Assembly: GCA_903822375.1 (NCBI GenBank)
Contig: CAIJOU010000953.1
Span: 1-41,785, forward strand
Length of the DNA stretch: 41,785 bases
Reading direction: 5' to 3'
Source: Candidatus Hydrogenedentota bacterium
GTDB lineage: Bacteria; Hydrogenedentota; Hydrogenedentia; Hydrogenedentales; CAITNO01
Shown: piece after piece, positions 1 to 41,785 of the stretch
How positions within the stretch are numbered: the first letter of the stretch is position 1
Layout: each line of letters begins with the position of its first letter
Notes under the pieces: generated by a model
The model's database searches: none
What the model was told of the DNA's origin: nothing
The model's input: the letters and a program-made list of their open reading frames with translations, nothing else
Program-made: the position numbers and the translations under genes

Positions 1-247
1 TCGGCGATTAAGTGGGTGCCGATTCCCTGACCGTCCCATTGGGCGCTCTTGTGACCCGTGACACGGTGTACTTGTCCTTCCGGGGTGCTGATACCAGGAG
101 CAAGGCCTGCCAAGGGCGGTCCGATCATGGCTTCTTGGCCCGATTCAAGATTGGTTCCGACCACAAGATTCGAGGCTTGAACCTGCGGGCAGATCAGAAT
201 ATGCTGGAAAAGTAAATGGGAGTTGTGGTTCGCGCGCGTGAAACTGA

Positions 248-3136
248 ATGACGGTATCCATTAATCTTTCGGGCATGACTGGAGGAAGAACGGTGAAGTA
301 CAGACTTCAGGACCTGATTGACATAGAACAGTTGCAGGCGCTTCAAGACAGGCTCTACGAAGTCTATTCCTTTCCTTCGGCCATCATTGACACGGACGGC
401 AACATCCTCACAGCTACCGCGTGGCAGGATGTCTGCACAAAATTCCACCGACGACACAAAGAATGCGAACGGGAGTGCGTCAAGAGCAACCAGCATGTTA
501 TTGACGGCGCGGTGGCAGGGGAGTCCACCGTCAGCTACCGCTGCTCGCACGGGCTTTTCGACACGGCCACACCCATCAATGTAAACGGCACGCACCTCGG
601 CAATTTTTTCACCGGCCAATTCTTTCTGGAAGGTCCGGACTTGGAGTTCTTCCGGGCGCGGGCAAGGATATATGGCTTCGATGAGGATCTGTACCTTGAG
701 GCCGTCAAGAAGGTGCCAGTGCGGACCCAGGGCCAGTTGGACGGGTATCTCTGCTTCGTCAGGAGTTTAATTGAGGTTATCTCTGGAAATGGGCTGAAAA
801 GTCTCAGAGTGCTTGAGGCAAGGCAGGAGAGCGAGGAAAGCGATAGGCAATTCAAGGCCATGTTCGAAATGGCCTCCGTCGGCATGGCCCAGGCCGACCC
901 CCATACGGGACGGCTCCTGCGCGTAAACCAGAAGATGTGCGACATTACCGGCTACACCGCGAGGGAATTGCTTGCGTTACGCGTTCCGGAGGTTACCCAT
1001 CCGGAAGACCGCGAGCGGGACTGGGATGCATTCCAGCGTGTCATCCGCGGCGAAGCGCCGCATTACCGCATGGAAAAGCGTTACCTCCGCAAGGACGGCA
1101 CGACGATCTGGGTGAACGTGAACATGACGGTCATTCGCGAAGCTTCCGGGCAGGCCGTGCGCACCATGGCGACCATTGAGGACATTACCGAACGCAAACA
1201 GACAGAGGAGGCGCTGCGGGAAAGCGAGCAGAACTTCAGAACCCTGGCGGATTCCGGCCAGGCGCTCATCTGGACATCCGGAACGGACAAACTGTGCAAC
1301 TATTTCAACCGCGTCTGGCTTGCATTTACCGGGCGCAGCCTCGAACAGGAAATGGGGAACGGCTGGGCGGAGGGCGTGCATCCCGATGATTTCCAGCGTT
1401 GTCTGGACACTTATGTCGGGGCGTTTGAGCGGCGGGAGGAGTTTTGCATGGAGTACCGTCTGCGCCGGCACGACGGCGAATACCGCTGGCTGCTCGATGA
1501 GGGGGCCCCGCGCTGCAACAGCAAGGGGGAGTTCATAGGATATATCGGTCATTGCCTGGACATCACAGACCGCAAGCAGGCGGAGGAGGCGCTACGGGAG
1601 AGCGAGGCGGAGCTTGAACTCGCGCTGCGTTCGGCGCACATGGGCGCGTGGTACTGGGACATCCCTGCTGACCGGCGCAGCTTTGACGACCAGGTCTGCC
1701 ATTTGCTCGGATTGAACCCGGAAACATTTGGCGGAACGGCCGCCGAGTTTTTCGCCGCGGTGCATCCGGAGGACCATGAGAAACTTGCGGCGGCTTTGTC
1801 CCGGACCATCGCGCAGCACGTGCCGTATGCCCCGGAGTACCGCGCTGTATGGCCGGACGGAACCATCCACCATATCAGTGCCCGCGGCAGGCTGGTCCGT
1901 GACGAGGGCGGGCAACCGCAAAGGATTAGCGGAATCATTTGGGACATTACAGAGACGAAACGGGCCGAGGAGGAAAAGGCCAAGCTCGAAAACCAGCTTC
2001 AACAGGCCCAAAAGATGGAATCGGTGGGCCGGTTGGCGGGCGGCGTGGCGCATGACTTTAACAACATGCTGGCAGCCATCCTCGGGTACGCTGAAATCGC
2101 ACTGGGCCAGGTGGACCCGGCCCAGCCGCTCCATGAAGACCTTGTGGAAATCCGCAGGGCGGCGGAGCGTTCCGCCGAACTCACACGGCAACTGCTGACT
2201 TTCGCCCGCAAGCAGACCGTCGCACCCAGGGTGCTAGACCTGAATGACACCGTGTCCGGCATGCTCAAGATGCTGCAGCGGCTCATTGGCGAGGACATTC
2301 ATCTGGAGTGGCATCCCGCGGCGAATCTTTGGGCGGTCAAGGTGGACCCGTCCCAGATCGACCAGATTCTGGCAAACCTGTGCGTTAACGCCCGGGACGC
2401 CATTGCGGACGTGGGCAAGATCACTATCGAATCGCGAAACAAAATCTTTGACGAGGAATACTGCATCGATCACGGGGGCTTTGCGGTGGGAGAGTATGTG
2501 ATGCTGGCCGTCAGTGATGACGGCCGCGGCATGGACAAGGCGACCCTGGCCCACATTTTCGAGCCTTTCTTCACGACCAAGGGTGTCGGCGAGGGAACCG
2601 GTCTCGGCCTCGCCACGGTGTACGGCGCGGTCAGGCAAAACAACGGCTTTATCAACGTCTACAGTGAGCCCGGCGCCGGAACGACCTTCGCGGTCTATCT
2701 GCCCCGGCATGCGGATGAAGTCGAGCCGGCAAGGCCGCAAAGCGCCGCGGGACCGGCCCTGCGCGGGCAGGAGACGATCCTGCTGGCGGAGGACGAGCCG
2801 GCCGTGCTGAAACTGACCACCAAGTTGCTCGAGGCACAGGGCTACACCGTGCTTGTCGCCCACGGTCCGGTGGAAGCCATGCGCATTGCCCGGCAGTATT
2901 CCGGTGAGATCCGCCTGCTGATGACCGACGTGGTCATGCCCGAAATGAACGGCCGGGACCTGGCCAACAATATCTCAGCCCTTCATCCGCATCTCAAACG
3001 CCTGTTCATGTCCGGCTATACCGCCAACGTCATCGTCCACCACGGGGTGCTGGACGTGGGGGTGCAGTTCATCCAGAAGCCGTTTTCCGCAAGAGACCTG
3101 GCCGCCAAGGTGCGGGAGGTGCTGGACAGCGAATAG
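248..3136 (+). CDS. Hybrid sensor histidine kinase / response regulator (PocR-like sensor, 3x PAS/PAC, HisKA, HATPase_c, receiver)
   Basis: 962-aa ORF. PocR-like N-terminus (YEVYSFPSAIIDTDGNILTATAWQDVCTKFHRRHKECERECVKSN). Three PAS/PAC blocks separated by DIT(E/D)RKQxEEALRESE linkers. H-box HDFNNMLAAILGYAE, N-box LCVNARDA, G-boxes DDGRGM and GTGLGLA. C-terminal receiver (ILLAEDEP...LLMTDVVMPEMNG...QKPF). Start could also be ATG 275. Confidence 0.92.
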   Translation: MTVSINLSGMTGGRTVKYRLQDLIDIEQLQALQDRLYEVYSFPSAIIDTDGNILTATAWQDVCTKFHRRHKECERECVKSNQHVIDGAVAGESTVSYRCSHGLFDTATPINVNGTHLGNFFTGQFFLEGPDLEFFRARARIYGFDEDLYLEAVKKVPVRTQGQLDGYLCFVRSLIEVISGNGLKSLRVLEARQESEESDRQFKAMFEMASVGMAQADPHTGRLLRVNQKMCDITGYTARELLALRVPEVTHPEDRERDWDAFQRVIRGEAPHYRMEKRYLRKDGTTIWVNVNMTVIREASGQAVRTMATIEDITERKQTEEALRESEQNFRTLADSGQALIWTSGTDKLCNYFNRVWLAFTGRSLEQEMGNGWAEGVHPDDFQRCLDTYVGAFERREEFCMEYRLRRHDGEYRWLLDEGAPRCNSKGEFIGYIGHCLDITDRKQAEEALRESEAELELALRSAHMGAWYWDIPADRRSFDDQVCHLLGLNPETFGGTAAEFFAAVHPEDHEKLAAALSRTIAQHVPYAPEYRAVWPDGTIHHISARGRLVRDEGGQPQRISGIIWDITETKRAEEEKAKLENQLQQAQKMESVGRLAGGVAHDFNNMLAAILGYAEIALGQVDPAQPLHEDLVEIRRAAERSAELTRQLLTFARKQTVAPRVLDLNDTVSGMLKMLQRLIGEDIHLEWHPAANLWAVKVDPSQIDQILANLCVNARDAIADVGKITIESRNKIFDEEYCIDHGGFAVGEYVMLAVSDDGRGMDKATLAHIFEPFFTTKGVGEGTGLGLATVYGAVRQNNGFINVYSEPGAGTTFAVYLPRHADEVEPARPQSAAGPALRGQETILLAEDEPAVLKLTTKLLEAQGYTVLVAHGPVEAMRIARQYSGEIRLLMTDVVMPEMNGRDLANNISALHPHLKRLFMSGYTANVIVHHGVLDVGVQFIQKPFSARDLAAKVREVLDSE

Positions 3137-3257
3137 GGTTTTCCACTGAAGTTCCGCTTTCCGGCTCCCGGGAGATTCTTCTCTGGACGATTAAGACCGG
3201 GTGTGCTATTCTCTTAATGGGTTAGGTTGGATGGATTACCCGGAAGCAGAGGTGCCT

Positions 3258-4133
3258 ATGAACGCTTCAGTGTGCAAGGGGTATTTCGTGCGCAGTTGGT
3301 TCCTGTGCCCATTCCTGGTGTTGTTGATGTGCGGAACGGTGTGGTCCGCCGACCCCCTTCCGCAGGCCTCCGGCACTCCGGAGAACGCCAAGACGACAGT
3401 GGCGTCTTCAACAGAGAATTCCGGCGAAGCGGCGAAAGACGCCGGGGACGCCTGGGAGAACCGGTGGTTTCTCAAGTGGGGCCTGGCCAATGTGCACGCC
3501 GGGATCAAGGAATCGGAATCGCGAATCCATAATCAACTGAACGTTCCCTTTGGCCTGCTGATACCCGGCTGGGACCGGCCAAGAACGTTCAAAGACCTGA
3601 GCAACGATTTTGAACTTTACGACCTGCATTTGGCGCTGGGCCGCGACATCAATGCCAAGTGGTCCTGGTTTGTCGACGTTGGCGGGATCGTCGGCGACGT
3701 GATGAACAAGACCAACTATCCGCTGCCCCTGCCGCTGAATGTCAAAGTCGGATTCGGACGGAGAATCTGGTTTGCCGCCGCGGGCGTGGATTATTACCCG
3801 TGGGGCAAGCCGGTTCTGGAAAGGGACCCGACCCGAAGCGCGATCATGGACGCGCTGCGGTCCAGCAGACCGTTTATTGAGGGGGCTGTCGGCCATGTTG
3901 ATGCGCGCGAATCCGTGGCGGCCCGCCTGCAGATACAGCATCTTCCCCTGTCCCTGCAGGTGAAGGAGAAACTGTATCAACCCACGGACTACATCAGCCC
4001 GCGCATCGGCGTGGAAACGCCGATTGGAAAGAATGATTCGCTGATTCTGGCCGCGGGGTATCTGTTCTTCGATCACCATCCGTCGGAGATCAACAATCTG
4101 TCGATCTACGTGCTGCATTCCCACCGGTTCTAG
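3258..4133 (+). CDS. Hypothetical secreted protein, possible outer-membrane beta-barrel
   Basis: ATG 3258 is preceded by GAGGTG; the track ORF begins at GTG 3201. Signal-like hydrophobic N-terminus (FLCPFLVLLMCGTVWSA), alternating hydrophobic strands, C-terminus ...LHSHRF ending in Phe as in many OMP barrels. No catalytic motif recognised. Confidence 0.45.
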   Translation: MNASVCKGYFVRSWFLCPFLVLLMCGTVWSADPLPQASGTPENAKTTVASSTENSGEAAKDAGDAWENRWFLKWGLANVHAGIKESESRIHNQLNVPFGLLIPGWDRPRTFKDLSNDFELYDLHLALGRDINAKWSWFVDVGGIVGDVMNKTNYPLPLPLNVKVGFGRRIWFAAAGVDYYPWGKPVLERDPTRSAIMDALRSSRPFIEGAVGHVDARESVAARLQIQHLPLSLQVKEKLYQPTDYISPRIGVETPIGKNDSLILAAGYLFFDHHPSEINNLSIYVLHSHRF

Positions 4134-4308
4134 GAGCATTGCATCCCGGCCGGACGGGCCCCATCGCAGCCTGACCGCGGAGCGCCGCCAGGGTGGAGGC
4201 CGGAGAGTTTCCTCTTCCGAAGCGGTCCTCTTGCCGCTCCCCCTGGGCATGCTCCGGATGCCAACCAGGGGTTGCAGGCCGAAGGTCGCGGTGCAACAAT
4301 CTACTGCG

Positions 4309-4709
4309 CTAGGGAACCCTCACCACACGCAAGCCGATGCCGTGGGAAATGTGGTCCGGATCGCAGCCGTTGCGAAACGCAGACCGGCAGTACACCGCAT
4401 CGGTGGAGTACCATGCGCCCCCGCGCATTACCCGAAATGTGCCCATGGGCGACTCCCACGCACTGCCATCTGTCGTCGCCCCCGCATAGTCGTTATGGTA
4501 CCAGTCCTGGCAGAACTCCCAGACGTTTCCGTTCATGTCAAACAAGCCAAAGGCATTCGCCGTCTTCTCGCCCACCACATGCGCGTACTGGTCGCCGCCG
4601 CCTGCGTCAGGCCCGCCAAATTCGGCACGGAAGAACTCGACGGACATCCCGCGGTTACGAGACACGCCGCCAGCATTCCAATCCCCGCCAGCCATGACCG
4701 TCTATTCAT
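4309..4709 (-). pseudogene. Remnant of a PKD/FGE-sulfatase lipoprotein paralogue (signal peptide and C-terminal third only, in different frames)
   Basis: Frame A (ATG 4709) encodes MNRRSWLAGIGMLAACLVTAGC, homologous to the signal peptide MKRLPWLMGFGLLAMCLAATGC of the neighbouring full-length gene. Frame B (4695..4309) aligns only from YAHVVGEKTANAFGLFDMNGNVWEFCQDW to the C-terminus of that gene. The PKD domain and N-terminal two-thirds of the FGE domain are absent. Nucleotide homology to 4881-5157 stops near 4588. Confidence 0.5.
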
Positions 4710-4880
4710 GAAACACACTCCCCGGTCACACCGTATCGCATACGGCATGCGGTGCATATGCCCTTCGCGCCGACACTCGGACAATGGCAAACCCACTCAC
4801 CCGCCTGCAACCGGTTTGCAGCCTGGAACCGGCATCAACTTCAGACCGGACAAAGGGTCACAAGGCAACCATCCGAAGTG

Positions 4881-5951
4881 CTACGGAGTCCGCACAACGC
4901 GAAAACCGAACATGCCGCCCCCGATGTCTTGAAGGCAGCCGTTGCGCCGTGCCGACCGGCATTCCTTCGCGATACTCCCCCACATGCCACCCCGCAGCAC
5001 CCTGACCTGACCCGAAGGCGTCTCCCATGCGCTGCCATCTGTCGGTGCACCCACGTAATTGCCATGAAGCCAGTCTTGGCACCATTCCGATACGTTCCCG
5101 TTCATGTCGTACAAACTAAAAGCATTGGCGGTCTTCCCGCCCACCACATGCGCGTACGTATTGCCCGATAAATCGTCCACATACCAGGCGTAGTCTCCAA
5201 TAGCCGTATATCCCGAGTCGTTGCCCCAGTAGAAGCGGGATATCGTTCCTGCACGGCACGCATACTCCCACTGCGCCTCGGAGGGCAGGCGGAACGTCCT
5301 GCCGGTGTGGTCGTTCAACCCAGTCAAGAAGTCTTGCGCATCCTCCCAGGACACGTACACCGCCGGACTGTCCGGATCGTCAAGCCAATTGGATTGTCCA
5401 ATCCACGGCATAGTCGCCATCACCGCCTGCCACTGCCGCTTGGTCAACTCATTCTTGCCCATCCAGAACCCGGAGGCGAAGGTTACTGTATGTTGCGGCC
5501 CTTCATCGCTGTGCCCGTCCTTCTCGGTGTCCGGGCTGCCCATTGTGAACGCGCCGCCCGGAATCCACACCATCTCCAGCGGCACATCGCCGGGCAGCAT
5601 GATGGTTTCGACGGTGCCCGCATTGGGGATGCCCACGGTGATGAGGTTGAGTTTCAATGCCGTATCGCTTCCCGCCGAGGTGGTCACTTCCAGCGACACG
5701 TTGTACGTGCCCGGGTCGAGGTACACGTGGGCGGGATTCTGCTCCGCGCTCTCCGTGCCGTCGCCGAACAGCCAGTGCCATGCCTTGATGGACGAACCGC
5801 CCGGCGTTGATGTGTCCGTGAACTGCACCGGCGAAGGCGCGGTATCCGATGTCAGGCTGGCGCTGAAATCCGCCACAGGCGGCTTGCACCCCGTGGCCGC
5901 CAGACACATCGCCAGCAGTCCAAACCCCATCAGCCATGGAAGCCTTTTCAT
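4881..5951 (-). CDS. Secreted/lipoprotein PKD-domain + formylglycine-generating-enzyme (FGE-sulfatase/SUMF1-like) domain protein
   Basis: ATG at 5951 gives MKRLPWLMGFGLLAMCLAATGC, a lipobox-like signal. PKD-like block (FSASLTSDTAPSPVQFTDTS...WLFGDGTESAEQNPAHVYLDPGTYNVSLEVT). FGE-sulfatase block (MVWIPGGAFTMGSP...PQHTVTF...FWMGKNELTKRQW...YVSWEDAQDF...RLPSEAQWEYACRAG...GNVSEWCQDW...RVLRGGMW). The upstream 85 codons of the track ORF look non-coding. Confidence 0.85.
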   Translation of the reverse strand: MKRLPWLMGFGLLAMCLAATGCKPPVADFSASLTSDTAPSPVQFTDTSTPGGSSIKAWHWLFGDGTESAEQNPAHVYLDPGTYNVSLEVTTSAGSDTALKLNLITVGIPNAGTVETIMLPGDVPLEMVWIPGGAFTMGSPDTEKDGHSDEGPQHTVTFASGFWMGKNELTKRQWQAVMATMPWIGQSNWLDDPDSPAVYVSWEDAQDFLTGLNDHTGRTFRLPSEAQWEYACRAGTISRFYWGNDSGYTAIGDYAWYVDDLSGNTYAHVVGGKTANAFSLYDMNGNVSEWCQDWLHGNYVGAPTDGSAWETPSGQVRVLRGGMWGSIAKECRSARRNGCLQDIGGGMFGFRVVRTP

Positions 5952-6130
5952 GACCCGCACTCCTCTGTTGCACCGTTCCGCAGCACCCAAGTGGTGCGGG
6001 CACCTGCGCTCCGGTATCCGGCGGGGGGCAAACCCGCTCACCTGCCTGCGGATGATATTGAAGGTGAAAAGGCTGGGTGTCAAGCGTGGAAAGTTCGGTA
6101 TGGACCATGCCGTGACACAACATTCCCCTG

Positions 6131-6162
6131 CCGCCTCGCGGCGGTTTTCCCCCTTCGAAGGG
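6131..6162. repeat. Intergenic palindromic element, family 2 copy (hairpin CCGCC-TCGC-GGCGG followed by CCCTTCGAAGGG)
   Basis: Lies between two same-strand genes (stop 6213, start 5951). Shares the CCCTTCGAAGGG palindrome and an adjacent GC hairpin with the element at 15681-15779. Confidence 0.6.
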
Positions 6163-6212
6163 AGATTTGGGCCTGCCGCGACGGCCGGACTCCATGCGTT
6201 GTTCAAGGATGA

Positions 6213-7586
6213 CTAGGCGCCGAGCGCCTCTTCGGAGGCGGGCCGCATGCCGCACAGCGTCCAGGGGGTCTCGTAGAAGATATCGTGGGCGATGCCCGCG
6301 GCCGTGTCCACGTTGAACATGCCGCGCGCCACCTTTGCCGACAGGACCTCCGTGAGGAGCTGCCGCACCACCCGGCTCTTGGCATAGGTCCATTCGATGC
6401 AGTACGCGTCGGAAATGAAGCCCACCTGCTTGTTCGTCGGCAGCATGTCGATGCGCTCGTCCATGATCCGCGTCATGATGGACGGGAAGAAGTTGTGCCA
6501 CCAGTAGCCCGCCAGCGACAGGTTGGGCAGTTCGCGGCAGAGCGTGCACAGGGTCTGGTTGGCGTGGGCACTCGACACGTGGCACTGGAAGCGCACCCCC
6601 GGATGGCGGCCGATCATTTCCGCTAGCTGCGCAAGCGTGCGCTGTGAAATGCGGCTGGAGGTTTCAAAGGGCAGCGGCTCGGCGGCGGTGCTGAACTGGA
6701 ACAGAAGCGTGTCGCCGAAATGCCGCTCAAAGGAGGAGAGGAAGGCCTCATTGATGTAGGATGCGTAGACGTCGCGTTCGGCGGGACCGGCATGCCCGCG
6801 CCGGGCGAGGGCCGCATTCATCTCGGCATCCGTCACGGGCCGAAAATCCACGTCGGTCGAGATGTGCGTCGCGTTCGACGTGATCTGTCCGGCGGGGATG
6901 CGGCCGACGAACCATTCCACCGCCTCATGCACGTCGTCCAGGGTCCGAATGGTCCGGTCCGGAGTTGGGCGCGTGCCGCCGATGGGTGTCGGACTTTCGG
7001 GTTCGCGCCCCCAGCAGCGCTCCAGTTCGTACACGGCGGTGTCGTATTCGCCCCACTGGCAGCGCGAGAAGAAGGCCCATTCAAGGGAGTACTGGAGAAT
7101 CGCGTCATCGGGCCCGGTGCCGGTTTCATCGACCCCGCGTCGCGCCCACTCGGTGCACAGGCGTTTGATGTTGGCCCGGCGGATGACCTCGCGGTGCCAG
7201 GCCCGGTCATCGGCCCGTTCGCGGATGAGCCCGTCCAGCTTCCGCCAGTTGTCCGGCGTGATTTCTTCGTCCCACCCATACAGGTCGTGAAAGAGAAGGC
7301 GCATTGCCCAGGACATGCTCGTGTTCCGGACATGGCGAAGATAGGGAATGGCCTCCTGTATGCGGGCCTCGGCTTCTTCGGGGCTGGGCCAGTGTGGGTA
7401 TTCCGTGAGGCGTTTCCCGCTCGGGCAGCCGGCGGCGTAAAGATCGCTCACGGCCATGTGATAGAGCAGTATGTCGTGCAGGCCCCGCGCGCCCAGTCTT
7501 CCGCCCACCAAATGTGTGTGTGCGTCCAGAATCGGCGTTCCGGCAATGCGCGCGCCAAGCTCATCCTGAATTGCAGCGTGTCCCAT
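6213..7586 (-). CDS. Amidohydrolase-fold (metal-dependent TIM-barrel hydrolase / uronate-isomerase-like) protein
   Basis: ATG 7586 is preceded by GAGGAA; the track start at 7592 is TTG. N-terminal HxH metal motif in PILDAHTHLVGG. About 457 aa, with coding-like composition throughout. The exact family could not be determined by eye. Confidence 0.6.
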   Translation of the reverse strand: MGHAAIQDELGARIAGTPILDAHTHLVGGRLGARGLHDILLYHMAVSDLYAAGCPSGKRLTEYPHWPSPEEAEARIQEAIPYLRHVRNTSMSWAMRLLFHDLYGWDEEITPDNWRKLDGLIRERADDRAWHREVIRRANIKRLCTEWARRGVDETGTGPDDAILQYSLEWAFFSRCQWGEYDTAVYELERCWGREPESPTPIGGTRPTPDRTIRTLDDVHEAVEWFVGRIPAGQITSNATHISTDVDFRPVTDAEMNAALARRGHAGPAERDVYASYINEAFLSSFERHFGDTLLFQFSTAAEPLPFETSSRISQRTLAQLAEMIGRHPGVRFQCHVSSAHANQTLCTLCRELPNLSLAGYWWHNFFPSIMTRIMDERIDMLPTNKQVGFISDAYCIEWTYAKSRVVRQLLTEVLSAKVARGMFNVDTAAGIAHDIFYETPWTLCGMRPASEEALGA

Positions 7587-7893
7587 GCCCAATTCCTCAC
7601 TGGTTAAGTCCCTGTCACGTTCAAACTGCGGGGTCAGCTTATCTGCCGCGATGGCGGCGCATCAAGTTCGGTGTGGAAAAGATGAATACGGTCAGGCTGT
7701 ATTCTGCTCCTGGGCCGGAGAAATACCCATTCGCGGCCTTTGGCAGGGGTTCGCAATGAACCGTCCTGAAGGAACGCCGTTCCGGGAAAATCCCGGTGTT
7801 CTCAATCGGTTCCCGGTGCAATAATCATGAGCGGGTCGGGTGTTAAGTGACGACATGGAAGAAACTCTGTTGCATTGACCATGGAGAGACGGA

Positions 7894-9072
7894 ATGAAGG
7901 AAGTAGTGGCGGTATCCGGGGTGAGAACGGCGATTGGCACTTTTGGCGGGACCCTGCGGGACACCCCCGCCCCCGAACTGATGGGGCTTGTCATCAAGGA
8001 GGCGATACGCCGGGCTGGCGTTCCGCCCGAGGCGGTGGGCGAGGTCATCGTGGGCCAGTGCATGCAGCGCCTGGATGAGATAGTGACGGGCCGGCTTTCG
8101 GCGCTCAAGGCCGGACTGCCGATTACCGTGCCGGGCGTGACAATACACCGCAACTGCGCTTCGGCGATGCAGTCGCTGATCTACGGGGCGCAGCAGATCA
8201 TGCTGGGCGACCAGGAGATCGTGGTGGCCGGCGGGGTGGAGGTGATGAGCCGCACGCCGCACACGCTGGACCAGGCGCGCTGGGGCGGCAAGCTGCAGCA
8301 CGGGCTTCTGACCGACGGGATCCTGGTGGGGCTGACGGACCCGTCGTGCGGACTGATCATGGGCATCACGGCGGAGAATCTGGCGGAGAAATACAACATC
8401 TCCCGGGAGGAGCAGGACGAGATTGCCTGCCGCTCGCACAAAAACGCCGAGGCCGCGACCAACGCCGGCAAGTTTAAGGACGAGATACTTCCCGTCGAAA
8501 TCCCGCAGAAGAGGGGCGATCCCGTCGTGTTCGACAAGGACGAGCATTTCCGTCCCGGCACGACGCTGGCCCAACTCGCCAAGTTGAAACCGTCGTTCAA
8601 GCCGGACGGCACGGTGACGGCCGGCAACGCCGCCGGCATCAACGACGGTGCGGCGGCCATGGTTCTCATGAGCGCCGACAAGGCCCGGGAACTGGGCATC
8701 ACGCCGATCGCCAAACTGCGCGGCTACGGCCTGGCGGGGGTGGAGCCGGAGTTGATGGGATACGGACCGGTGCCGTCGACGAAGCAGGCCCTCGAACGCA
8801 CGGGTCTCAAGATGTCGGACATCGAGTTGATCGAGCTGAACGAGGCGTTCGCCGCGCAGTATCTCGCCTGCGAGAAGCTCATGGGCTTCAAGCGGGACAT
8901 TGCCAATGTGAACGGGTCCGGCATTGCCCTGGGCCATCCGGTGGGCTGCACGGGCGCGCGGATCATCATCACGCTGCTGAACGAGATGAGGCGCCGCGGC
9001 AACAGCCTCGGGCTCGCCACGCTGTGCGCCGGTGGCGGCATGGGCATGAGCACGATCTGGGAGATGAACTAG
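7894..9072 (+). CDS. Acetyl-CoA C-acetyltransferase (thiolase II family)
   Basis: 392 aa, RBS GGAGAG upstream. N-terminus MKEVVAVSGVRTAIGTFGG. Active-site Cys context HRNCASAMQS. C-terminal NGSGIALGHPVGCTGARI and LCAGGGMGMS motifs. Confidence 0.95.
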   Translation: MKEVVAVSGVRTAIGTFGGTLRDTPAPELMGLVIKEAIRRAGVPPEAVGEVIVGQCMQRLDEIVTGRLSALKAGLPITVPGVTIHRNCASAMQSLIYGAQQIMLGDQEIVVAGGVEVMSRTPHTLDQARWGGKLQHGLLTDGILVGLTDPSCGLIMGITAENLAEKYNISREEQDEIACRSHKNAEAATNAGKFKDEILPVEIPQKRGDPVVFDKDEHFRPGTTLAQLAKLKPSFKPDGTVTAGNAAGINDGAAAMVLMSADKARELGITPIAKLRGYGLAGVEPELMGYGPVPSTKQALERTGLKMSDIELIELNEAFAAQYLACEKLMGFKRDIANVNGSGIALGHPVGCTGARIIITLLNEMRRRGNSLGLATLCAGGGMGMSTIWEMN

Positions 9073-9073
9073 G

Positions 9074-9102
9074 TTTTCCTGCGGCCGGAGGCCGCAGGAA
9101 AA
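9074..9102 (+). terminator. Hairpin immediately after the thiolase stop codon
   Basis: TTTTCCTGCGGCC-GGAG-GCCGCAGGAAAA, a perfect 12-13 bp GC-rich stem starting 2 nt after the stop. No strong downstream T-tract on the plus strand, so intrinsic-terminator function is plausible but unproven. Confidence 0.55.
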
Positions 9103-9157
9103 GAATTCAGGAGACAGGAGTCAGAATCCAGAAGCAAGCACACTAGGAGTGTGCTTG
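9103..9157 (+). repeat. Post-stop module, family 3 copy 1: GAATTCAGGAGACAGGAG + purine-rich spacer + 10-bp hairpin
   Basis: GAATTCAGGAGACAGGAG at 9103-9120, then hairpin CAAGCACACT-AGG-AGTGTGCTTG at 9135-9157. The same layout recurs at 10000-10055. Confidence 0.5.
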
Positions 9158-9275
9158 TTGAGGAAGAGGGAAGAAGTGTCCACAGATTGCATCGACTGAC
9201 GCAGATTGAAGAGGCGGGCGGTGTCGGGGTAGGCTTTTCTTGGGCTTATGACAAGCTGTGAGAGGAGCGCCGGAT

Positions 9276-9992
9276 ATGAGGAGGAAAACGTTTTGGTCGG
9301 GTGTGGGGGACGCGATCTATGTGGTCCTTTACGGGGTAATGGGGGCCGTTTTCTGGTTCGCCCCTGCCCGTAACATGCGCAACATGCCCAGTTTTGGCAT
9401 TGAACATATGTTGCTGCTGGCCGGCATTGCCGCCGCAATTCTTGTACATCTGTGGCGGTTGACGTTGGCCCGCCCAGGAACAGCGCGCATGAACGCGGTG
9501 GAAGGCGATGCTCCGGACGCGTGGGTGTCCTCACCGCCTGTCACAATGTCCAAGGAGGCGGGAGAACGCACCGGAAGGGGTCTTTTTGCGTTGACGAGCG
9601 ACCTGGCGGTGTTTTCGATATTTCTCCTCCTGTTCGTGGTGTTGTTTCCCGACCTCAGAGCGCAGCGCATTTATTCTCCCGAATCGGCGGCAATAGGCAA
9701 TATGCGCACGATTCTATACGGTGAAAACGACTACCATTTCGCGACGGGACGTTATGACCCGATTGAAAAGCTGACGGGTGCGAATCCTCCCCGTTTGGAC
9801 GGCAAGTGGACAGGGGTCAAGCTGGAATACCGCTATACGGTAACTGTGGGCAATGACGGACAGTCGTTCAAGGCTCTGGCCATGCCTGAGAACAAGAAGA
9901 TGCGGGCGTTCTATGTGGATGACTCGGGGGTGATTCGGTCCGCGATGCCGGGGAAGGAACCGACGGTGGAATCAAAAGCGATAGGGGAATGA
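9276..9992 (+). CDS. Membrane protein with a pilin/pseudopilin-like C-terminal domain but no canonical prepilin leader
   Basis: ATG 9276 with AGGAG 9 nt upstream. Three hydrophobic segments. The third (VFSIFLLLFVVLFP) is followed by RAQRIYSPESAAIGNMRTILYGENDY, which resembles the post-helix region of type IV pilins (xANESSAIGSLRTINTAEVTY). The C-terminal ...FKALAMPENKKMRAFYVDDSGVIR resembles pilin C-termini. Confidence 0.5.
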   Translation: MRRKTFWSGVGDAIYVVLYGVMGAVFWFAPARNMRNMPSFGIEHMLLLAGIAAAILVHLWRLTLARPGTARMNAVEGDAPDAWVSSPPVTMSKEAGERTGRGLFALTSDLAVFSIFLLLFVVLFPDLRAQRIYSPESAAIGNMRTILYGENDYHFATGRYDPIEKLTGANPPRLDGKWTGVKLEYRYTVTVGNDGQSFKALAMPENKKMRAFYVDDSGVIRSAMPGKEPTVESKAIGE

Positions 9993-9999
9993 GGGCGGA

Positions 10000-10055
10000 G
10001 AATTCACGAGACAGGAAGTAGAAGAAAGTGAAGACGGCAGACAGGAATGTCTGCC
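10000..10055 (+). repeat. Post-stop module, family 3 copy 2: GAATTCACGAGACAGGAAG + purine-rich spacer + 8-bp hairpin
   Basis: GAATTCACGAGACAGGAAG at 10000-10018, 8 nt after stop 9992. Hairpin GGCAGACA-GGAA-TGTCTGCC at 10036-10055. Confidence 0.5.
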
Positions 10056-10291
10056 ACACGCTGGCACCTGTCAACTTATGGTCAGGACGAGACAAGACGG
10101 GAAAGCCATTCATGGTTGCGGGGGCGAAGCGTAGCTTCGCGGGCACGTGCGTACCCAAGTGCAACTTCGTGGGCGGGGACGGATTTTCTTGAGAGGATGG
10201 AAGCGGCAACCGGGCGCAGATTGAGGCCGGGCAGTCGGGGCAGAAGAAGGATGTGATCCTTGGGGGACGGGCGCGATCCCGCTGGGGGACT

Positions 10292-10354
10292 GGCACCTAT
10301 TTCCGCCAATGGCCTCGTATATTCCAGCACCAGCCCATACCGGAAATAGGTGCC
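10292..10354. repeat. Perfect 14-nt inverted repeat with a 35-nt spacer in a long non-coding gap
   Basis: GGCACCTATTTCCG at 10292-10305 and CGGAAATAGGTGCC at 10341-10354. A second pair, CTGTACCCG / CGGGTACAG, follows directly. Confidence 0.6.
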
Positions 10355-10478
10355 TGTACCCGAGTCACCACACGCATTGGCGTTCGCGGGCGCGGGTACA
10401 GCCACCATTCTCGGGTGCCGGTTTTGGGTGGAAGGACAGAATATCGGCCGAAAATGGTGGCAGTCCCCTGGCGGGGAT

Positions 10479-10524
10479 GGTGCGCTCCGCTTTGCTTTGC
10501 AAAGCTTCGCGCACCCTACCGAAG
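10479..10524. repeat. REP-like element, family 1 copy A (GGTGCGC...GCGCACC stem, ...CTTCGCGCACCCTACCGAAG)
   Basis: 7-bp stem GGTGCGC (10479-10485) / GCGCACC (10509-10515) enclosing GCTTTGCTTTGCAAAGC. Aligns with the two copies at 13992-14105. The TAG stop of the GH42-like gene (10516-10518, minus strand) lies inside the CCCTAC motif. Confidence 0.65.
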
Positions 10525-13167
10525 AAGATACATTCGTGTTTCGCCGAGGGCCATATCGAGGGGGAACTGGGTTGCGTTTTCGGCGACTACCTGACCGCTT
10601 AATGCTTCGACCACGGTGCAGGTGCGCGGCAGGGAAAGCTGCTTATGTCCCGCACTGGTGGCAGTCAGGCTGAGGAAGCGGCCGTCGGTGAGCACCTCGT
10701 CGTCGCTGTCGCAGTAGACGTGGACGCCGGAGGCCCTGAGGATGTTGCGCAACAACCGTGCGGGGACGTGGATTGCGCCGATGTAGATGCGCAGGCCGTC
10801 GGGGGTTTGTTTGGCCGCGGCGGCGATGCCGCCCGAGGGATTGCGGGCGATGACTTCGGCACCGGGTTCATCCACCTCCCACACGGGGTCCAGGAGGGTT
10901 TCGCAGCGGAAGGGTTCGGTCAAGCCCGCACTTAAGCCCTGCACCGCCTTTTCGGGAACGACCTTGCCGGGCGCGGGTGTGCCGCGGCGCAGTTTTAGGC
11001 CCGACACCTGGGTCATGTTCGCGTCGCTGGCGGTGTCGCCGATGAAGCCGCCGCCGTAGAACCACACCGCCGTTGTTCCGCGGGTGGCCTGCAGGACGGC
11101 CTCGCGCTGCCGCGCGTCCAGACGGTAGCAGTTGGCAAAGAAGTAGACCTTTGCGGGCGGGACTTTGCCCGCCACGAGGTCACTCAGCAGGTAAATATTG
11201 AAGGGCGCGCCCATGCGGAAGTACTGGCCGCGCATTTCATAGACCAGCGGGCAGGCCAACTGGATGTTGCAGGCGGCGTAGGCGGGACTGTCCTCGTCCA
11301 CGATGAGCGCCACGTCCGGCTTCCAGCACGCCGGTTCCGTCATGTGTTCCTGGTAGAAGCGCTGCAACCCGCCGATGTTGTCCCAGAGTTCCTTTCCGTT
11401 CAGCCAGCCGTTGCCGCCGAGGTCCATGTACCAGGTGGCCAATCGTCGCGGGAAGATCTGCGAGAAATTACGCTGGTGCACCCAGCGGGTTCCCTCGAGC
11501 GAGTCCACGCGGCCAAAGCCCGAGGTTGGCGGAGTGAGCTGTGTGCGCGTGTCATCCTCGTTCAGCCAGAGCTTGCCGTGGCTGCGCACACTGTCGACGG
11601 CGCTCATGAACATGCCCGCGCCGCCCTGCTCGCGGTCGAGGTAGGAAATGGGCGAGCACAGGATGTCCACGTCGGGGCATTCGAGCATGCGCTTCATGGC
11701 GAGGTGGCCGCTGTTCTGCGGACCCATGGGAATGCCGTGCATGTCGAAGATATAGCCGTAGAAGAAACAGGTGAGCTTCTTTCCGTGCGTCTCTTCCTTG
11801 ATGACATGGGCCATCATTTCCAGCGGCGCTTCCATCGCGATCTGCTTGTAGCGGTAATAGTCGATGACCGGGCGTTCCGCGACAGGGTCGCGGAAGAGCC
11901 CCAGATCGCTCTTGCGCATCTGTTCGGCGGCAGGCACCTGGGCGGTCTCAAAGGTGGCTTCCGGACGGTTCCATGCCTTGCGCAATGCATCGACCGACGC
12001 ATACTGCGTTTGCAGCCACGCGCGGAAACCCGCGTTCATGGCCGGGGAGAAATCGGACAGCCGCGCCTCCCAGGAGCGTTCGAAGAACCATTCGCCCGTA
12101 TGCTGACCGCAGGGATGGTAGCCCACGATGTTGTTGCCGTATTTTTCCTCGCAGTGGCGGATGAACGCATGCAGATGGATCTGCATCTCCGCGCGCCAGG
12201 GCTCGGAGGCCACGGACATGCCCACGGTCTGGCCGTCGTCGAAGAGCAGGCGATCGTCGGGGTGGGCGTCCAGCCATGCCTTGGGCGGGTCCATGCCGAA
12301 ACGCGGCAGCAGCAGCGCCTTCGGGTCTTCGCGAAGCGTGGTCTCAATGCAGCGGTCCACCTCGGCGAAGTTGGGTTCCTGGCCCGGTTCGGGCCAGGGC
12401 ATGCCGAGACTGAAGCTGTAGAGGTGGACACCGGCGTCCCGCGCCAGTCGCACCTGCTGCACATAGGGCGAAGATGCGGCCGAGTAAATGGTCCAGGGCT
12501 CGTTGATGTGGAGCATCATGAAGTCCACCGCGCGTGGCTTGTCGGCCTTCATCCAGAGGGTGTAGGTGTACTTCTGCATGGCTTTGACCGAATAGCCGGT
12601 CTGGTACCAATGCAGGTACATGTGATCGGGGCCGGCCTCGGTGATGTCGATGCGCAGGCTCTGTTTGCCGCTGACCCTGGTGTCGCCATCCAGTGTCCAG
12701 GTGGCGTCGGTTTCCGGCCGCTTGAAGAAGTTCCAGTCGCGCTCGATGTCCTCACGCGTGCCTTCAAAGTCGCCGTTGCGCGCAAAGTTCTCCGCGGGCG
12801 TGTCCGTTTTCTCGCCGGGGTAGACGTGAATGTTGTCCACCCAGACCTTGCCCGGTCCCTCGCCGCCCATGCGGAAGTGGATGCCGCTGGCGCCGTCGGT
12901 GTTTTCCAGAGCCATCACGGTGATGCTGAACTCCTGCCACTCGGTGGTCAGGTTTACCCAGGTGGGCCCGGTGAGTCCCGATTCCCACCCAAAAAACATG
13001 AGCGGACTGGTCGGTTTTCCGTCCACGAAAATCGTCGGCGAGCCGTTGGAGTTGCGGAGTTCGGCCTCCAATGCCGAGGCGGGAATGGACAGGAGGCTCA
13101 GCAGGGAGGCGATGAACACGGCCGCAACGGGCGAAATGGCCCCGGAGTTGTTTCGATTTCGTCGCAT
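10516..13167 (-). CDS. Secreted glycoside hydrolase-like protein: N-terminal CBM-like beta-sandwich modules + GH42-like (beta-galactosidase-fold) catalytic and trimerisation-like regions
   Basis: 883 aa; ATG 13167 with GGAGGA upstream. Signal peptide (AAVFIASLLSLLSIPASA). CBM4_9-style segments (KVWVDNIHVYPGE; NGDFEG...SLRIDI). GH42-like stretch (MPWPEPGQEPNFAEVDRCIE...PKAWLDAHPDD...GYHPCGQHTGEWF...FRAWLQTQYASVDALRKAWN). The family assignment rests on motif resemblance only. Confidence 0.65.
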   Translation of the reverse strand: MRRNRNNSGAISPVAAVFIASLLSLLSIPASALEAELRNSNGSPTIFVDGKPTSPLMFFGWESGLTGPTWVNLTTEWQEFSITVMALENTDGASGIHFRMGGEGPGKVWVDNIHVYPGEKTDTPAENFARNGDFEGTREDIERDWNFFKRPETDATWTLDGDTRVSGKQSLRIDITEAGPDHMYLHWYQTGYSVKAMQKYTYTLWMKADKPRAVDFMMLHINEPWTIYSAASSPYVQQVRLARDAGVHLYSFSLGMPWPEPGQEPNFAEVDRCIETTLREDPKALLLPRFGMDPPKAWLDAHPDDRLLFDDGQTVGMSVASEPWRAEMQIHLHAFIRHCEEKYGNNIVGYHPCGQHTGEWFFERSWEARLSDFSPAMNAGFRAWLQTQYASVDALRKAWNRPEATFETAQVPAAEQMRKSDLGLFRDPVAERPVIDYYRYKQIAMEAPLEMMAHVIKEETHGKKLTCFFYGYIFDMHGIPMGPQNSGHLAMKRMLECPDVDILCSPISYLDREQGGAGMFMSAVDSVRSHGKLWLNEDDTRTQLTPPTSGFGRVDSLEGTRWVHQRNFSQIFPRRLATWYMDLGGNGWLNGKELWDNIGGLQRFYQEHMTEPACWKPDVALIVDEDSPAYAACNIQLACPLVYEMRGQYFRMGAPFNIYLLSDLVAGKVPPAKVYFFANCYRLDARQREAVLQATRGTTAVWFYGGGFIGDTASDANMTQVSGLKLRRGTPAPGKVVPEKAVQGLSAGLTEPFRCETLLDPVWEVDEPGAEVIARNPSGGIAAAAKQTPDGLRIYIGAIHVPARLLRNILRASGVHVYCDSDDEVLTDGRFLSLTATSAGHKQLSLPRTCTVVEALSGQVVAENATQFPLDMALGETRMYLLR

Positions 13168-13483
13168 GTCTCCAAATTCCTCCTAATGCAGCGTTTCAAT
13201 GAATGGATACCGGTGCGTACGGGAATGCTGTGCATTGTGCGCCCAGCGGGACAGCGCAGGCAAGGATTGGAACGGCTTGAGACACGTAACGGACTGGCGA
13301 GCGGGGATGGCCGGATTGAAGCTAAAGCCAGGGACCGTCATCTTACTCTGCGTGTCTGTGGCCTGGGTTGTTCAACTGCCCGCAGCGTGACCCGACGGAA
13401 CCTTTGTCCGCTGCCGGGTGTTTAACTCTGTATCGCGTTTCAAACACCATGCCGATTTCCGGCATGAACGAAAGGAAGAAAGA

Positions 13484-13915
13484 ATGAAGACTAGGTTCGT
13501 GGTGATGATGATTGCAGCACTGGCGGTTACCCTGTCCGGGATGGCGTTTGCCGCGGACGCGGCTGCGCCAACGAAGCCCGTTGCGGCGCCTCCGGCGGCG
13601 GCTCCGGCCGCACCTGCGGCACCCGCACCGAAGGCTCCCAAGGGAGTCGAGGCCACGGTCAAGGGTGCCGTGTCCAGCAAGACCATCAATCGGAAGGGCC
13701 AGGACATTAAGGTATACGAAGTCACCGTTGCTTCTGCAACCGGCGCCGACGGCAAGGCCATCGACAGCCTGAAGGGTCAAGTCCTGCGTCTGGGACCCAA
13801 AGACAAGATCGCCGAAATCGCGAAGTTCGATGGGAAGACCGCCGAAATCAAGGGCAGCGTTGTCGAGGGACGCAAGGCCGGGACAAAGATGCTGCGGGTC
13901 GAAACGATCAAGTAA
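13484..13915 (+). CDS. Small secreted protein with an Ala/Pro-rich linker (function unknown)
   Basis: ATG 13484 is preceded by AAGGAAGAAAGA. Signal peptide MKTRFVVMMIAALAVTLSGMAFA, an AAPxKP/AAPAAP low-complexity linker, then a Lys/Gly/Val-rich domain of about 95 aa. Followed by a strong terminator. Confidence 0.6.
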   Translation: MKTRFVVMMIAALAVTLSGMAFAADAAAPTKPVAAPPAAAPAAPAAPAPKAPKGVEATVKGAVSSKTINRKGQDIKVYEVTVASATGADGKAIDSLKGQVLRLGPKDKIAEIAKFDGKTAEIKGSVVEGRKAGTKMLRVETIK

Positions 13916-13940
13916 GTTCAAAAGCCAATCAAGAATTCTA

Positions 13941-13975
13941 GCCGGAGACACAGTGAACGTGTCTCCGGCTTTCTT
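13941..13975 (+). terminator. Rho-independent terminator
   Basis: GCCGGAGACAC-AGTGAAC-GTGTCTCCGGC, an 11-bp perfect stem, followed by TTTCTT. Lies 26 nt after stop 13915. Confidence 0.8.
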
Positions 13976-13991
13976 GATCAGTTGTGGATGT

Positions 13992-14105
13992 GCGAAGTTC
14001 TGTAGGGTGTGCGCAGCGAAGCGGAGCGCACCACTCTTCCGGATTAGCGCAAACGATCCGGTGCTCTCCGTCCCGCTTTGCGGGACTTCGCACACCCTAC
14101 AAGAC
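13992..14105. repeat. Inverted pair of REP-like family 1 elements (TGTAGGGTGTGCG ... CGCACACCCTACA)
   Basis: Copy B1 (13992-14032) is in reverse orientation: TTCTGTAGGGTGTGCGCAGCGAAGCGGAGCGCACC. Copy B2 (14060-14105) is in forward orientation: GGTGCTCTCCGTCCCGCTTTGCGGGACTTCGCACACCCTACAAGAC. They sit between convergent genes (stops at 13915 and 14108). Confidence 0.7.
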
Positions 14106-14107
14106 AA

Positions 14108-15628
14108 TCATTCCGGGTTGAACTTGAAGGAATAAATGTCCGCATCGCTCATGGTGATTTCCATGGTGACCAGCTTTCCGGAGAGTGCGGCGACTTCCCC
14201 ATTGGTGAAGGCAACTTTTCTGTCGAGTGTGTCGCCGAAAAGCTCGATGGAATCGAGCGCTTGGCTTTCGCCGATGAGTTTGATCCGGACGTATCCTTTG
14301 GCCGAGGTGGCGAGATTGAGCGACAGCGATTTGCCGGTGAAGACAAAGGGTTTGGTGACGATGGTGGCGGGCTTGTAGGGGGCGTTGTAGGAAACGAAGC
14401 CATCCACCCGCAGCGTGTAGCGGCGGACGGTGTGGTACTTCATGGACCAGTGGCCGCTGGGGACATACATGGAGAGTTCGTTGGGCAGGCCGGGCTGGTC
14501 GCTGGCGGTTTCGATCATGCCGGTCGCCGGATAGCAGTCGCCGTAGACCCAGTTGTAGCCGTCCTCGGGGCCGGGGCGCATGAAGGCCTCGTCCCAGCGC
14601 TTCCATTTCGCGCCGTCACGGGAGGACATGAAGACGCAGTCGGTGACGGCCAGGCCGAAGCGCGGATGGCCATGCATGCGCGCCTTGCGCCGTTCGGCGC
14701 CGGGGATCTGGGCGAAGGTGTCCGTCCATTCTTCGCGCTCCACATAGCGCGTCGGGAAACCAACGAACATATGGTCGGCACGGTAATAGGGCTGCGCGGC
14801 GTTGGTGTAGAGCGGGTAGTCCTCGGCGCCGCCGAAGTCGAGCAGCACCGGGTCGGACCACTCCTTGAAATCCTTGGACACCATCCAGCGGACGTCCCGA
14901 ATACCGGCGTTCAGGTCGCCGCCCGGAATGCTGTGGAAATCGCGGATATAACAGCGGTACTGTCCTGCATGGCGGTCCCAGAAGGCGATGTTGAGCGTGT
15001 CGAACTTGCCCTTGTTCGTCATCTGCCACGCCTTGGCGAAATGAATGCCGTCGGCGCTGGTGAAACACCACAGGTAATGGTCGTTGCAATCCACGCCCAC
15101 ACCCTTGAAGCGTTCTTCGGTCGGGCAGGCCGGATTGGCGTCCTTGAACACGGAGAAATTGTCGAATCGGGCGGTGGCGCTGTCGAGGATGATATTGTTC
15201 TCCCGCATCCCGTTGAACGCGCATATTCCCAAATGCGGCTTCACCCATATCTTCCCGTCGCGGCTCTCGGCGTAACAGACGACAAAAGGCTGGCTGCTTT
15301 CCTTGGTGCCCTCCGGGTTCAACTGTTTCCCGGCCAGGTAATACATGCGGTACAGGCCGTCGTCGTTGAGCAGGTTATAGTATCCGCCGCCGTCGCCCTC
15401 CCAGGGCTCGTCACTGTTGATGACGATCTCGCGGGGCTGAAGATGGTGCAGGGTCAGGGTGGCCGTGGTCTTGTCGGGGTTGATCAGGCAGTCGTCCCAG
15501 AAAAGCTCCCGGCGCGACCCGATGTCAATGGGGGCGGCGCCTGGATTGTCCTGCGCCCGCGCGGAAGCGAAGGGAAACAGGGTCAGAGCGGACAAAGCCA
15601 GTATTGTGTAAATCACGAAGTTCTTCAT
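14108..15628 (-). CDS. Secreted glycoside-hydrolase-like protein: five-bladed beta-propeller (GH32/GH43-clan-like) + C-terminal beta-sandwich
   Basis: ATG 15628 with GGAGG upstream gives the signal peptide MKNFVIYTILALSALTLFPFASARA. Motifs ELFWDD, EPWEGDGGGYYNLLNDDGLYRMYY and YAESRDGKIWVKP are paralogous to the N-terminal domain of the next gene. C-terminus ...LRVDGFVSY...DADIYSFKF. The 34 upstream codons of the track ORF read through a palindromic repeat. Confidence 0.7.
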   Translation of the reverse strand: MKNFVIYTILALSALTLFPFASARAQDNPGAAPIDIGSRRELFWDDCLINPDKTTATLTLHHLQPREIVINSDEPWEGDGGGYYNLLNDDGLYRMYYLAGKQLNPEGTKESSQPFVVCYAESRDGKIWVKPHLGICAFNGMRENNIILDSATARFDNFSVFKDANPACPTEERFKGVGVDCNDHYLWCFTSADGIHFAKAWQMTNKGKFDTLNIAFWDRHAGQYRCYIRDFHSIPGGDLNAGIRDVRWMVSKDFKEWSDPVLLDFGGAEDYPLYTNAAQPYYRADHMFVGFPTRYVEREEWTDTFAQIPGAERRKARMHGHPRFGLAVTDCVFMSSRDGAKWKRWDEAFMRPGPEDGYNWVYGDCYPATGMIETASDQPGLPNELSMYVPSGHWSMKYHTVRRYTLRVDGFVSYNAPYKPATIVTKPFVFTGKSLSLNLATSAKGYVRIKLIGESQALDSIELFGDTLDRKVAFTNGEVAALSGKLVTMEITMSDADIYSFKFNPE

Positions 15629-15680
15629 TGTCGGCTCCTCCAGATTCCTTAAGAGTTCGGGTCGCGGCATCGGGCTAAAT

Positions 15681-15779
15681 CCCCCTTCGAAGGGGGTGCC
15701 GCGAAGCGGCGGGGGATGTGGGGTGATCATACAAGACCAACATCCCCCGGCCCTGCGGGCCTGTCCCCTTCGAAGGGGG
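15681..15779. repeat. About 100-nt dyad-symmetric intergenic element, family 2 (two CCCCTTCGAAGGGG palindromes flanking hairpins)
   Basis: The order is CCCCCTTCGAAGGGGG (15681-15696), GCCGC-GAA-GCGGC (15698-15710), GGGGGATG (15711-15718), 22 nt, CATCCCCC (15741-15748), GGCCC-TGC-GGGCC (15749-15761), CCCCTTCGAAGGGG (15765-15778). Lies between two co-directional hydrolase genes. Confidence 0.7.
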
Positions 15780-15799
15780 ATCTAAGGCGGCGGTTTCGT

Positions 15800-18700
15800 T
15801 CACGGTGCTGTGGTCGGTTGGTAGCTGACATCCAATTCAAGACGGTCCATGACGATTGGACTGTCGCTGGTGCGCGGAGACTCAAGGCGGATTTCAAACG
15901 TGTTGTCACCTGTGCGAATATCCTGGAGGGGCGGCGTTAACCGGAACCAGGCGGATGCGGGGGCTGGTGCCAACGTTTCTTCCGGGGTTGCGGTACCCAG
16001 GTCGGTGCCGTTCAGCGTAACGCGAAGCTGGTCTCCCTGGGCGGCGGCGGATATGCGAATGCGCAGCACGGCATGCGCCGATTTCCCTTCGGGCGCGTTG
16101 GTGGCGACGTCCTCTCCGATGGGGAGTTTGGCCGAAACAGCCGTGTTCGGCGGCAGCGTTATGGGCAGGCGGTCGGGCACCACCAGTCCGGCGCGGTCGA
16201 AACCCCAGAAGTCTCTGGGCTCAATGGGGTCAATGGCGTAAGTCTTGTCGAGCCCTTTGAGGGTGTCGGGCGAGCCCATGCGGCTGTATTGTTCGACGGG
16301 TTCGGTGGGGAAGAGATTGAAGACGTAGATGCCGTCCACACCGGCCTGCCATGCATTCATGGCCGCCCCGTACCAGGCCTCCTTGGTGAAGTAGGTGTGG
16401 GCGGGTTGCAGACCGGAACCGCAGATGTTGGCCATGGCGGGCACGTGGTATTTGTGCGCCAGTTCCACCATGGTCCGCAGTTGCGGCGCCATGGCCATGG
16501 GACCGAGATCGCCGCCAAGCACCAGGATGTCGACCAGATCCTCGTCGAGCCAGGTGTTCAGATCCAAGCCAACGGCCCTGCACCGCTCCACGCTCAGCGG
16601 AATGCGGCAGGAAATCAGGAACGGACGGCCGCGATGTGCCGCCGTGCGGTCGGCCAGCGCGCGCACATTGCGCACAAAGTCGTTCATCATGGCAACGTGT
16701 TCTGGCGTGACGGGCCGGTCCTCGTTGGTTTCGCGGAAGAAGCGGGGGGAACGGAACCAGTCCAGATCGATGCCGTCAATGTCGTAGCGCGTGAACACGT
16801 CCTCAAAGATGCGCAGCAGATGGGCGCGCACTTCGGGCACGGCGAAATCGAGCGCGGCCCACCATTTGCGCGGGTCGGTCATCTCGTACTTGTCCCAGTC
16901 CTCCAATGTGCCGAAGAGATATTCGGGATGTTCCCTTTTCCAACGCGACCGTCCCCACGGGGCAAAGCTGTCCTCGGTGTTGTTCATGCGGCAGGACCAG
17001 AACGTTTCCATGTCCTGTGAGTGGCCGAACCTGACGGCCTCCGCCAGCGGGTCGGTGCCCAGCTTTTCCAGCGCGCGCAGGCCCGAGCAGAGATCTTTGA
17101 CGTATTGCGCCTCGCTGTCCGGGACGAACTCGCCGATGGCCTCCCCGACTTTCGGCACATGCGCCCAGAACAGCCCGCCGCCGCCGGAGCAGAAGCAGAT
17201 GGTGTCGACCTGTGTGCCTGCCAACTGCTTGAGACGCAGCGCGAGGAATTCTTCCGGTGTGGAAAAGGGGCGCGTGTCACAGCCGTCGTCGTTGTACATG
17301 ATGCGGCGCCTGCGCCATGCCGCCGCCTTCCGCGCCTTCTTCATGTCATGAAGGGTTGCCGGGTGGTCAAGCGCCTCCTTCTGTTCTCCCGCATTGAAAG
17401 AATAGAGGGAGGCATTCTTCAAGAAAAAGCGGAGCCGAATGCTCTCCGGCGTGTCCGGCAAGGTGTCTTTCGTCTTCCAATGCACCGGTTCGTTGACGCT
17501 ATCCGCCGAGAGGGGCAGGCAATCGTCGCGGCCGTACCCGTCGATCACGGCGTTCTTTTCGTCCAGAACTTCGACGCGCAGCGTGCCGCCGTCGCGGGTT
17601 GTATAGTTGACGCCAAGCGGCGTGCCGCTATTGTGTGCAGGCGCCGTGGTGACAACGCCCCCTTCGGCGCCCGCGTCCAGCGAGGCGAAGCCGTCCTTGC
17701 GCAGCGTCGCCAGCCCTATCGCGGCCTTGGCGCTGTCCACGGCATGCGTGGCATCGAAGCCGCCATAGTGCAGATTGACGGTATCGCCCTCGACAAGCGG
17801 ATGGTTGGCCGTGTAGATCATGCCGCTGTCCCATGCGCCGGCGGGGCCGAGCGGGAGCAGGGGCGGACGCGGTGCATCCTGCCGGGTCCAATGAACGCCG
17901 TCGCGGCTGCTCACCAGTTCAACAAAGACGGGGCCGTCGTCTCCCGCGGCGGTGATGCGGAAGATCCAAAGGAAGCCGAGGTACTGGGATTCATAGGCGA
18001 ACCCGCACAGGCCGTAGAAATCCGTGTGCTGAACGGGCGCCGTAACCCAACGGTCGTCGTACTCGTCCGGCGTGAGCACGAGCGACGGCGTGGGCCAGGA
18101 TTCGAAATCCTTTGTTTCGTCAAATCCGACGCAGCGCCGCCGAAAACCGCGAACCTCCGTGAACAGCTTGGGGTAGCCAATGTAGCGTGCGGCATGCGCG
18201 TCCCAGGTGAAGTTGCCCACGTCGCCGACCGGGTCGCGCAGCACGGGGTTCTTCGGCGCGTCGGTCCAGTGAATGCCGTCCGGTGAGCAGGCGCCGTAGT
18301 AGCCGCTGACCGTGTTCGTGGGCGGCGTGCGGCCGTAGTCCCAGTTGATGAGTTTGTAGCGCCGTTCCGGGGCGGGGTCCCAGGGCGTGTAAATGACCTG
18401 CGGGTTGTGATCCTCCTTCGTGCGCCGCAGCACGATGTTGTTGTTGGTGTTGCCGCCGCAAGTCACCAACCCCAGGTCAGGCTTTACCCAATGCAGACCG
18501 TCGGGGCTGGTTGCGTAGAGGATATGGTATTCACCCCCGGCCCAACTGTGATACCACATGCGGTAGCCCTTGCCGTCTTCGGACGGCAGGACCGTGCCGT
18601 ACAGGTAGACCGTGCCGCCTTCCCACGGCTTTTCTGGAACCAGCACCGGGTTGGACGGTGACTTCTCGAAGGCGTGGTACACCCGGGAAACGTTTGTCTT

Positions 18701-18826
18701 TTCCACGATGCCGGCGTCGTCCACAAACAACTGCCAGGGACCGGTCAGGTCAGCCGGTGACCGTGGCACGGACGCGGGCGGACCCGCACCCAGCGTGACA
18801 CAGAGCAACACAAGGAAATTGAACAT
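15800..18826 (-). CDS. Large secreted multi-domain glycoside-hydrolase-like protein: beta-propeller + beta-sandwich, GHL10-like TIM barrel, C-terminal beta-sandwich
   Basis: ATG 18826 with GGAGGT 10 nt upstream; the track start at 18838 is GTG. Signal MFNFLVLLCVTLGAG. N-terminal propeller (WQLFVDD, EKPWEGGTVYLYG, YRMWYHSW, YATSPDGLHWVKP) and sandwich (LRKDGFASL...ASLYSFN). Middle region RRRIMYNDDGCD...YDIDGIDLDWFRSPRFF resembles glycosyl-hydrolase-like family 10 (DUF187-type) barrels. C-terminal module of about 150 aa. Confidence 0.75.
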   Translation of the reverse strand: MFNFLVLLCVTLGAGPPASVPRSPADLTGPWQLFVDDAGIVEKTNVSRVYHAFEKSPSNPVLVPEKPWEGGTVYLYGTVLPSEDGKGYRMWYHSWAGGEYHILYATSPDGLHWVKPDLGLVTCGGNTNNNIVLRRTKEDHNPQVIYTPWDPAPERRYKLINWDYGRTPPTNTVSGYYGACSPDGIHWTDAPKNPVLRDPVGDVGNFTWDAHAARYIGYPKLFTEVRGFRRRCVGFDETKDFESWPTPSLVLTPDEYDDRWVTAPVQHTDFYGLCGFAYESQYLGFLWIFRITAAGDDGPVFVELVSSRDGVHWTRQDAPRPPLLPLGPAGAWDSGMIYTANHPLVEGDTVNLHYGGFDATHAVDSAKAAIGLATLRKDGFASLDAGAEGGVVTTAPAHNSGTPLGVNYTTRDGGTLRVEVLDEKNAVIDGYGRDDCLPLSADSVNEPVHWKTKDTLPDTPESIRLRFFLKNASLYSFNAGEQKEALDHPATLHDMKKARKAAAWRRRRIMYNDDGCDTRPFSTPEEFLALRLKQLAGTQVDTICFCSGGGGLFWAHVPKVGEAIGEFVPDSEAQYVKDLCSGLRALEKLGTDPLAEAVRFGHSQDMETFWSCRMNNTEDSFAPWGRSRWKREHPEYLFGTLEDWDKYEMTDPRKWWAALDFAVPEVRAHLLRIFEDVFTRYDIDGIDLDWFRSPRFFRETNEDRPVTPEHVAMMNDFVRNVRALADRTAAHRGRPFLISCRIPLSVERCRAVGLDLNTWLDEDLVDILVLGGDLGPMAMAPQLRTMVELAHKYHVPAMANICGSGLQPAHTYFTKEAWYGAAMNAWQAGVDGIYVFNLFPTEPVEQYSRMGSPDTLKGLDKTYAIDPIEPRDFWGFDRAGLVVPDRLPITLPPNTAVSAKLPIGEDVATNAPEGKSAHAVLRIRISAAAQGDQLRVTLNGTDLGTATPEETLAPAPASAWFRLTPPLQDIRTGDNTFEIRLESPRTSDSPIVMDRLELDVSYQPTTAP

Positions 18827-18874
18827 CGGGAGAAACACCTCCTGCGTGGAAGATGGTCGAACTGCCGATGGCCC

Positions 18875-19720
18875 CTATCCCACGATTCCGCGCAGGAACT
18901 CCACGCTCTGACGGATATTGTCGTCCGCGCCGTAGCATTCGAGCGAGACCACGCCGTCCCACCCGGTTTCCAGCAGGAAATTGAGGCAGTTGCGGATGTT
19001 GTCGGCGTTGACGCCGCCGCCGATGGGCACTTCGCTGCACGCGATGCCCGTCTCCTCGCCGCGCACGGCCGCGGCCAAGCCCGCGCTCACGTCCTTGATG
19101 TGGCAGTGCGAGACCCACGGGCGCAGCACCTTGAGGTATTCCAGCGGGTCGTGGCCGGCGATGAAGCTGTTGCCCGTGTCGAAGTTGCAGCGCAGGTATT
19201 CGGAGTCGAAATGCTTGAACAGGCGCTGCATGAACTCGGGGTCGTTCGTGTAGGGGCCGTGCGGCTCGACGTTGATGATGACCCCGTAGTCCTCCGCCCA
19301 CGGCAGCACCTGGCGGTAATTGTCGCAGGTGGTGCGGAACACCTCCTCGCGGGTGTACCCCTCGATCTCCGCCGCGCCGTCCACCGTGTCCACCATGTGA
19401 CAGTCCAGTTCGGCCGCAAAGCGGATGGACTGCTGAACATACTGCACGCCGAAGGCAGACCCTTCCGGACCCATGAACGGATAGGACCCGTCGACCTGGG
19501 AGATGACGAGGCCCTTGCTGTCGCAGTAGCGCTTGAGCGCGCGGGGATTGGACTGGAGCGATATGCCCGGTTCATAACCCATCGCCTGGATGAAATACTG
19601 GCCGTGGATTGCCGAAAACTCCAAATGCTTCAACCCGTACTTGACCGCCGTCTCCGCTGCCTGCCTGAACCCGCCGCTGAGCGGCCGCCAGTTGTCGGTG
19701 TGCATGCCCAATTCAATCAT
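18875..19720 (-). CDS. Sugar phosphate isomerase/epimerase (xylose-isomerase-like TIM barrel)
   Basis: ATG 19720 is preceded by GAGGAGGAG. 281 aa: MIELGMHTDNW...LKHLEFSAIHG...INVEPHGPYTN...CNFDTGNSFIAGHDPLEYL...HCHIKD. The 154 upstream codons in the track ORF are Arg/Pro/Ala-rich and look non-coding. Confidence 0.85.
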   Translation of the reverse strand: MIELGMHTDNWRPLSGGFRQAAETAVKYGLKHLEFSAIHGQYFIQAMGYEPGISLQSNPRALKRYCDSKGLVISQVDGSYPFMGPEGSAFGVQYVQQSIRFAAELDCHMVDTVDGAAEIEGYTREEVFRTTCDNYRQVLPWAEDYGVIINVEPHGPYTNDPEFMQRLFKHFDSEYLRCNFDTGNSFIAGHDPLEYLKVLRPWVSHCHIKDVSAGLAAAVRGEETGIACSEVPIGGGVNADNIRNCLNFLLETGWDGVVSLECYGADDNIRQSVEFLRGIVG

Positions 19721-20235
19721 GATGCGCTCCTCCTCATGTTGGGGTTGTGTCGTCGGTCCGAGTGTCCCAAACGACCTGAGAAGAGCATAGCAGGTGGCGG
19801 CGGGGTGTGTGAAGCGAAGCATAACGTCCCGGCGCCGGGCGCAGCGGGAACTGAAACGGTCTCCTCCAGGCCCGCGCCGGCGGACCCGGCTGCGGGCCCC
19901 GGCGGCCATGGTTCGCGCCGAATTTGTTTCCGCGCGTGCAGCCGTTCGCACAGGCTTCTTTCCTGGGACCATAATGGAGGTCCCTGTCAGCAAGGCGAAT
20001 ACGGCCGTGTTCTGCGCGGGGTTGGCATTTGCCGACCTCCGGGCTGAGGTGGGACGAAACATTGGAACCGGAACGCCCTGCACGTCGAATTTGCGGTGGA
20101 AAAGAGGCCGGATGGGCGGAGGTGAATGCGGACAGTTGCTTGGAGTAATATAAGGTCTGAGATGCGCCTCTTCCGGCGTCACAATGGTCTTGGGAACAGT
20201 TGGAGTCTATTTCAAAACAAAAGGTAGGCAGATCC

Positions 20236-23200
20236 ATGAAAATGTATCTCTATGTTCTCGGTGTTCTAGTGCTTGCGGCCGTTTTGGGGATTGGCAGCGG
20301 CTGCCAGCCGGGCGAACCGGTGCCCGTGCCGGATCTGGTCGGCCACACCCAGGTGGATGCGGTCTTGGCGCTCGACGCCGCGGGACTCGTTCTGGGGACG
20401 GTGACCGAGCAATACAGTGAGAATGTTGCCGAAGGGTTGGTGATTAGCCAAATGCCTGCATTCGGAAATTTCCTGGTGCCGGGCGAGGCTGTGGATCTGG
20501 TGCTTTCCAAGGGTCTCCATCCCATGGTTGTGCCCGATGTTGTCGGGCAAACCCAACTCTCTGCAACCCTCGCGATTATTCACGCTCATCTGATTGTGGG
20601 AGAGGTGACCAGGCAGTACGATGCCACGGTTCCATCAGGAAGTGTGGTCAGTCAGAATCCCGCGGCGGGCGCGTCATTGGAAGCCGGCATGGGAGTGGAT
20701 TTGGTTTTGTCCAGGGGGCCGCAGCCCGTGACCGTGCCGAATGTGGTGGGCATGACCCAGGCAGCGGCGGATTCAGCGATAGTCGCCGCCGGTCTTGTTG
20801 CGGGTGCGGTGACCAATCAGTACAGCGCCACAATCCCCGCGGGCGAGGTCATCGACCAGACGCCGGCGGCGGGCGCGATCGTGCCTGGGGGTACTGTGGT
20901 GGCCCTCGTTGTTTCCAAGGGCCCGCAGCCTGTGACCGTGCCGAATGTGGTGGGCATGACCCAGGCGGCGGCGGGCACGGCAATAACCGGCGCGGGACTC
21001 ACCGCGGGTGCGGTGACCCAGCAGTACAGCGGCACCGTTCCCTCAGGCAGTGTCATCAGCCAGACACCGGTGGCGGGCGCAAGCGCGCTTCCCGGCACCG
21101 CGGTGGACCTCGTTGTTTCCAAGGGTCCCCAACCCGTGACCGTGCCGGATGTTGTGGGCATGACCCAGTCAGCGGCGGGAACGGCGATAGTCGGTGCGGC
21201 CCTCTACGTGGGTGAGGTGACCCAGCAGTACAGCGCCACCGTCCCCTCAGGCCAGGTTGTCAGCCAGACACCGGCGGCGGGCACGGTCGTGCTTCCGGGA
21301 ACCATGGTGGACCTCGTTGTTTCCAAGGGCCCCCAACCTGTAACGGTTCCGGGCGTGGTGGGCGTGACCCAGGCGGCCGCGAGTACGGCGATAATCAATG
21401 CGGGGCTTACGGTGGGCGCCGTGACCCAGCAGTACAGCGCCACGGTTCCTGCCGGCAATGTCATCAGTCAGGCACCGTTGGCGGGCGCGAGCGCGCTTCC
21501 GGGCACTGCGGTGGCCCTGGTTGTTTCCAGGGGTCCGCAGCCTGTGACGGTTCCGAACGTGGTCGGCATGACCCAGGCGGCGGCGGGCACGGCGTTAACC
21601 GGTGCGGGACTTGCGGTGGGCGCCGTGACCCAGCAGTACAGCGCCACGGTTACTTCGGGTAATGTCATCAGTCAGGCACCGTTGGCGGGCGCGAGCGCGC
21701 TTCCGGGCGCTGCGGTGGCCCTCGTTGTTTCCATGGGCCCGCAGCCTGTGACGGTTCCGAACGTGGTCGGCATGACCCAGGCGGCGGCGGGCACGGCCAT
21801 AACCAGTGCGGGACTCACGGTGGGTGCCGTGACCCAGCAGTACAGCGCTTCGGTCCCCACCGGGAAAGTCATCAGTCAGGTACCGTTGGCGGGCGAGAGC
21901 GCGCTTCCGGGCGCTGCGGTGGCCCTCGTTGTTTCCAAGGGTCCGCAGCCGGTGACGGTTCCGGACGTGGTGGGCGTGACCCAGGCAACGGCCGGTACGA
22001 TGATAACCACCGCGGGACTTGTGGTGGGTGCGGTGACGGAGCAATACAGCGCCACGGTCCTGTCGGGCAGAGTGATCAGCCAGAACCCGCTTTCGGGCGC
22101 AAGCGTCCTTCCGGGCACCGCGGTGGCCCTTGTTGTTTCCAAGGGCCCGCAGCCCGTTACCGTGCCGAATGTGGTCGGCATGACCCAGGCGGCGGCGGGC
22201 ACCGCGATAGCCAACGCGACACTTGCGTTGGGTGCGGTGACGGAGCAGTACAGCGCCACCGTCGCCGCCGGCAATGTCATCAGTCAGGACCCGATTTCGG
22301 GTACAAGCGTGCTTCCGCACACTGCGGTGGCCCTCGTTGTTTCCAAGGGCCCGCAGCCCGTTGCCGTGCCGGACGTGGTCGGCATGACCCAGGCGGCGGC
22401 GGGTACGGCGATAACCAATGCGGGACTTGTGGTCGGTTCGGTGACCGAGCAGTACAGCGCCACGGTTGCCTCGGGCAATGTTATCAGTCAGTCGCCGCTT
22501 GCGGGCGAGAGCGCGCTTCCGGGCGCTGCGGTGGACTTGGTTGTTTCCAAGGGCCCGCAGCCCGTGTCCGTGCCGGACGTGGTCGGCACGCCGCAGGCAA
22601 CCGCCGAAGCCACAATCGTCGGCGCAAGCCTCGCGGTGGGCGTGGTGACCACGCAGTATAGCGACACCGTTGCCTCGGGCAATGTCATCAGCCAGTCGCC
22701 GCTTGCGGGCGCGAGTGAGCTTCCGGGCACCCCGGTGGACTTGGTTGTGTCCCTTGGAATCAGACCCGTGCCGGACGTGGTCGGTCTGCCGCAGGCGACT
22801 GCCGAAGCCGCAATCACCGGCGCCAACTTCACAGTGGGTGCGGTGAGCACGCATTACAGCAGCACCGTTGCCGCGGGCAATGTCATCAGTCAGTTCCCGC
22901 TTGCGGGCGCGTTTGAGGTTTCGGGCACCCCGGTGGACTTGGTCGTGTCCCTCGGGCAGGCACCCGTTCCGAACGTGGTCGGCATGACGCAGGCGGCCGC
23001 CGAAGCGGCAATTGTCGCCGCCGACTATACGGTGGGTGTGGTGACAAAGGACTACAGCGCCACCGTTCCCGCTGGCAATGTCATCAGCCAGAACCCGGTT
23101 GCGGACACGCCTGTGCCGCCGGGCGCCCCGGTGGACCTGGTCATATCCCTTGGCCCGCATCCCGTGACCGTGCCGGACGTGGTGGGCATGGCCCAGGCGG

Positions 23201-26200
23201 CCGCCGGAAGCGCAATCACCGGCGCGGGGCTCACAGTGGGCTCGGTGAGCACCGAGTATAGTGTGACAGTCCCCGCGGGCGATGTCATCAGCCAGTCCCC
23301 GCTTGCGGGCGACAGTGTCCTGCCGGGCACCCCGGTGGACTTGGTCGTGTCCCTCGGACACCCACTCGTTCCGGATGTCGTCGGCCTGTCTCAGGCGGCC
23401 GCCGAGACGGCCATCTTGGCCGCCGACTTCACCGTGGGTGCGGTGACAGACCAGTACAGCACCACCGTCCCCGCGGGCAGCGTCGTCAGCCAGTCCCCGC
23501 TTGCGGGTGCCAGCGCCACTTCCGGCACCCCGGTGGACTTGGTAATATCTCTTGGTCCTGAGCCCGTGACCGTGCCGGACGTGGTGGGCATGGCCCAGGC
23601 AGCCGCCGGAAGCGCAATCACCGGTGCTGGACTTGTGGTGGGCGTTGTGACCCTGCAGTACAGCGACACGGTTGCGGCGGGCGATGTCATCAGTCAAAAC
23701 CCGCTTGCAGGGGAGACAGCGCTTACAGGCTCCGCAGTGGACCTCGTTGTCTCCAACGGCCCGCAGCCCGTGCTTGTGCCGAACGTGGTGGGCATGACCC
23801 AGGCGGATGCCGAGGTTGCGATCATCGCCGCGGGGCTCGCCACGGGTACGGCAACCCAAGCGTTCAGCGCCACCGTCCCGGTGGGCGATGTCGTCAGCCA
23901 GTCCCCGCTTGCGGGAACAGGCGTCCTTCCGGGCTCCGCAGTCGACTTGGTTGTGTCCAAGGGGCCGCAGATGGTGACCGTTCCAATTCTGGTGGGTCTG
24001 ACCATCAATGATGCGATTGTGGCGATATTAACCGCAGGGCTCACCACGGGTGCGGTGACGCAGGTGTACAGCGAAACTGTTCCCGCGGGCTATGTAATCA
24101 GCCAAAGCCCGCTTGCAGGCGCAAGTGTGCCGCTGGGCTCTGCGGTGGATGGGGTTCTCTCCCTGGGGCCGCAGCCGCGCGTGACCGTGCCGGATGTGGT
24201 CGGCACGCTGCAGGCCACCGCCGAAAGCACCATCACCGGCGCGGGGCTTACGGTGGGCACGGTGACCACGCAGTACAGCCCCACGATCGCCGCAGGCAAT
24301 GTCATCAGCCAGTCTCCGCTTGCGGGTGCCAGCGTCCTGTCGGGCGCTCCGGTGGACTTGGTAGTGTCCCTTGGGCCTGCGCCCGTGCCGGACGTGGTGG
24401 GTCTGCCTCAGGCCACCGCCGAAGCCGCAATCGTCGCTGCCGACTACACGGTGGGCTCGGTGACCCTGGAGTATAACCTCACCGTTCCCACGGGCAACGT
24501 CATCAGTCAATCCCCGCTTGCGGGCGTGATCGAGCTTCCAGGCACTCCGGTGGATTTGGTGGTGTCCCTTGGGCCCAAACCCGTGGTCGTGCCGGACGTG
24601 GTGGGTACCCCGCAGGCAGCCGCAGAAGCCGCCATCATCGGCGAGGGCCTTACGGTGGGCACGGTGACCCAGGAGTACCACGCCACAGTCCCGGCAGGCA
24701 ATGTTATTAGCCAGTCGCCGGTTGGGGGTACAACCGCCCTGTCGGGCGATCCGGTGGCCTTGGTCGTGTCCCTTGGGCATGCGCCCGTGCCGGACGTGGT
24801 CGGTATGACGCAGGCGGCCGCCGAAGCCGCAATCGTCGCTGCCGACTATACGGTGGGTACGGTGACCACGGCGTACAGCGCCAGCGTCCCTGTTGGCGAT
24901 GTCATCAGCCAGAACCCGGTTGCGAACACGCCCGTGCCGCCGGCTACTCCGGTGGCCCTGGTAGTCTCCCTGGGTCCCCAGCCTGTTCCCGTGCCGGATG
25001 TGGTGGGCGAGCCGAAGGATTTCGCCGAAGCCACAATCGTCACCGCGGGGCTCACCGTGGGCACGGAGACTGGGCAGTATAGTGACACGGTCGATGTAGA
25101 TACTGTCATCAGCCAGAATCCGGTAGCTCTCACGCTTGTACTGCCGGGCTCCCCGGTGGACTTGGTCGTGTCTCTCGGACCCCTGACGGTGCCGAACTTG
25201 TTCAATCTGCCTCTGGCGGACGCCACGACCGCGCTCACCGACCTCGGTTACGTGGTGGGCGTGGTGACTGACGCGTACAGCCCCACCATCCCCGTCGGCA
25301 ACGTCATCAGCCAGGACCCGCTTGCGGGGTGGATCGAACCGGTGGGTACCTCGGTGGACTTGGTACTGTCCAAGGGGCCTGAGCCCGTGCCCGTGCCGAA
25401 TGTGGTCGGCCTGCCGCAGGCAGGCGCCGAAAGCCTTATTACCGGCGCCGGACTTGTGAGAGGTACGGTCACCACGCAGTACAGTGACACCATTCCTTCG
25501 GGCAGTGTCATCAGCCAGGCCCCGCTCGCGGGCATCATTGTTATGCCGGGCACCCCGGTGGACTTTGTCGTGTCCCTTGGGTTCGTGCCCGTGCCGGACG
25601 TTGTCAGCCTCCCGCAGGCAACTGCCGAAAGCACAATCGTCGCCGCCGGCTACACGGTGGGCAACGTGAGCACGCAGTACAGCAGCACTGTTCCGGCGGG
25701 CACTGTTATCGGCCAGAATCCGCTTGCGGGCACGCCCTTGCCGCCGGGCACACCGGTGGACCTGACCGTATCCCTTGGACCTCAGCCCATACCCGTGCCG
25801 GACGTGGTCGGAATGCTGCAGGCAACCGCCGAATCCACCATACTCAGCGAGGGATTCACGGAGGGCGTGGTCACGGAGCAGTACAGCGCCACCGTCGTGG
25901 CGGGCAATGTGATCAGCCAGAACCCGCTTGCGGGAGCGCTTGAGCTTCCGGGCACTGTGGTCGCCTTGGTCGTGTCCAAAGGGCCCGAGCCCGTGACCGT
26001 TCCGGATGTGGTGGGCCTGCCGGAGGCAGGCGCCGAAGGCGTAATTACCGCTGCGGGGCTCACGGTGGGAATTGTGACCGATGACTACAGCATCACGGTC
26101 CCCTTGGGCGACGTGATCAGCCAATCCCCGTCTGCGGGCAACAGTGTGCTGCCAGGCGTCTCAGTGGACTTGATTGTGTCCAAGGGGCCGGAATTGGTGA

Positions 26201-26805
26201 GTGTTCCGGACTTGACGGGCCTGTCCAGTGCTGACGCGTATTCGACACTACTCGCCGCACGGCTTGCCTTGGGTGTGGTGACGCAGGGATACAGCGACAC
26301 GGTTCCCGTGGGTTTCGTGATTAGCCAAAGCCCGTTTGCTGGCGCGCTTGTGCTGGTCGGCACCGCGGTGGACGGCGTTCTATCCCTGGGACCTGAGCCC
26401 ACCGTGCCGGACGTGGTCAATATGCTGCAGGTGGATGCGGAAAACGCAATTACCGGAGCGGGACTTACGGTGGGTACGGAAAGCGAGGACTATAGCGACA
26501 CAGTCCCCGCGGGCCAGGTCATCAGTCAGGACCCGCTTGCCGGAGACAGGGTCCCGCCGGACACGCCGGTGAACCTCGTTGTGTCCATGGGGCCCGAGCC
26601 CGTGACCGTGCCGGACGTGGTCGGCATGCAGCAGGCGGATGCGGAAAACGCGATTATCGGAGCGGGACTCAATGTGGGTACCGAAAGTTCGGAGAATAAC
26701 GACACAGTCCCCGCGGGCGAGGTCATCAGCCAAGACCCAGTAGGTGGCGACAGTGTTCCGCCGGGCTCGCCGGTGAACATCGTTGTGTCCTTGGGGTCCG
26801 TGTAG
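20236..26805 (+). CDS. Giant envelope protein: signal/lipobox-like N-terminus followed by 32 tandem PASTA domains, with no other domain
   Basis: ATG 20236 gives MKMYLYVLGVLVLAAVLGIGSGC. The remaining 2,159 aa tile exactly into 32 units of 65-69 aa, each with the PASTA pattern VPxVVGxxxxxAxxxIxxAGLxxGxVTxxYSxTVxxGxVISQxPxAGxxxxxGxxVxLVVSxG. Confidence 0.92.
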   Translation: MKMYLYVLGVLVLAAVLGIGSGCQPGEPVPVPDLVGHTQVDAVLALDAAGLVLGTVTEQYSENVAEGLVISQMPAFGNFLVPGEAVDLVLSKGLHPMVVPDVVGQTQLSATLAIIHAHLIVGEVTRQYDATVPSGSVVSQNPAAGASLEAGMGVDLVLSRGPQPVTVPNVVGMTQAAADSAIVAAGLVAGAVTNQYSATIPAGEVIDQTPAAGAIVPGGTVVALVVSKGPQPVTVPNVVGMTQAAAGTAITGAGLTAGAVTQQYSGTVPSGSVISQTPVAGASALPGTAVDLVVSKGPQPVTVPDVVGMTQSAAGTAIVGAALYVGEVTQQYSATVPSGQVVSQTPAAGTVVLPGTMVDLVVSKGPQPVTVPGVVGVTQAAASTAIINAGLTVGAVTQQYSATVPAGNVISQAPLAGASALPGTAVALVVSRGPQPVTVPNVVGMTQAAAGTALTGAGLAVGAVTQQYSATVTSGNVISQAPLAGASALPGAAVALVVSMGPQPVTVPNVVGMTQAAAGTAITSAGLTVGAVTQQYSASVPTGKVISQVPLAGESALPGAAVALVVSKGPQPVTVPDVVGVTQATAGTMITTAGLVVGAVTEQYSATVLSGRVISQNPLSGASVLPGTAVALVVSKGPQPVTVPNVVGMTQAAAGTAIANATLALGAVTEQYSATVAAGNVISQDPISGTSVLPHTAVALVVSKGPQPVAVPDVVGMTQAAAGTAITNAGLVVGSVTEQYSATVASGNVISQSPLAGESALPGAAVDLVVSKGPQPVSVPDVVGTPQATAEATIVGASLAVGVVTTQYSDTVASGNVISQSPLAGASELPGTPVDLVVSLGIRPVPDVVGLPQATAEAAITGANFTVGAVSTHYSSTVAAGNVISQFPLAGAFEVSGTPVDLVVSLGQAPVPNVVGMTQAAAEAAIVAADYTVGVVTKDYSATVPAGNVISQNPVADTPVPPGAPVDLVISLGPHPVTVPDVVGMAQAAAGSAITGAGLTVGSVSTEYSVTVPAGDVISQSPLAGDSVLPGTPVDLVVSLGHPLVPDVVGLSQAAAETAILAADFTVGAVTDQYSTTVPAGSVVSQSPLAGASATSGTPVDLVISLGPEPVTVPDVVGMAQAAAGSAITGAGLVVGVVTLQYSDTVAAGDVISQNPLAGETALTGSAVDLVVSNGPQPVLVPNVVGMTQADAEVAIIAAGLATGTATQAFSATVPVGDVVSQSPLAGTGVLPGSAVDLVVSKGPQMVTVPILVGLTINDAIVAILTAGLTTGAVTQVYSETVPAGYVISQSPLAGASVPLGSAVDGVLSLGPQPRVTVPDVVGTLQATAESTITGAGLTVGTVTTQYSPTIAAGNVISQSPLAGASVLSGAPVDLVVSLGPAPVPDVVGLPQATAEAAIVAADYTVGSVTLEYNLTVPTGNVISQSPLAGVIELPGTPVDLVVSLGPKPVVVPDVVGTPQAAAEAAIIGEGLTVGTVTQEYHATVPAGNVISQSPVGGTTALSGDPVALVVSLGHAPVPDVVGMTQAAAEAAIVAADYTVGTVTTAYSASVPVGDVISQNPVANTPVPPATPVALVVSLGPQPVPVPDVVGEPKDFAEATIVTAGLTVGTETGQYSDTVDVDTVISQNPVALTLVLPGSPVDLVVSLGPLTVPNLFNLPLADATTALTDLGYVVGVVTDAYSPTIPVGNVISQDPLAGWIEPVGTSVDLVLSKGPEPVPVPNVVGLPQAGAESLITGAGLVRGTVTTQYSDTIPSGSVISQAPLAGIIVMPGTPVDFVVSLGFVPVPDVVSLPQATAESTIVAAGYTVGNVSTQYSSTVPAGTVIGQNPLAGTPLPPGTPVDLTVSLGPQPIPVPDVVGMLQATAESTILSEGFTEGVVTEQYSATVVAGNVISQNPLAGALELPGTVVALVVSKGPEPVTVPDVVGLPEAGAEGVITAAGLTVGIVTDDYSITVPLGDVISQSPSAGNSVLPGVSVDLIVSKGPELVSVPDLTGLSSADAYSTLLAARLALGVVTQGYSDTVPVGFVISQSPFAGALVLVGTAVDGVLSLGPEPTVPDVVNMLQVDAENAITGAGLTVGTESEDYSDTVPAGQVISQDPLAGDRVPPDTPVNLVVSMGPEPVTVPDVVGMQQADAENAIIGAGLNVGTESSENNDTVPAGEVISQDPVGGDSVPPGSPVNIVVSLGSV
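20326..26802 (+). repeat. In-frame coding tandem repeat array, 32 units of 195-207 bp (one PASTA domain each)
   Basis: Units 1-11 (20326-22569) have an exact 204-bp period; for example GTTTCCAAGGG recurs every 204 bp from 20911 to 22543. Later units are mostly 198 or 204 bp, with 207-, 201- and 195-bp exceptions. The summed unit lengths (2,159 aa) account for every residue after the signal peptide. Confidence 0.95.
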
Positions 26806-26899
26806 ACTTAGCTGTAACCGTGCCGGGAGTGGCTGGCGTGCCGCAAACAGCCGCGCCGCCCGCTCCCGGTGAAGTGGAAAGTTCCTAACCATGAAAAGA

Positions 26900-26926
26900 A
26901 TATCCCCCGGCAACGCCGGGGGATAT
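26900..26926. terminator. Bidirectional hairpin terminator between convergent genes
   Basis: ATATCCCCCGGC-AAC-GCCGGGGGATAT, a 12-bp perfect stem. Flanked by TTGCTTG on the plus strand and TTCTTTTCAT on the minus strand. Lies between stop 26805 (+) and stop 26952 (-). Confidence 0.75.
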
Positions 26927-26951
26927 TTGCTTGTGCTGCAATACCAAAAGG

Positions 26952-28700
26952 TCAGTCTGTGACAGGCATCTCGTGGGTTACCCATTTGACCGCTTCGGGT
27001 GCATGACGGCGCTCACGGCCAACCTTGAGCGCCCGTTCGAGATTCAGCATGTGGACATTCTTGTCACAATGGGTGGCGGGCTCATAGGTCCAGCCCTTTG
27101 CCAGACGTTTGGCCTCGCGCTGCGTCGTGAAATGGACGAAGCGGCCGAGCAGGGGCGCCAGAACGCGCGTCTTCCAGCCGAATTCGGTGTACAGTGCCTG
27201 AAGGACGCCGTTGGCCTTTGCGTACATGGCGGGATCACTTCGGTACCACTGGCGCATGGCCCACACGGCGGCCGCATAGGTGTCGCCCAGACTTTTCGCC
27301 TCGCGCAGGAAGCGCTCGCGGATGCGCGCGTCTTCATGGTTCTTGTAGCGCTCCAAGCCTTCCAGCGTCACCCGGAACAGCCTCAGCAGGCTCGGCCCGT
27401 TGACTTCAAAATCGCGCTGGAACGCACGTAACAGAAACGCTGTTTCCCCTCCGGCGGGGATGTGGGCGTGGCGGTGCTTGAAACGGTACTGGCCGTGGGT
27501 GTCGGCGGGCGCCAGTTCCTGATCGGACAGAAGGGTGCCGTCCGCCTTATGCTGCCGGTGAAGCGGCGTGCCGGGAATCGGTGTGTAGAGCATGAACTGG
27601 TGGAATACCGTGTCGTGGCTCACGGCCCAGCTGATGACGTCCTCCATGTCCTCCGGGCGGTGCTCTTCCAGGCCGATAATCGTGGAACCGAGCACGCGCA
27701 TGCCGTGTTTCTCCAGCGAGCGGACCAGTTCGTGGGTGTCCACGCCGGATAGTTTCCCGTACTGGCTGTCACGGCCCTCAAGCCCCATCCAAACCCACGA
27801 GATGCCCAGTCCGACAAGCTGTTCCATGGTGTAGGACTTGAGCACGCGGGCGGAGCTGAACACGCTCAACGCCCAGCTCTTGCCGCGCTCGCGCATCAGT
27901 TCGAGCAGGCGCAGCGCCCGCTCCCGGTGGAACAGGAAGTTCTCGTCCATGACGAAGAACGACTGGGTCTGCAGTTCCCTTTCCAGCCGGTCCATCACCT
28001 CGAAGAGCGCATCGCCCGTTTCATAGAAATTGACACAATGCCCTTTTCCGCCAAACATGGCGGAGGTGGAGCAAAAATTGCAGCCCATGGGGCAGCCGAC
28101 CGAGGGAATGAGGATGGCCGCCGTGTCGCCCGTCCTTTCGGGGGACGTGATGCCAAAACTTCGCGCGCCAAACGCCGACAGGACTGCCGGATGGCGGACT
28201 GGGGCTTCGGTGTCCTGCCCAAGAAACTCCCGGAACCAGCGGATGCCGTCGCCCTTCACAACGTGGTCCGCGGCAAGGCGGTCCTCAATATTCTCCACAT
28301 TGGCGACATGGCCGCCGACCACAATGGTGGCGCAGGGCTGATACTGCCGCACCAGCGCGCACATCCGCTCCACCTTGCCGATGTTGGGCATGATTCCGCT
28401 GATGCCCACGACGTCATAGGTTTTGTCGCGAAGTTCCTCGATGAACCGGTCCTGCGTGGGGAAATCCAGCACCGTGCAGGGGCACTCGAGGTTGGCCTGA
28501 ATCATTAACAGACCGAACGAGCGGTGAAACATGCGAAGCGAGAAGGGGCCCTGAACCCGCGTGACCTGGTTGTGATACAGCTCCATCGGGTTGATGGCGC
28601 GGCTGCCGTACTCGTCGTCCTGCGCATAGGGGCCAAAGACACTGCACAACAGGACGCGGGCCTTGGTGCCGAGGGAATGTGTGGGATGGGTGGTTGTCAT
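26952..28700 (-). CDS. B12-binding-domain-containing (class B) radical SAM enzyme with a long helical C-terminal extension
   Basis: B12-binding-like Rossmann part (YDVVGISGIMPNIGKVERMCALVRQYQPCATIVVGGHVA...VVKGDG). Radical SAM cluster motif SVGCPMGCNFCS (CxxxCxxC). An Arg/Leu-rich C-terminal region of about 200 aa contains a single Cys, so no SPASM/twitch cluster. Start is taken at ATG 28700 (MTTTHPTH...); ATG 28790 or TTG 28823 are alternatives. Confidence 0.85.
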   Translation of the reverse strand: MTTTHPTHSLGTKARVLLCSVFGPYAQDDEYGSRAINPMELYHNQVTRVQGPFSLRMFHRSFGLLMIQANLECPCTVLDFPTQDRFIEELRDKTYDVVGISGIMPNIGKVERMCALVRQYQPCATIVVGGHVANVENIEDRLAADHVVKGDGIRWFREFLGQDTEAPVRHPAVLSAFGARSFGITSPERTGDTAAILIPSVGCPMGCNFCSTSAMFGGKGHCVNFYETGDALFEVMDRLERELQTQSFFVMDENFLFHRERALRLLELMRERGKSWALSVFSSARVLKSYTMEQLVGLGISWVWMGLEGRDSQYGKLSGVDTHELVRSLEKHGMRVLGSTIIGLEEHRPEDMEDVISWAVSHDTVFHQFMLYTPIPGTPLHRQHKADGTLLSDQELAPADTHGQYRFKHRHAHIPAGGETAFLLRAFQRDFEVNGPSLLRLFRVTLEGLERYKNHEDARIRERFLREAKSLGDTYAAAVWAMRQWYRSDPAMYAKANGVLQALYTEFGWKTRVLAPLLGRFVHFTTQREAKRLAKGWTYEPATHCDKNVHMLNLERALKVGRERRHAPEAVKWVTHEMPVTD

Positions 28701-28894
28701 GGGGTCATGGACCCTTTCTGCCGCCGCGGCAGGTACTGTGATTAGGCTTGAAACAGGTTTATGTGCGGTGATTTGAGTGTTTGTTTGCATTGGGGAAGCG
28801 GAGGCATGCGCCGGATCCGGCAAGTGCCCTGAACTTGGATGTTCTATAGGACGCGTTATCCTTTACCGATGGTCTGGATACCGGTTTAAAGATG

Positions 28895-28910
28895 GACTGA
28901 CTGGTCAGTC
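28895..28910. promoter_or_regulatory. Perfect 7-2-7 palindrome GACTGAC-TG-GTCAGTC in the divergent control region (candidate operator)
   Basis: Located in the locally AT-richer gap between the radical SAM gene (start 28700) and the ABC ATPase gene (start 29010), about 100 bp upstream of the latter. Confidence 0.3.
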
Positions 28911-29009
28911 ATTTAATTGTACCGCAGCGCGCGGTGGAATGCAACCCCAACGGGGTGCACAAGTGTAAAGGGTGTGGAAAACTGCATACCGGACCCGTCG
29001 CGTGGTAAA

Positions 29010-29918
29010 ATGGCGCGCATGGATTCATGCATCGTCATGGAGAACGTCACCAAGCGGTACGGGCGCACGGTGGCGGTGGGGGATCTCTCCCTTGAAGTCC
29101 GTCGGGGCGAGGTGCTGGGACTGCTCGGGCCAAACGGTGCCGGCAAGAGCACAACCATCGGCATGCTCAGCGGTTTGATCCGCCCCAGTTCGGGCCGCAT
29201 TTCCGTGTTCGGCCTCGACCTTGTCCGCAACCGCATCGACATCGCCCGCCGCATGGGCGTGCTGGTCGAACGTCCCGCCTTTCCTGAATATCTTTCCGTG
29301 CGGCGCGTGCTCAAGATCCACACGCTGCTGGCCGGCTCGAACGCCTCGGTGGAGTCGGTCATGGCGCGCACCGGGCTGACCCATGTTGCCCGCAGGCATG
29401 TGGGCGCGCTGTCTCAGGGCATGCGCCAGCGTCTCGGCATCGCCCAGGCCATCCTCACCGAGCCCGAACTGCTGGTGCTCGACGAGCCCACCTCGGGACT
29501 GGACGTGGAGGGCACGCGGGACACGCTGCGCTTTCTGCGCCGCCTGTGCAACGAGGCGGGGGTGACCATTGTGTTCTCCAGCCACCAGATGCAGGAAGTG
29601 GAGGCGTTGTGCGACCGCGTGGCCATTCTCAACGAGGGCGGACTGGTTGCCTGCGAGGAAAAGGAAACACTGCTTTCCTGGGACCTGAGTGAAGTGGACC
29701 TTCTGGTGGACCGTCCGGACGAGGCCGCCGTCCAGCTTGCCGGACTCGGCTGGGTCGTCTCGGTGGATGTGAGACCGGGCGGCCTTCATGTTCATTTGGA
29801 GGGCCCCAAGTCCGACGAACTGACGGCCTGGCTGATCGGAAGGGGTTTCCGGGTTTCCGGTGTGGTGCCGCACCGGCGCACGCTTGAGGACTACTTCCTG
29901 AGGGTCACCGAACCATGA
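29010..29918 (+). CDS. ABC transporter ATP-binding protein (ABC-2/DrrA-CcmA-like exporter type)
   Basis: Walker A GPNGAGKST, Q-loop, signature LSQGMRQRL, Walker B LLVLDEPTSGLD, H-loop SSHQM. C-terminal domain of about 90 aa. The start is ambiguous (ATG 29010, 29019 or 29037) and there is no clear SD. Confidence 0.9.
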   Translation: MARMDSCIVMENVTKRYGRTVAVGDLSLEVRRGEVLGLLGPNGAGKSTTIGMLSGLIRPSSGRISVFGLDLVRNRIDIARRMGVLVERPAFPEYLSVRRVLKIHTLLAGSNASVESVMARTGLTHVARRHVGALSQGMRQRLGIAQAILTEPELLVLDEPTSGLDVEGTRDTLRFLRRLCNEAGVTIVFSSHQMQEVEALCDRVAILNEGGLVACEEKETLLSWDLSEVDLLVDRPDEAAVQLAGLGWVVSVDVRPGGLHVHLEGPKSDELTAWLIGRGFRVSGVVPHRRTLEDYFLRVTEP

Positions 29919-30706
29919 TCGCGCGGGTCCTGCGGGCATATATGGCCGAGTTGATCAAGGGATTCCGGCTCCGGCAGGCGTGGGCGGGCCCCCTGGTGCT
30001 GATGGTCGTGCTGGCCGCCGCGCCGATTATGCGCCCCATCGCGCACGACGGCCGCAGCGATTACGATTTCATTGCCCTTGTCACCCCGGCCACACTCAAC
30101 CTGCTCGGTTTTCTGCTGCTGCTGTCGGGGTGCGCGAGCCTTGTGGCTCCGGAGATTGGCGGGGGCTCCATAAGGCTGTTCCTGGTCCGCCCCATTCGGC
30201 GCAGCGAGTATCTGCTCGCAAAGTTCATGGCCGGGGCAAGCTATGCCGCGCTGCTGACGGGGATTACCGCCGCGGGCTCCTGGAGCATGGCCTGGGCGAT
30301 GGGCGAGTTGCATGGGGTGGCCTTCGGCGGCGAACTGGTTTACACGAACGAGTCCATGGCCGAAGCCTATCTGGTCGGTGCCGCGCTCAGCCTGTTTCCC
30401 ATGCTCGCCGGGGTGGCCTGCGCGCTGCTCGCTTCGGTCTGCGCCCGCAGTTCAGGCACGGCCGTGACCGTGTCTGTGGGCCTTTGGCTGTGCGTGGACA
30501 TGATCAAGCATCCGCTCGGCATTGATGCCTATGTGTTCACCACCTACCTGGAGGCACCCTGGCAGGTGTTTGTGAACCGCTGCGACGGCCTTGACGCGGC
30601 ATGGTGGCCCATGGCCGGATGGTGCGCCGGCGTGTCGATCTGCACAGCCATTCCGGCCTTTGCACTGGCGGTGCTCGTGCTCCACCGAAGGAATTTCTCC
30701 GCATGA
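29915..30706 (+). CDS. ABC-2 family transporter permease
   Basis: 263 aa with about six hydrophobic helices. Begins with an ATGA overlap on the ATPase stop. N-terminus MIARVLRAYMAELIKGFRLRQAW is typical of NosY/ABC2_membrane-type permeases. Confidence 0.8.
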   Translation: MIARVLRAYMAELIKGFRLRQAWAGPLVLMVVLAAAPIMRPIAHDGRSDYDFIALVTPATLNLLGFLLLLSGCASLVAPEIGGGSIRLFLVRPIRRSEYLLAKFMAGASYAALLTGITAAGSWSMAWAMGELHGVAFGGELVYTNESMAEAYLVGAALSLFPMLAGVACALLASVCARSSGTAVTVSVGLWLCVDMIKHPLGIDAYVFTTYLEAPWQVFVNRCDGLDAAWWPMAGWCAGVSICTAIPAFALAVLVLHRRNFSA

Positions 30707-32187
30707 CCGCCCTCGTGGTTGCCTGCCTTGCGGCGGGGGCAATCACCTTCCAGCCGCAGGAGATGCCGGGCTTGAACGCGGGCCCGATTCTGTCTTTCAC
30801 CGTGCAGCCGTCCGTGAACTACCGTCAGGCGGACATGGACGGCGACGGTCTGGCCGACCTCGTGTTCGACAACGCCCTGTGGCTGCAGCAGGCCGGCCTG
30901 TTTCCCCCGGAACGCCGCCAACTCCTGCCCAAGGAGGCCGTCCGGGCGCTCATGGATGTGGACAACGGGCGGCTCTACTGCATACGTGATGGAAGACTGG
31001 TTGTTTTGCGCTGGCAGGACGGGGCGCTTGCGGCGGAAGTGGACCAGAAACTGGACTGGCCCGCCGATGAGAACGGGTCCAGCGCCGGCCTGGGCCGGTT
31101 TCTCCACGATCTGGACGGAGACCACCAGCCTGAACTCGTCGCCGTGGACGAGCACGGGGTCACGGTCTTTGCCAAGCGTGAAACGGGTTACGTGCAGGCG
31201 GCCCGGATGACCGGCATCCTGCCGGAACTGCGCTATCTTCAGGTTCCGCAGCAGCCTGTATGGCCCAAATCGCGGCGGGCGCTGGCTTTCCCGGCCCGGC
31301 AGGTGGCCTGCGATCTTCTTGTGGACGGACCGTCCCTCTCCATACTCTTTCGCGACCCGGTCCAGGCGGGGCAGTACGTGTTTCAACGGGAGACCCGAAT
31401 GCTCTCCGTCAAGGACGGTGAATATCAGGGGGGCGTGCCGGTGACAGTGCGCAGCGCGCCCGTTCCGGAGCATGTGCGCCCCTGTCGACTCAACGGGGAC
31501 GACATTCCCGACCTCGCCGGCTGCAAACGCGTTGATTCAACGGGCCGCACCGTTCCGGTTTCCATGGTGGAAACATGGGCCAGTCTCGATGACGGCAAAA
31601 CCTTTGACGTGCGCCGCGCCCCCGCAATGGACCGGTTCCTGCCGCAGGTTCCCTTTGTCGATTTCGACGGCGACGGACTGGTGGACATGGTCACCGAATC
31701 CACCAGTCTCTTCGAGGGTGGCACCCGGGAACTGGTGGAGCGCTTCATGACCCGCGCCTCCATCGGCCACACGGTGCGCGTCTATCCGCAGCAGCCCGGC
31801 GGGTTCGCACAAACACCCGCCGTCGAGTTTCAGGTGGAAATCACGCTCGAAGCGCCCCCGTGGCGCGTGCCCCCCATGTATGGCCGGTATCAGGCAGGCA
31901 CGCTCGTGAATGTTTCCGGCGATTTTGACGGTGACGGTCATCGCGACATCGCTGTGCGCGACCATGCCGACCGGGTGGGGGTGTGGCTGGCGCACGGGGG
32001 AACCTTCTTCGCCGCGCCCGATGCCGTGGTGCGCATCGACCCCGCCTCCGAATATGCGGTGGCGGATGTCAACGGCGACGGACGGTCGGATATTATCGAG
32101 ACCTGCGGGGCGGCGTCATCCTCCGCCAGGCCGGGGCGAACGGTGGTGGTCCATTTCGCCGTTTCCGGAAAGGGGGGCACTCCATGA
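30703..32187 (+). CDS. FG-GAP/VCBS-repeat (beta-propeller) protein with a hydrophobic N-terminus
   Basis: ATG 30703 overlaps the permease stop (ATGA). Hydrophobic N-terminus MTALVVACLAAGAI. Repeated Ca-binding-like DxDGDG motifs: DMDGDGLADLV, DLDGDHQPELVAVD, LNGDDIPDL, DFDGDGLVDMV, DFDGDGHRDIAV, DVNGDGRSDII. Confidence 0.8.
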   Translation: MTALVVACLAAGAITFQPQEMPGLNAGPILSFTVQPSVNYRQADMDGDGLADLVFDNALWLQQAGLFPPERRQLLPKEAVRALMDVDNGRLYCIRDGRLVVLRWQDGALAAEVDQKLDWPADENGSSAGLGRFLHDLDGDHQPELVAVDEHGVTVFAKRETGYVQAARMTGILPELRYLQVPQQPVWPKSRRALAFPARQVACDLLVDGPSLSILFRDPVQAGQYVFQRETRMLSVKDGEYQGGVPVTVRSAPVPEHVRPCRLNGDDIPDLAGCKRVDSTGRTVPVSMVETWASLDDGKTFDVRRAPAMDRFLPQVPFVDFDGDGLVDMVTESTSLFEGGTRELVERFMTRASIGHTVRVYPQQPGGFAQTPAVEFQVEITLEAPPWRVPPMYGRYQAGTLVNVSGDFDGDGHRDIAVRDHADRVGVWLAHGGTFFAAPDAVVRIDPASEYAVADVNGDGRSDIIETCGAASSSARPGRTVVVHFAVSGKGGTP

Positions 32188-33587
32188 CCTCCCTGATCTT
32201 TGCCGCATGCGGCTTCTGTTGCGGGGCGCTGTTCTCCCTGCAGACCATACCGGTGGAGCAGCCCGACGCCCAGTGTTTTTTTGCCGAAGCGGACGGCCGG
32301 GGTGGCGGCGACCTGGTGGTCATCGACGGTCGTCAGCTGACCGTGCATGTCGGCGCGGAGACGGGGGGGAAGCTCTCGATTCTGCTGGATCCCGAAAGCT
32401 CCGCCCTGGACATTGCGGACATCGACGGCGACGGCCAGCCGGATCTCGTCGTCGTTGCCGGAGACAGGGTGCTCAAGTACAGTCTGGAACCCACGGCCTC
32501 CCGCGATCCGCAGGTCCTGTTCTCCACGCACAGCCAATTGTCGGCCGCAGCGCCCCGGCCGTTTCCCCATGTGCTGGTGCTTGCACGCGGGGGGCGTCCG
32601 CTCATCGCACTGCCCACCGCGGAAAAGCTGGAACTGCGCGCGCCTTCGGGCGAGTTGGTCGAAAGTCATCCCATCGGCTTGGACGCGGCACACCGCGTCA
32701 GCTTCGGACAGCCCTTCAGTGCGCTTCCCGTTCAGCCCCCGCGCCTGGGCTTGCCCACCGCGCTGGAGTTGCGCGTCATCCAAACCGCCGCATTTGTGCC
32801 CGACCTGCCCGAGGGGCTTGCCCCCTTGGACTCCGGTGTCGCGCAGCAGTTTTCGGGCAGTGTCGCGCAGGCGGCCGTGGCGGCGCGCAAAGACCCGCCC
32901 GAATCCTGGCCGTGGTTCCGCCTGCACCCCTCGGGGGCGCAGGATGACGAGCGCGTGTTCTATGCGTATGACCCCGATGGGGCGCGGGAAACGCTGGTGC
33001 GCGTGCGCCGCGCGCTTCCGCCGGTGGCGGGACGGGGCCGCGAACTCAAGCTTTCTGGTGTCCAGCGCTATCCGGGCATGGCGGTTCCCTGCGCCACAAC
33101 CGTGCCCGATTTCAACGGAGACGGCTATGCCGACCTGCTGTTATGGAACGCCGCCGCCCCGGTGCCCACGGTGGGCGCCATAAGCCGGGCACTGACGGAG
33201 GGATACTGGTCCGTCCGGCTCACCGTGCATTTGTTCGACCCCGCTTCGGGCCGCTATTCCCCCGTTCCCTTTGCGGTCATCCCGTTGCAGGTGCCCGTGG
33301 CCTGGTTTCTGGCCGACCCGGGCAGCCCGCCCGTACGCCATCTGGTTCTGGACGAATTCAACGGCAATGACCGCACCGACCTGCTCTGCGCCACCGCGCC
33401 CGACAAACTGGCCGTCTGGGTGTCCGTTCCCTCGGGCATCCGGCCCGACCCCCTCCAGGTAATACAATTCCCCGGACCCGTCCAGCGGGTCGAACTGCGC
33501 GGTGATCTTGACGGCGAGGGAAGAATTAGTCTTGTGCTCAGCGGCCCGAAGACTTTCTACATTCTCCGCGCCCGCAAGGGCGGGTGA
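32184..33587 (+). CDS. Second FG-GAP/VCBS-repeat-like protein with a hydrophobic N-terminus
   Basis: ATG 32184 overlaps the preceding stop (ATGA). N-terminus MTSLIFAACGFCCGALFSL. Motifs DIDGDGQPDLVVVAGD, DFNGDGYADLLLWN, DEFNGNDRTDLLC, GDLDGEGRISLVL. Confidence 0.75.
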   Translation: MTSLIFAACGFCCGALFSLQTIPVEQPDAQCFFAEADGRGGGDLVVIDGRQLTVHVGAETGGKLSILLDPESSALDIADIDGDGQPDLVVVAGDRVLKYSLEPTASRDPQVLFSTHSQLSAAAPRPFPHVLVLARGGRPLIALPTAEKLELRAPSGELVESHPIGLDAAHRVSFGQPFSALPVQPPRLGLPTALELRVIQTAAFVPDLPEGLAPLDSGVAQQFSGSVAQAAVAARKDPPESWPWFRLHPSGAQDDERVFYAYDPDGARETLVRVRRALPPVAGRGRELKLSGVQRYPGMAVPCATTVPDFNGDGYADLLLWNAAAPVPTVGAISRALTEGYWSVRLTVHLFDPASGRYSPVPFAVIPLQVPVAWFLADPGSPPVRHLVLDEFNGNDRTDLLCATAPDKLAVWVSVPSGIRPDPLQVIQFPGPVQRVELRGDLDGEGRISLVLSGPKTFYILRARKGG

Positions 33588-33715
33588 TCCGCCGTCTCCC
33601 GTACCCTCCTCCTGTCCCAAAGAGCCCGTTCACTCCTCGTTTTTTTATGGAGAAACAACAGACAGCCGGACGGGCCCCGACGTTCGGACAGGCCCGTTCG
33701 ATGGAGGAGCGAACG

Positions 33716-34387
33716 ATGGAAGATGTGACAACAAACAAGAAGACCAGATGGTTTACAGCGCTGGTGCTGGCGATGATAGTGGGAATGGCGGCACAAACCG
33801 CCGCCATAGCGTACTTGGCCCTCAGGCACGGCGGCGGAACGCCCCCGTCGGTGACTGAGGCCGCCGCGACCAGTCCCGGCGGATGGCATTTGATGAACCC
33901 GCCAGCCCCCGCCAAGCCGGGCGGCACCGCGCAGGTGCAGGCGGACCCAATGACTCCGTTCAGCCCCGGACAGTGGGACCCCTTCCAGGAAATGCGCCAA
34001 ATGCAGGACCGCATGGACGCGATGTTCAACAACGCATTTGGGCGCATGGGGGCGAGTCCCCAGTTCAGTCCGCTGATGAACGGTTTCGCCGCGACGCCCA
34101 CCATGGACATGACCGAGAACGACAACGAGTACCAGATGCGTGTGGACCTTCCCGGGGCGGATGAGTCGAAGATAGACGTATCCCTCGAAGGGCAGCAGTT
34201 GACCATCCGCGCGGAGCGGAACGGCGAGGTCTCTTCCGGAAAGGCACCCGGCACCATGCTGCGCACGGAGCGTCACATGGGCCGGTATGAACGCACCATG
34301 ACCCTGCCCAAACCGGTGGTGGATGGCAGCATGAAGACCCATTACGACAAGGGCGTGCTGACCATCACGGTGCAGAAGAAGAAATAG
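33716..34387 (+). CDS. Small heat-shock protein (Hsp20/alpha-crystallin family) with an N-terminal transmembrane anchor
   Basis: ATG 33716 has GGAGGAG 6 nt upstream; in-frame ATGs at 33647 and 33701 are alternatives. N-terminus MEDVTTNKKTRWFTALVLAMIVGMAAQTAAIAYLAL is a basic stretch plus a TM helix. A Pro/Ala-rich linker follows, then WDPFQEMRQMQDRMDAMF and the alpha-crystallin domain (MDMTENDNEYQMRVDLPGADESKIDVSLEGQQLTIRAER...GRYERTMTLP...DKGVLTITVQK). Confidence 0.85.
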   Translation: MEDVTTNKKTRWFTALVLAMIVGMAAQTAAIAYLALRHGGGTPPSVTEAAATSPGGWHLMNPPAPAKPGGTAQVQADPMTPFSPGQWDPFQEMRQMQDRMDAMFNNAFGRMGASPQFSPLMNGFAATPTMDMTENDNEYQMRVDLPGADESKIDVSLEGQQLTIRAERNGEVSSGKAPGTMLRTERHMGRYERTMTLPKPVVDGSMKTHYDKGVLTITVQKKK

Positions 34388-34459
34388 CCCGGCGCCACGG
34401 CAAGGCGGGCGCTGAAACTGCGCCGCAAAGCGGGCACGGCGCCCCGGCGCCGCTGCTGA

Positions 34460-36049
34460 TTACCTTCGCTGCTGCGGTTGCGCGATGGCCAGCCGACGCT
34501 CGGTCCACCGCGCGAGCCGCACGAAGGGAAGGCCGATCAGCAGGTACATGGCGGCCACCAGGATGCCGGTGCCGAAGTAGTCGTAATAGGTCGTCGCAAG
34601 CATGCTGTAGGTCTTGGTCAGTTCGACCATCGTGATCACGGAGACCAGCGACGAATCCTTCAACAGAGAGATGAAATCGTTGGTCACCGGCGGCAGCACC
34701 ACGCGAAACGCCTGCGGTGCGATGACATGCCGGATCGCCTGACCCCGCGTCATGGCAAGGCCCAGTGCCGCCTCCATCTGCGAGTGGGGCACGGCTAGGA
34801 ATCCGGCGCGGTAGTTCTCCGCCTCGTAGGCCGCGTAGTTGAGACCCAGCCCCACAACGCCCGCCCAGAACGGCGAAAAGCGTATGCCAAGAGCGGGAAG
34901 GCCGTAGAAGATGAAGAACAGCTGAATCAGCACGGGTGTGCCGCGGACGACCTCAATGTAGACAGTGGCCAGGATGCCGAGCGGAAAAGGGGCGTACACG
35001 CGGAGGGTGGCAAGGAGGAAGCCAAGCGCCACGGCCAGCAGCATGGCCAGAATGGACACTTCCAGCGTCAGCAGGGCACCCTTGCCGAGGAGCGGCAGAA
35101 AGCCGATGTAGCGTTTCACCCGTTGTTCCAAACCCGACTTGGGCTGGATGTGCTTTACCCATTCGTCGTACATGACGGGTTCGGTGGCGGAGGCGCCGAA
35201 ATCCTGAAACTCGTTGGCTGTGGCTTGGTTCCAGAGATTCCAGCGCTCGAGGATTCTGCGCAGCTCGCCGTTTTGGCGCATCTTCATCAGGACCGCGTTG
35301 ACCTGGTCCAGAAGTTCCTTCTTTTCCTTCGAGAAGGCAAAGCCGTAGGCGATGCGGCTGATCTCCGGCTTGATGAACTTGACCTCGGGCCGCGGTCCGC
35401 CGTAGTACAGCGCGACCGGTGCGTCAAACAGCACGGCGTCGAGCCGTCCGTTGATCAGGTCGTCAAATCCGTTCACCTCGGTCGGATAGGCGCGGATGTC
35501 CGCAACGCCCAGTAAATTCAGCAGGTGAAAGGCACTCGATTCCTTGAGCGTGCCCACCACTTTGCCCCTGCAGTCCGCAACGGTGTTAATCAGAAACTCG
35601 TTTTTGCGCACGCACAACTGGAGGCCCGTGACGCAGTACGGCACGGAGAACAGCACGGCCTCTTCGTGCTCGGGCGTAATCTCCTGGCCCTCGGTGGCCA
35701 TGTCATAGAGATCCCTCGAAAGGCCGGGAATCAGCTTGTCCCAGTCGTTCTGAACCATTACGGGCTTTCGGCCGATTTCCTGGGCAATTGCCTCGATCAC
35801 CTCCACTTCAAAGCCGATCAAACGGCCCGGGCTGCGCCAGTCTTCGAACATGTACGGGAGCCCACCTTCAAGGTCTGTGCCGTAGCGCAGCGTCCCCGCT
35901 TCCGCGGGGGCCGGGTTTGCTTTCGTGGGCTCTTCATTGTGACGTTGGGCGTCCCGGCCCTGCGCCCTTGCGGGGACTGGTCCTGCGCAGCAAGCCAGGA
36001 CAAGCAGGGAAACCAACATCGCTGGTCGGTGGGCGAATGTGTTGGTCAT
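34460..36049 (-). CDS. Amino-acid ABC transporter, fused periplasmic substrate-binding domain + permease
   Basis: Signal/anchor MLVSLLVLACCAGPVPARA. SBP family 3-like region (LRYGTDLEGGLPYMF...GFEVEVIEAIAQEIGRKPVMVQNDWDKLIPGL). His/Glu/Gln/Arg/opine-type permease region (IEVVRGTPVLIQLFFIFYGLP...). ATGA overlap with the upstream ATPase gene. Confidence 0.9.
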   Translation of the reverse strand: MTNTFAHRPAMLVSLLVLACCAGPVPARAQGRDAQRHNEEPTKANPAPAEAGTLRYGTDLEGGLPYMFEDWRSPGRLIGFEVEVIEAIAQEIGRKPVMVQNDWDKLIPGLSRDLYDMATEGQEITPEHEEAVLFSVPYCVTGLQLCVRKNEFLINTVADCRGKVVGTLKESSAFHLLNLLGVADIRAYPTEVNGFDDLINGRLDAVLFDAPVALYYGGPRPEVKFIKPEISRIAYGFAFSKEKKELLDQVNAVLMKMRQNGELRRILERWNLWNQATANEFQDFGASATEPVMYDEWVKHIQPKSGLEQRVKRYIGFLPLLGKGALLTLEVSILAMLLAVALGFLLATLRVYAPFPLGILATVYIEVVRGTPVLIQLFFIFYGLPALGIRFSPFWAGVVGLGLNYAAYEAENYRAGFLAVPHSQMEAALGLAMTRGQAIRHVIAPQAFRVVLPPVTNDFISLLKDSSLVSVITMVELTKTYSMLATTYYDYFGTGILVAAMYLLIGLPFVRLARWTERRLAIAQPQQRR

Positions 36050-36843
36050 TGGATGTCGCGCCCCACGTATTGGCCCAAAAAGCGCCGTGTCCGCTCGTCC
36101 CTGGGTTTCATGAAGATTTCGTCTTCATCCGAAATCTCAACGATTTCGCCGTGTTCCATGTAGATGATGTAGTCCGAGGCGTTGCGCGCAAAGCGCATTT
36201 CGTGCGTCACGATGACCTGGGTCATCCCGTCCCGGTCAAGGCCGCGCATCACCTCCAGCACCTCGTCGACCAGTTCCGGATCAAGCGCCGAGGTGGGTTC
36301 GTCGTAAAGCATCACCCTGGGGTTCATGGCCAGTGCGCGCGCAATGGCGGCGCGCTGCTGCTGCCCGCCGGACAGGTGGTGGGGGTAACGGTCCCTGTGC
36401 TTGAGGAGGCCGACCTTTTCAAGCAGGTGCAGGGCGTTGTCTCTTGCGGCCTCGCGCGTCTCCCTCTTCACGATCATCGGCGCCAGCATGATGTTTTCCT
36501 GGATGGTCTTGTGCGGAAACAGGTTCAGTGACTGGAAGACCATGCCCACCTCGCTGCGCAACCTGTGGGCCCGTTCGTGGAAGGCGTGATTGGTGTGCTC
36601 GCGCCTGCTGGCGCGTTCCAGCGTCACCCCCGCCACGGCAATGCGTCCGGAGTCCAGCATCTCGAGACAGTTCAGACAGCGCAGCAGCGTGGACTTGCCG
36701 CAGCCCGAAGGCCCGATGATGGACACCAGGTCCCCCTCCGCGATGGTGAGGTTGATGTCCCTGAGGACGGGGGGGCCGTCATAGCTCTTGAACAGGTGCT
36801 CCACGGAAATCAGCGGAGCGGCCGGGGGGGCGGCTTCACGCAT
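36046..36843 (-). CDS. Amino-acid ABC transporter ATP-binding protein (GlnQ/HisP-like)
   Basis: ATG 36843 is preceded by AAGGAG. Walker A GPSGCGKST, signature LSGGQQQRAAIARAL, Walker B VMLYDEPTSALD, H-loop VTHEM. The 29 upstream codons in the track ORF are not needed. Confidence 0.93.
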   Translation of the reverse strand: MREAAPPAAPLISVEHLFKSYDGPPVLRDINLTIAEGDLVSIIGPSGCGKSTLLRCLNCLEMLDSGRIAVAGVTLERASRREHTNHAFHERAHRLRSEVGMVFQSLNLFPHKTIQENIMLAPMIVKRETREAARDNALHLLEKVGLLKHRDRYPHHLSGGQQQRAAIARALAMNPRVMLYDEPTSALDPELVDEVLEVMRGLDRDGMTQVIVTHEMRFARNASDYIIYMEHGEIVEISDEDEIFMKPRDERTRRFLGQYVGRDIQ

Positions 36844-37070
36844 GAGCCGGTCTCCTTTCGCGATGGGAAAATCCTTTCGGGGCCGCAACGAATCCTGCGA
36901 AAAGATACGCGGCCGCGCGACGGGTGTCAAGGATAATCACGCCTTCTCTCCGTTTCCGCCATGCTTCGTGTGGACCGGGCAAGCGCTTTTGGATGGTGGC
37001 CGCCGCAAGGCGGTCGGGAATGTTGCATGCGCGTATGCAATGCCGCCACAGGCAGGCGGCGGCTTGCCCG

Positions 37071-37118
37071 GTTTGTGACCGCCCGGCAGGATGACGTATC
37101 TTGTTTGTGACGACCCGG
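37071..37118 (+). promoter_or_regulatory. Two 16-nt direct repeats GTTTGTGAC(C/G)(G/A)CCCGG spaced 32 nt start to start, upstream of the GT39-like gene
   Basis: GTTTGTGACCGCCCGG at 37071-37086 and GTTTGTGACGACCCGG at 37103-37118, 14/16 identical. They sit 31-78 nt upstream of ATG 37149 in a divergent intergenic region. Any function is conjecture. Confidence 0.25.
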
Positions 37119-37148
37119 GAGAAAGTGACTGCGAACCCACGGAAAGGG

Positions 37149-39275
37149 ATGGTGATGTCCGTTGATAACGAACCAGACGCGTCCGGATGCAAAGAGGGCG
37201 GATGTCGACAGTATGCCATTTTCTGGGGCATATTGCTCCTGGCCGTTGCGCTTCGGCTTCCGGGGCTCGGGGCCGCGCCGTGGCTCGATGAGGTGTACTC
37301 ACTGAATTGGGCCGAAAAACCCTGGGTGGAGGTGCTGCGCGGCTCGGTCCAAGATACGGAACACCTCACCTGTTTCATGCCGCTGGTGACCAAACTGGCG
37401 GTGGAAACCTTTCGCTCCCCTGTGGTCGCCGATGAACTGGTGGCGCGGCTGCCCCATCTCCTTTTCGGGCTTGCGGGCATCGGGTTCTTGTTTGCCTTTA
37501 TGAGGCGAAGGTTCGGGTTGGCCGCGGCAGTGACGGGCGCGCTCTTTTTGGCAACGCTGCCCATGCACGTCAAGTACAGCCGCGAGGCGCGGTATTATGC
37601 CTTCGTCATTCTTTCCGGCATGCTGCTTGTCATCGTGGCCCGCCGCCTGCTGGACAAGTTCTCCGCAGCCAACCTTGCACTCTTCTTTGCCGTTGTTCTA
37701 TTGGGCACATTTAACCATCTTTCCTTCTTGCCGCCGCTGGCCATGGTATGCCTGGCTTTGGCCGGGATGCAGTTTTGTGACCGCGCCGTAACCCCTGTCC
37801 GGCGCGTGTTTCGCGTCGCCCTGTTGGCGTCGCTGTGCCTGGCGGGCGTTGCGGCGGCGGCCCTGCCATCGCTTGCGGTGGGCGGGACCGACATGGTGCG
37901 GCAGTCTCTTTCCTCCGTGCATGCGCCCGACCCGAAAGCGGCCGGCCAGGAGGACGCCTCTGACAAAGTGCGCAAACAGTATCAGTTGAATTCCGCCCGA
38001 TGGGCGAATTTCGTCACGGGCAGTTATCTGGGTGCGACGGGGTGGGCCGAAACTGCGGGCTACCTCATCCTTGCCGGGTTGGGCGTTGTGTTCCTTGCCT
38101 TTCGCGATCGCCGACTGCTGCTTCTTTGCGCGGCCCCTTTGGCTTGCCATGTGCCCCTGCTCTTCAGGACGGTCAAATATCCCGTGTATGACCGCTATTT
38201 TGTCATTCAGATTGTGAGTCTGGCGGTGTTGCTGGCCGCCGGCGGACAGGCCGTTGCGGGCACCCCGGGCACGCGGCGGAACGGGCTCAGGACGCTTGCC
38301 TTTGTGCTGGTGATCGCTTTGTTCGCGGTGTTCCGAATCGAACCGCTGGCGCAAACGATGAACACACAAATGGGCGGCGGTTCGGAATACATCCGGGATC
38401 GGGCGGACCTGATTGCACATCGGGCCGGCTATGGCGATATTCTGGCGGTGCAGAAAGAGCACTTTGGATTTCGTCCGTCCAACACACTGCAGTTCCTGTT
38501 CAACGATGAGAGAGGCGGCAGGCGCGACCTGACCGCGAGCCTGCGGTGGTTCAGCCCGTCGAACCTGGCGGGGTTGGCCGAGCAATTGCAATTCGCCAAA
38601 GAAAGCAGCTTCTGGATAGTCACCGAACCCGCGGCAAAGCTGAAGGAGGAGGAGCGCACGGCCCTGCTCAACATGGGGGCGCAGCCCCAGATTGTGACGC
38701 AGGGTGTGGGGCTGTGGGCCATTGGGAGGGATACGGTGAATCTGCTTGAGGACGGCGGGTTCGAGGCTGCGACGAAAAGCGCTCCAGCGTCGCAAAACGC
38801 GGCGCTGGAAGATCCGGAACTGGCGCGGTTGGGCAAACGGGCTTTGCGGGTGGATGCGGTGGCGGGCGCCCCGTTCCGGCCCGTCTGGATTCACGCGGTG
38901 CGCGACGCCGACGGCAGGAACGACGACATCCGCATGCGCGTCGGCGAGACCTACACACTGTCCTTTGAGGCGCGTTGCGAGGACCCGGGATATGAATTGA
39001 AACCGCGCGGTGCGCTGGGCCTGTCGGTGGGCAACACGGAGTTGGCCAACGTGCTGTGCACACTGCCGCTGACCGCCACATGGAGGCGCTATGAGTTTCC
39101 CGTCATTCCCGGTCAACACACGGTGGGCGAGATCGCCAGTCCCATGGTGGGTTTTGCTTTCCAGGCATCGGACGGGCGTTGCCGCATCTTTCTGGACAAT
39201 GTCCAGTTGGAACGGCAGAACCGCGCCACGCCGTTCACCGAGGGTGTGCGTCGGCTGGGAAAGACGACCGAGTAG
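37149..39275 (+). CDS. Membrane glycosyltransferase, GT39/ArnT-PMT-like (GT-C fold), with an extracytoplasmic region ending in a CBM-like beta-sandwich
   Basis: N-terminus ...YAIFWGILLLAVALRLPGLGAAPWLDEVYS is typical of GT-C/PMT_2-type enzymes, and the first 400 aa contain 10 or more hydrophobic helices. The C-terminal 200 aa (NLLEDGGFE...RALRVDA...YTLSFEARC...IFLDNVQLER) look like a CBM4_9-type module. The start may be ATG 37149 or 37155; the track start at 37101 is TTG. Confidence 0.75.
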   Translation: MVMSVDNEPDASGCKEGGCRQYAIFWGILLLAVALRLPGLGAAPWLDEVYSLNWAEKPWVEVLRGSVQDTEHLTCFMPLVTKLAVETFRSPVVADELVARLPHLLFGLAGIGFLFAFMRRRFGLAAAVTGALFLATLPMHVKYSREARYYAFVILSGMLLVIVARRLLDKFSAANLALFFAVVLLGTFNHLSFLPPLAMVCLALAGMQFCDRAVTPVRRVFRVALLASLCLAGVAAAALPSLAVGGTDMVRQSLSSVHAPDPKAAGQEDASDKVRKQYQLNSARWANFVTGSYLGATGWAETAGYLILAGLGVVFLAFRDRRLLLLCAAPLACHVPLLFRTVKYPVYDRYFVIQIVSLAVLLAAGGQAVAGTPGTRRNGLRTLAFVLVIALFAVFRIEPLAQTMNTQMGGGSEYIRDRADLIAHRAGYGDILAVQKEHFGFRPSNTLQFLFNDERGGRRDLTASLRWFSPSNLAGLAEQLQFAKESSFWIVTEPAAKLKEEERTALLNMGAQPQIVTQGVGLWAIGRDTVNLLEDGGFEAATKSAPASQNAALEDPELARLGKRALRVDAVAGAPFRPVWIHAVRDADGRNDDIRMRVGETYTLSFEARCEDPGYELKPRGALGLSVGNTELANVLCTLPLTATWRRYEFPVIPGQHTVGEIASPMVGFAFQASDGRCRIFLDNVQLERQNRATPFTEGVRRLGKTTE

Positions 39276-39347
39276 AGAAGGGGCGTTCAAGCGGCCTGAG
39301 CCGCATGAACGGCAGATCCCGCGCGCGCGAGAATCAAGGAGACGGAA

Positions 39348-40517
39348 ATGAGATTCTATGCACTTTGTGCCGCTGTACTGGCTGGGGCTCTTTTTCAGGC
39401 GTTCTGGGCGGGCGCGCAGGACCTGGTGAAGGAAAAAGATGTTGTCATCTACAAAGACGACCGCTTCTTCAGTTCCTTTCCCTCCGTGGTGTGCAGACCC
39501 GACGGCGAACTCATCGTGGCCTTCCGGCGCGCGCCGGAACGCCGCATCTTCGGCGAGCCGGGCAGCAACCACACCGACCCCAACAGCTACCTTGTGCTGG
39601 TCCGCTCCAAGGACAATGCCGCCACCTGGACCACCGAACCCGAACTCATGTTCGCCCATCCCTTCGGCGGCTCGCAGGACCCCTGCATGACCCAGCTGCG
39701 CGACGGGAGCATTGTGTGCAGCAGCTATGGCTGGGCGCTGCTGCGCGGTGATGCGGCCTCGAGATACCCCGAAACGCTGCGCCACGGCGACTTCGTGTTC
39801 ATGGGCGGTTACCTCGTCCGTTCCACCGACGGCGGCCAGATCTGGAAAGGCCCCATCATTCCGCCGCCCGTGCCCGTAAGCGTGACCACGGATGTCTTCA
39901 AAGAACCCTGCCCCGCCTACAACCGCGGCGCCATGTGGCAGGGCCGCGACGGCACGCTGTTCTGGGCGGTCGCATCGCAGTCGCAGGTGCAGCCGCGCAT
40001 TACCGGGGTCCATCTCATGGCCTCCAAGGACGGCGGACTCACTTGGGAATACCGCTGCCCCATCGCACAAGACGAAAAGATTACCTTCAACGAGACCTCG
40101 CTCTATGAGACCAAAGGGGGAGACCTCATCGCCTTCATGCGCACCGCCGATTTCAACGACCACACCGCCATCGCCCGATCCAAAGACGGCGGCAAGACCT
40201 TCGAGCCCTGGAAGGACGCCGGATTTCAGGGCCACCCGCATTGCGCCACCACACTCGCCGACGGCCGCGTGCTGCTGGTCTACGGCTACCGCCACGAACC
40301 CTTTGGCATCCGCGCCCGCATACTCGACGCCGAATGCACCAACACCGACACCGCCAAGGAAACAGTCCTCCGCGACGACGGCGGCAGCGGCGACATCGGC
40401 TACCCCTGGATAACCCCCATGGCCGACGGCCGCTACCTCGCGGTCTACTACTTCAACCAGGCCAACGGCACACGCTATATCGCGGGGACGGTGCTGTCCA
40501 TTGCCGCGAACAAGTAA
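39348..40517 (+). CDS. Secreted BNR-repeat / sialidase-like (six-bladed beta-propeller) glycoside hydrolase
   Basis: AAGGAG RBS; signal peptide MRFYALCAAVLAGALFQAFWAGA. Four BNR/Asp-box motifs: RSKDNAATW, RSTDGGQIW, ASKDGGLTW, RSKDGGKTF. Confidence 0.8.
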   Translation: MRFYALCAAVLAGALFQAFWAGAQDLVKEKDVVIYKDDRFFSSFPSVVCRPDGELIVAFRRAPERRIFGEPGSNHTDPNSYLVLVRSKDNAATWTTEPELMFAHPFGGSQDPCMTQLRDGSIVCSSYGWALLRGDAASRYPETLRHGDFVFMGGYLVRSTDGGQIWKGPIIPPPVPVSVTTDVFKEPCPAYNRGAMWQGRDGTLFWAVASQSQVQPRITGVHLMASKDGGLTWEYRCPIAQDEKITFNETSLYETKGGDLIAFMRTADFNDHTAIARSKDGGKTFEPWKDAGFQGHPHCATTLADGRVLLVYGYRHEPFGIRARILDAECTNTDTAKETVLRDDGGSGDIGYPWITPMADGRYLAVYYFNQANGTRYIAGTVLSIAANK

Positions 40518-40626
40518 GCGTAGGCCGAGTAAGACTTCAGGTGGCGCAATCTATATGATTGATGTTCTTTCGGCGGTTGTGCTAGGTTGACTACCTGCAT
40601 AAGGCACCGACACAGGGAGAGACGTC

Positions 40627-41785
40627 ATGAGCGACAGAGAGACGCGCAAGAAACGCCACCATGAGACCGCGCTTAAGCCGCCCGCGTTGTCGATTCTGTC
40701 CGACCTCCCCCTGGACCAGGAGGAAGCCCACCGAGACACCTTCGAACTCGACTTCCGGCTCGGTCCGGTCTACGACATCCTGCGCCATCCAAACACCAAA
40801 CTCCCCATGGCCGTCGCCATCCACGGTGACTGGGGCTCGGGCAAGACCAGCGCCATGCGCTGGCTTGACGCCAGGCTGGCCATATGGAACAAAGAGGGCG
40901 AGGCGAACGACAAGATATCCGTAAAGACCGTCTGGTTCTATCCGTGGAAATACCATTGCAAGGAGGACGTGTGGCGCGGTCTGATTTCGGAAGTGATCAT
41001 CAAGAGCATCAACGTGGACGGCGCGACGTTCAAAGACGTGACGAACGCCGCCAAGCGCTTCGGCGCCTTCCTTGGGCGCAGTTTCGTGCATGCACTGGCC
41101 AATATTAAGCTGAAGGCAGGCGTCAAAACGCCGGACGGCACGGCTACGGTTGATGGCGAGCTTAGCCTTTCCGCCATAAAACAAATCCTCGACGAGTACC
41201 GTGAGGTAAACCACCCTGAAAAGGCGTTTCTCAACGAGTTTGAGGCGACGCTGAAATCCTGGCTGCAGCAGACCCTCGGCGCCAAAGAGCGCATGGTCAT
41301 CTTCATCGACGACCTGGACCGTTGCCTGCCCGATGTCACGCTGGAGGTGCTTGAGGCGCTCAAGCTCTATCTCAATATCGACAAGCTCATCTTCGTGGTG
41401 GGTATTGACCGGACGGTCGTTGATCAACTCGTCCGGGAGTATTACAGGAAACATGGGCTTGAGATGAAAAAGGGTGCCCAGTACCTCGCCAAGATGTTTC
41501 AGGCCGAAGTGCCGGTGGAACCCTCCGAACGGCAGACGTCCGCATATCTGGCCGAACAGCTTGATGAGATTCCCGTGTGGACGAAAGAATTGTCCCCTGA
41601 GCAAAAGACGGTATTTGAAGGCGCCGTCCTTGGGCTTGCCGACGGCAATCCGCGCGAGGTGAAGCGGCTTATCAACAGCGCGCTGGTCTTTGGCGCGGGA
41701 GCTCTCATGGGGTCCGAGGGTGCTAAAGACAAAAAGGACAAGGTCACCTTTGCCCAGGGGCTCCAGTTCTTCTTTGTTCGCGAGA
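40627..41785 (+). CDS. KAP-family P-loop NTPase (3' end beyond the window)
   Basis: Not in the supplied track because the frame is open to the window end. ATG 40627 is the first start after an in-frame TAA at 40600, with GGGAGAG upstream. My translation shows Walker A AIHGDWGSGKTS, then FYPWKY, Walker B MVIFIDDLDRC, LIFVVGIDR, and the family-typical GNPREVKRLINS. 386 codons without a stop. Confidence 0.85.
   Translation, partial: MSDRETRKKRHHETALKPPALSILSDLPLDQEEAHRDTFELDFRLGPVYDILRHPNTKLPMAVAIHGDWGSGKTSAMRWLDARLAIWNKEGEANDKISVKTVWFYPWKYHCKEDVWRGLISEVIIKSINVDGATFKDVTNAAKRFGAFLGRSFVHALANIKLKAGVKTPDGTATVDGELSLSAIKQILDEYREVNHPEKAFLNEFEATLKSWLQQTLGAKERMVIFIDDLDRCLPDVTLEVLEALKLYLNIDKLIFVVGIDRTVVDQLVREYYRKHGLEMKKGAQYLAKMFQAEVPVEPSERQTSAYLAEQLDEIPVWTKELSPEQKTVFEGAVLGLADGNPREVKRLINSALVFGAGALMGSEGAKDKKDKVTFAQGLQFFFVRE

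Follow-up and report, generated by a model that had tools for sequence, protein, structure and literature searches.

A predicted lipoprotein of 32 PASTA units from the candidate phylum Hydrogenedentota and its giant PASTA-array relatives

Results

An uninterrupted array of 32 PASTA units

The window analyzed here, a 41,785-nt stretch of Hydrogenedentota DNA, contains a real 2,189-residue PASTA-array gene (Table 1), whose product is most likely the headless form of a large uncharacterized class of proteins using PASTA arrays as stalks. From aa 31 onward the chain tiles into 32 units with periods of 66–69 aa, gap-free to the last residue, and the Pfam model PF03793 matched 32 stretches of it (1353.9 bits). 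Scanned singly, the eight most divergent units scored 43.9–65.7 bits against a cut-off of 23.2 bits, and all 32 units lay above the Pfam threshold. A preliminary description had read 32 PASTA units without gaps from the sequence and named a PF03793 scan as the check; tiling and scan both bear it out. Its further claim of a PASTA-only protein lacking a kinase or PBP domain also held: a Pfam scan of the whole protein gave no credible family besides PF03793, and the NCBIfam model PknB_PASTA_kin was matched solely across its PASTA part (profile positions 364–563), and hence not as a kinase.

Table 1. Features of the PASTA-array gene and its flanks (positions in the window)
Feature	Position	Strand	Basis or remark
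Shine-Dalgarno-like AAAGGTAGG	20220..20228	+	7 nt upstream of ATG 20236; read from sequence
Whole coding sequence including stop codon	20236..26805	+	2,189 aa; ORF list and Pfam
Predicted type II (lipoprotein) signal peptide, aa 1–22, MKMYLYVLGVLVLAAVLGIGSG	20236..20301	+	pattern check
Cys23, predicted lipidated first mature residue; sole Cys in the mature protein	20302..20304	+	sequence
Tether QPGEPVP, seven residues, from lipid anchor to first PASTA unit	20305..20325	+	sequence
PASTA units R1–R2, membrane-proximal, divergent	20326..20733	+	≤63% DNA identity to any other unit
PASTA units R3–R11, homogeneous block of 68-aa units	20734..22569	+	unit alignment
PASTA units R12–R30, diverged block, motif variants GAGLTVG and AADYTVG	22570..26403	+	unit alignment
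PASTA units R31–R32, distal tip pair	26404..26802	+	83% DNA identity to each other
Palindromic G+C-rich hairpin, 13-bp stem, 3-nt loop	26899..26927		between the PASTA stop codon and a convergent radical-SAM gene

DNA identity between units averaged 0.67 (range 0.50–0.90). R1 and R2 scored 49.2 and 48.2 bits in Pfam. Units R3–R11 are joined by linkers of the form S[KRM]GPQPV[TAS]VP, are mostly 75–90% identical to one another in DNA and carry a net charge of about 0 to −3; the longest exact repeat in the coding sequence, 59 nt (21535 versus 21739), lies inside this block. Across much of R12–R30 the units, 66–69 aa long, alternate between 66 and 68 aa, with a majority of SLGPxP linkers, a per-unit net charge of −2 to −8, and a related pair in R19 and R30. 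R31 and R32 are the most acidic units of all (net −10 and −9; Pfam 65.7 and 65.1 bits), and the chain stops directly after the last strand of R32 (…VVSLGSV).

Short-read metagenome assemblies are error-prone at tandem repeats, and many other assemblies of the host organism are fragmented in the neighborhood of the PASTA gene, both of which would fit an array expanded, collapsed or chimerically joined during assembly. The divergence of the units argues against such an artefact: no exact repeat exceeds the 59 nt given above, the closest units are 90% identical over 204 nt, each unit is unique, and between-unit dN/dS is below 1 (0.2–0.76; mean pS 0.50 versus mean pN 0.27). The frame is also unbroken, and the identical protein occurs on two contigs (41,785 and 69,934 nt) whose thiolase and histidine-kinase proteins differ slightly. 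We consider an assembly artefact extremely unlikely.

Gene boundaries, signal peptide and composition

The frame is open on the + strand from 20200 to 26805, with the best start at ATG 20236, preceded by AAAGGTAGG. The public gene call (P0001) starts two codons later and gives 2,187 aa at 100% identity. If the xylose-isomerase-like gene upstream starts with MIELGMH near 19720, a divergent non-coding stretch of about 515 nt precedes the PASTA gene. GC3 of the PASTA gene is 0.76, near that of three neighbors (0.75–0.79), and that of the thiolase gene is 0.875. At the other end, no frame downstream of the stop codon extends the protein, and the hairpin that follows is probably a bidirectional terminator. 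With so strong a hairpin 3' of the stop codon, no C-terminal domain has been lost, and the gene end is genuine; the fused kinase or PBP domain that the preliminary description had kept in view did not appear.

The N-terminus consists of K2, a hydrophobic core of 19 residues and then I-G-S-G-C, with the Cys at position 23, and MKMYLYVLGVLVLAAVLGIGSG followed by this Cys fits a lipobox rule of the PROSITE PS51257 type. Lipidation at Cys23 is predicted from this motif. Very similar lipobox N-termini, followed at once by PASTA, are found in the relatives P0015 (…AAVLGIGGGC), P0006, P0037, P0066, P0096 and P0113. The mature protein has 2,167 aa, about 210 kDa and a pI of about 4.05; V/A/G/T/P/S make up 69% of it and K+R 1.1% (25 basic residues). 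This composition, with its single Cys, is typical of an exported structural protein.

Fold and comparison with known PASTA proteins

An AF2 model of four units, R6–R9, had a mean pLDDT of 96.5, Pro-rich linkers included, with one helix and three strands in each unit. Its best Foldseek matches were S. aureus PrkC (3py9/3m9g) and M. tuberculosis PknB (5e12/2kui), linear multi-PASTA ectodomains over which the alignments span 3–4 domains, whereas the compact PASTA pairs of PBP2x/PBP1 aligned poorly (TM about 0.2). By this model, the units belong to the kinase type and R6–R9 match the linear PrkC/PknB rods, in agreement with the PknB-like linear arrangement considered in the preliminary description. 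Extrapolated beyond the four modeled units, all 32 would take an extended geometry, and a protein arranged like these rods would be far longer than the periplasm is wide.

The PASTA kinases PknB, PrkC/Stk1 (S. aureus, B. subtilis) and S. pneumoniae StkP share with the Hydrogenedentota protein the Pfam family, the closest structures and head-to-tail linear beads with S-x-G-P-x linkers. In the kinases, too, the majority of units are spacers or a ruler, not ligand binders (PMC3601408, PMC6428115, PMC7654742): of the three PASTAs of PrkC only one binds muropeptide, binding not being inherent to these linearly arranged domains (PMC3601408), PknB requires a particular total array length (PMC6428115), and PASTAs 1–3 of StkP act as a ruler (PMC7654742). 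Unlike the kinases, which have 3–4 units and Gram-positive hosts, the 32-unit protein lacks a TM helix, a kinase domain, the Arg/Glu binder residue and a complete SK..NQ site, and has a predicted N-terminal lipid anchor. The class B PBPs (S. pneumoniae PBP2x, S. aureus PBP1, B. subtilis PBP2B) belong to the same domain family, and PBP2x/PBP2B likewise carry Pro at the 'non-binder' position (PMC7654742). They differ in having a transpeptidase, absent here, and compactly packed PASTA pairs.

Giant surface adhesins such as SasG/Aap (G5-E), RTX adhesins (BIg stalks) and 'periscope' proteins have rod-like repeat stalks. By function the likeness lies in a long row of small, beta-rich tandem domains projecting from an anchor, but the fold is unrelated and the 32-unit protein has no adhesive head. 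Foldseek matches of the R6–R9 model to SasG/Aap were weak and non-significant (E>0.2) and speak for nothing more than an elongated shape in common. Since the DNA repeats have diverged (mean 67%), the gene also lacks the near-identical repeats that enable periscope length variation.

A large class of giant PASTA-array proteins

Searches with the protein returned 826 matches at E≤1e-10, the best 120 of which span 1,200–3,800 aa, and 3,749 clusters of a 50%-identity representative library matched at E≤1e-30. Hundreds of PASTA-array proteins of 1,200–3,800 aa occur in Hydrogenedentota, Sedimentisphaerales (Planctomycetota), Nitrospira and Terriglobia, publicly labeled 'PASTA domain-containing protein', and single Hydrogenedentota MAGs hold several paralogues. 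The architecture is therefore not a singular one. The copy number does lie far above classical architectures, as proposed, and the host, from a candidate phylum, is far removed from Firmicutes and Actinobacteria; 32 is not a maximum, since the largest relatives carry about 40, 38, 37, 36 and 34 units.

These giant proteins (e.g. P0003 with 3,655 aa, P0006, P0015, P0026) have arrays of 10–40 units, 37–63% identical to the one described here, with an N-terminal signal peptide or lipobox and the array adjoining the anchor. In P0026, P0057, P0120 and P0071 the anchor beside the array combines paired EF-hands with a Cys-rich motif, a hydrophobic helix and an RRR tail. In contrast to the 32-unit protein, nearly all have a head or C-terminal module of 100–1,700 aa. 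In 100 of the best 120 of 826, the array is flanked on one or both sides by non-PASTA sequence of 100 aa or more; 22 proteins run from signal peptide through array to a C-terminal part, and 31 from an N-terminal part through array to a short C-terminus. Heads confirmed by Pfam include FGE-sulfatase+DUF7507, PKD, Laminin_G_3, LTD+CHB_HEX+CotH and EF-hand; RHS, FG-GAP/VCBS and further heads come from precomputed annotations. The types of fused domain suggest that the class is extracellular.

Among these best 120 of 826, the 32-unit protein is the only visibly complete headless one. It also has no close orthologue (nearest relative 59% identical; a 90% cluster with a single member), and both observations would fit a decaying stalk-plus-head gene whose head was deleted and whose product is now functionless. 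However, the 6.6-kb frame is intact, 32 of 32 units pass the Pfam threshold, synonymous differences between units exceed non-synonymous ones, the identical sequence stands on two contigs, and the chain stops exactly where a domain does, with a strong terminator behind it. Such decay seems to us very improbable.

The head might instead be separately encoded and docked non-covalently on the acidic distal units R31–R32. Candidate partners within the window are a stand-alone PKD+FGE-sulfatase protein and FG-GAP/VCBS proteins. The gene for the former (4881–6206) shares 60% identity with the C-terminal head of P0006/L001, a Hydrogenedentes PASTA-array lipoprotein, although FGE-sulfatase paralogues are frequent in these genomes. 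Two FG-GAP/VCBS genes lie 4–7 kb downstream of the PASTA gene, and P0035, P0080 and P0095 have FG-GAP/VCBS heads fused to PASTA arrays; yet BLASTP of the FG-GAP proteins against the best 120 relatives, fused heads included, gave no match at E≤1e-8. The tip units do stand apart as a very acidic pair, but no docking module turned up, and the candidate genes, 14 kb and 4–7 kb away, belong to other transcription units, one on the opposite strand. We regard a separate head as improbable; if true, it would reproduce the fused architecture of the relatives in two polypeptides.

Peptidoglycan binding

To our knowledge, experimentally known PASTA ligands are only peptidoglycan-derived (muropeptides, lipid II, beta-lactams) or divisome/hydrolase proteins, so a peptidoglycan-related role is the default expectation for the domain. 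The array could then be a multivalent peptidoglycan or muropeptide binder, either a periplasmic scaffold or ruler along the sacculus or a surface device capturing foreign peptidoglycan; the latter would be necromass or prey walls, caught via many weak PASTA sites. Muropeptides, lipid II and beta-lactams are what PASTA modules classically bind (PMC6428115), the units here belong to the kinase type, and high multivalency could offset weak single sites. S-K-G occurs in 12 of 32 linkers and S-K-G-P-Q in 8 of 32, aligning with PknB S556-K557-G-N559-Q560 and thereby retaining part of the ligand site proposed for PknB, but all 32 units lack the Asn of this site, and the full SK..NQ linker was complete in 0 of 32.

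Muropeptide recognition by PrkC depends on Arg (PMC3601408). At the PrkC-Arg500 position, all 32 units have Pro, the published non-binder state, and the residues beside it are V and D/N/G/I, with no R or E in any unit. Basic residues are scarce throughout, relatives have such arrays joined to the toxins, lectins and enzymes that are characteristic of secreted proteins, and a rod of ~100 nm cannot stand upright in the periplasm. The peptidoglycan or muropeptide binding raised in the preliminary description thus finds little in the sequence (Pro at the Arg500 position, SK..NQ never complete, K+R at 1.1%). We consider it unlikely, leaving it some room because the binder rules derive from very few characterized domains.

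A lipid-anchored stalk or fibre

The best reading, which we hold somewhat more probable than not, is a lipid-anchored, extended, acidic stalk or fibre on the envelope. The lipoprotein would be exported by Sec and acylated at Cys23, and beyond the seven-residue tether the whole mature chain would consist of 32 PASTA beads strung together by rigid links. Such a filament would be extended and highly acidic, with no Cys and few Lys/Arg residues. Each PASTA domain spans about 3.5–4 nm in PknB and PrkC, and on this basis the filament would measure roughly 100 nm or more. Surface exposure or a fibre role, which the preliminary description had weighed, is the most coherent account of a predicted rod so far exceeding the width of the periplasm. 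The PASTA domains would serve as structural spacers, as the 'ruler' PASTAs do in StkP and PknB, and the protein, held by its lipid, would function as a fibril, brush or spacer, not an enzyme or sensor, in the envelope and most plausibly at the cell surface. As a counterpoint, it would be a bare-tipped stalk without an obvious function.

For the class as a whole, which occurs in Hydrogenedentota and in several further lineages, most of them of Gram-negative type, the PASTA array would be a stalk between a variable functional head and a membrane anchor. This anchor would be a lipid at the N-terminus or, at the C-terminus, a TM helix plus an Arg-rich tail. The 32-unit protein is thus not unique in kind, and the near-universal feature of its relatives is a head and a membrane anchor at opposite ends.

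Gene structure and domain content

The open frame on the + strand spans 20200-26805, and ATG 20236, 7 nt after AAAGGTAGG, is the most plausible start, giving a product of 2,189 aa. P0001, the gene as called publicly, is 100% identical and starts two codons further downstream (2,187 aa). A motif scan of this window protein placed 32 unit starts, the first at residue 31; the periods are 66-69 aa, and the units tile through the last residue. Pfam PF03793 matched 32 stretches (1353.9 bits, passing the gathering score), and the eight most divergent units scanned singly scored 43.9-65.7 bits against a cut-off of 23.2. No other credible Pfam family besides PASTA was found in the protein, and the match to NCBIfam NF033483 (PknB_PASTA_kin / Stk1 family) was limited to profile positions 364-563, the PASTA part of that model; the protein therefore has no kinase, PBP or catalytic domain. 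Pfam gave no match to Pkinase, and a 22-aa signal peptide stands where an N-terminal kinase and TM helix would be; it gave none to the transpeptidase PF00905 and its pedestal domains, PASTA beginning already at residue 31. A precomputed Pfam list also assigns PF28393.1 to P0001 and to four relatives (P0006, P0026, P0052 and P0078).

Bacterial lipoproteins follow the rule [LIVMFWSTAG]2-[LIVMFYSTAGCQ]-[AGS]-C (PROSITE PS51257), with a basic n-region, a hydrophobic core and the Cys at 15-35. The N-terminus of the window protein, MKMYLYVLGVLVLAAVLGIGSG followed by C, has a Lys in the n-region (K2), the hydrophobic core YLYVLGVLVLAAVLGIG and the lipobox I-G-S-G-C with Cys23, and by this rule it fits the pattern of a signal peptidase II substrate. 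The preliminary description had claimed 32 PASTA units, the lack of a kinase, transpeptidase or other catalytic domain, and a lipobox-like N-terminus, all of which are borne out. The mature protein (2,167 aa, ~210 kDa, pI 4.05) contains 25 Lys+Arg, 147 Asp+Glu, one Trp and one Cys, the latter predicted to be lipidated, and V+A+G+T+P+S make up 69% of its residues. The array falls into four blocks, listed with the other features in the table.

Features of the PASTA array, the window and related loci
Feature	Positions	Strand	Description
PASTA gene	20236-26805	+	window protein, 32 units (R1-R32)
R1-R2			membrane-proximal block; divergent from every other unit
R3-R11			homogeneous block; mostly 75-90% DNA identity; S[KRM]GPQPV[TAS]VP linkers; near-neutral charge
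R12-R30			diverged block; motif variants GAGLTVG and AADYTVG; lengths alternate 66/68 aa over much of it; R19/R30 a related pair
R31-R32			distal tip; mutual DNA identity 83%; most acidic units (net -10 and -9)
Antisense ORF	21595-23859	-	754 aa
Antisense ORF	24028-26124	-	698 aa
Hairpin	26899-26927		perfect palindrome, 13-bp stem, AATATCCCCCGGC GTT GCCGGGGGATATT
Xylose-isomerase-like gene	likely start near 19720		upstream of and divergent from PASTA gene
PKD + FGE-sulfatase gene	4881-6206	-	stand-alone, 441 aa
Thiolase gene	7894-9072		
ABC and FG-GAP/VCBS genes	28917-33587	+	ABC ATPase, ABC-2 permease, two tandem FG-GAP/VCBS (TcdB_toxin_midN-like) genes
Transporter ORF	34460-36049	-	SBP_bac_3 (family-3 solute-binding) fused to BPD_transp_1 (ABC permease)
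Adjacent ATPase gene	36046-36930		
L001, head of P0006	9303-9962		C-terminal head of 24-PASTA lipoprotein, Hydrogenedentes MAG
L001, stand-alone paralogue	17535-18560		
L018 (Nitrospira / Nitrospiraceae)	3-13501		four tandem paralogous PASTA genes
L021 (Nitrospira / Nitrospiraceae)	4433-19606		four tandem paralogous PASTA genes
L084, P0008 gene and its neighbour	4523-15108		P0008 of 3,035 aa with ~36 PASTA units; stand-alone DUF8575 gene beside it

Integrity of the gene

Between-unit identity averages 0.60 for amino acids (0.38-0.85) and 0.67 for DNA (0.50-0.90), and the array units are old paralogues. The longest exact DNA repeat within the CDS is 59 nt, so each unit is unique at the scale of 141-nt k-mers, the size suggested by 'k141' contig names. 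The identical protein is recorded on two contigs (41,785 and 69,934 nt) whose thiolase and histidine kinase differ slightly. That the array is a product of assembly is, on this evidence, extremely improbable. The window protein also lacks the near-identical DNA repeats that permit copy-number change in periscope proteins, and a variable-length protein of that type was rejected because the repeats are too diverged.

Synonymous divergence between units is greater than non-synonymous divergence (mean pS 0.50 versus pN 0.27), with dN/dS of 0.2-0.76 in closer unit pairs. GC3 is 0.76 in the PASTA gene, 0.75-0.79 in three neighbours and 0.875 in the thiolase gene, and the last strand of unit 32 coincides with the protein end. 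Decay of a once larger or active gene into a remnant is very unlikely beside these observations. The preliminary description had also considered a kinase or PBP fusion hidden by a sequencing error. No downstream frame continuing the window protein was found, and the hairpin between the PASTA gene and the convergent B12-binding radical-SAM gene is probably a bidirectional terminator; on these two grounds the loss of a kinase or PBP domain by frameshift was rejected. The PASTA gene looks monocistronic, since ~515 nt of non-coding DNA separate it from a divergent upstream gene. The two antisense ORFs within it matched no family and are shadow ORFs of the G+C-rich repeat.

Relatives and the proposed PASTA-stalk class

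The window protein gave 826 matches at E<=1e-10, the best 120 of which measure 1,200-3,800 aa, and a one-unit profile gave 3,749 clusters at E<=1e-30 in a library of 50%-identity representatives. Named sources of the relatives are Sedimentisphaerales, Planctomycetota, Hydrogenedentes and Limisphaerales; species-representative genomes add Nitrospira, Terriglobia, Competibacter and Steroidobacteraceae. Counted with an HMM built from the 32 units, the highest unit counts among relatives were ~40, 40, 38, 37, 36, 34 and 34. The copy number, first described as far beyond that of classical architectures, is thus high but not a record.

At least 100 aa of non-PASTA sequence lie on one or both sides of the array in 100 of the 120 best matches. 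Two layouts recur. In layout A, a signal peptide, often with a lipobox, is followed at once by the PASTA array and then by a C-terminal head, the non-PASTA module at the array end opposite the anchor. Examples are FGE-sulfatase+DUF7507 (P0006), PKD (P0015) and LTD+CHB_HEX+CotH (P0066); P0015 has the N-terminus MNKFLRGIVVVMSAAVLGIGGGC, which is very like that of the window protein. Layout B, as in P0026, P0057, P0120 and P0071, runs from a signal peptide through an N-terminal head and the array to a short C-terminal module. This module, which occupies the last ~110 aa of these four proteins and of P0022 and P0025, combines two EF-hands with a Cys-rich motif (GCFGC / GCGCGC), then a hydrophobic helix and finally an RRR tail. 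It looks like a sorting or anchor tag, and no NCBIfam sorting-domain model matches it. RHS/YD toxins, FG-GAP/VCBS and numerous other families appear in addition in the precomputed annotations of the relatives. Since both layouts place the array with an anchor on one side and a variable head on the other, it behaves in a stalk-like way.

Relatives labelled PF03793 only (P0003, P0004, P0007, P0009, P0012, P0013 and P0038) share an unannotated ~370-aa C-terminal region terminating in a dockerin-like D-x-D-x-D…NWL motif. Other PASTA-only matches in the representative library (~100% PASTA coverage) were set aside as fragments cut at both ends or as having doubtful termini. Among the relatives inspected, the window protein alone is visibly complete with a signal peptide and fewer than 100 non-PASTA residues. 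It has two features of the PASTA-stalk class, defined informally here, namely an export signal and an anchor-adjacent array, and lacks the third, a head. Judged by sequence, we file it as a headless variant of this envelope class.

The tandem genes of the two Nitrospira / Nitrospiraceae loci encode at most ~90 aa of N-terminal non-PASTA sequence, followed by 5-14 PASTA units and ~562 aa of C-terminal sequence, and they amount to a local family expansion of PASTA-stalk proteins. P0008, from L084, has no signal peptide, a Pro/Asp-rich N-terminus and a C-terminal DUF8575, and its gene adjoins a stand-alone DUF8575 gene; it belongs to a different subclass of giant PASTA protein.

The class carries only the automatic database label 'PASTA domain-containing protein'. 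Literature searches covering Planctomycetes, PVC phyla and Hydrogenedentes for PASTA arrays that are giant or stand alone, and on the Hydrogenedentota envelope, returned nothing relevant, and they yielded no account of giant PASTA arrays outside Gram-positives. The mentions of PASTA in PMC7159879 and PMC12516126 concern other architectures.

Host and gene neighbourhood

Named relatives of the thiolase (75-86% identity) are almost all from Candidatus Hydrogenedentes/Hydrogenedentota, and Hydrogenedentota also supplied most of the top genome loci for the PASTA protein. Neighbouring genes encode GH-like, sugar-isomerase TIM barrel, radical-SAM, ABC transporter, FG-GAP/VCBS, PKD+FGE-sulfatase and PocR-PAS hybrid kinase proteins, and suggest no operon-level link with the PASTA gene. 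A tblastn comparison of 24 window proteins with 79 related loci recovered no conserved neighbourhood, only generic histidine-kinase/ABC/FGE-sulfatase similarity. Rfam and tRNA scans of the window were empty. The transporter ORF is a single frame with its ATPase gene next to it.

The proposed headless stalk could in principle be completed by a head encoded elsewhere. The basis for this idea is the stand-alone PKD + FGE-sulfatase product, whose identity is 60% to the C-terminal head of P0006 and to the stand-alone paralogue at the same locus. P0035, P0080 and P0095 have FG-GAP/VCBS heads joined to their PASTA arrays; the two FG-GAP/VCBS proteins of the window (494 and 467 aa in other assemblies' calls) showed no similarity to the 120 listed relatives by BLASTP at E<=1e-8. 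We consider a separately encoded head unlikely.

Fold and linear arrangement

We modelled R6-R9 with AlphaFold2 (AF2), using an alignment of 29 overlapping four-unit windows (mean pLDDT 96.5, pTM 0.66), and the Pro-rich linkers were confident. Each modelled unit has one helix and three strands (H9-18, E22-29, E38-43, E55-61), the α-helix on a three-stranded β-sheet within ~65-70 aa that defines the PASTA fold, and 3ouv matched as a single domain (TM 0.90, RMSD 1.3 Å). Top PDB matches by both Foldseek and phmmer were S. aureus PrkC (3py9, 3m9g) and M. tuberculosis PknB (5e12, 2kui, 5e10), with the PrkC/PknB ectodomain matches spanning three to four domains, whereas the compact PBP2x and PBP1 PASTA pairs aligned poorly to the model (TM ~0.2). 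Kinase PASTA arrays are linear and regular (PMC3601408). The four-unit model, matching linear ectodomains best, agrees with the PknB-like linear arrangement considered at the outset. In sequence and fold the units are bona fide PASTA of the kinase-ectodomain type, yet the window protein falls outside PASTA kinases and PBPs because it lacks a catalytic domain. PASTA units in PknB and PrkC measure ~3.5-4 nm each; assuming this spacing, the length of 32 units would exceed 100 nm. In function the window protein is comparable with the StkP and PknB PASTAs that act as rulers and, by analogy, with the rod-like repeat stalks of giant adhesins, which in well-studied cases are Ig-like or G5-E rods.

Signatures of peptidoglycan binding

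In the B. subtilis PrkC sequence, which we take to be 648 aa with Arg500 within ITLRDLK (length and R500 being consistent), Arg500 aligns with unit position 2 through the x-P-D-x-x-G motif. All 32 units carry Pro there and V just before it at position 1; position 3 is occupied by D, N, G or I. Published work places Arg or Glu at the end of strand β'1 in PASTAs that bind, B. subtilis PrkC Arg500 being the example, and Pro in those that do not (PMC7654742; PMC3601408). None of the 32 units has R or E at the Arg500-equivalent or flanking positions, as a PrkC PASTA3-type binder would. The lipid II / muropeptide site of PknB comprises Ser556-Lys557 and Asn559-Gln560 in the PASTA3-4 linker (PMC6428115). 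PknB VSKGNQFVMPD aligns with VSKGPQPVTVPD of the window protein, whose linkers retain S-K-G in 12/32 and S-K-G-P-Q in 8/32 cases and the PknB-site Asn in 0/32.

The Pro at the Arg500 position, the incomplete PknB site and the near-absence of basic residues count against a binding mode like that of PrkC or PknB without excluding binding, since the rules were drawn from very few characterised domains. For the muropeptide-binder idea of the preliminary description, the sequence gives little support. A multivalent peptidoglycan binder, for which S-K-G-P-Q aligned to PknB S-K-G-N-Q speaks and the missing PrkC PASTA3 and PknB linker signatures speak against, seems to us doubtful, if deserving of some weight.

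Proposed role and significance

We lean slightly towards the window protein being a lipid-anchored, headless stalk or fibre. It would be exported through Sec and acylated at Cys23, and a seven-residue tether would join the lipid anchor to the array. The result would be a semi-rigid, acidic filament of 32 beads, robust to disulfide chemistry and with few trypsin-type cleavage sites. In the envelope it would serve as a fibril or spacer, with the cell surface the most plausible site. The analysis shows the gene with its domain content and lipobox pattern, the fold with its linear arrangement over neighbouring units, the architectures within the class and the lack of binder signatures; lipidation, full-length geometry, location and biological role are inferred.

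The usual teaching is that PASTA is a short module at the C-terminus of Gram-positive PBPs and Ser/Thr kinases, where it senses the cell wall. Here the same fold is put to a very different use, as 10-40-bead arrays, lipid- or TM-anchored, in uncultured lineages outside Gram-positives. The arrays of relatives bear toxins, lectins and enzymes, whereas that of the window protein bears nothing, making it the simplest object for testing the rigidity, length and binding of a PASTA array alone. Of greater interest as a discovery is the PASTA-stalk class as a whole, for which the headless lipoprotein is the simplest test object. A bolder reading, which we offer as a speculation with the odds against it, is that PASTA arrays are unrecognised, widespread surface stalks in Hydrogenedentota, Sedimentisphaerales, Nitrospira and Terriglobia, and that the headless protein forms a ~100 nm brush fibril capturing foreign peptidoglycan or other polymers multivalently. 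If the brush and capture reading were true, a Gram-positive cell-wall sensor domain would have been repurposed as an extracellular structural and capture device. If the arrays are surface stalks, they would caution against annotating 'PASTA' as 'peptidoglycan-binding' and would constitute a new envelope building block in phyla without cultured models.

Follow-up and report, generated by a model that had tools for sequence, protein, structure and literature searches.

A conserved ABC-2 transporter cassette with two FG-GAP proteins in Candidatus Hydrogenedentota

Gene layout at the locus

We analyzed a 41,785-nucleotide stretch of DNA from a Candidatus Hydrogenedentota bacterium (contig CAIJOU010000953.1, hereafter the window), for which an earlier note had described a cluster of six genes. 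All six open reading frames, together with their domains, lie where that note had placed them; for the ATPase, the two FG-GAP proteins, and Hsp20 its boundaries hold as maximal open reading frames, with the real starts further in. Four of the genes follow one another on the plus strand. They encode an ABC ATPase (29010..29918, 302 aa; Pfam ABC_tran, E 6e-31), an ABC-2 (type V) permease (29915..30706, 263 aa; Pfam ABC2_membrane_2 and ABC2_membrane_4), FG-GAP protein 1 (FG1; 30703..32187, 494 aa; Pfam FG-GAP_3, E 1.2e-17), and FG-GAP protein 2 (FG2; 32184..33587, 467 aa; Pfam FG-GAP_3, E 3.7e-10). Each of the three junctions (ATPase/permease, permease/FG1, and FG1/FG2) is an ATGA start/stop overlap, which supports a single translationally coupled four-gene operon and bears out the operon proposed earlier.

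Divergently from the operon, on the minus strand, lies the gene for a 582-aa B12-binding radical SAM enzyme (26952..28700). The 309-bp intergenic region between this gene and the ATPase gene (28701..29009) presumably holds the operon promoter. A scan for consensus promoters and terminators returned counts at chance level and nothing above it, and Rfam and tRNA scans gave no match, including no Rfam family in 28701..29009. Downstream of FG2, after a gap of ~130 nt and on the same strand, is a gene for a small heat-shock protein (Hsp20; 33716..34387; Pfam HSP20 PF00011, E 8.3e-17). Its maximal open reading frame spans 33584-34387, and the likely start at 33716 follows a GGAGG motif. The protein has one N-terminal hydrophobic helix of 24 residues, a transmembrane anchor as predicted from sequence. 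The surroundings comprise a convergent amino-acid importer gene next to Hsp20 (34460-36049, minus strand) and, upstream, a giant gene encoding 32 PASTA domains (20200-26805). A PADLOC search for anti-phage defence systems gave only generic ABC-ATPase-level matches, and none for the permease, FG1, FG2, Hsp20, or the radical SAM enzyme.

Conservation of the cassette and its neighbours

The order ATPase-permease-FG1-FG2 is kept in eight other independent contigs (P0124, L004, L005, L007, L083/84, L085, L086, and L087), with different flanking genes each time and nothing in these neighbourhoods that points to a substrate. Protein sizes vary little across these loci (ATPase ~300 aa, permease 263-269 aa, FG1 ~490 aa, FG2 ~465 aa), and the four proteins diverge in parallel, from 87% to 51% identity for the ATPase, 83% to 42% for the permease, 62% to 28% for FG1, and 73% to 27% for FG2; over the eight contigs as a whole, FG1 identity ranges from 78% to 28%. 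The four genes have been inherited together while their surroundings changed, and the dedicated unit of ABC-2 ATPase, permease, and two FG-GAP proteins claimed in the earlier note is upheld. All sources that carry a name are Candidatus Hydrogenedentota, the only group in which the cassette has so far been seen. A literature search for FG-GAP proteins with ABC-2 transporters, or with Hydrogenedentes, found nothing.

More distant arrangements were also inspected. Permease relatives formed 75 representative clusters at E<=1e-30. A contig scan seeded with the FG1 alignment gave 76 loci. L007 was the one genuine cassette among them; the other 75 were unrelated FG-GAP proteins that share generic FG-GAP motifs and have no adjoining ABC-2 permease. 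A 775-aa protein (P0277) resembled a permease-FG1 fusion, and its junction has ~30 out-of-frame-looking residues in place of TM6 before FG1's own Met, so it was treated as a frameshift artefact. In the distant relative L091 (P0387), an ABC-2 permease is continued directly by an FG-GAP protein, with another one, 470 aa long, encoded nearby. This is possibly a true permease/FG-GAP fusion; it lies on a 3x long-read contig in which the ATPase gene is split by an evident frameshift, and it was used as supporting evidence only. Locus L092/93 encodes a related ATPase-permease fusion, with a permease closer than that of L091, and has no FG-GAP partner.

The radical SAM and Hsp20 genes behaved differently from the four-gene core. 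According to the earlier note, the six genes looked like one module, in which the propellers receive from the ABC-2 pump a molecule that the B12-radical SAM enzyme may have made or modified, with an anchored Hsp20 as extracytoplasmic holdase. Physical adjacency in the window speaks for this module, as does a different B12-radical SAM gene 5.5 kb from the ABC-2 fusion in L092/93. The latter enzyme was considered as a rescue of the six-gene idea and set aside; at only 21.6% identity to the window's enzyme, it is not an orthologue. Against the module, neither an orthologue of this radical SAM gene nor an Hsp20 gene occurs within 10 kb at any of the eight other cassette loci. Orthologues of the radical SAM enzyme exist elsewhere, and those at 85% and 82% identity (the closest) and at 63% have unrelated neighbourhoods; the family has more than 8000 members, spread over phyla without the cassette. 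Hsp20 is missing from the two nearest syntenic relatives, P0124 and L004, where the convergent amino-acid importer gene is found just downstream of FG2, directly in P0124 and with a sulfatase gene between in L004. Co-occurrence in other genomes, which the earlier note had named as decisive, thus holds for the four-gene core and fails for the radical SAM and Hsp20 genes. We regard the six-gene module as highly improbable and already largely refuted, with both of these genes being chance neighbours in one genome. We therefore judge them to be outside the functional unit, which is smaller than first proposed and consists of the ATPase, the permease, FG1, and FG2.

The description of the radical SAM enzyme itself as class-B-type was confirmed. 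A B12-binding domain (PF02310, residues 67-156, E 2e-11) precedes a Radical_SAM domain (PF04055, residues 198-358, E 9e-10) with the CxxxCxxC motif CPMGCNFC, and a single Cys in the C-terminal ~200 aa indicates that there is no SPASM domain. Membership of a well-characterised family, such as the hopanoid or bacteriochlorophyll enzymes, had been raised as a possible objection to the module; none of the characterised class B subfamilies (HpnJ, BchE, HpnR, PhpK, ladderane, Mmp10, and others) exceeded its NCBIfam equivalog cut-off, the best scores being 47.6 bits for HpnJ (cut-off 577.6) and 45.1 bits for BchE (cut-off 481). A search of the PDB gave no relative at E<0.1, and the only radical SAM entry at E<=1 was 9ccb (E 0.11). 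Conserved co-located precursor or tailoring genes of a RiPP or other biosynthetic cluster were not found around the gene, and the ApyD and geopeptide maturase models scored far under their cut-offs. In four distinct settings the gene was found on its own, in keeping with the earlier view that a RiPP role lacks support. The enzyme belongs to a stand-alone family that is very large and highly conserved, with homologues 63-70% identical across phyla.

The cassette proteins and related transport systems

The ATPase comprises a nucleotide-binding domain and a C-terminal domain of ~80 aa. Its Walker A (GPNGAGKST), signature (LSQGM), and Walker B (LLVLDEP) motifs and the H-loop His are all present, and the Q-loop has a Glu in place of Gln, a change conserved in the orthologue alignment. 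The best NCBIfam matches (DrrA, GldA, and NodI) were all under their cut-offs. The closest relatives in the PDB were ABCA nucleotide-binding domains and NosF (7o0y, E 1.8e-41), which is the closest solved bacterial relative.

The permease has six predicted transmembrane helices and no large external domain, and one orthologue was named COG1277 NosY-type by JGI. Using an AF2 model (pLDDT 88.8), we obtained NosY as the top Foldseek match (7znq, 7o0y, and 7o12; E 1e-4, TM 0.58-0.61), followed by PmtD, ABCG25, and CcmB; the highest TM-scores were to PmtD (0.67-0.71), and ABCG2 was matched as well. As modelled, the permease adopts a type V ABC exporter fold that is nearest to NosY. The conserved motifs RDG.SDY, GV.FGG.L (a hairpin), and PWQVF.NRCD lie on loops that would face outward, provided that the protein has the usual ABC-2 topology with N- and C-termini inside. 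A Cys pair (C223/C237) is nearly invariant.

Overall, the four genes are an uncharacterised variant within a familiar type of transporter cassette. The comparison with NosDFY and GldAFG drawn in the earlier note was apt, given that NosY is the best structural match of the permease and NosF the best bacterial match of the ATPase. Shared with NosDFY(L) (PDB 7o0y, 7znq, and 7qba) are a NosF-like ATPase with a C-terminal domain, a minimal six-helix NosY-like permease (a likeness at fold and subfamily level only, with 16-19% identity), and a large partner with a repeat fold, encoded in the same single operon and expected to be outside the membrane. By contrast, two paralogous FG-GAP propellers here take the place of the NosD beta-helix, and the gene order is F-Y-partner-partner. 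No gene of the region matched a NosD or NosL family in Pfam or NCBIfam, and neither linkage to nosZ/nosR nor NosL was found in the window or the eight related cassette loci. GldAFG of Bacteroidota gliding likewise combines an ABC-2 ATPase, a NosY/GldF-type permease, and a dedicated, large, membrane-anchored accessory protein, and GldA was the third-best NCBIfam match; however, the ATPase scored 175.1 bits against GldA TIGR03522 (cut-off 402.6), the cassette operon has no GldG-type gene, and GldAFG comes from another phylum and has an accessory protein of another fold. Among the top ATPase matches was also TIGR03864 (161.5 bits), which we take to be an ABC-2 system tied to PQQ-dependent alcohol dehydrogenase, with a YVTN beta-propeller. 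Here too, an ABC-2 ATPase and permease are encoded with a beta-propeller, but the score is under the cut-off of 302, the cassette has two propellers of FG-GAP rather than YVTN type, and there is no PQQ dehydrogenase near it.

The PmtD scores and the ABCA-like ATPase also link the cassette to PmtCD, the phenol-soluble-modulin exporter, and to ABCG/ABCA transporters, at 12-16% sequence identity; those exporters have no co-encoded propellers. Might the cassette then encode a plain ABC-2 exporter, with a lipid, amphipathic peptide, drug, or glycoconjugate as its cargo, whose genes are co-transcribed with those for two FG-GAP proteins at the surface or in the periplasm? These proteins would bind or make use of what is exported, or simply share its regulation, with no mechanical coupling to the pump. 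Consistent with this are the matches of the permease to PmtD, ABCG25, and ABCG2, the lipid-exporting ABCA proteins as best PDB matches of the ATPase, and the L092/93 fusion, which works without FG-GAP partners. Nevertheless, the four genes are coupled by ATGA overlaps and strictly co-inherited down to ~28% identity, which points to stoichiometric partners. The permease motifs are, moreover, specific to the family and placed on loops expected to face outward, and NosY, the protein that the permease matches with the best E-values, has a periplasmic partner. We consider a plain exporter unlikely, if still a serious contender.

Both FG-GAP proteins scored well above the Pfam FG-GAP_3 cut-off of 26.9 bits (FG1 64.7 bits, FG2 40.7 bits). 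FG1 begins with an uncharged hydrophobic N-terminus (residues 2-16) that leads into an all-beta domain of FG-GAP repeats in which six or more DxDxDG-type loops occur; in a 34-sequence alignment, Cys203 and Cys261 were nearly invariant. An AF2 model of FG1 was all-beta, with ~33 strands (pLDDT 86.7, pTM 0.85). Its top Foldseek match was the integrin alpha5 propeller (E 8e-7), with a TM-score of only ~0.33, and such low TM-scores (~0.3) to integrin-type propellers make the blade architecture of FG1, including a closed seven-bladed fold, putative. The N-terminus of FG2 is likewise hydrophobic and uncharged. The FG1 and FG2 profiles aligned over 314 columns in hhalign (probability 99%, E 2e-18), and on this profile evidence the two are evidently ancient paralogues.

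A hydrophobic N-terminal stretch of ~14-18 residues is conserved in every FG1 and FG2 orthologue, none of which has a Lys or Arg in this segment. Being short and without Lys or Arg, the N-termini fit the usual pattern of neither a Sec signal peptide nor a transmembrane anchor, hence the location of the propellers can be stated only as probable. The same peculiarity would suit an ABC-2 module that serves the biogenesis of the propellers, as poor Sec substrates, by way of membrane insertion, release, or surface delivery, or else propellers that regulate the pump from its cytoplasmic face. Cytosolic FG-GAP propellers do exist, such as ITFG2, which gave weak matches here. On the other hand, we know of no type V ABC-2 transporter that translocates folded proteins of ~50 kDa. 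The nearly invariant Cys pairs of FG1 and the permease and the Ca-type DxDxDG loops fit an extracytoplasmic site, and both FG-GAP proteins of the distant L091 locus have canonical Sec signal peptides. A role in biogenesis or cytoplasmic regulation is, in our view, quite improbable.

A candidate mechanism and its implications

Our best reading, towards which we lean with modest confidence, is that of a NosFY-type ABC-2 module that works with two propeller partners at the external side of the cytoplasmic membrane. The ATPase and permease would form the usual (NBD)2(TMD)2 half-transporter. FG1 and FG2 would be located outside, against that membrane, with their short hydrophobic N-termini serving to anchor or deliver them, and may dock on the conserved permease loops that are expected to face outward. 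ATP hydrolysis could then pass a substrate, hydrophobic or surface-bound, out of the membrane and onto the two propellers or, alternatively, change the conformation of the pair; NosFY serves NosD in the same manner. We propose only tentatively, as a possibility, a phylum-specific envelope machine in which a NosFY-like motor, fuelled by cytoplasmic ATP, drives a heterodimer of Ca-binding FG-GAP propellers on the far side of the membrane, whose uncharged N-terminal helices might intercalate with permease helices (cf. LptC in LptB2FGC), and which might capture or hand over a surface glycan or lipid.

The link between radical SAM enzyme, ABC-2 transporter, and small heat-shock protein arose by chance in the gene order of a single genome and should not be taken as a starting point for seeking a radical-SAM-made cargo. 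An emerging theme is that ABC-2 (type V) modules can power a partner outside the cytoplasm (NosDFY, GldAFG, and LptB2FGC), and few partner folds are known. If our reading is true, paired FG-GAP propellers would be a new partner type for mechanotransmitting ABC-2 systems. Hydrogenedentota are known mostly from metagenome-assembled genomes, and the cassette would then give a handle on the envelope biology of this phylum.

Four-gene ABC-2/FG-GAP cassette

All six genes that the earlier note had grouped into one envelope module were found in the window, with Pfam domains as described. These are a B12-binding radical SAM gene (26952–28700, minus strand; 582 aa, with the B12-binding domain at residues 67–156 and the Radical_SAM domain at residues 198–358) and, on the plus strand, genes for an ABC ATPase (29010–29918), an ABC-2 permease (29915–30706; 263 aa), two FG-GAP repeat proteins, FG1 (30703–32187; 494 aa) and FG2 (32184–33587; 467 aa), and an HSP20-domain small heat-shock protein (33716–34387), whose likely start at 33716 lies behind a GGAGG motif. 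Using realistic starts, the ATPase, permease, FG1 and FG2 genes are joined by ATGA start/stop overlaps at 3/3 junctions, which marks them as a translationally coupled operon.

A neighbourhood comparison covered eight other cassette contexts (the contig encoding the relative P0124, and loci L004, L005/6, L007, L083/84, L085, L086 and L087; L007 stems from a Hydrogenedentota MAG and L087 lies on a 4.08-Mb contig). The four genes co-occurred in identical order in every readable context, with overlapping junctions in most of them and with variable flanks. The four proteins also diverge in parallel (tblastn identities of 87–51% for the ATPase, 83–42% for the permease, 62–28% for FG1 and 73–27% for FG2). 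FG1 has only ~37 full-length relatives (32–81% identity), the few named ones being from Candidatus Hydrogenedentes. The 25 word-index relatives of the permease are named likewise, and an exhaustive HMMER search retrieved 75 representative permease clusters at E ≤ 1e-30. By contrast with the earlier proposal that the radical SAM and Hsp20 genes belong to the unit, tblastn placed neither a radical SAM orthologue nor an Hsp20 within 10 kb of the cassette in any locus with readable DNA, and the P0124 gene table holds neither. The two nearest relatives (P0124 contig and L004) keep a convergent amino-acid importer downstream of FG2 and lack Hsp20. Because the four genes recur together and the other two are missing from cassette loci, the functional unit is the four-gene cassette, and the radical SAM and Hsp20 genes are its neighbours in the window's genome only. 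The cassette comprises four co-inherited, translationally coupled genes: two encode an ABC-2 core resembling NosFY, and the other two encode FG-GAP paralogues whose N-termini are hydrophobic. The neighbourhoods do not bear out the earlier note's wider idea of an undescribed module in which an ABC-2 motor, propellers and a holdase are combined with the product of a radical SAM enzyme.

Hsp20 carries a single 24-residue N-terminal transmembrane helix after KKTR and then a ~90-aa Pro/Ala/Gly-rich linker, an arrangement that predicts an α-crystallin domain outside the cytoplasmic membrane. The convergent gene that follows (34460–36049, minus strand; 529 aa) encodes a fused solute-binding protein and permease of an amino-acid ABC importer; together with 36046–36930 (minus strand), it is kept at 78–84% identity in the syntenic L004. 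Upstream lies a giant protein of 2201 aa (20200–26805, plus strand), a predicted lipoprotein (N-terminus MKMYLYVLGVLVLAAVLGIGSGC) with 32 PASTA domains in tandem and neither a kinase nor a PBP domain. A 962-aa hybrid histidine kinase (248–3136, plus strand) has a PocR sensory domain at its N-terminus and a receiver domain at its C-terminus, along with several PAS domains.

ABC-2 core and propellers

The Walker A, signature, Walker B/catalytic Glu and H-loop motifs of the ATPase are intact, and a conserved C-terminal domain of ~80 aa is present. The Q-loop Gln is replaced by Glu at residue ~86 (GVLVERP) in 8/8 cassette orthologues. The distant relatives in L091 and L092 share this replacement, and alignment to the ABCA4 nucleotide-binding domains confirmed the position. 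A Q-loop Glu may be common in some ABC-2 ATPase subfamilies. The best solved relatives in a PDB search were ABCA nucleotide-binding domains and NosF (E = 1.8e-41 for NosF); in NCBIfam, the DrrA, GldA, NodI and PQQ-system ATPase models matched far below their cut-offs. For the permease, no sequence match was found in the PDB. Its AlphaFold2 model (pLDDT 88.8) has six long helices and a small β-hairpin within one loop, and its best structural E-value was to NosY of NosDFY(L) (1e-4, TM ~0.6), followed by PmtD (TM 0.67–0.71), ABCG25, CcmB and KpsM. Among type V ABC exporter subunits, the permease is a minimal one. Assuming the usual ABC-2 topology, family-specific conserved motifs fall in loops predicted to face outward.

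FG1 and FG2 are ancient paralogues: hhalign aligned their profiles over 314 columns with 99% probability (E = 2e-18). The FG1 model is confident and all-β (pLDDT 86.7, pTM 0.85); its best structural match is the integrin α5 propeller, with a low TM-score, and its PDB profile matches are at the repeat level only. FG1 has six or more DxDxDG-type loops and a nearly invariant Cys pair (C203 and C261). Both proteins begin with ~14–17 hydrophobic residues (30703–30750 and 32184–32240), and no Lys or Arg occurs in these segments among ~42 orthologues (alignments A1 and A3 of FG1 and FG2). Such uncharged N-termini are not typical of Sec signal peptides, and for a transmembrane anchor they are short.

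Proposed working and distant relatives

Taken together, we lean slightly towards an ABC-2 transporter coupled to propellers docked on the outer face. The ATPase and permease would assemble into an (NBD)2(TMD)2 transporter, with the FG1 and FG2 propellers docked on the permease at the membrane's outer face; ATP hydrolysis would then hand a membrane-derived or surface-bound substrate to the propellers, or change their conformation. The analogy for both possibilities is NosFY with NosD, in the light of the NosDFY structures. The cassette probably works in the manner of NosDFY and GldAFG. It is a member of neither, because NosD, NosL and NosZ of NosDFY(L) and GldG of GldAFG are absent, and because equivalog scores fail (the ATPase falls short of the GldA cut-off in NCBIfam). 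Pfam recognised the permease, FG1 and FG2 no further than generic domains, NCBIfam and PADLOC did not recognise them, and no literature coupling FG-GAP with ABC-2 or with Hydrogenedentes was found.

The main rival, which we consider rather unlikely, is a plain exporter; propeller proteins under shared regulation would make use of what it exports. Among the loci compared, the gene neighbourhoods gave no clue to a substrate. Glycoside hydrolase or glycosyltransferase genes are common near cassettes, and a sulfatase gene adjoins the cassette in 3/10 loci (L004:12896–14281, L083:6731–8215 and L091:3842–6481). In the window, a PKD-domain formylglycine-generating-enzyme-like protein is encoded at 4881–6206, 23 kb from the cassette; this and the sulfatase adjacency may be chance.

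In L091, a more distant permease, P0387 (L091:1519–3798), which scores no more than 91 bits with the family profile, runs directly into an FG-GAP protein of ~487 aa, and a second one, of 470 aa, is encoded at a distance of two genes. The signal peptides of both FG-GAP proteins (MLKVLLGFFVLLVLTLPLSAQ and MKLLWAAWILASLPGFSLLSAQ) are canonical and positively charged. This locus widens the association of ABC-2 permeases with FG-GAP proteins and supports an extracytoplasmic location. The P0387 fusion may be genuine, and is uncertain because its contig was assembled from long reads at 3x and the ATPase gene on it is split. Another candidate permease/FG-GAP fusion, P0277, was set aside as it looks like a frameshift artefact. 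A closer relative than L091, the 600-aa ATPase-permease fusion P0327 (L092/93; cluster at L092:8001–16815), has a DUF2079 membrane protein upstream, and the genes after it encode two large polytopic membrane proteins, a GDSL lipase, a B12-radical SAM protein and a GT2. Since other genes, with no FG-GAP, follow this fusion, the FG-GAP partnership is not universal across the wider permease clade; L092/93 may represent an ABC-2-centred envelope cluster of another kind. Its radical SAM protein was rejected as an orthologue of the window's (only 21.6% identity).

Radical SAM family

The radical SAM protein has the cluster motif CPMGCNFC, and its sequence is without a cysteine-rich C-terminal extension. 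More than 8000 homologues were retrieved at E ≤ 1e-5; the best 120 of these are 63–85% identical, ~580 aa long, and from hosts that include Nitrospiraceae, Desulfobacteraceae, Desulfonema magnum and Acidobacteriota. Identity between Nitrospirota, Desulfobacterota, Acidobacteriota and Hydrogenedentota is 63–70%. This spread therefore indicates a large, very conserved family that reaches far past the organisms with the rest of the cluster. Seeding the neighbourhood comparison with this gene returned unrelated contexts: an 85%-identical orthologue neighbours a divergent PAS histidine kinase, an 82%-identical one (304-kb contig) is flanked by a prepilin-type N_methyl/SBP_bac_10 protein and nickel-pincer cofactor genes, and the Desulfonema magnum homologue by a chemoreceptor and a metallo-β-lactamase-fold gene. 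None of these three contexts held ABC-2 or FG-GAP genes, and conserved neighbours were not found in the four contexts compared. The family has no NCBIfam equivalog and no PDB relative. It is very large and stand-alone, with members of ~581 aa, and such strong conservation without an assigned function may merit separate study.
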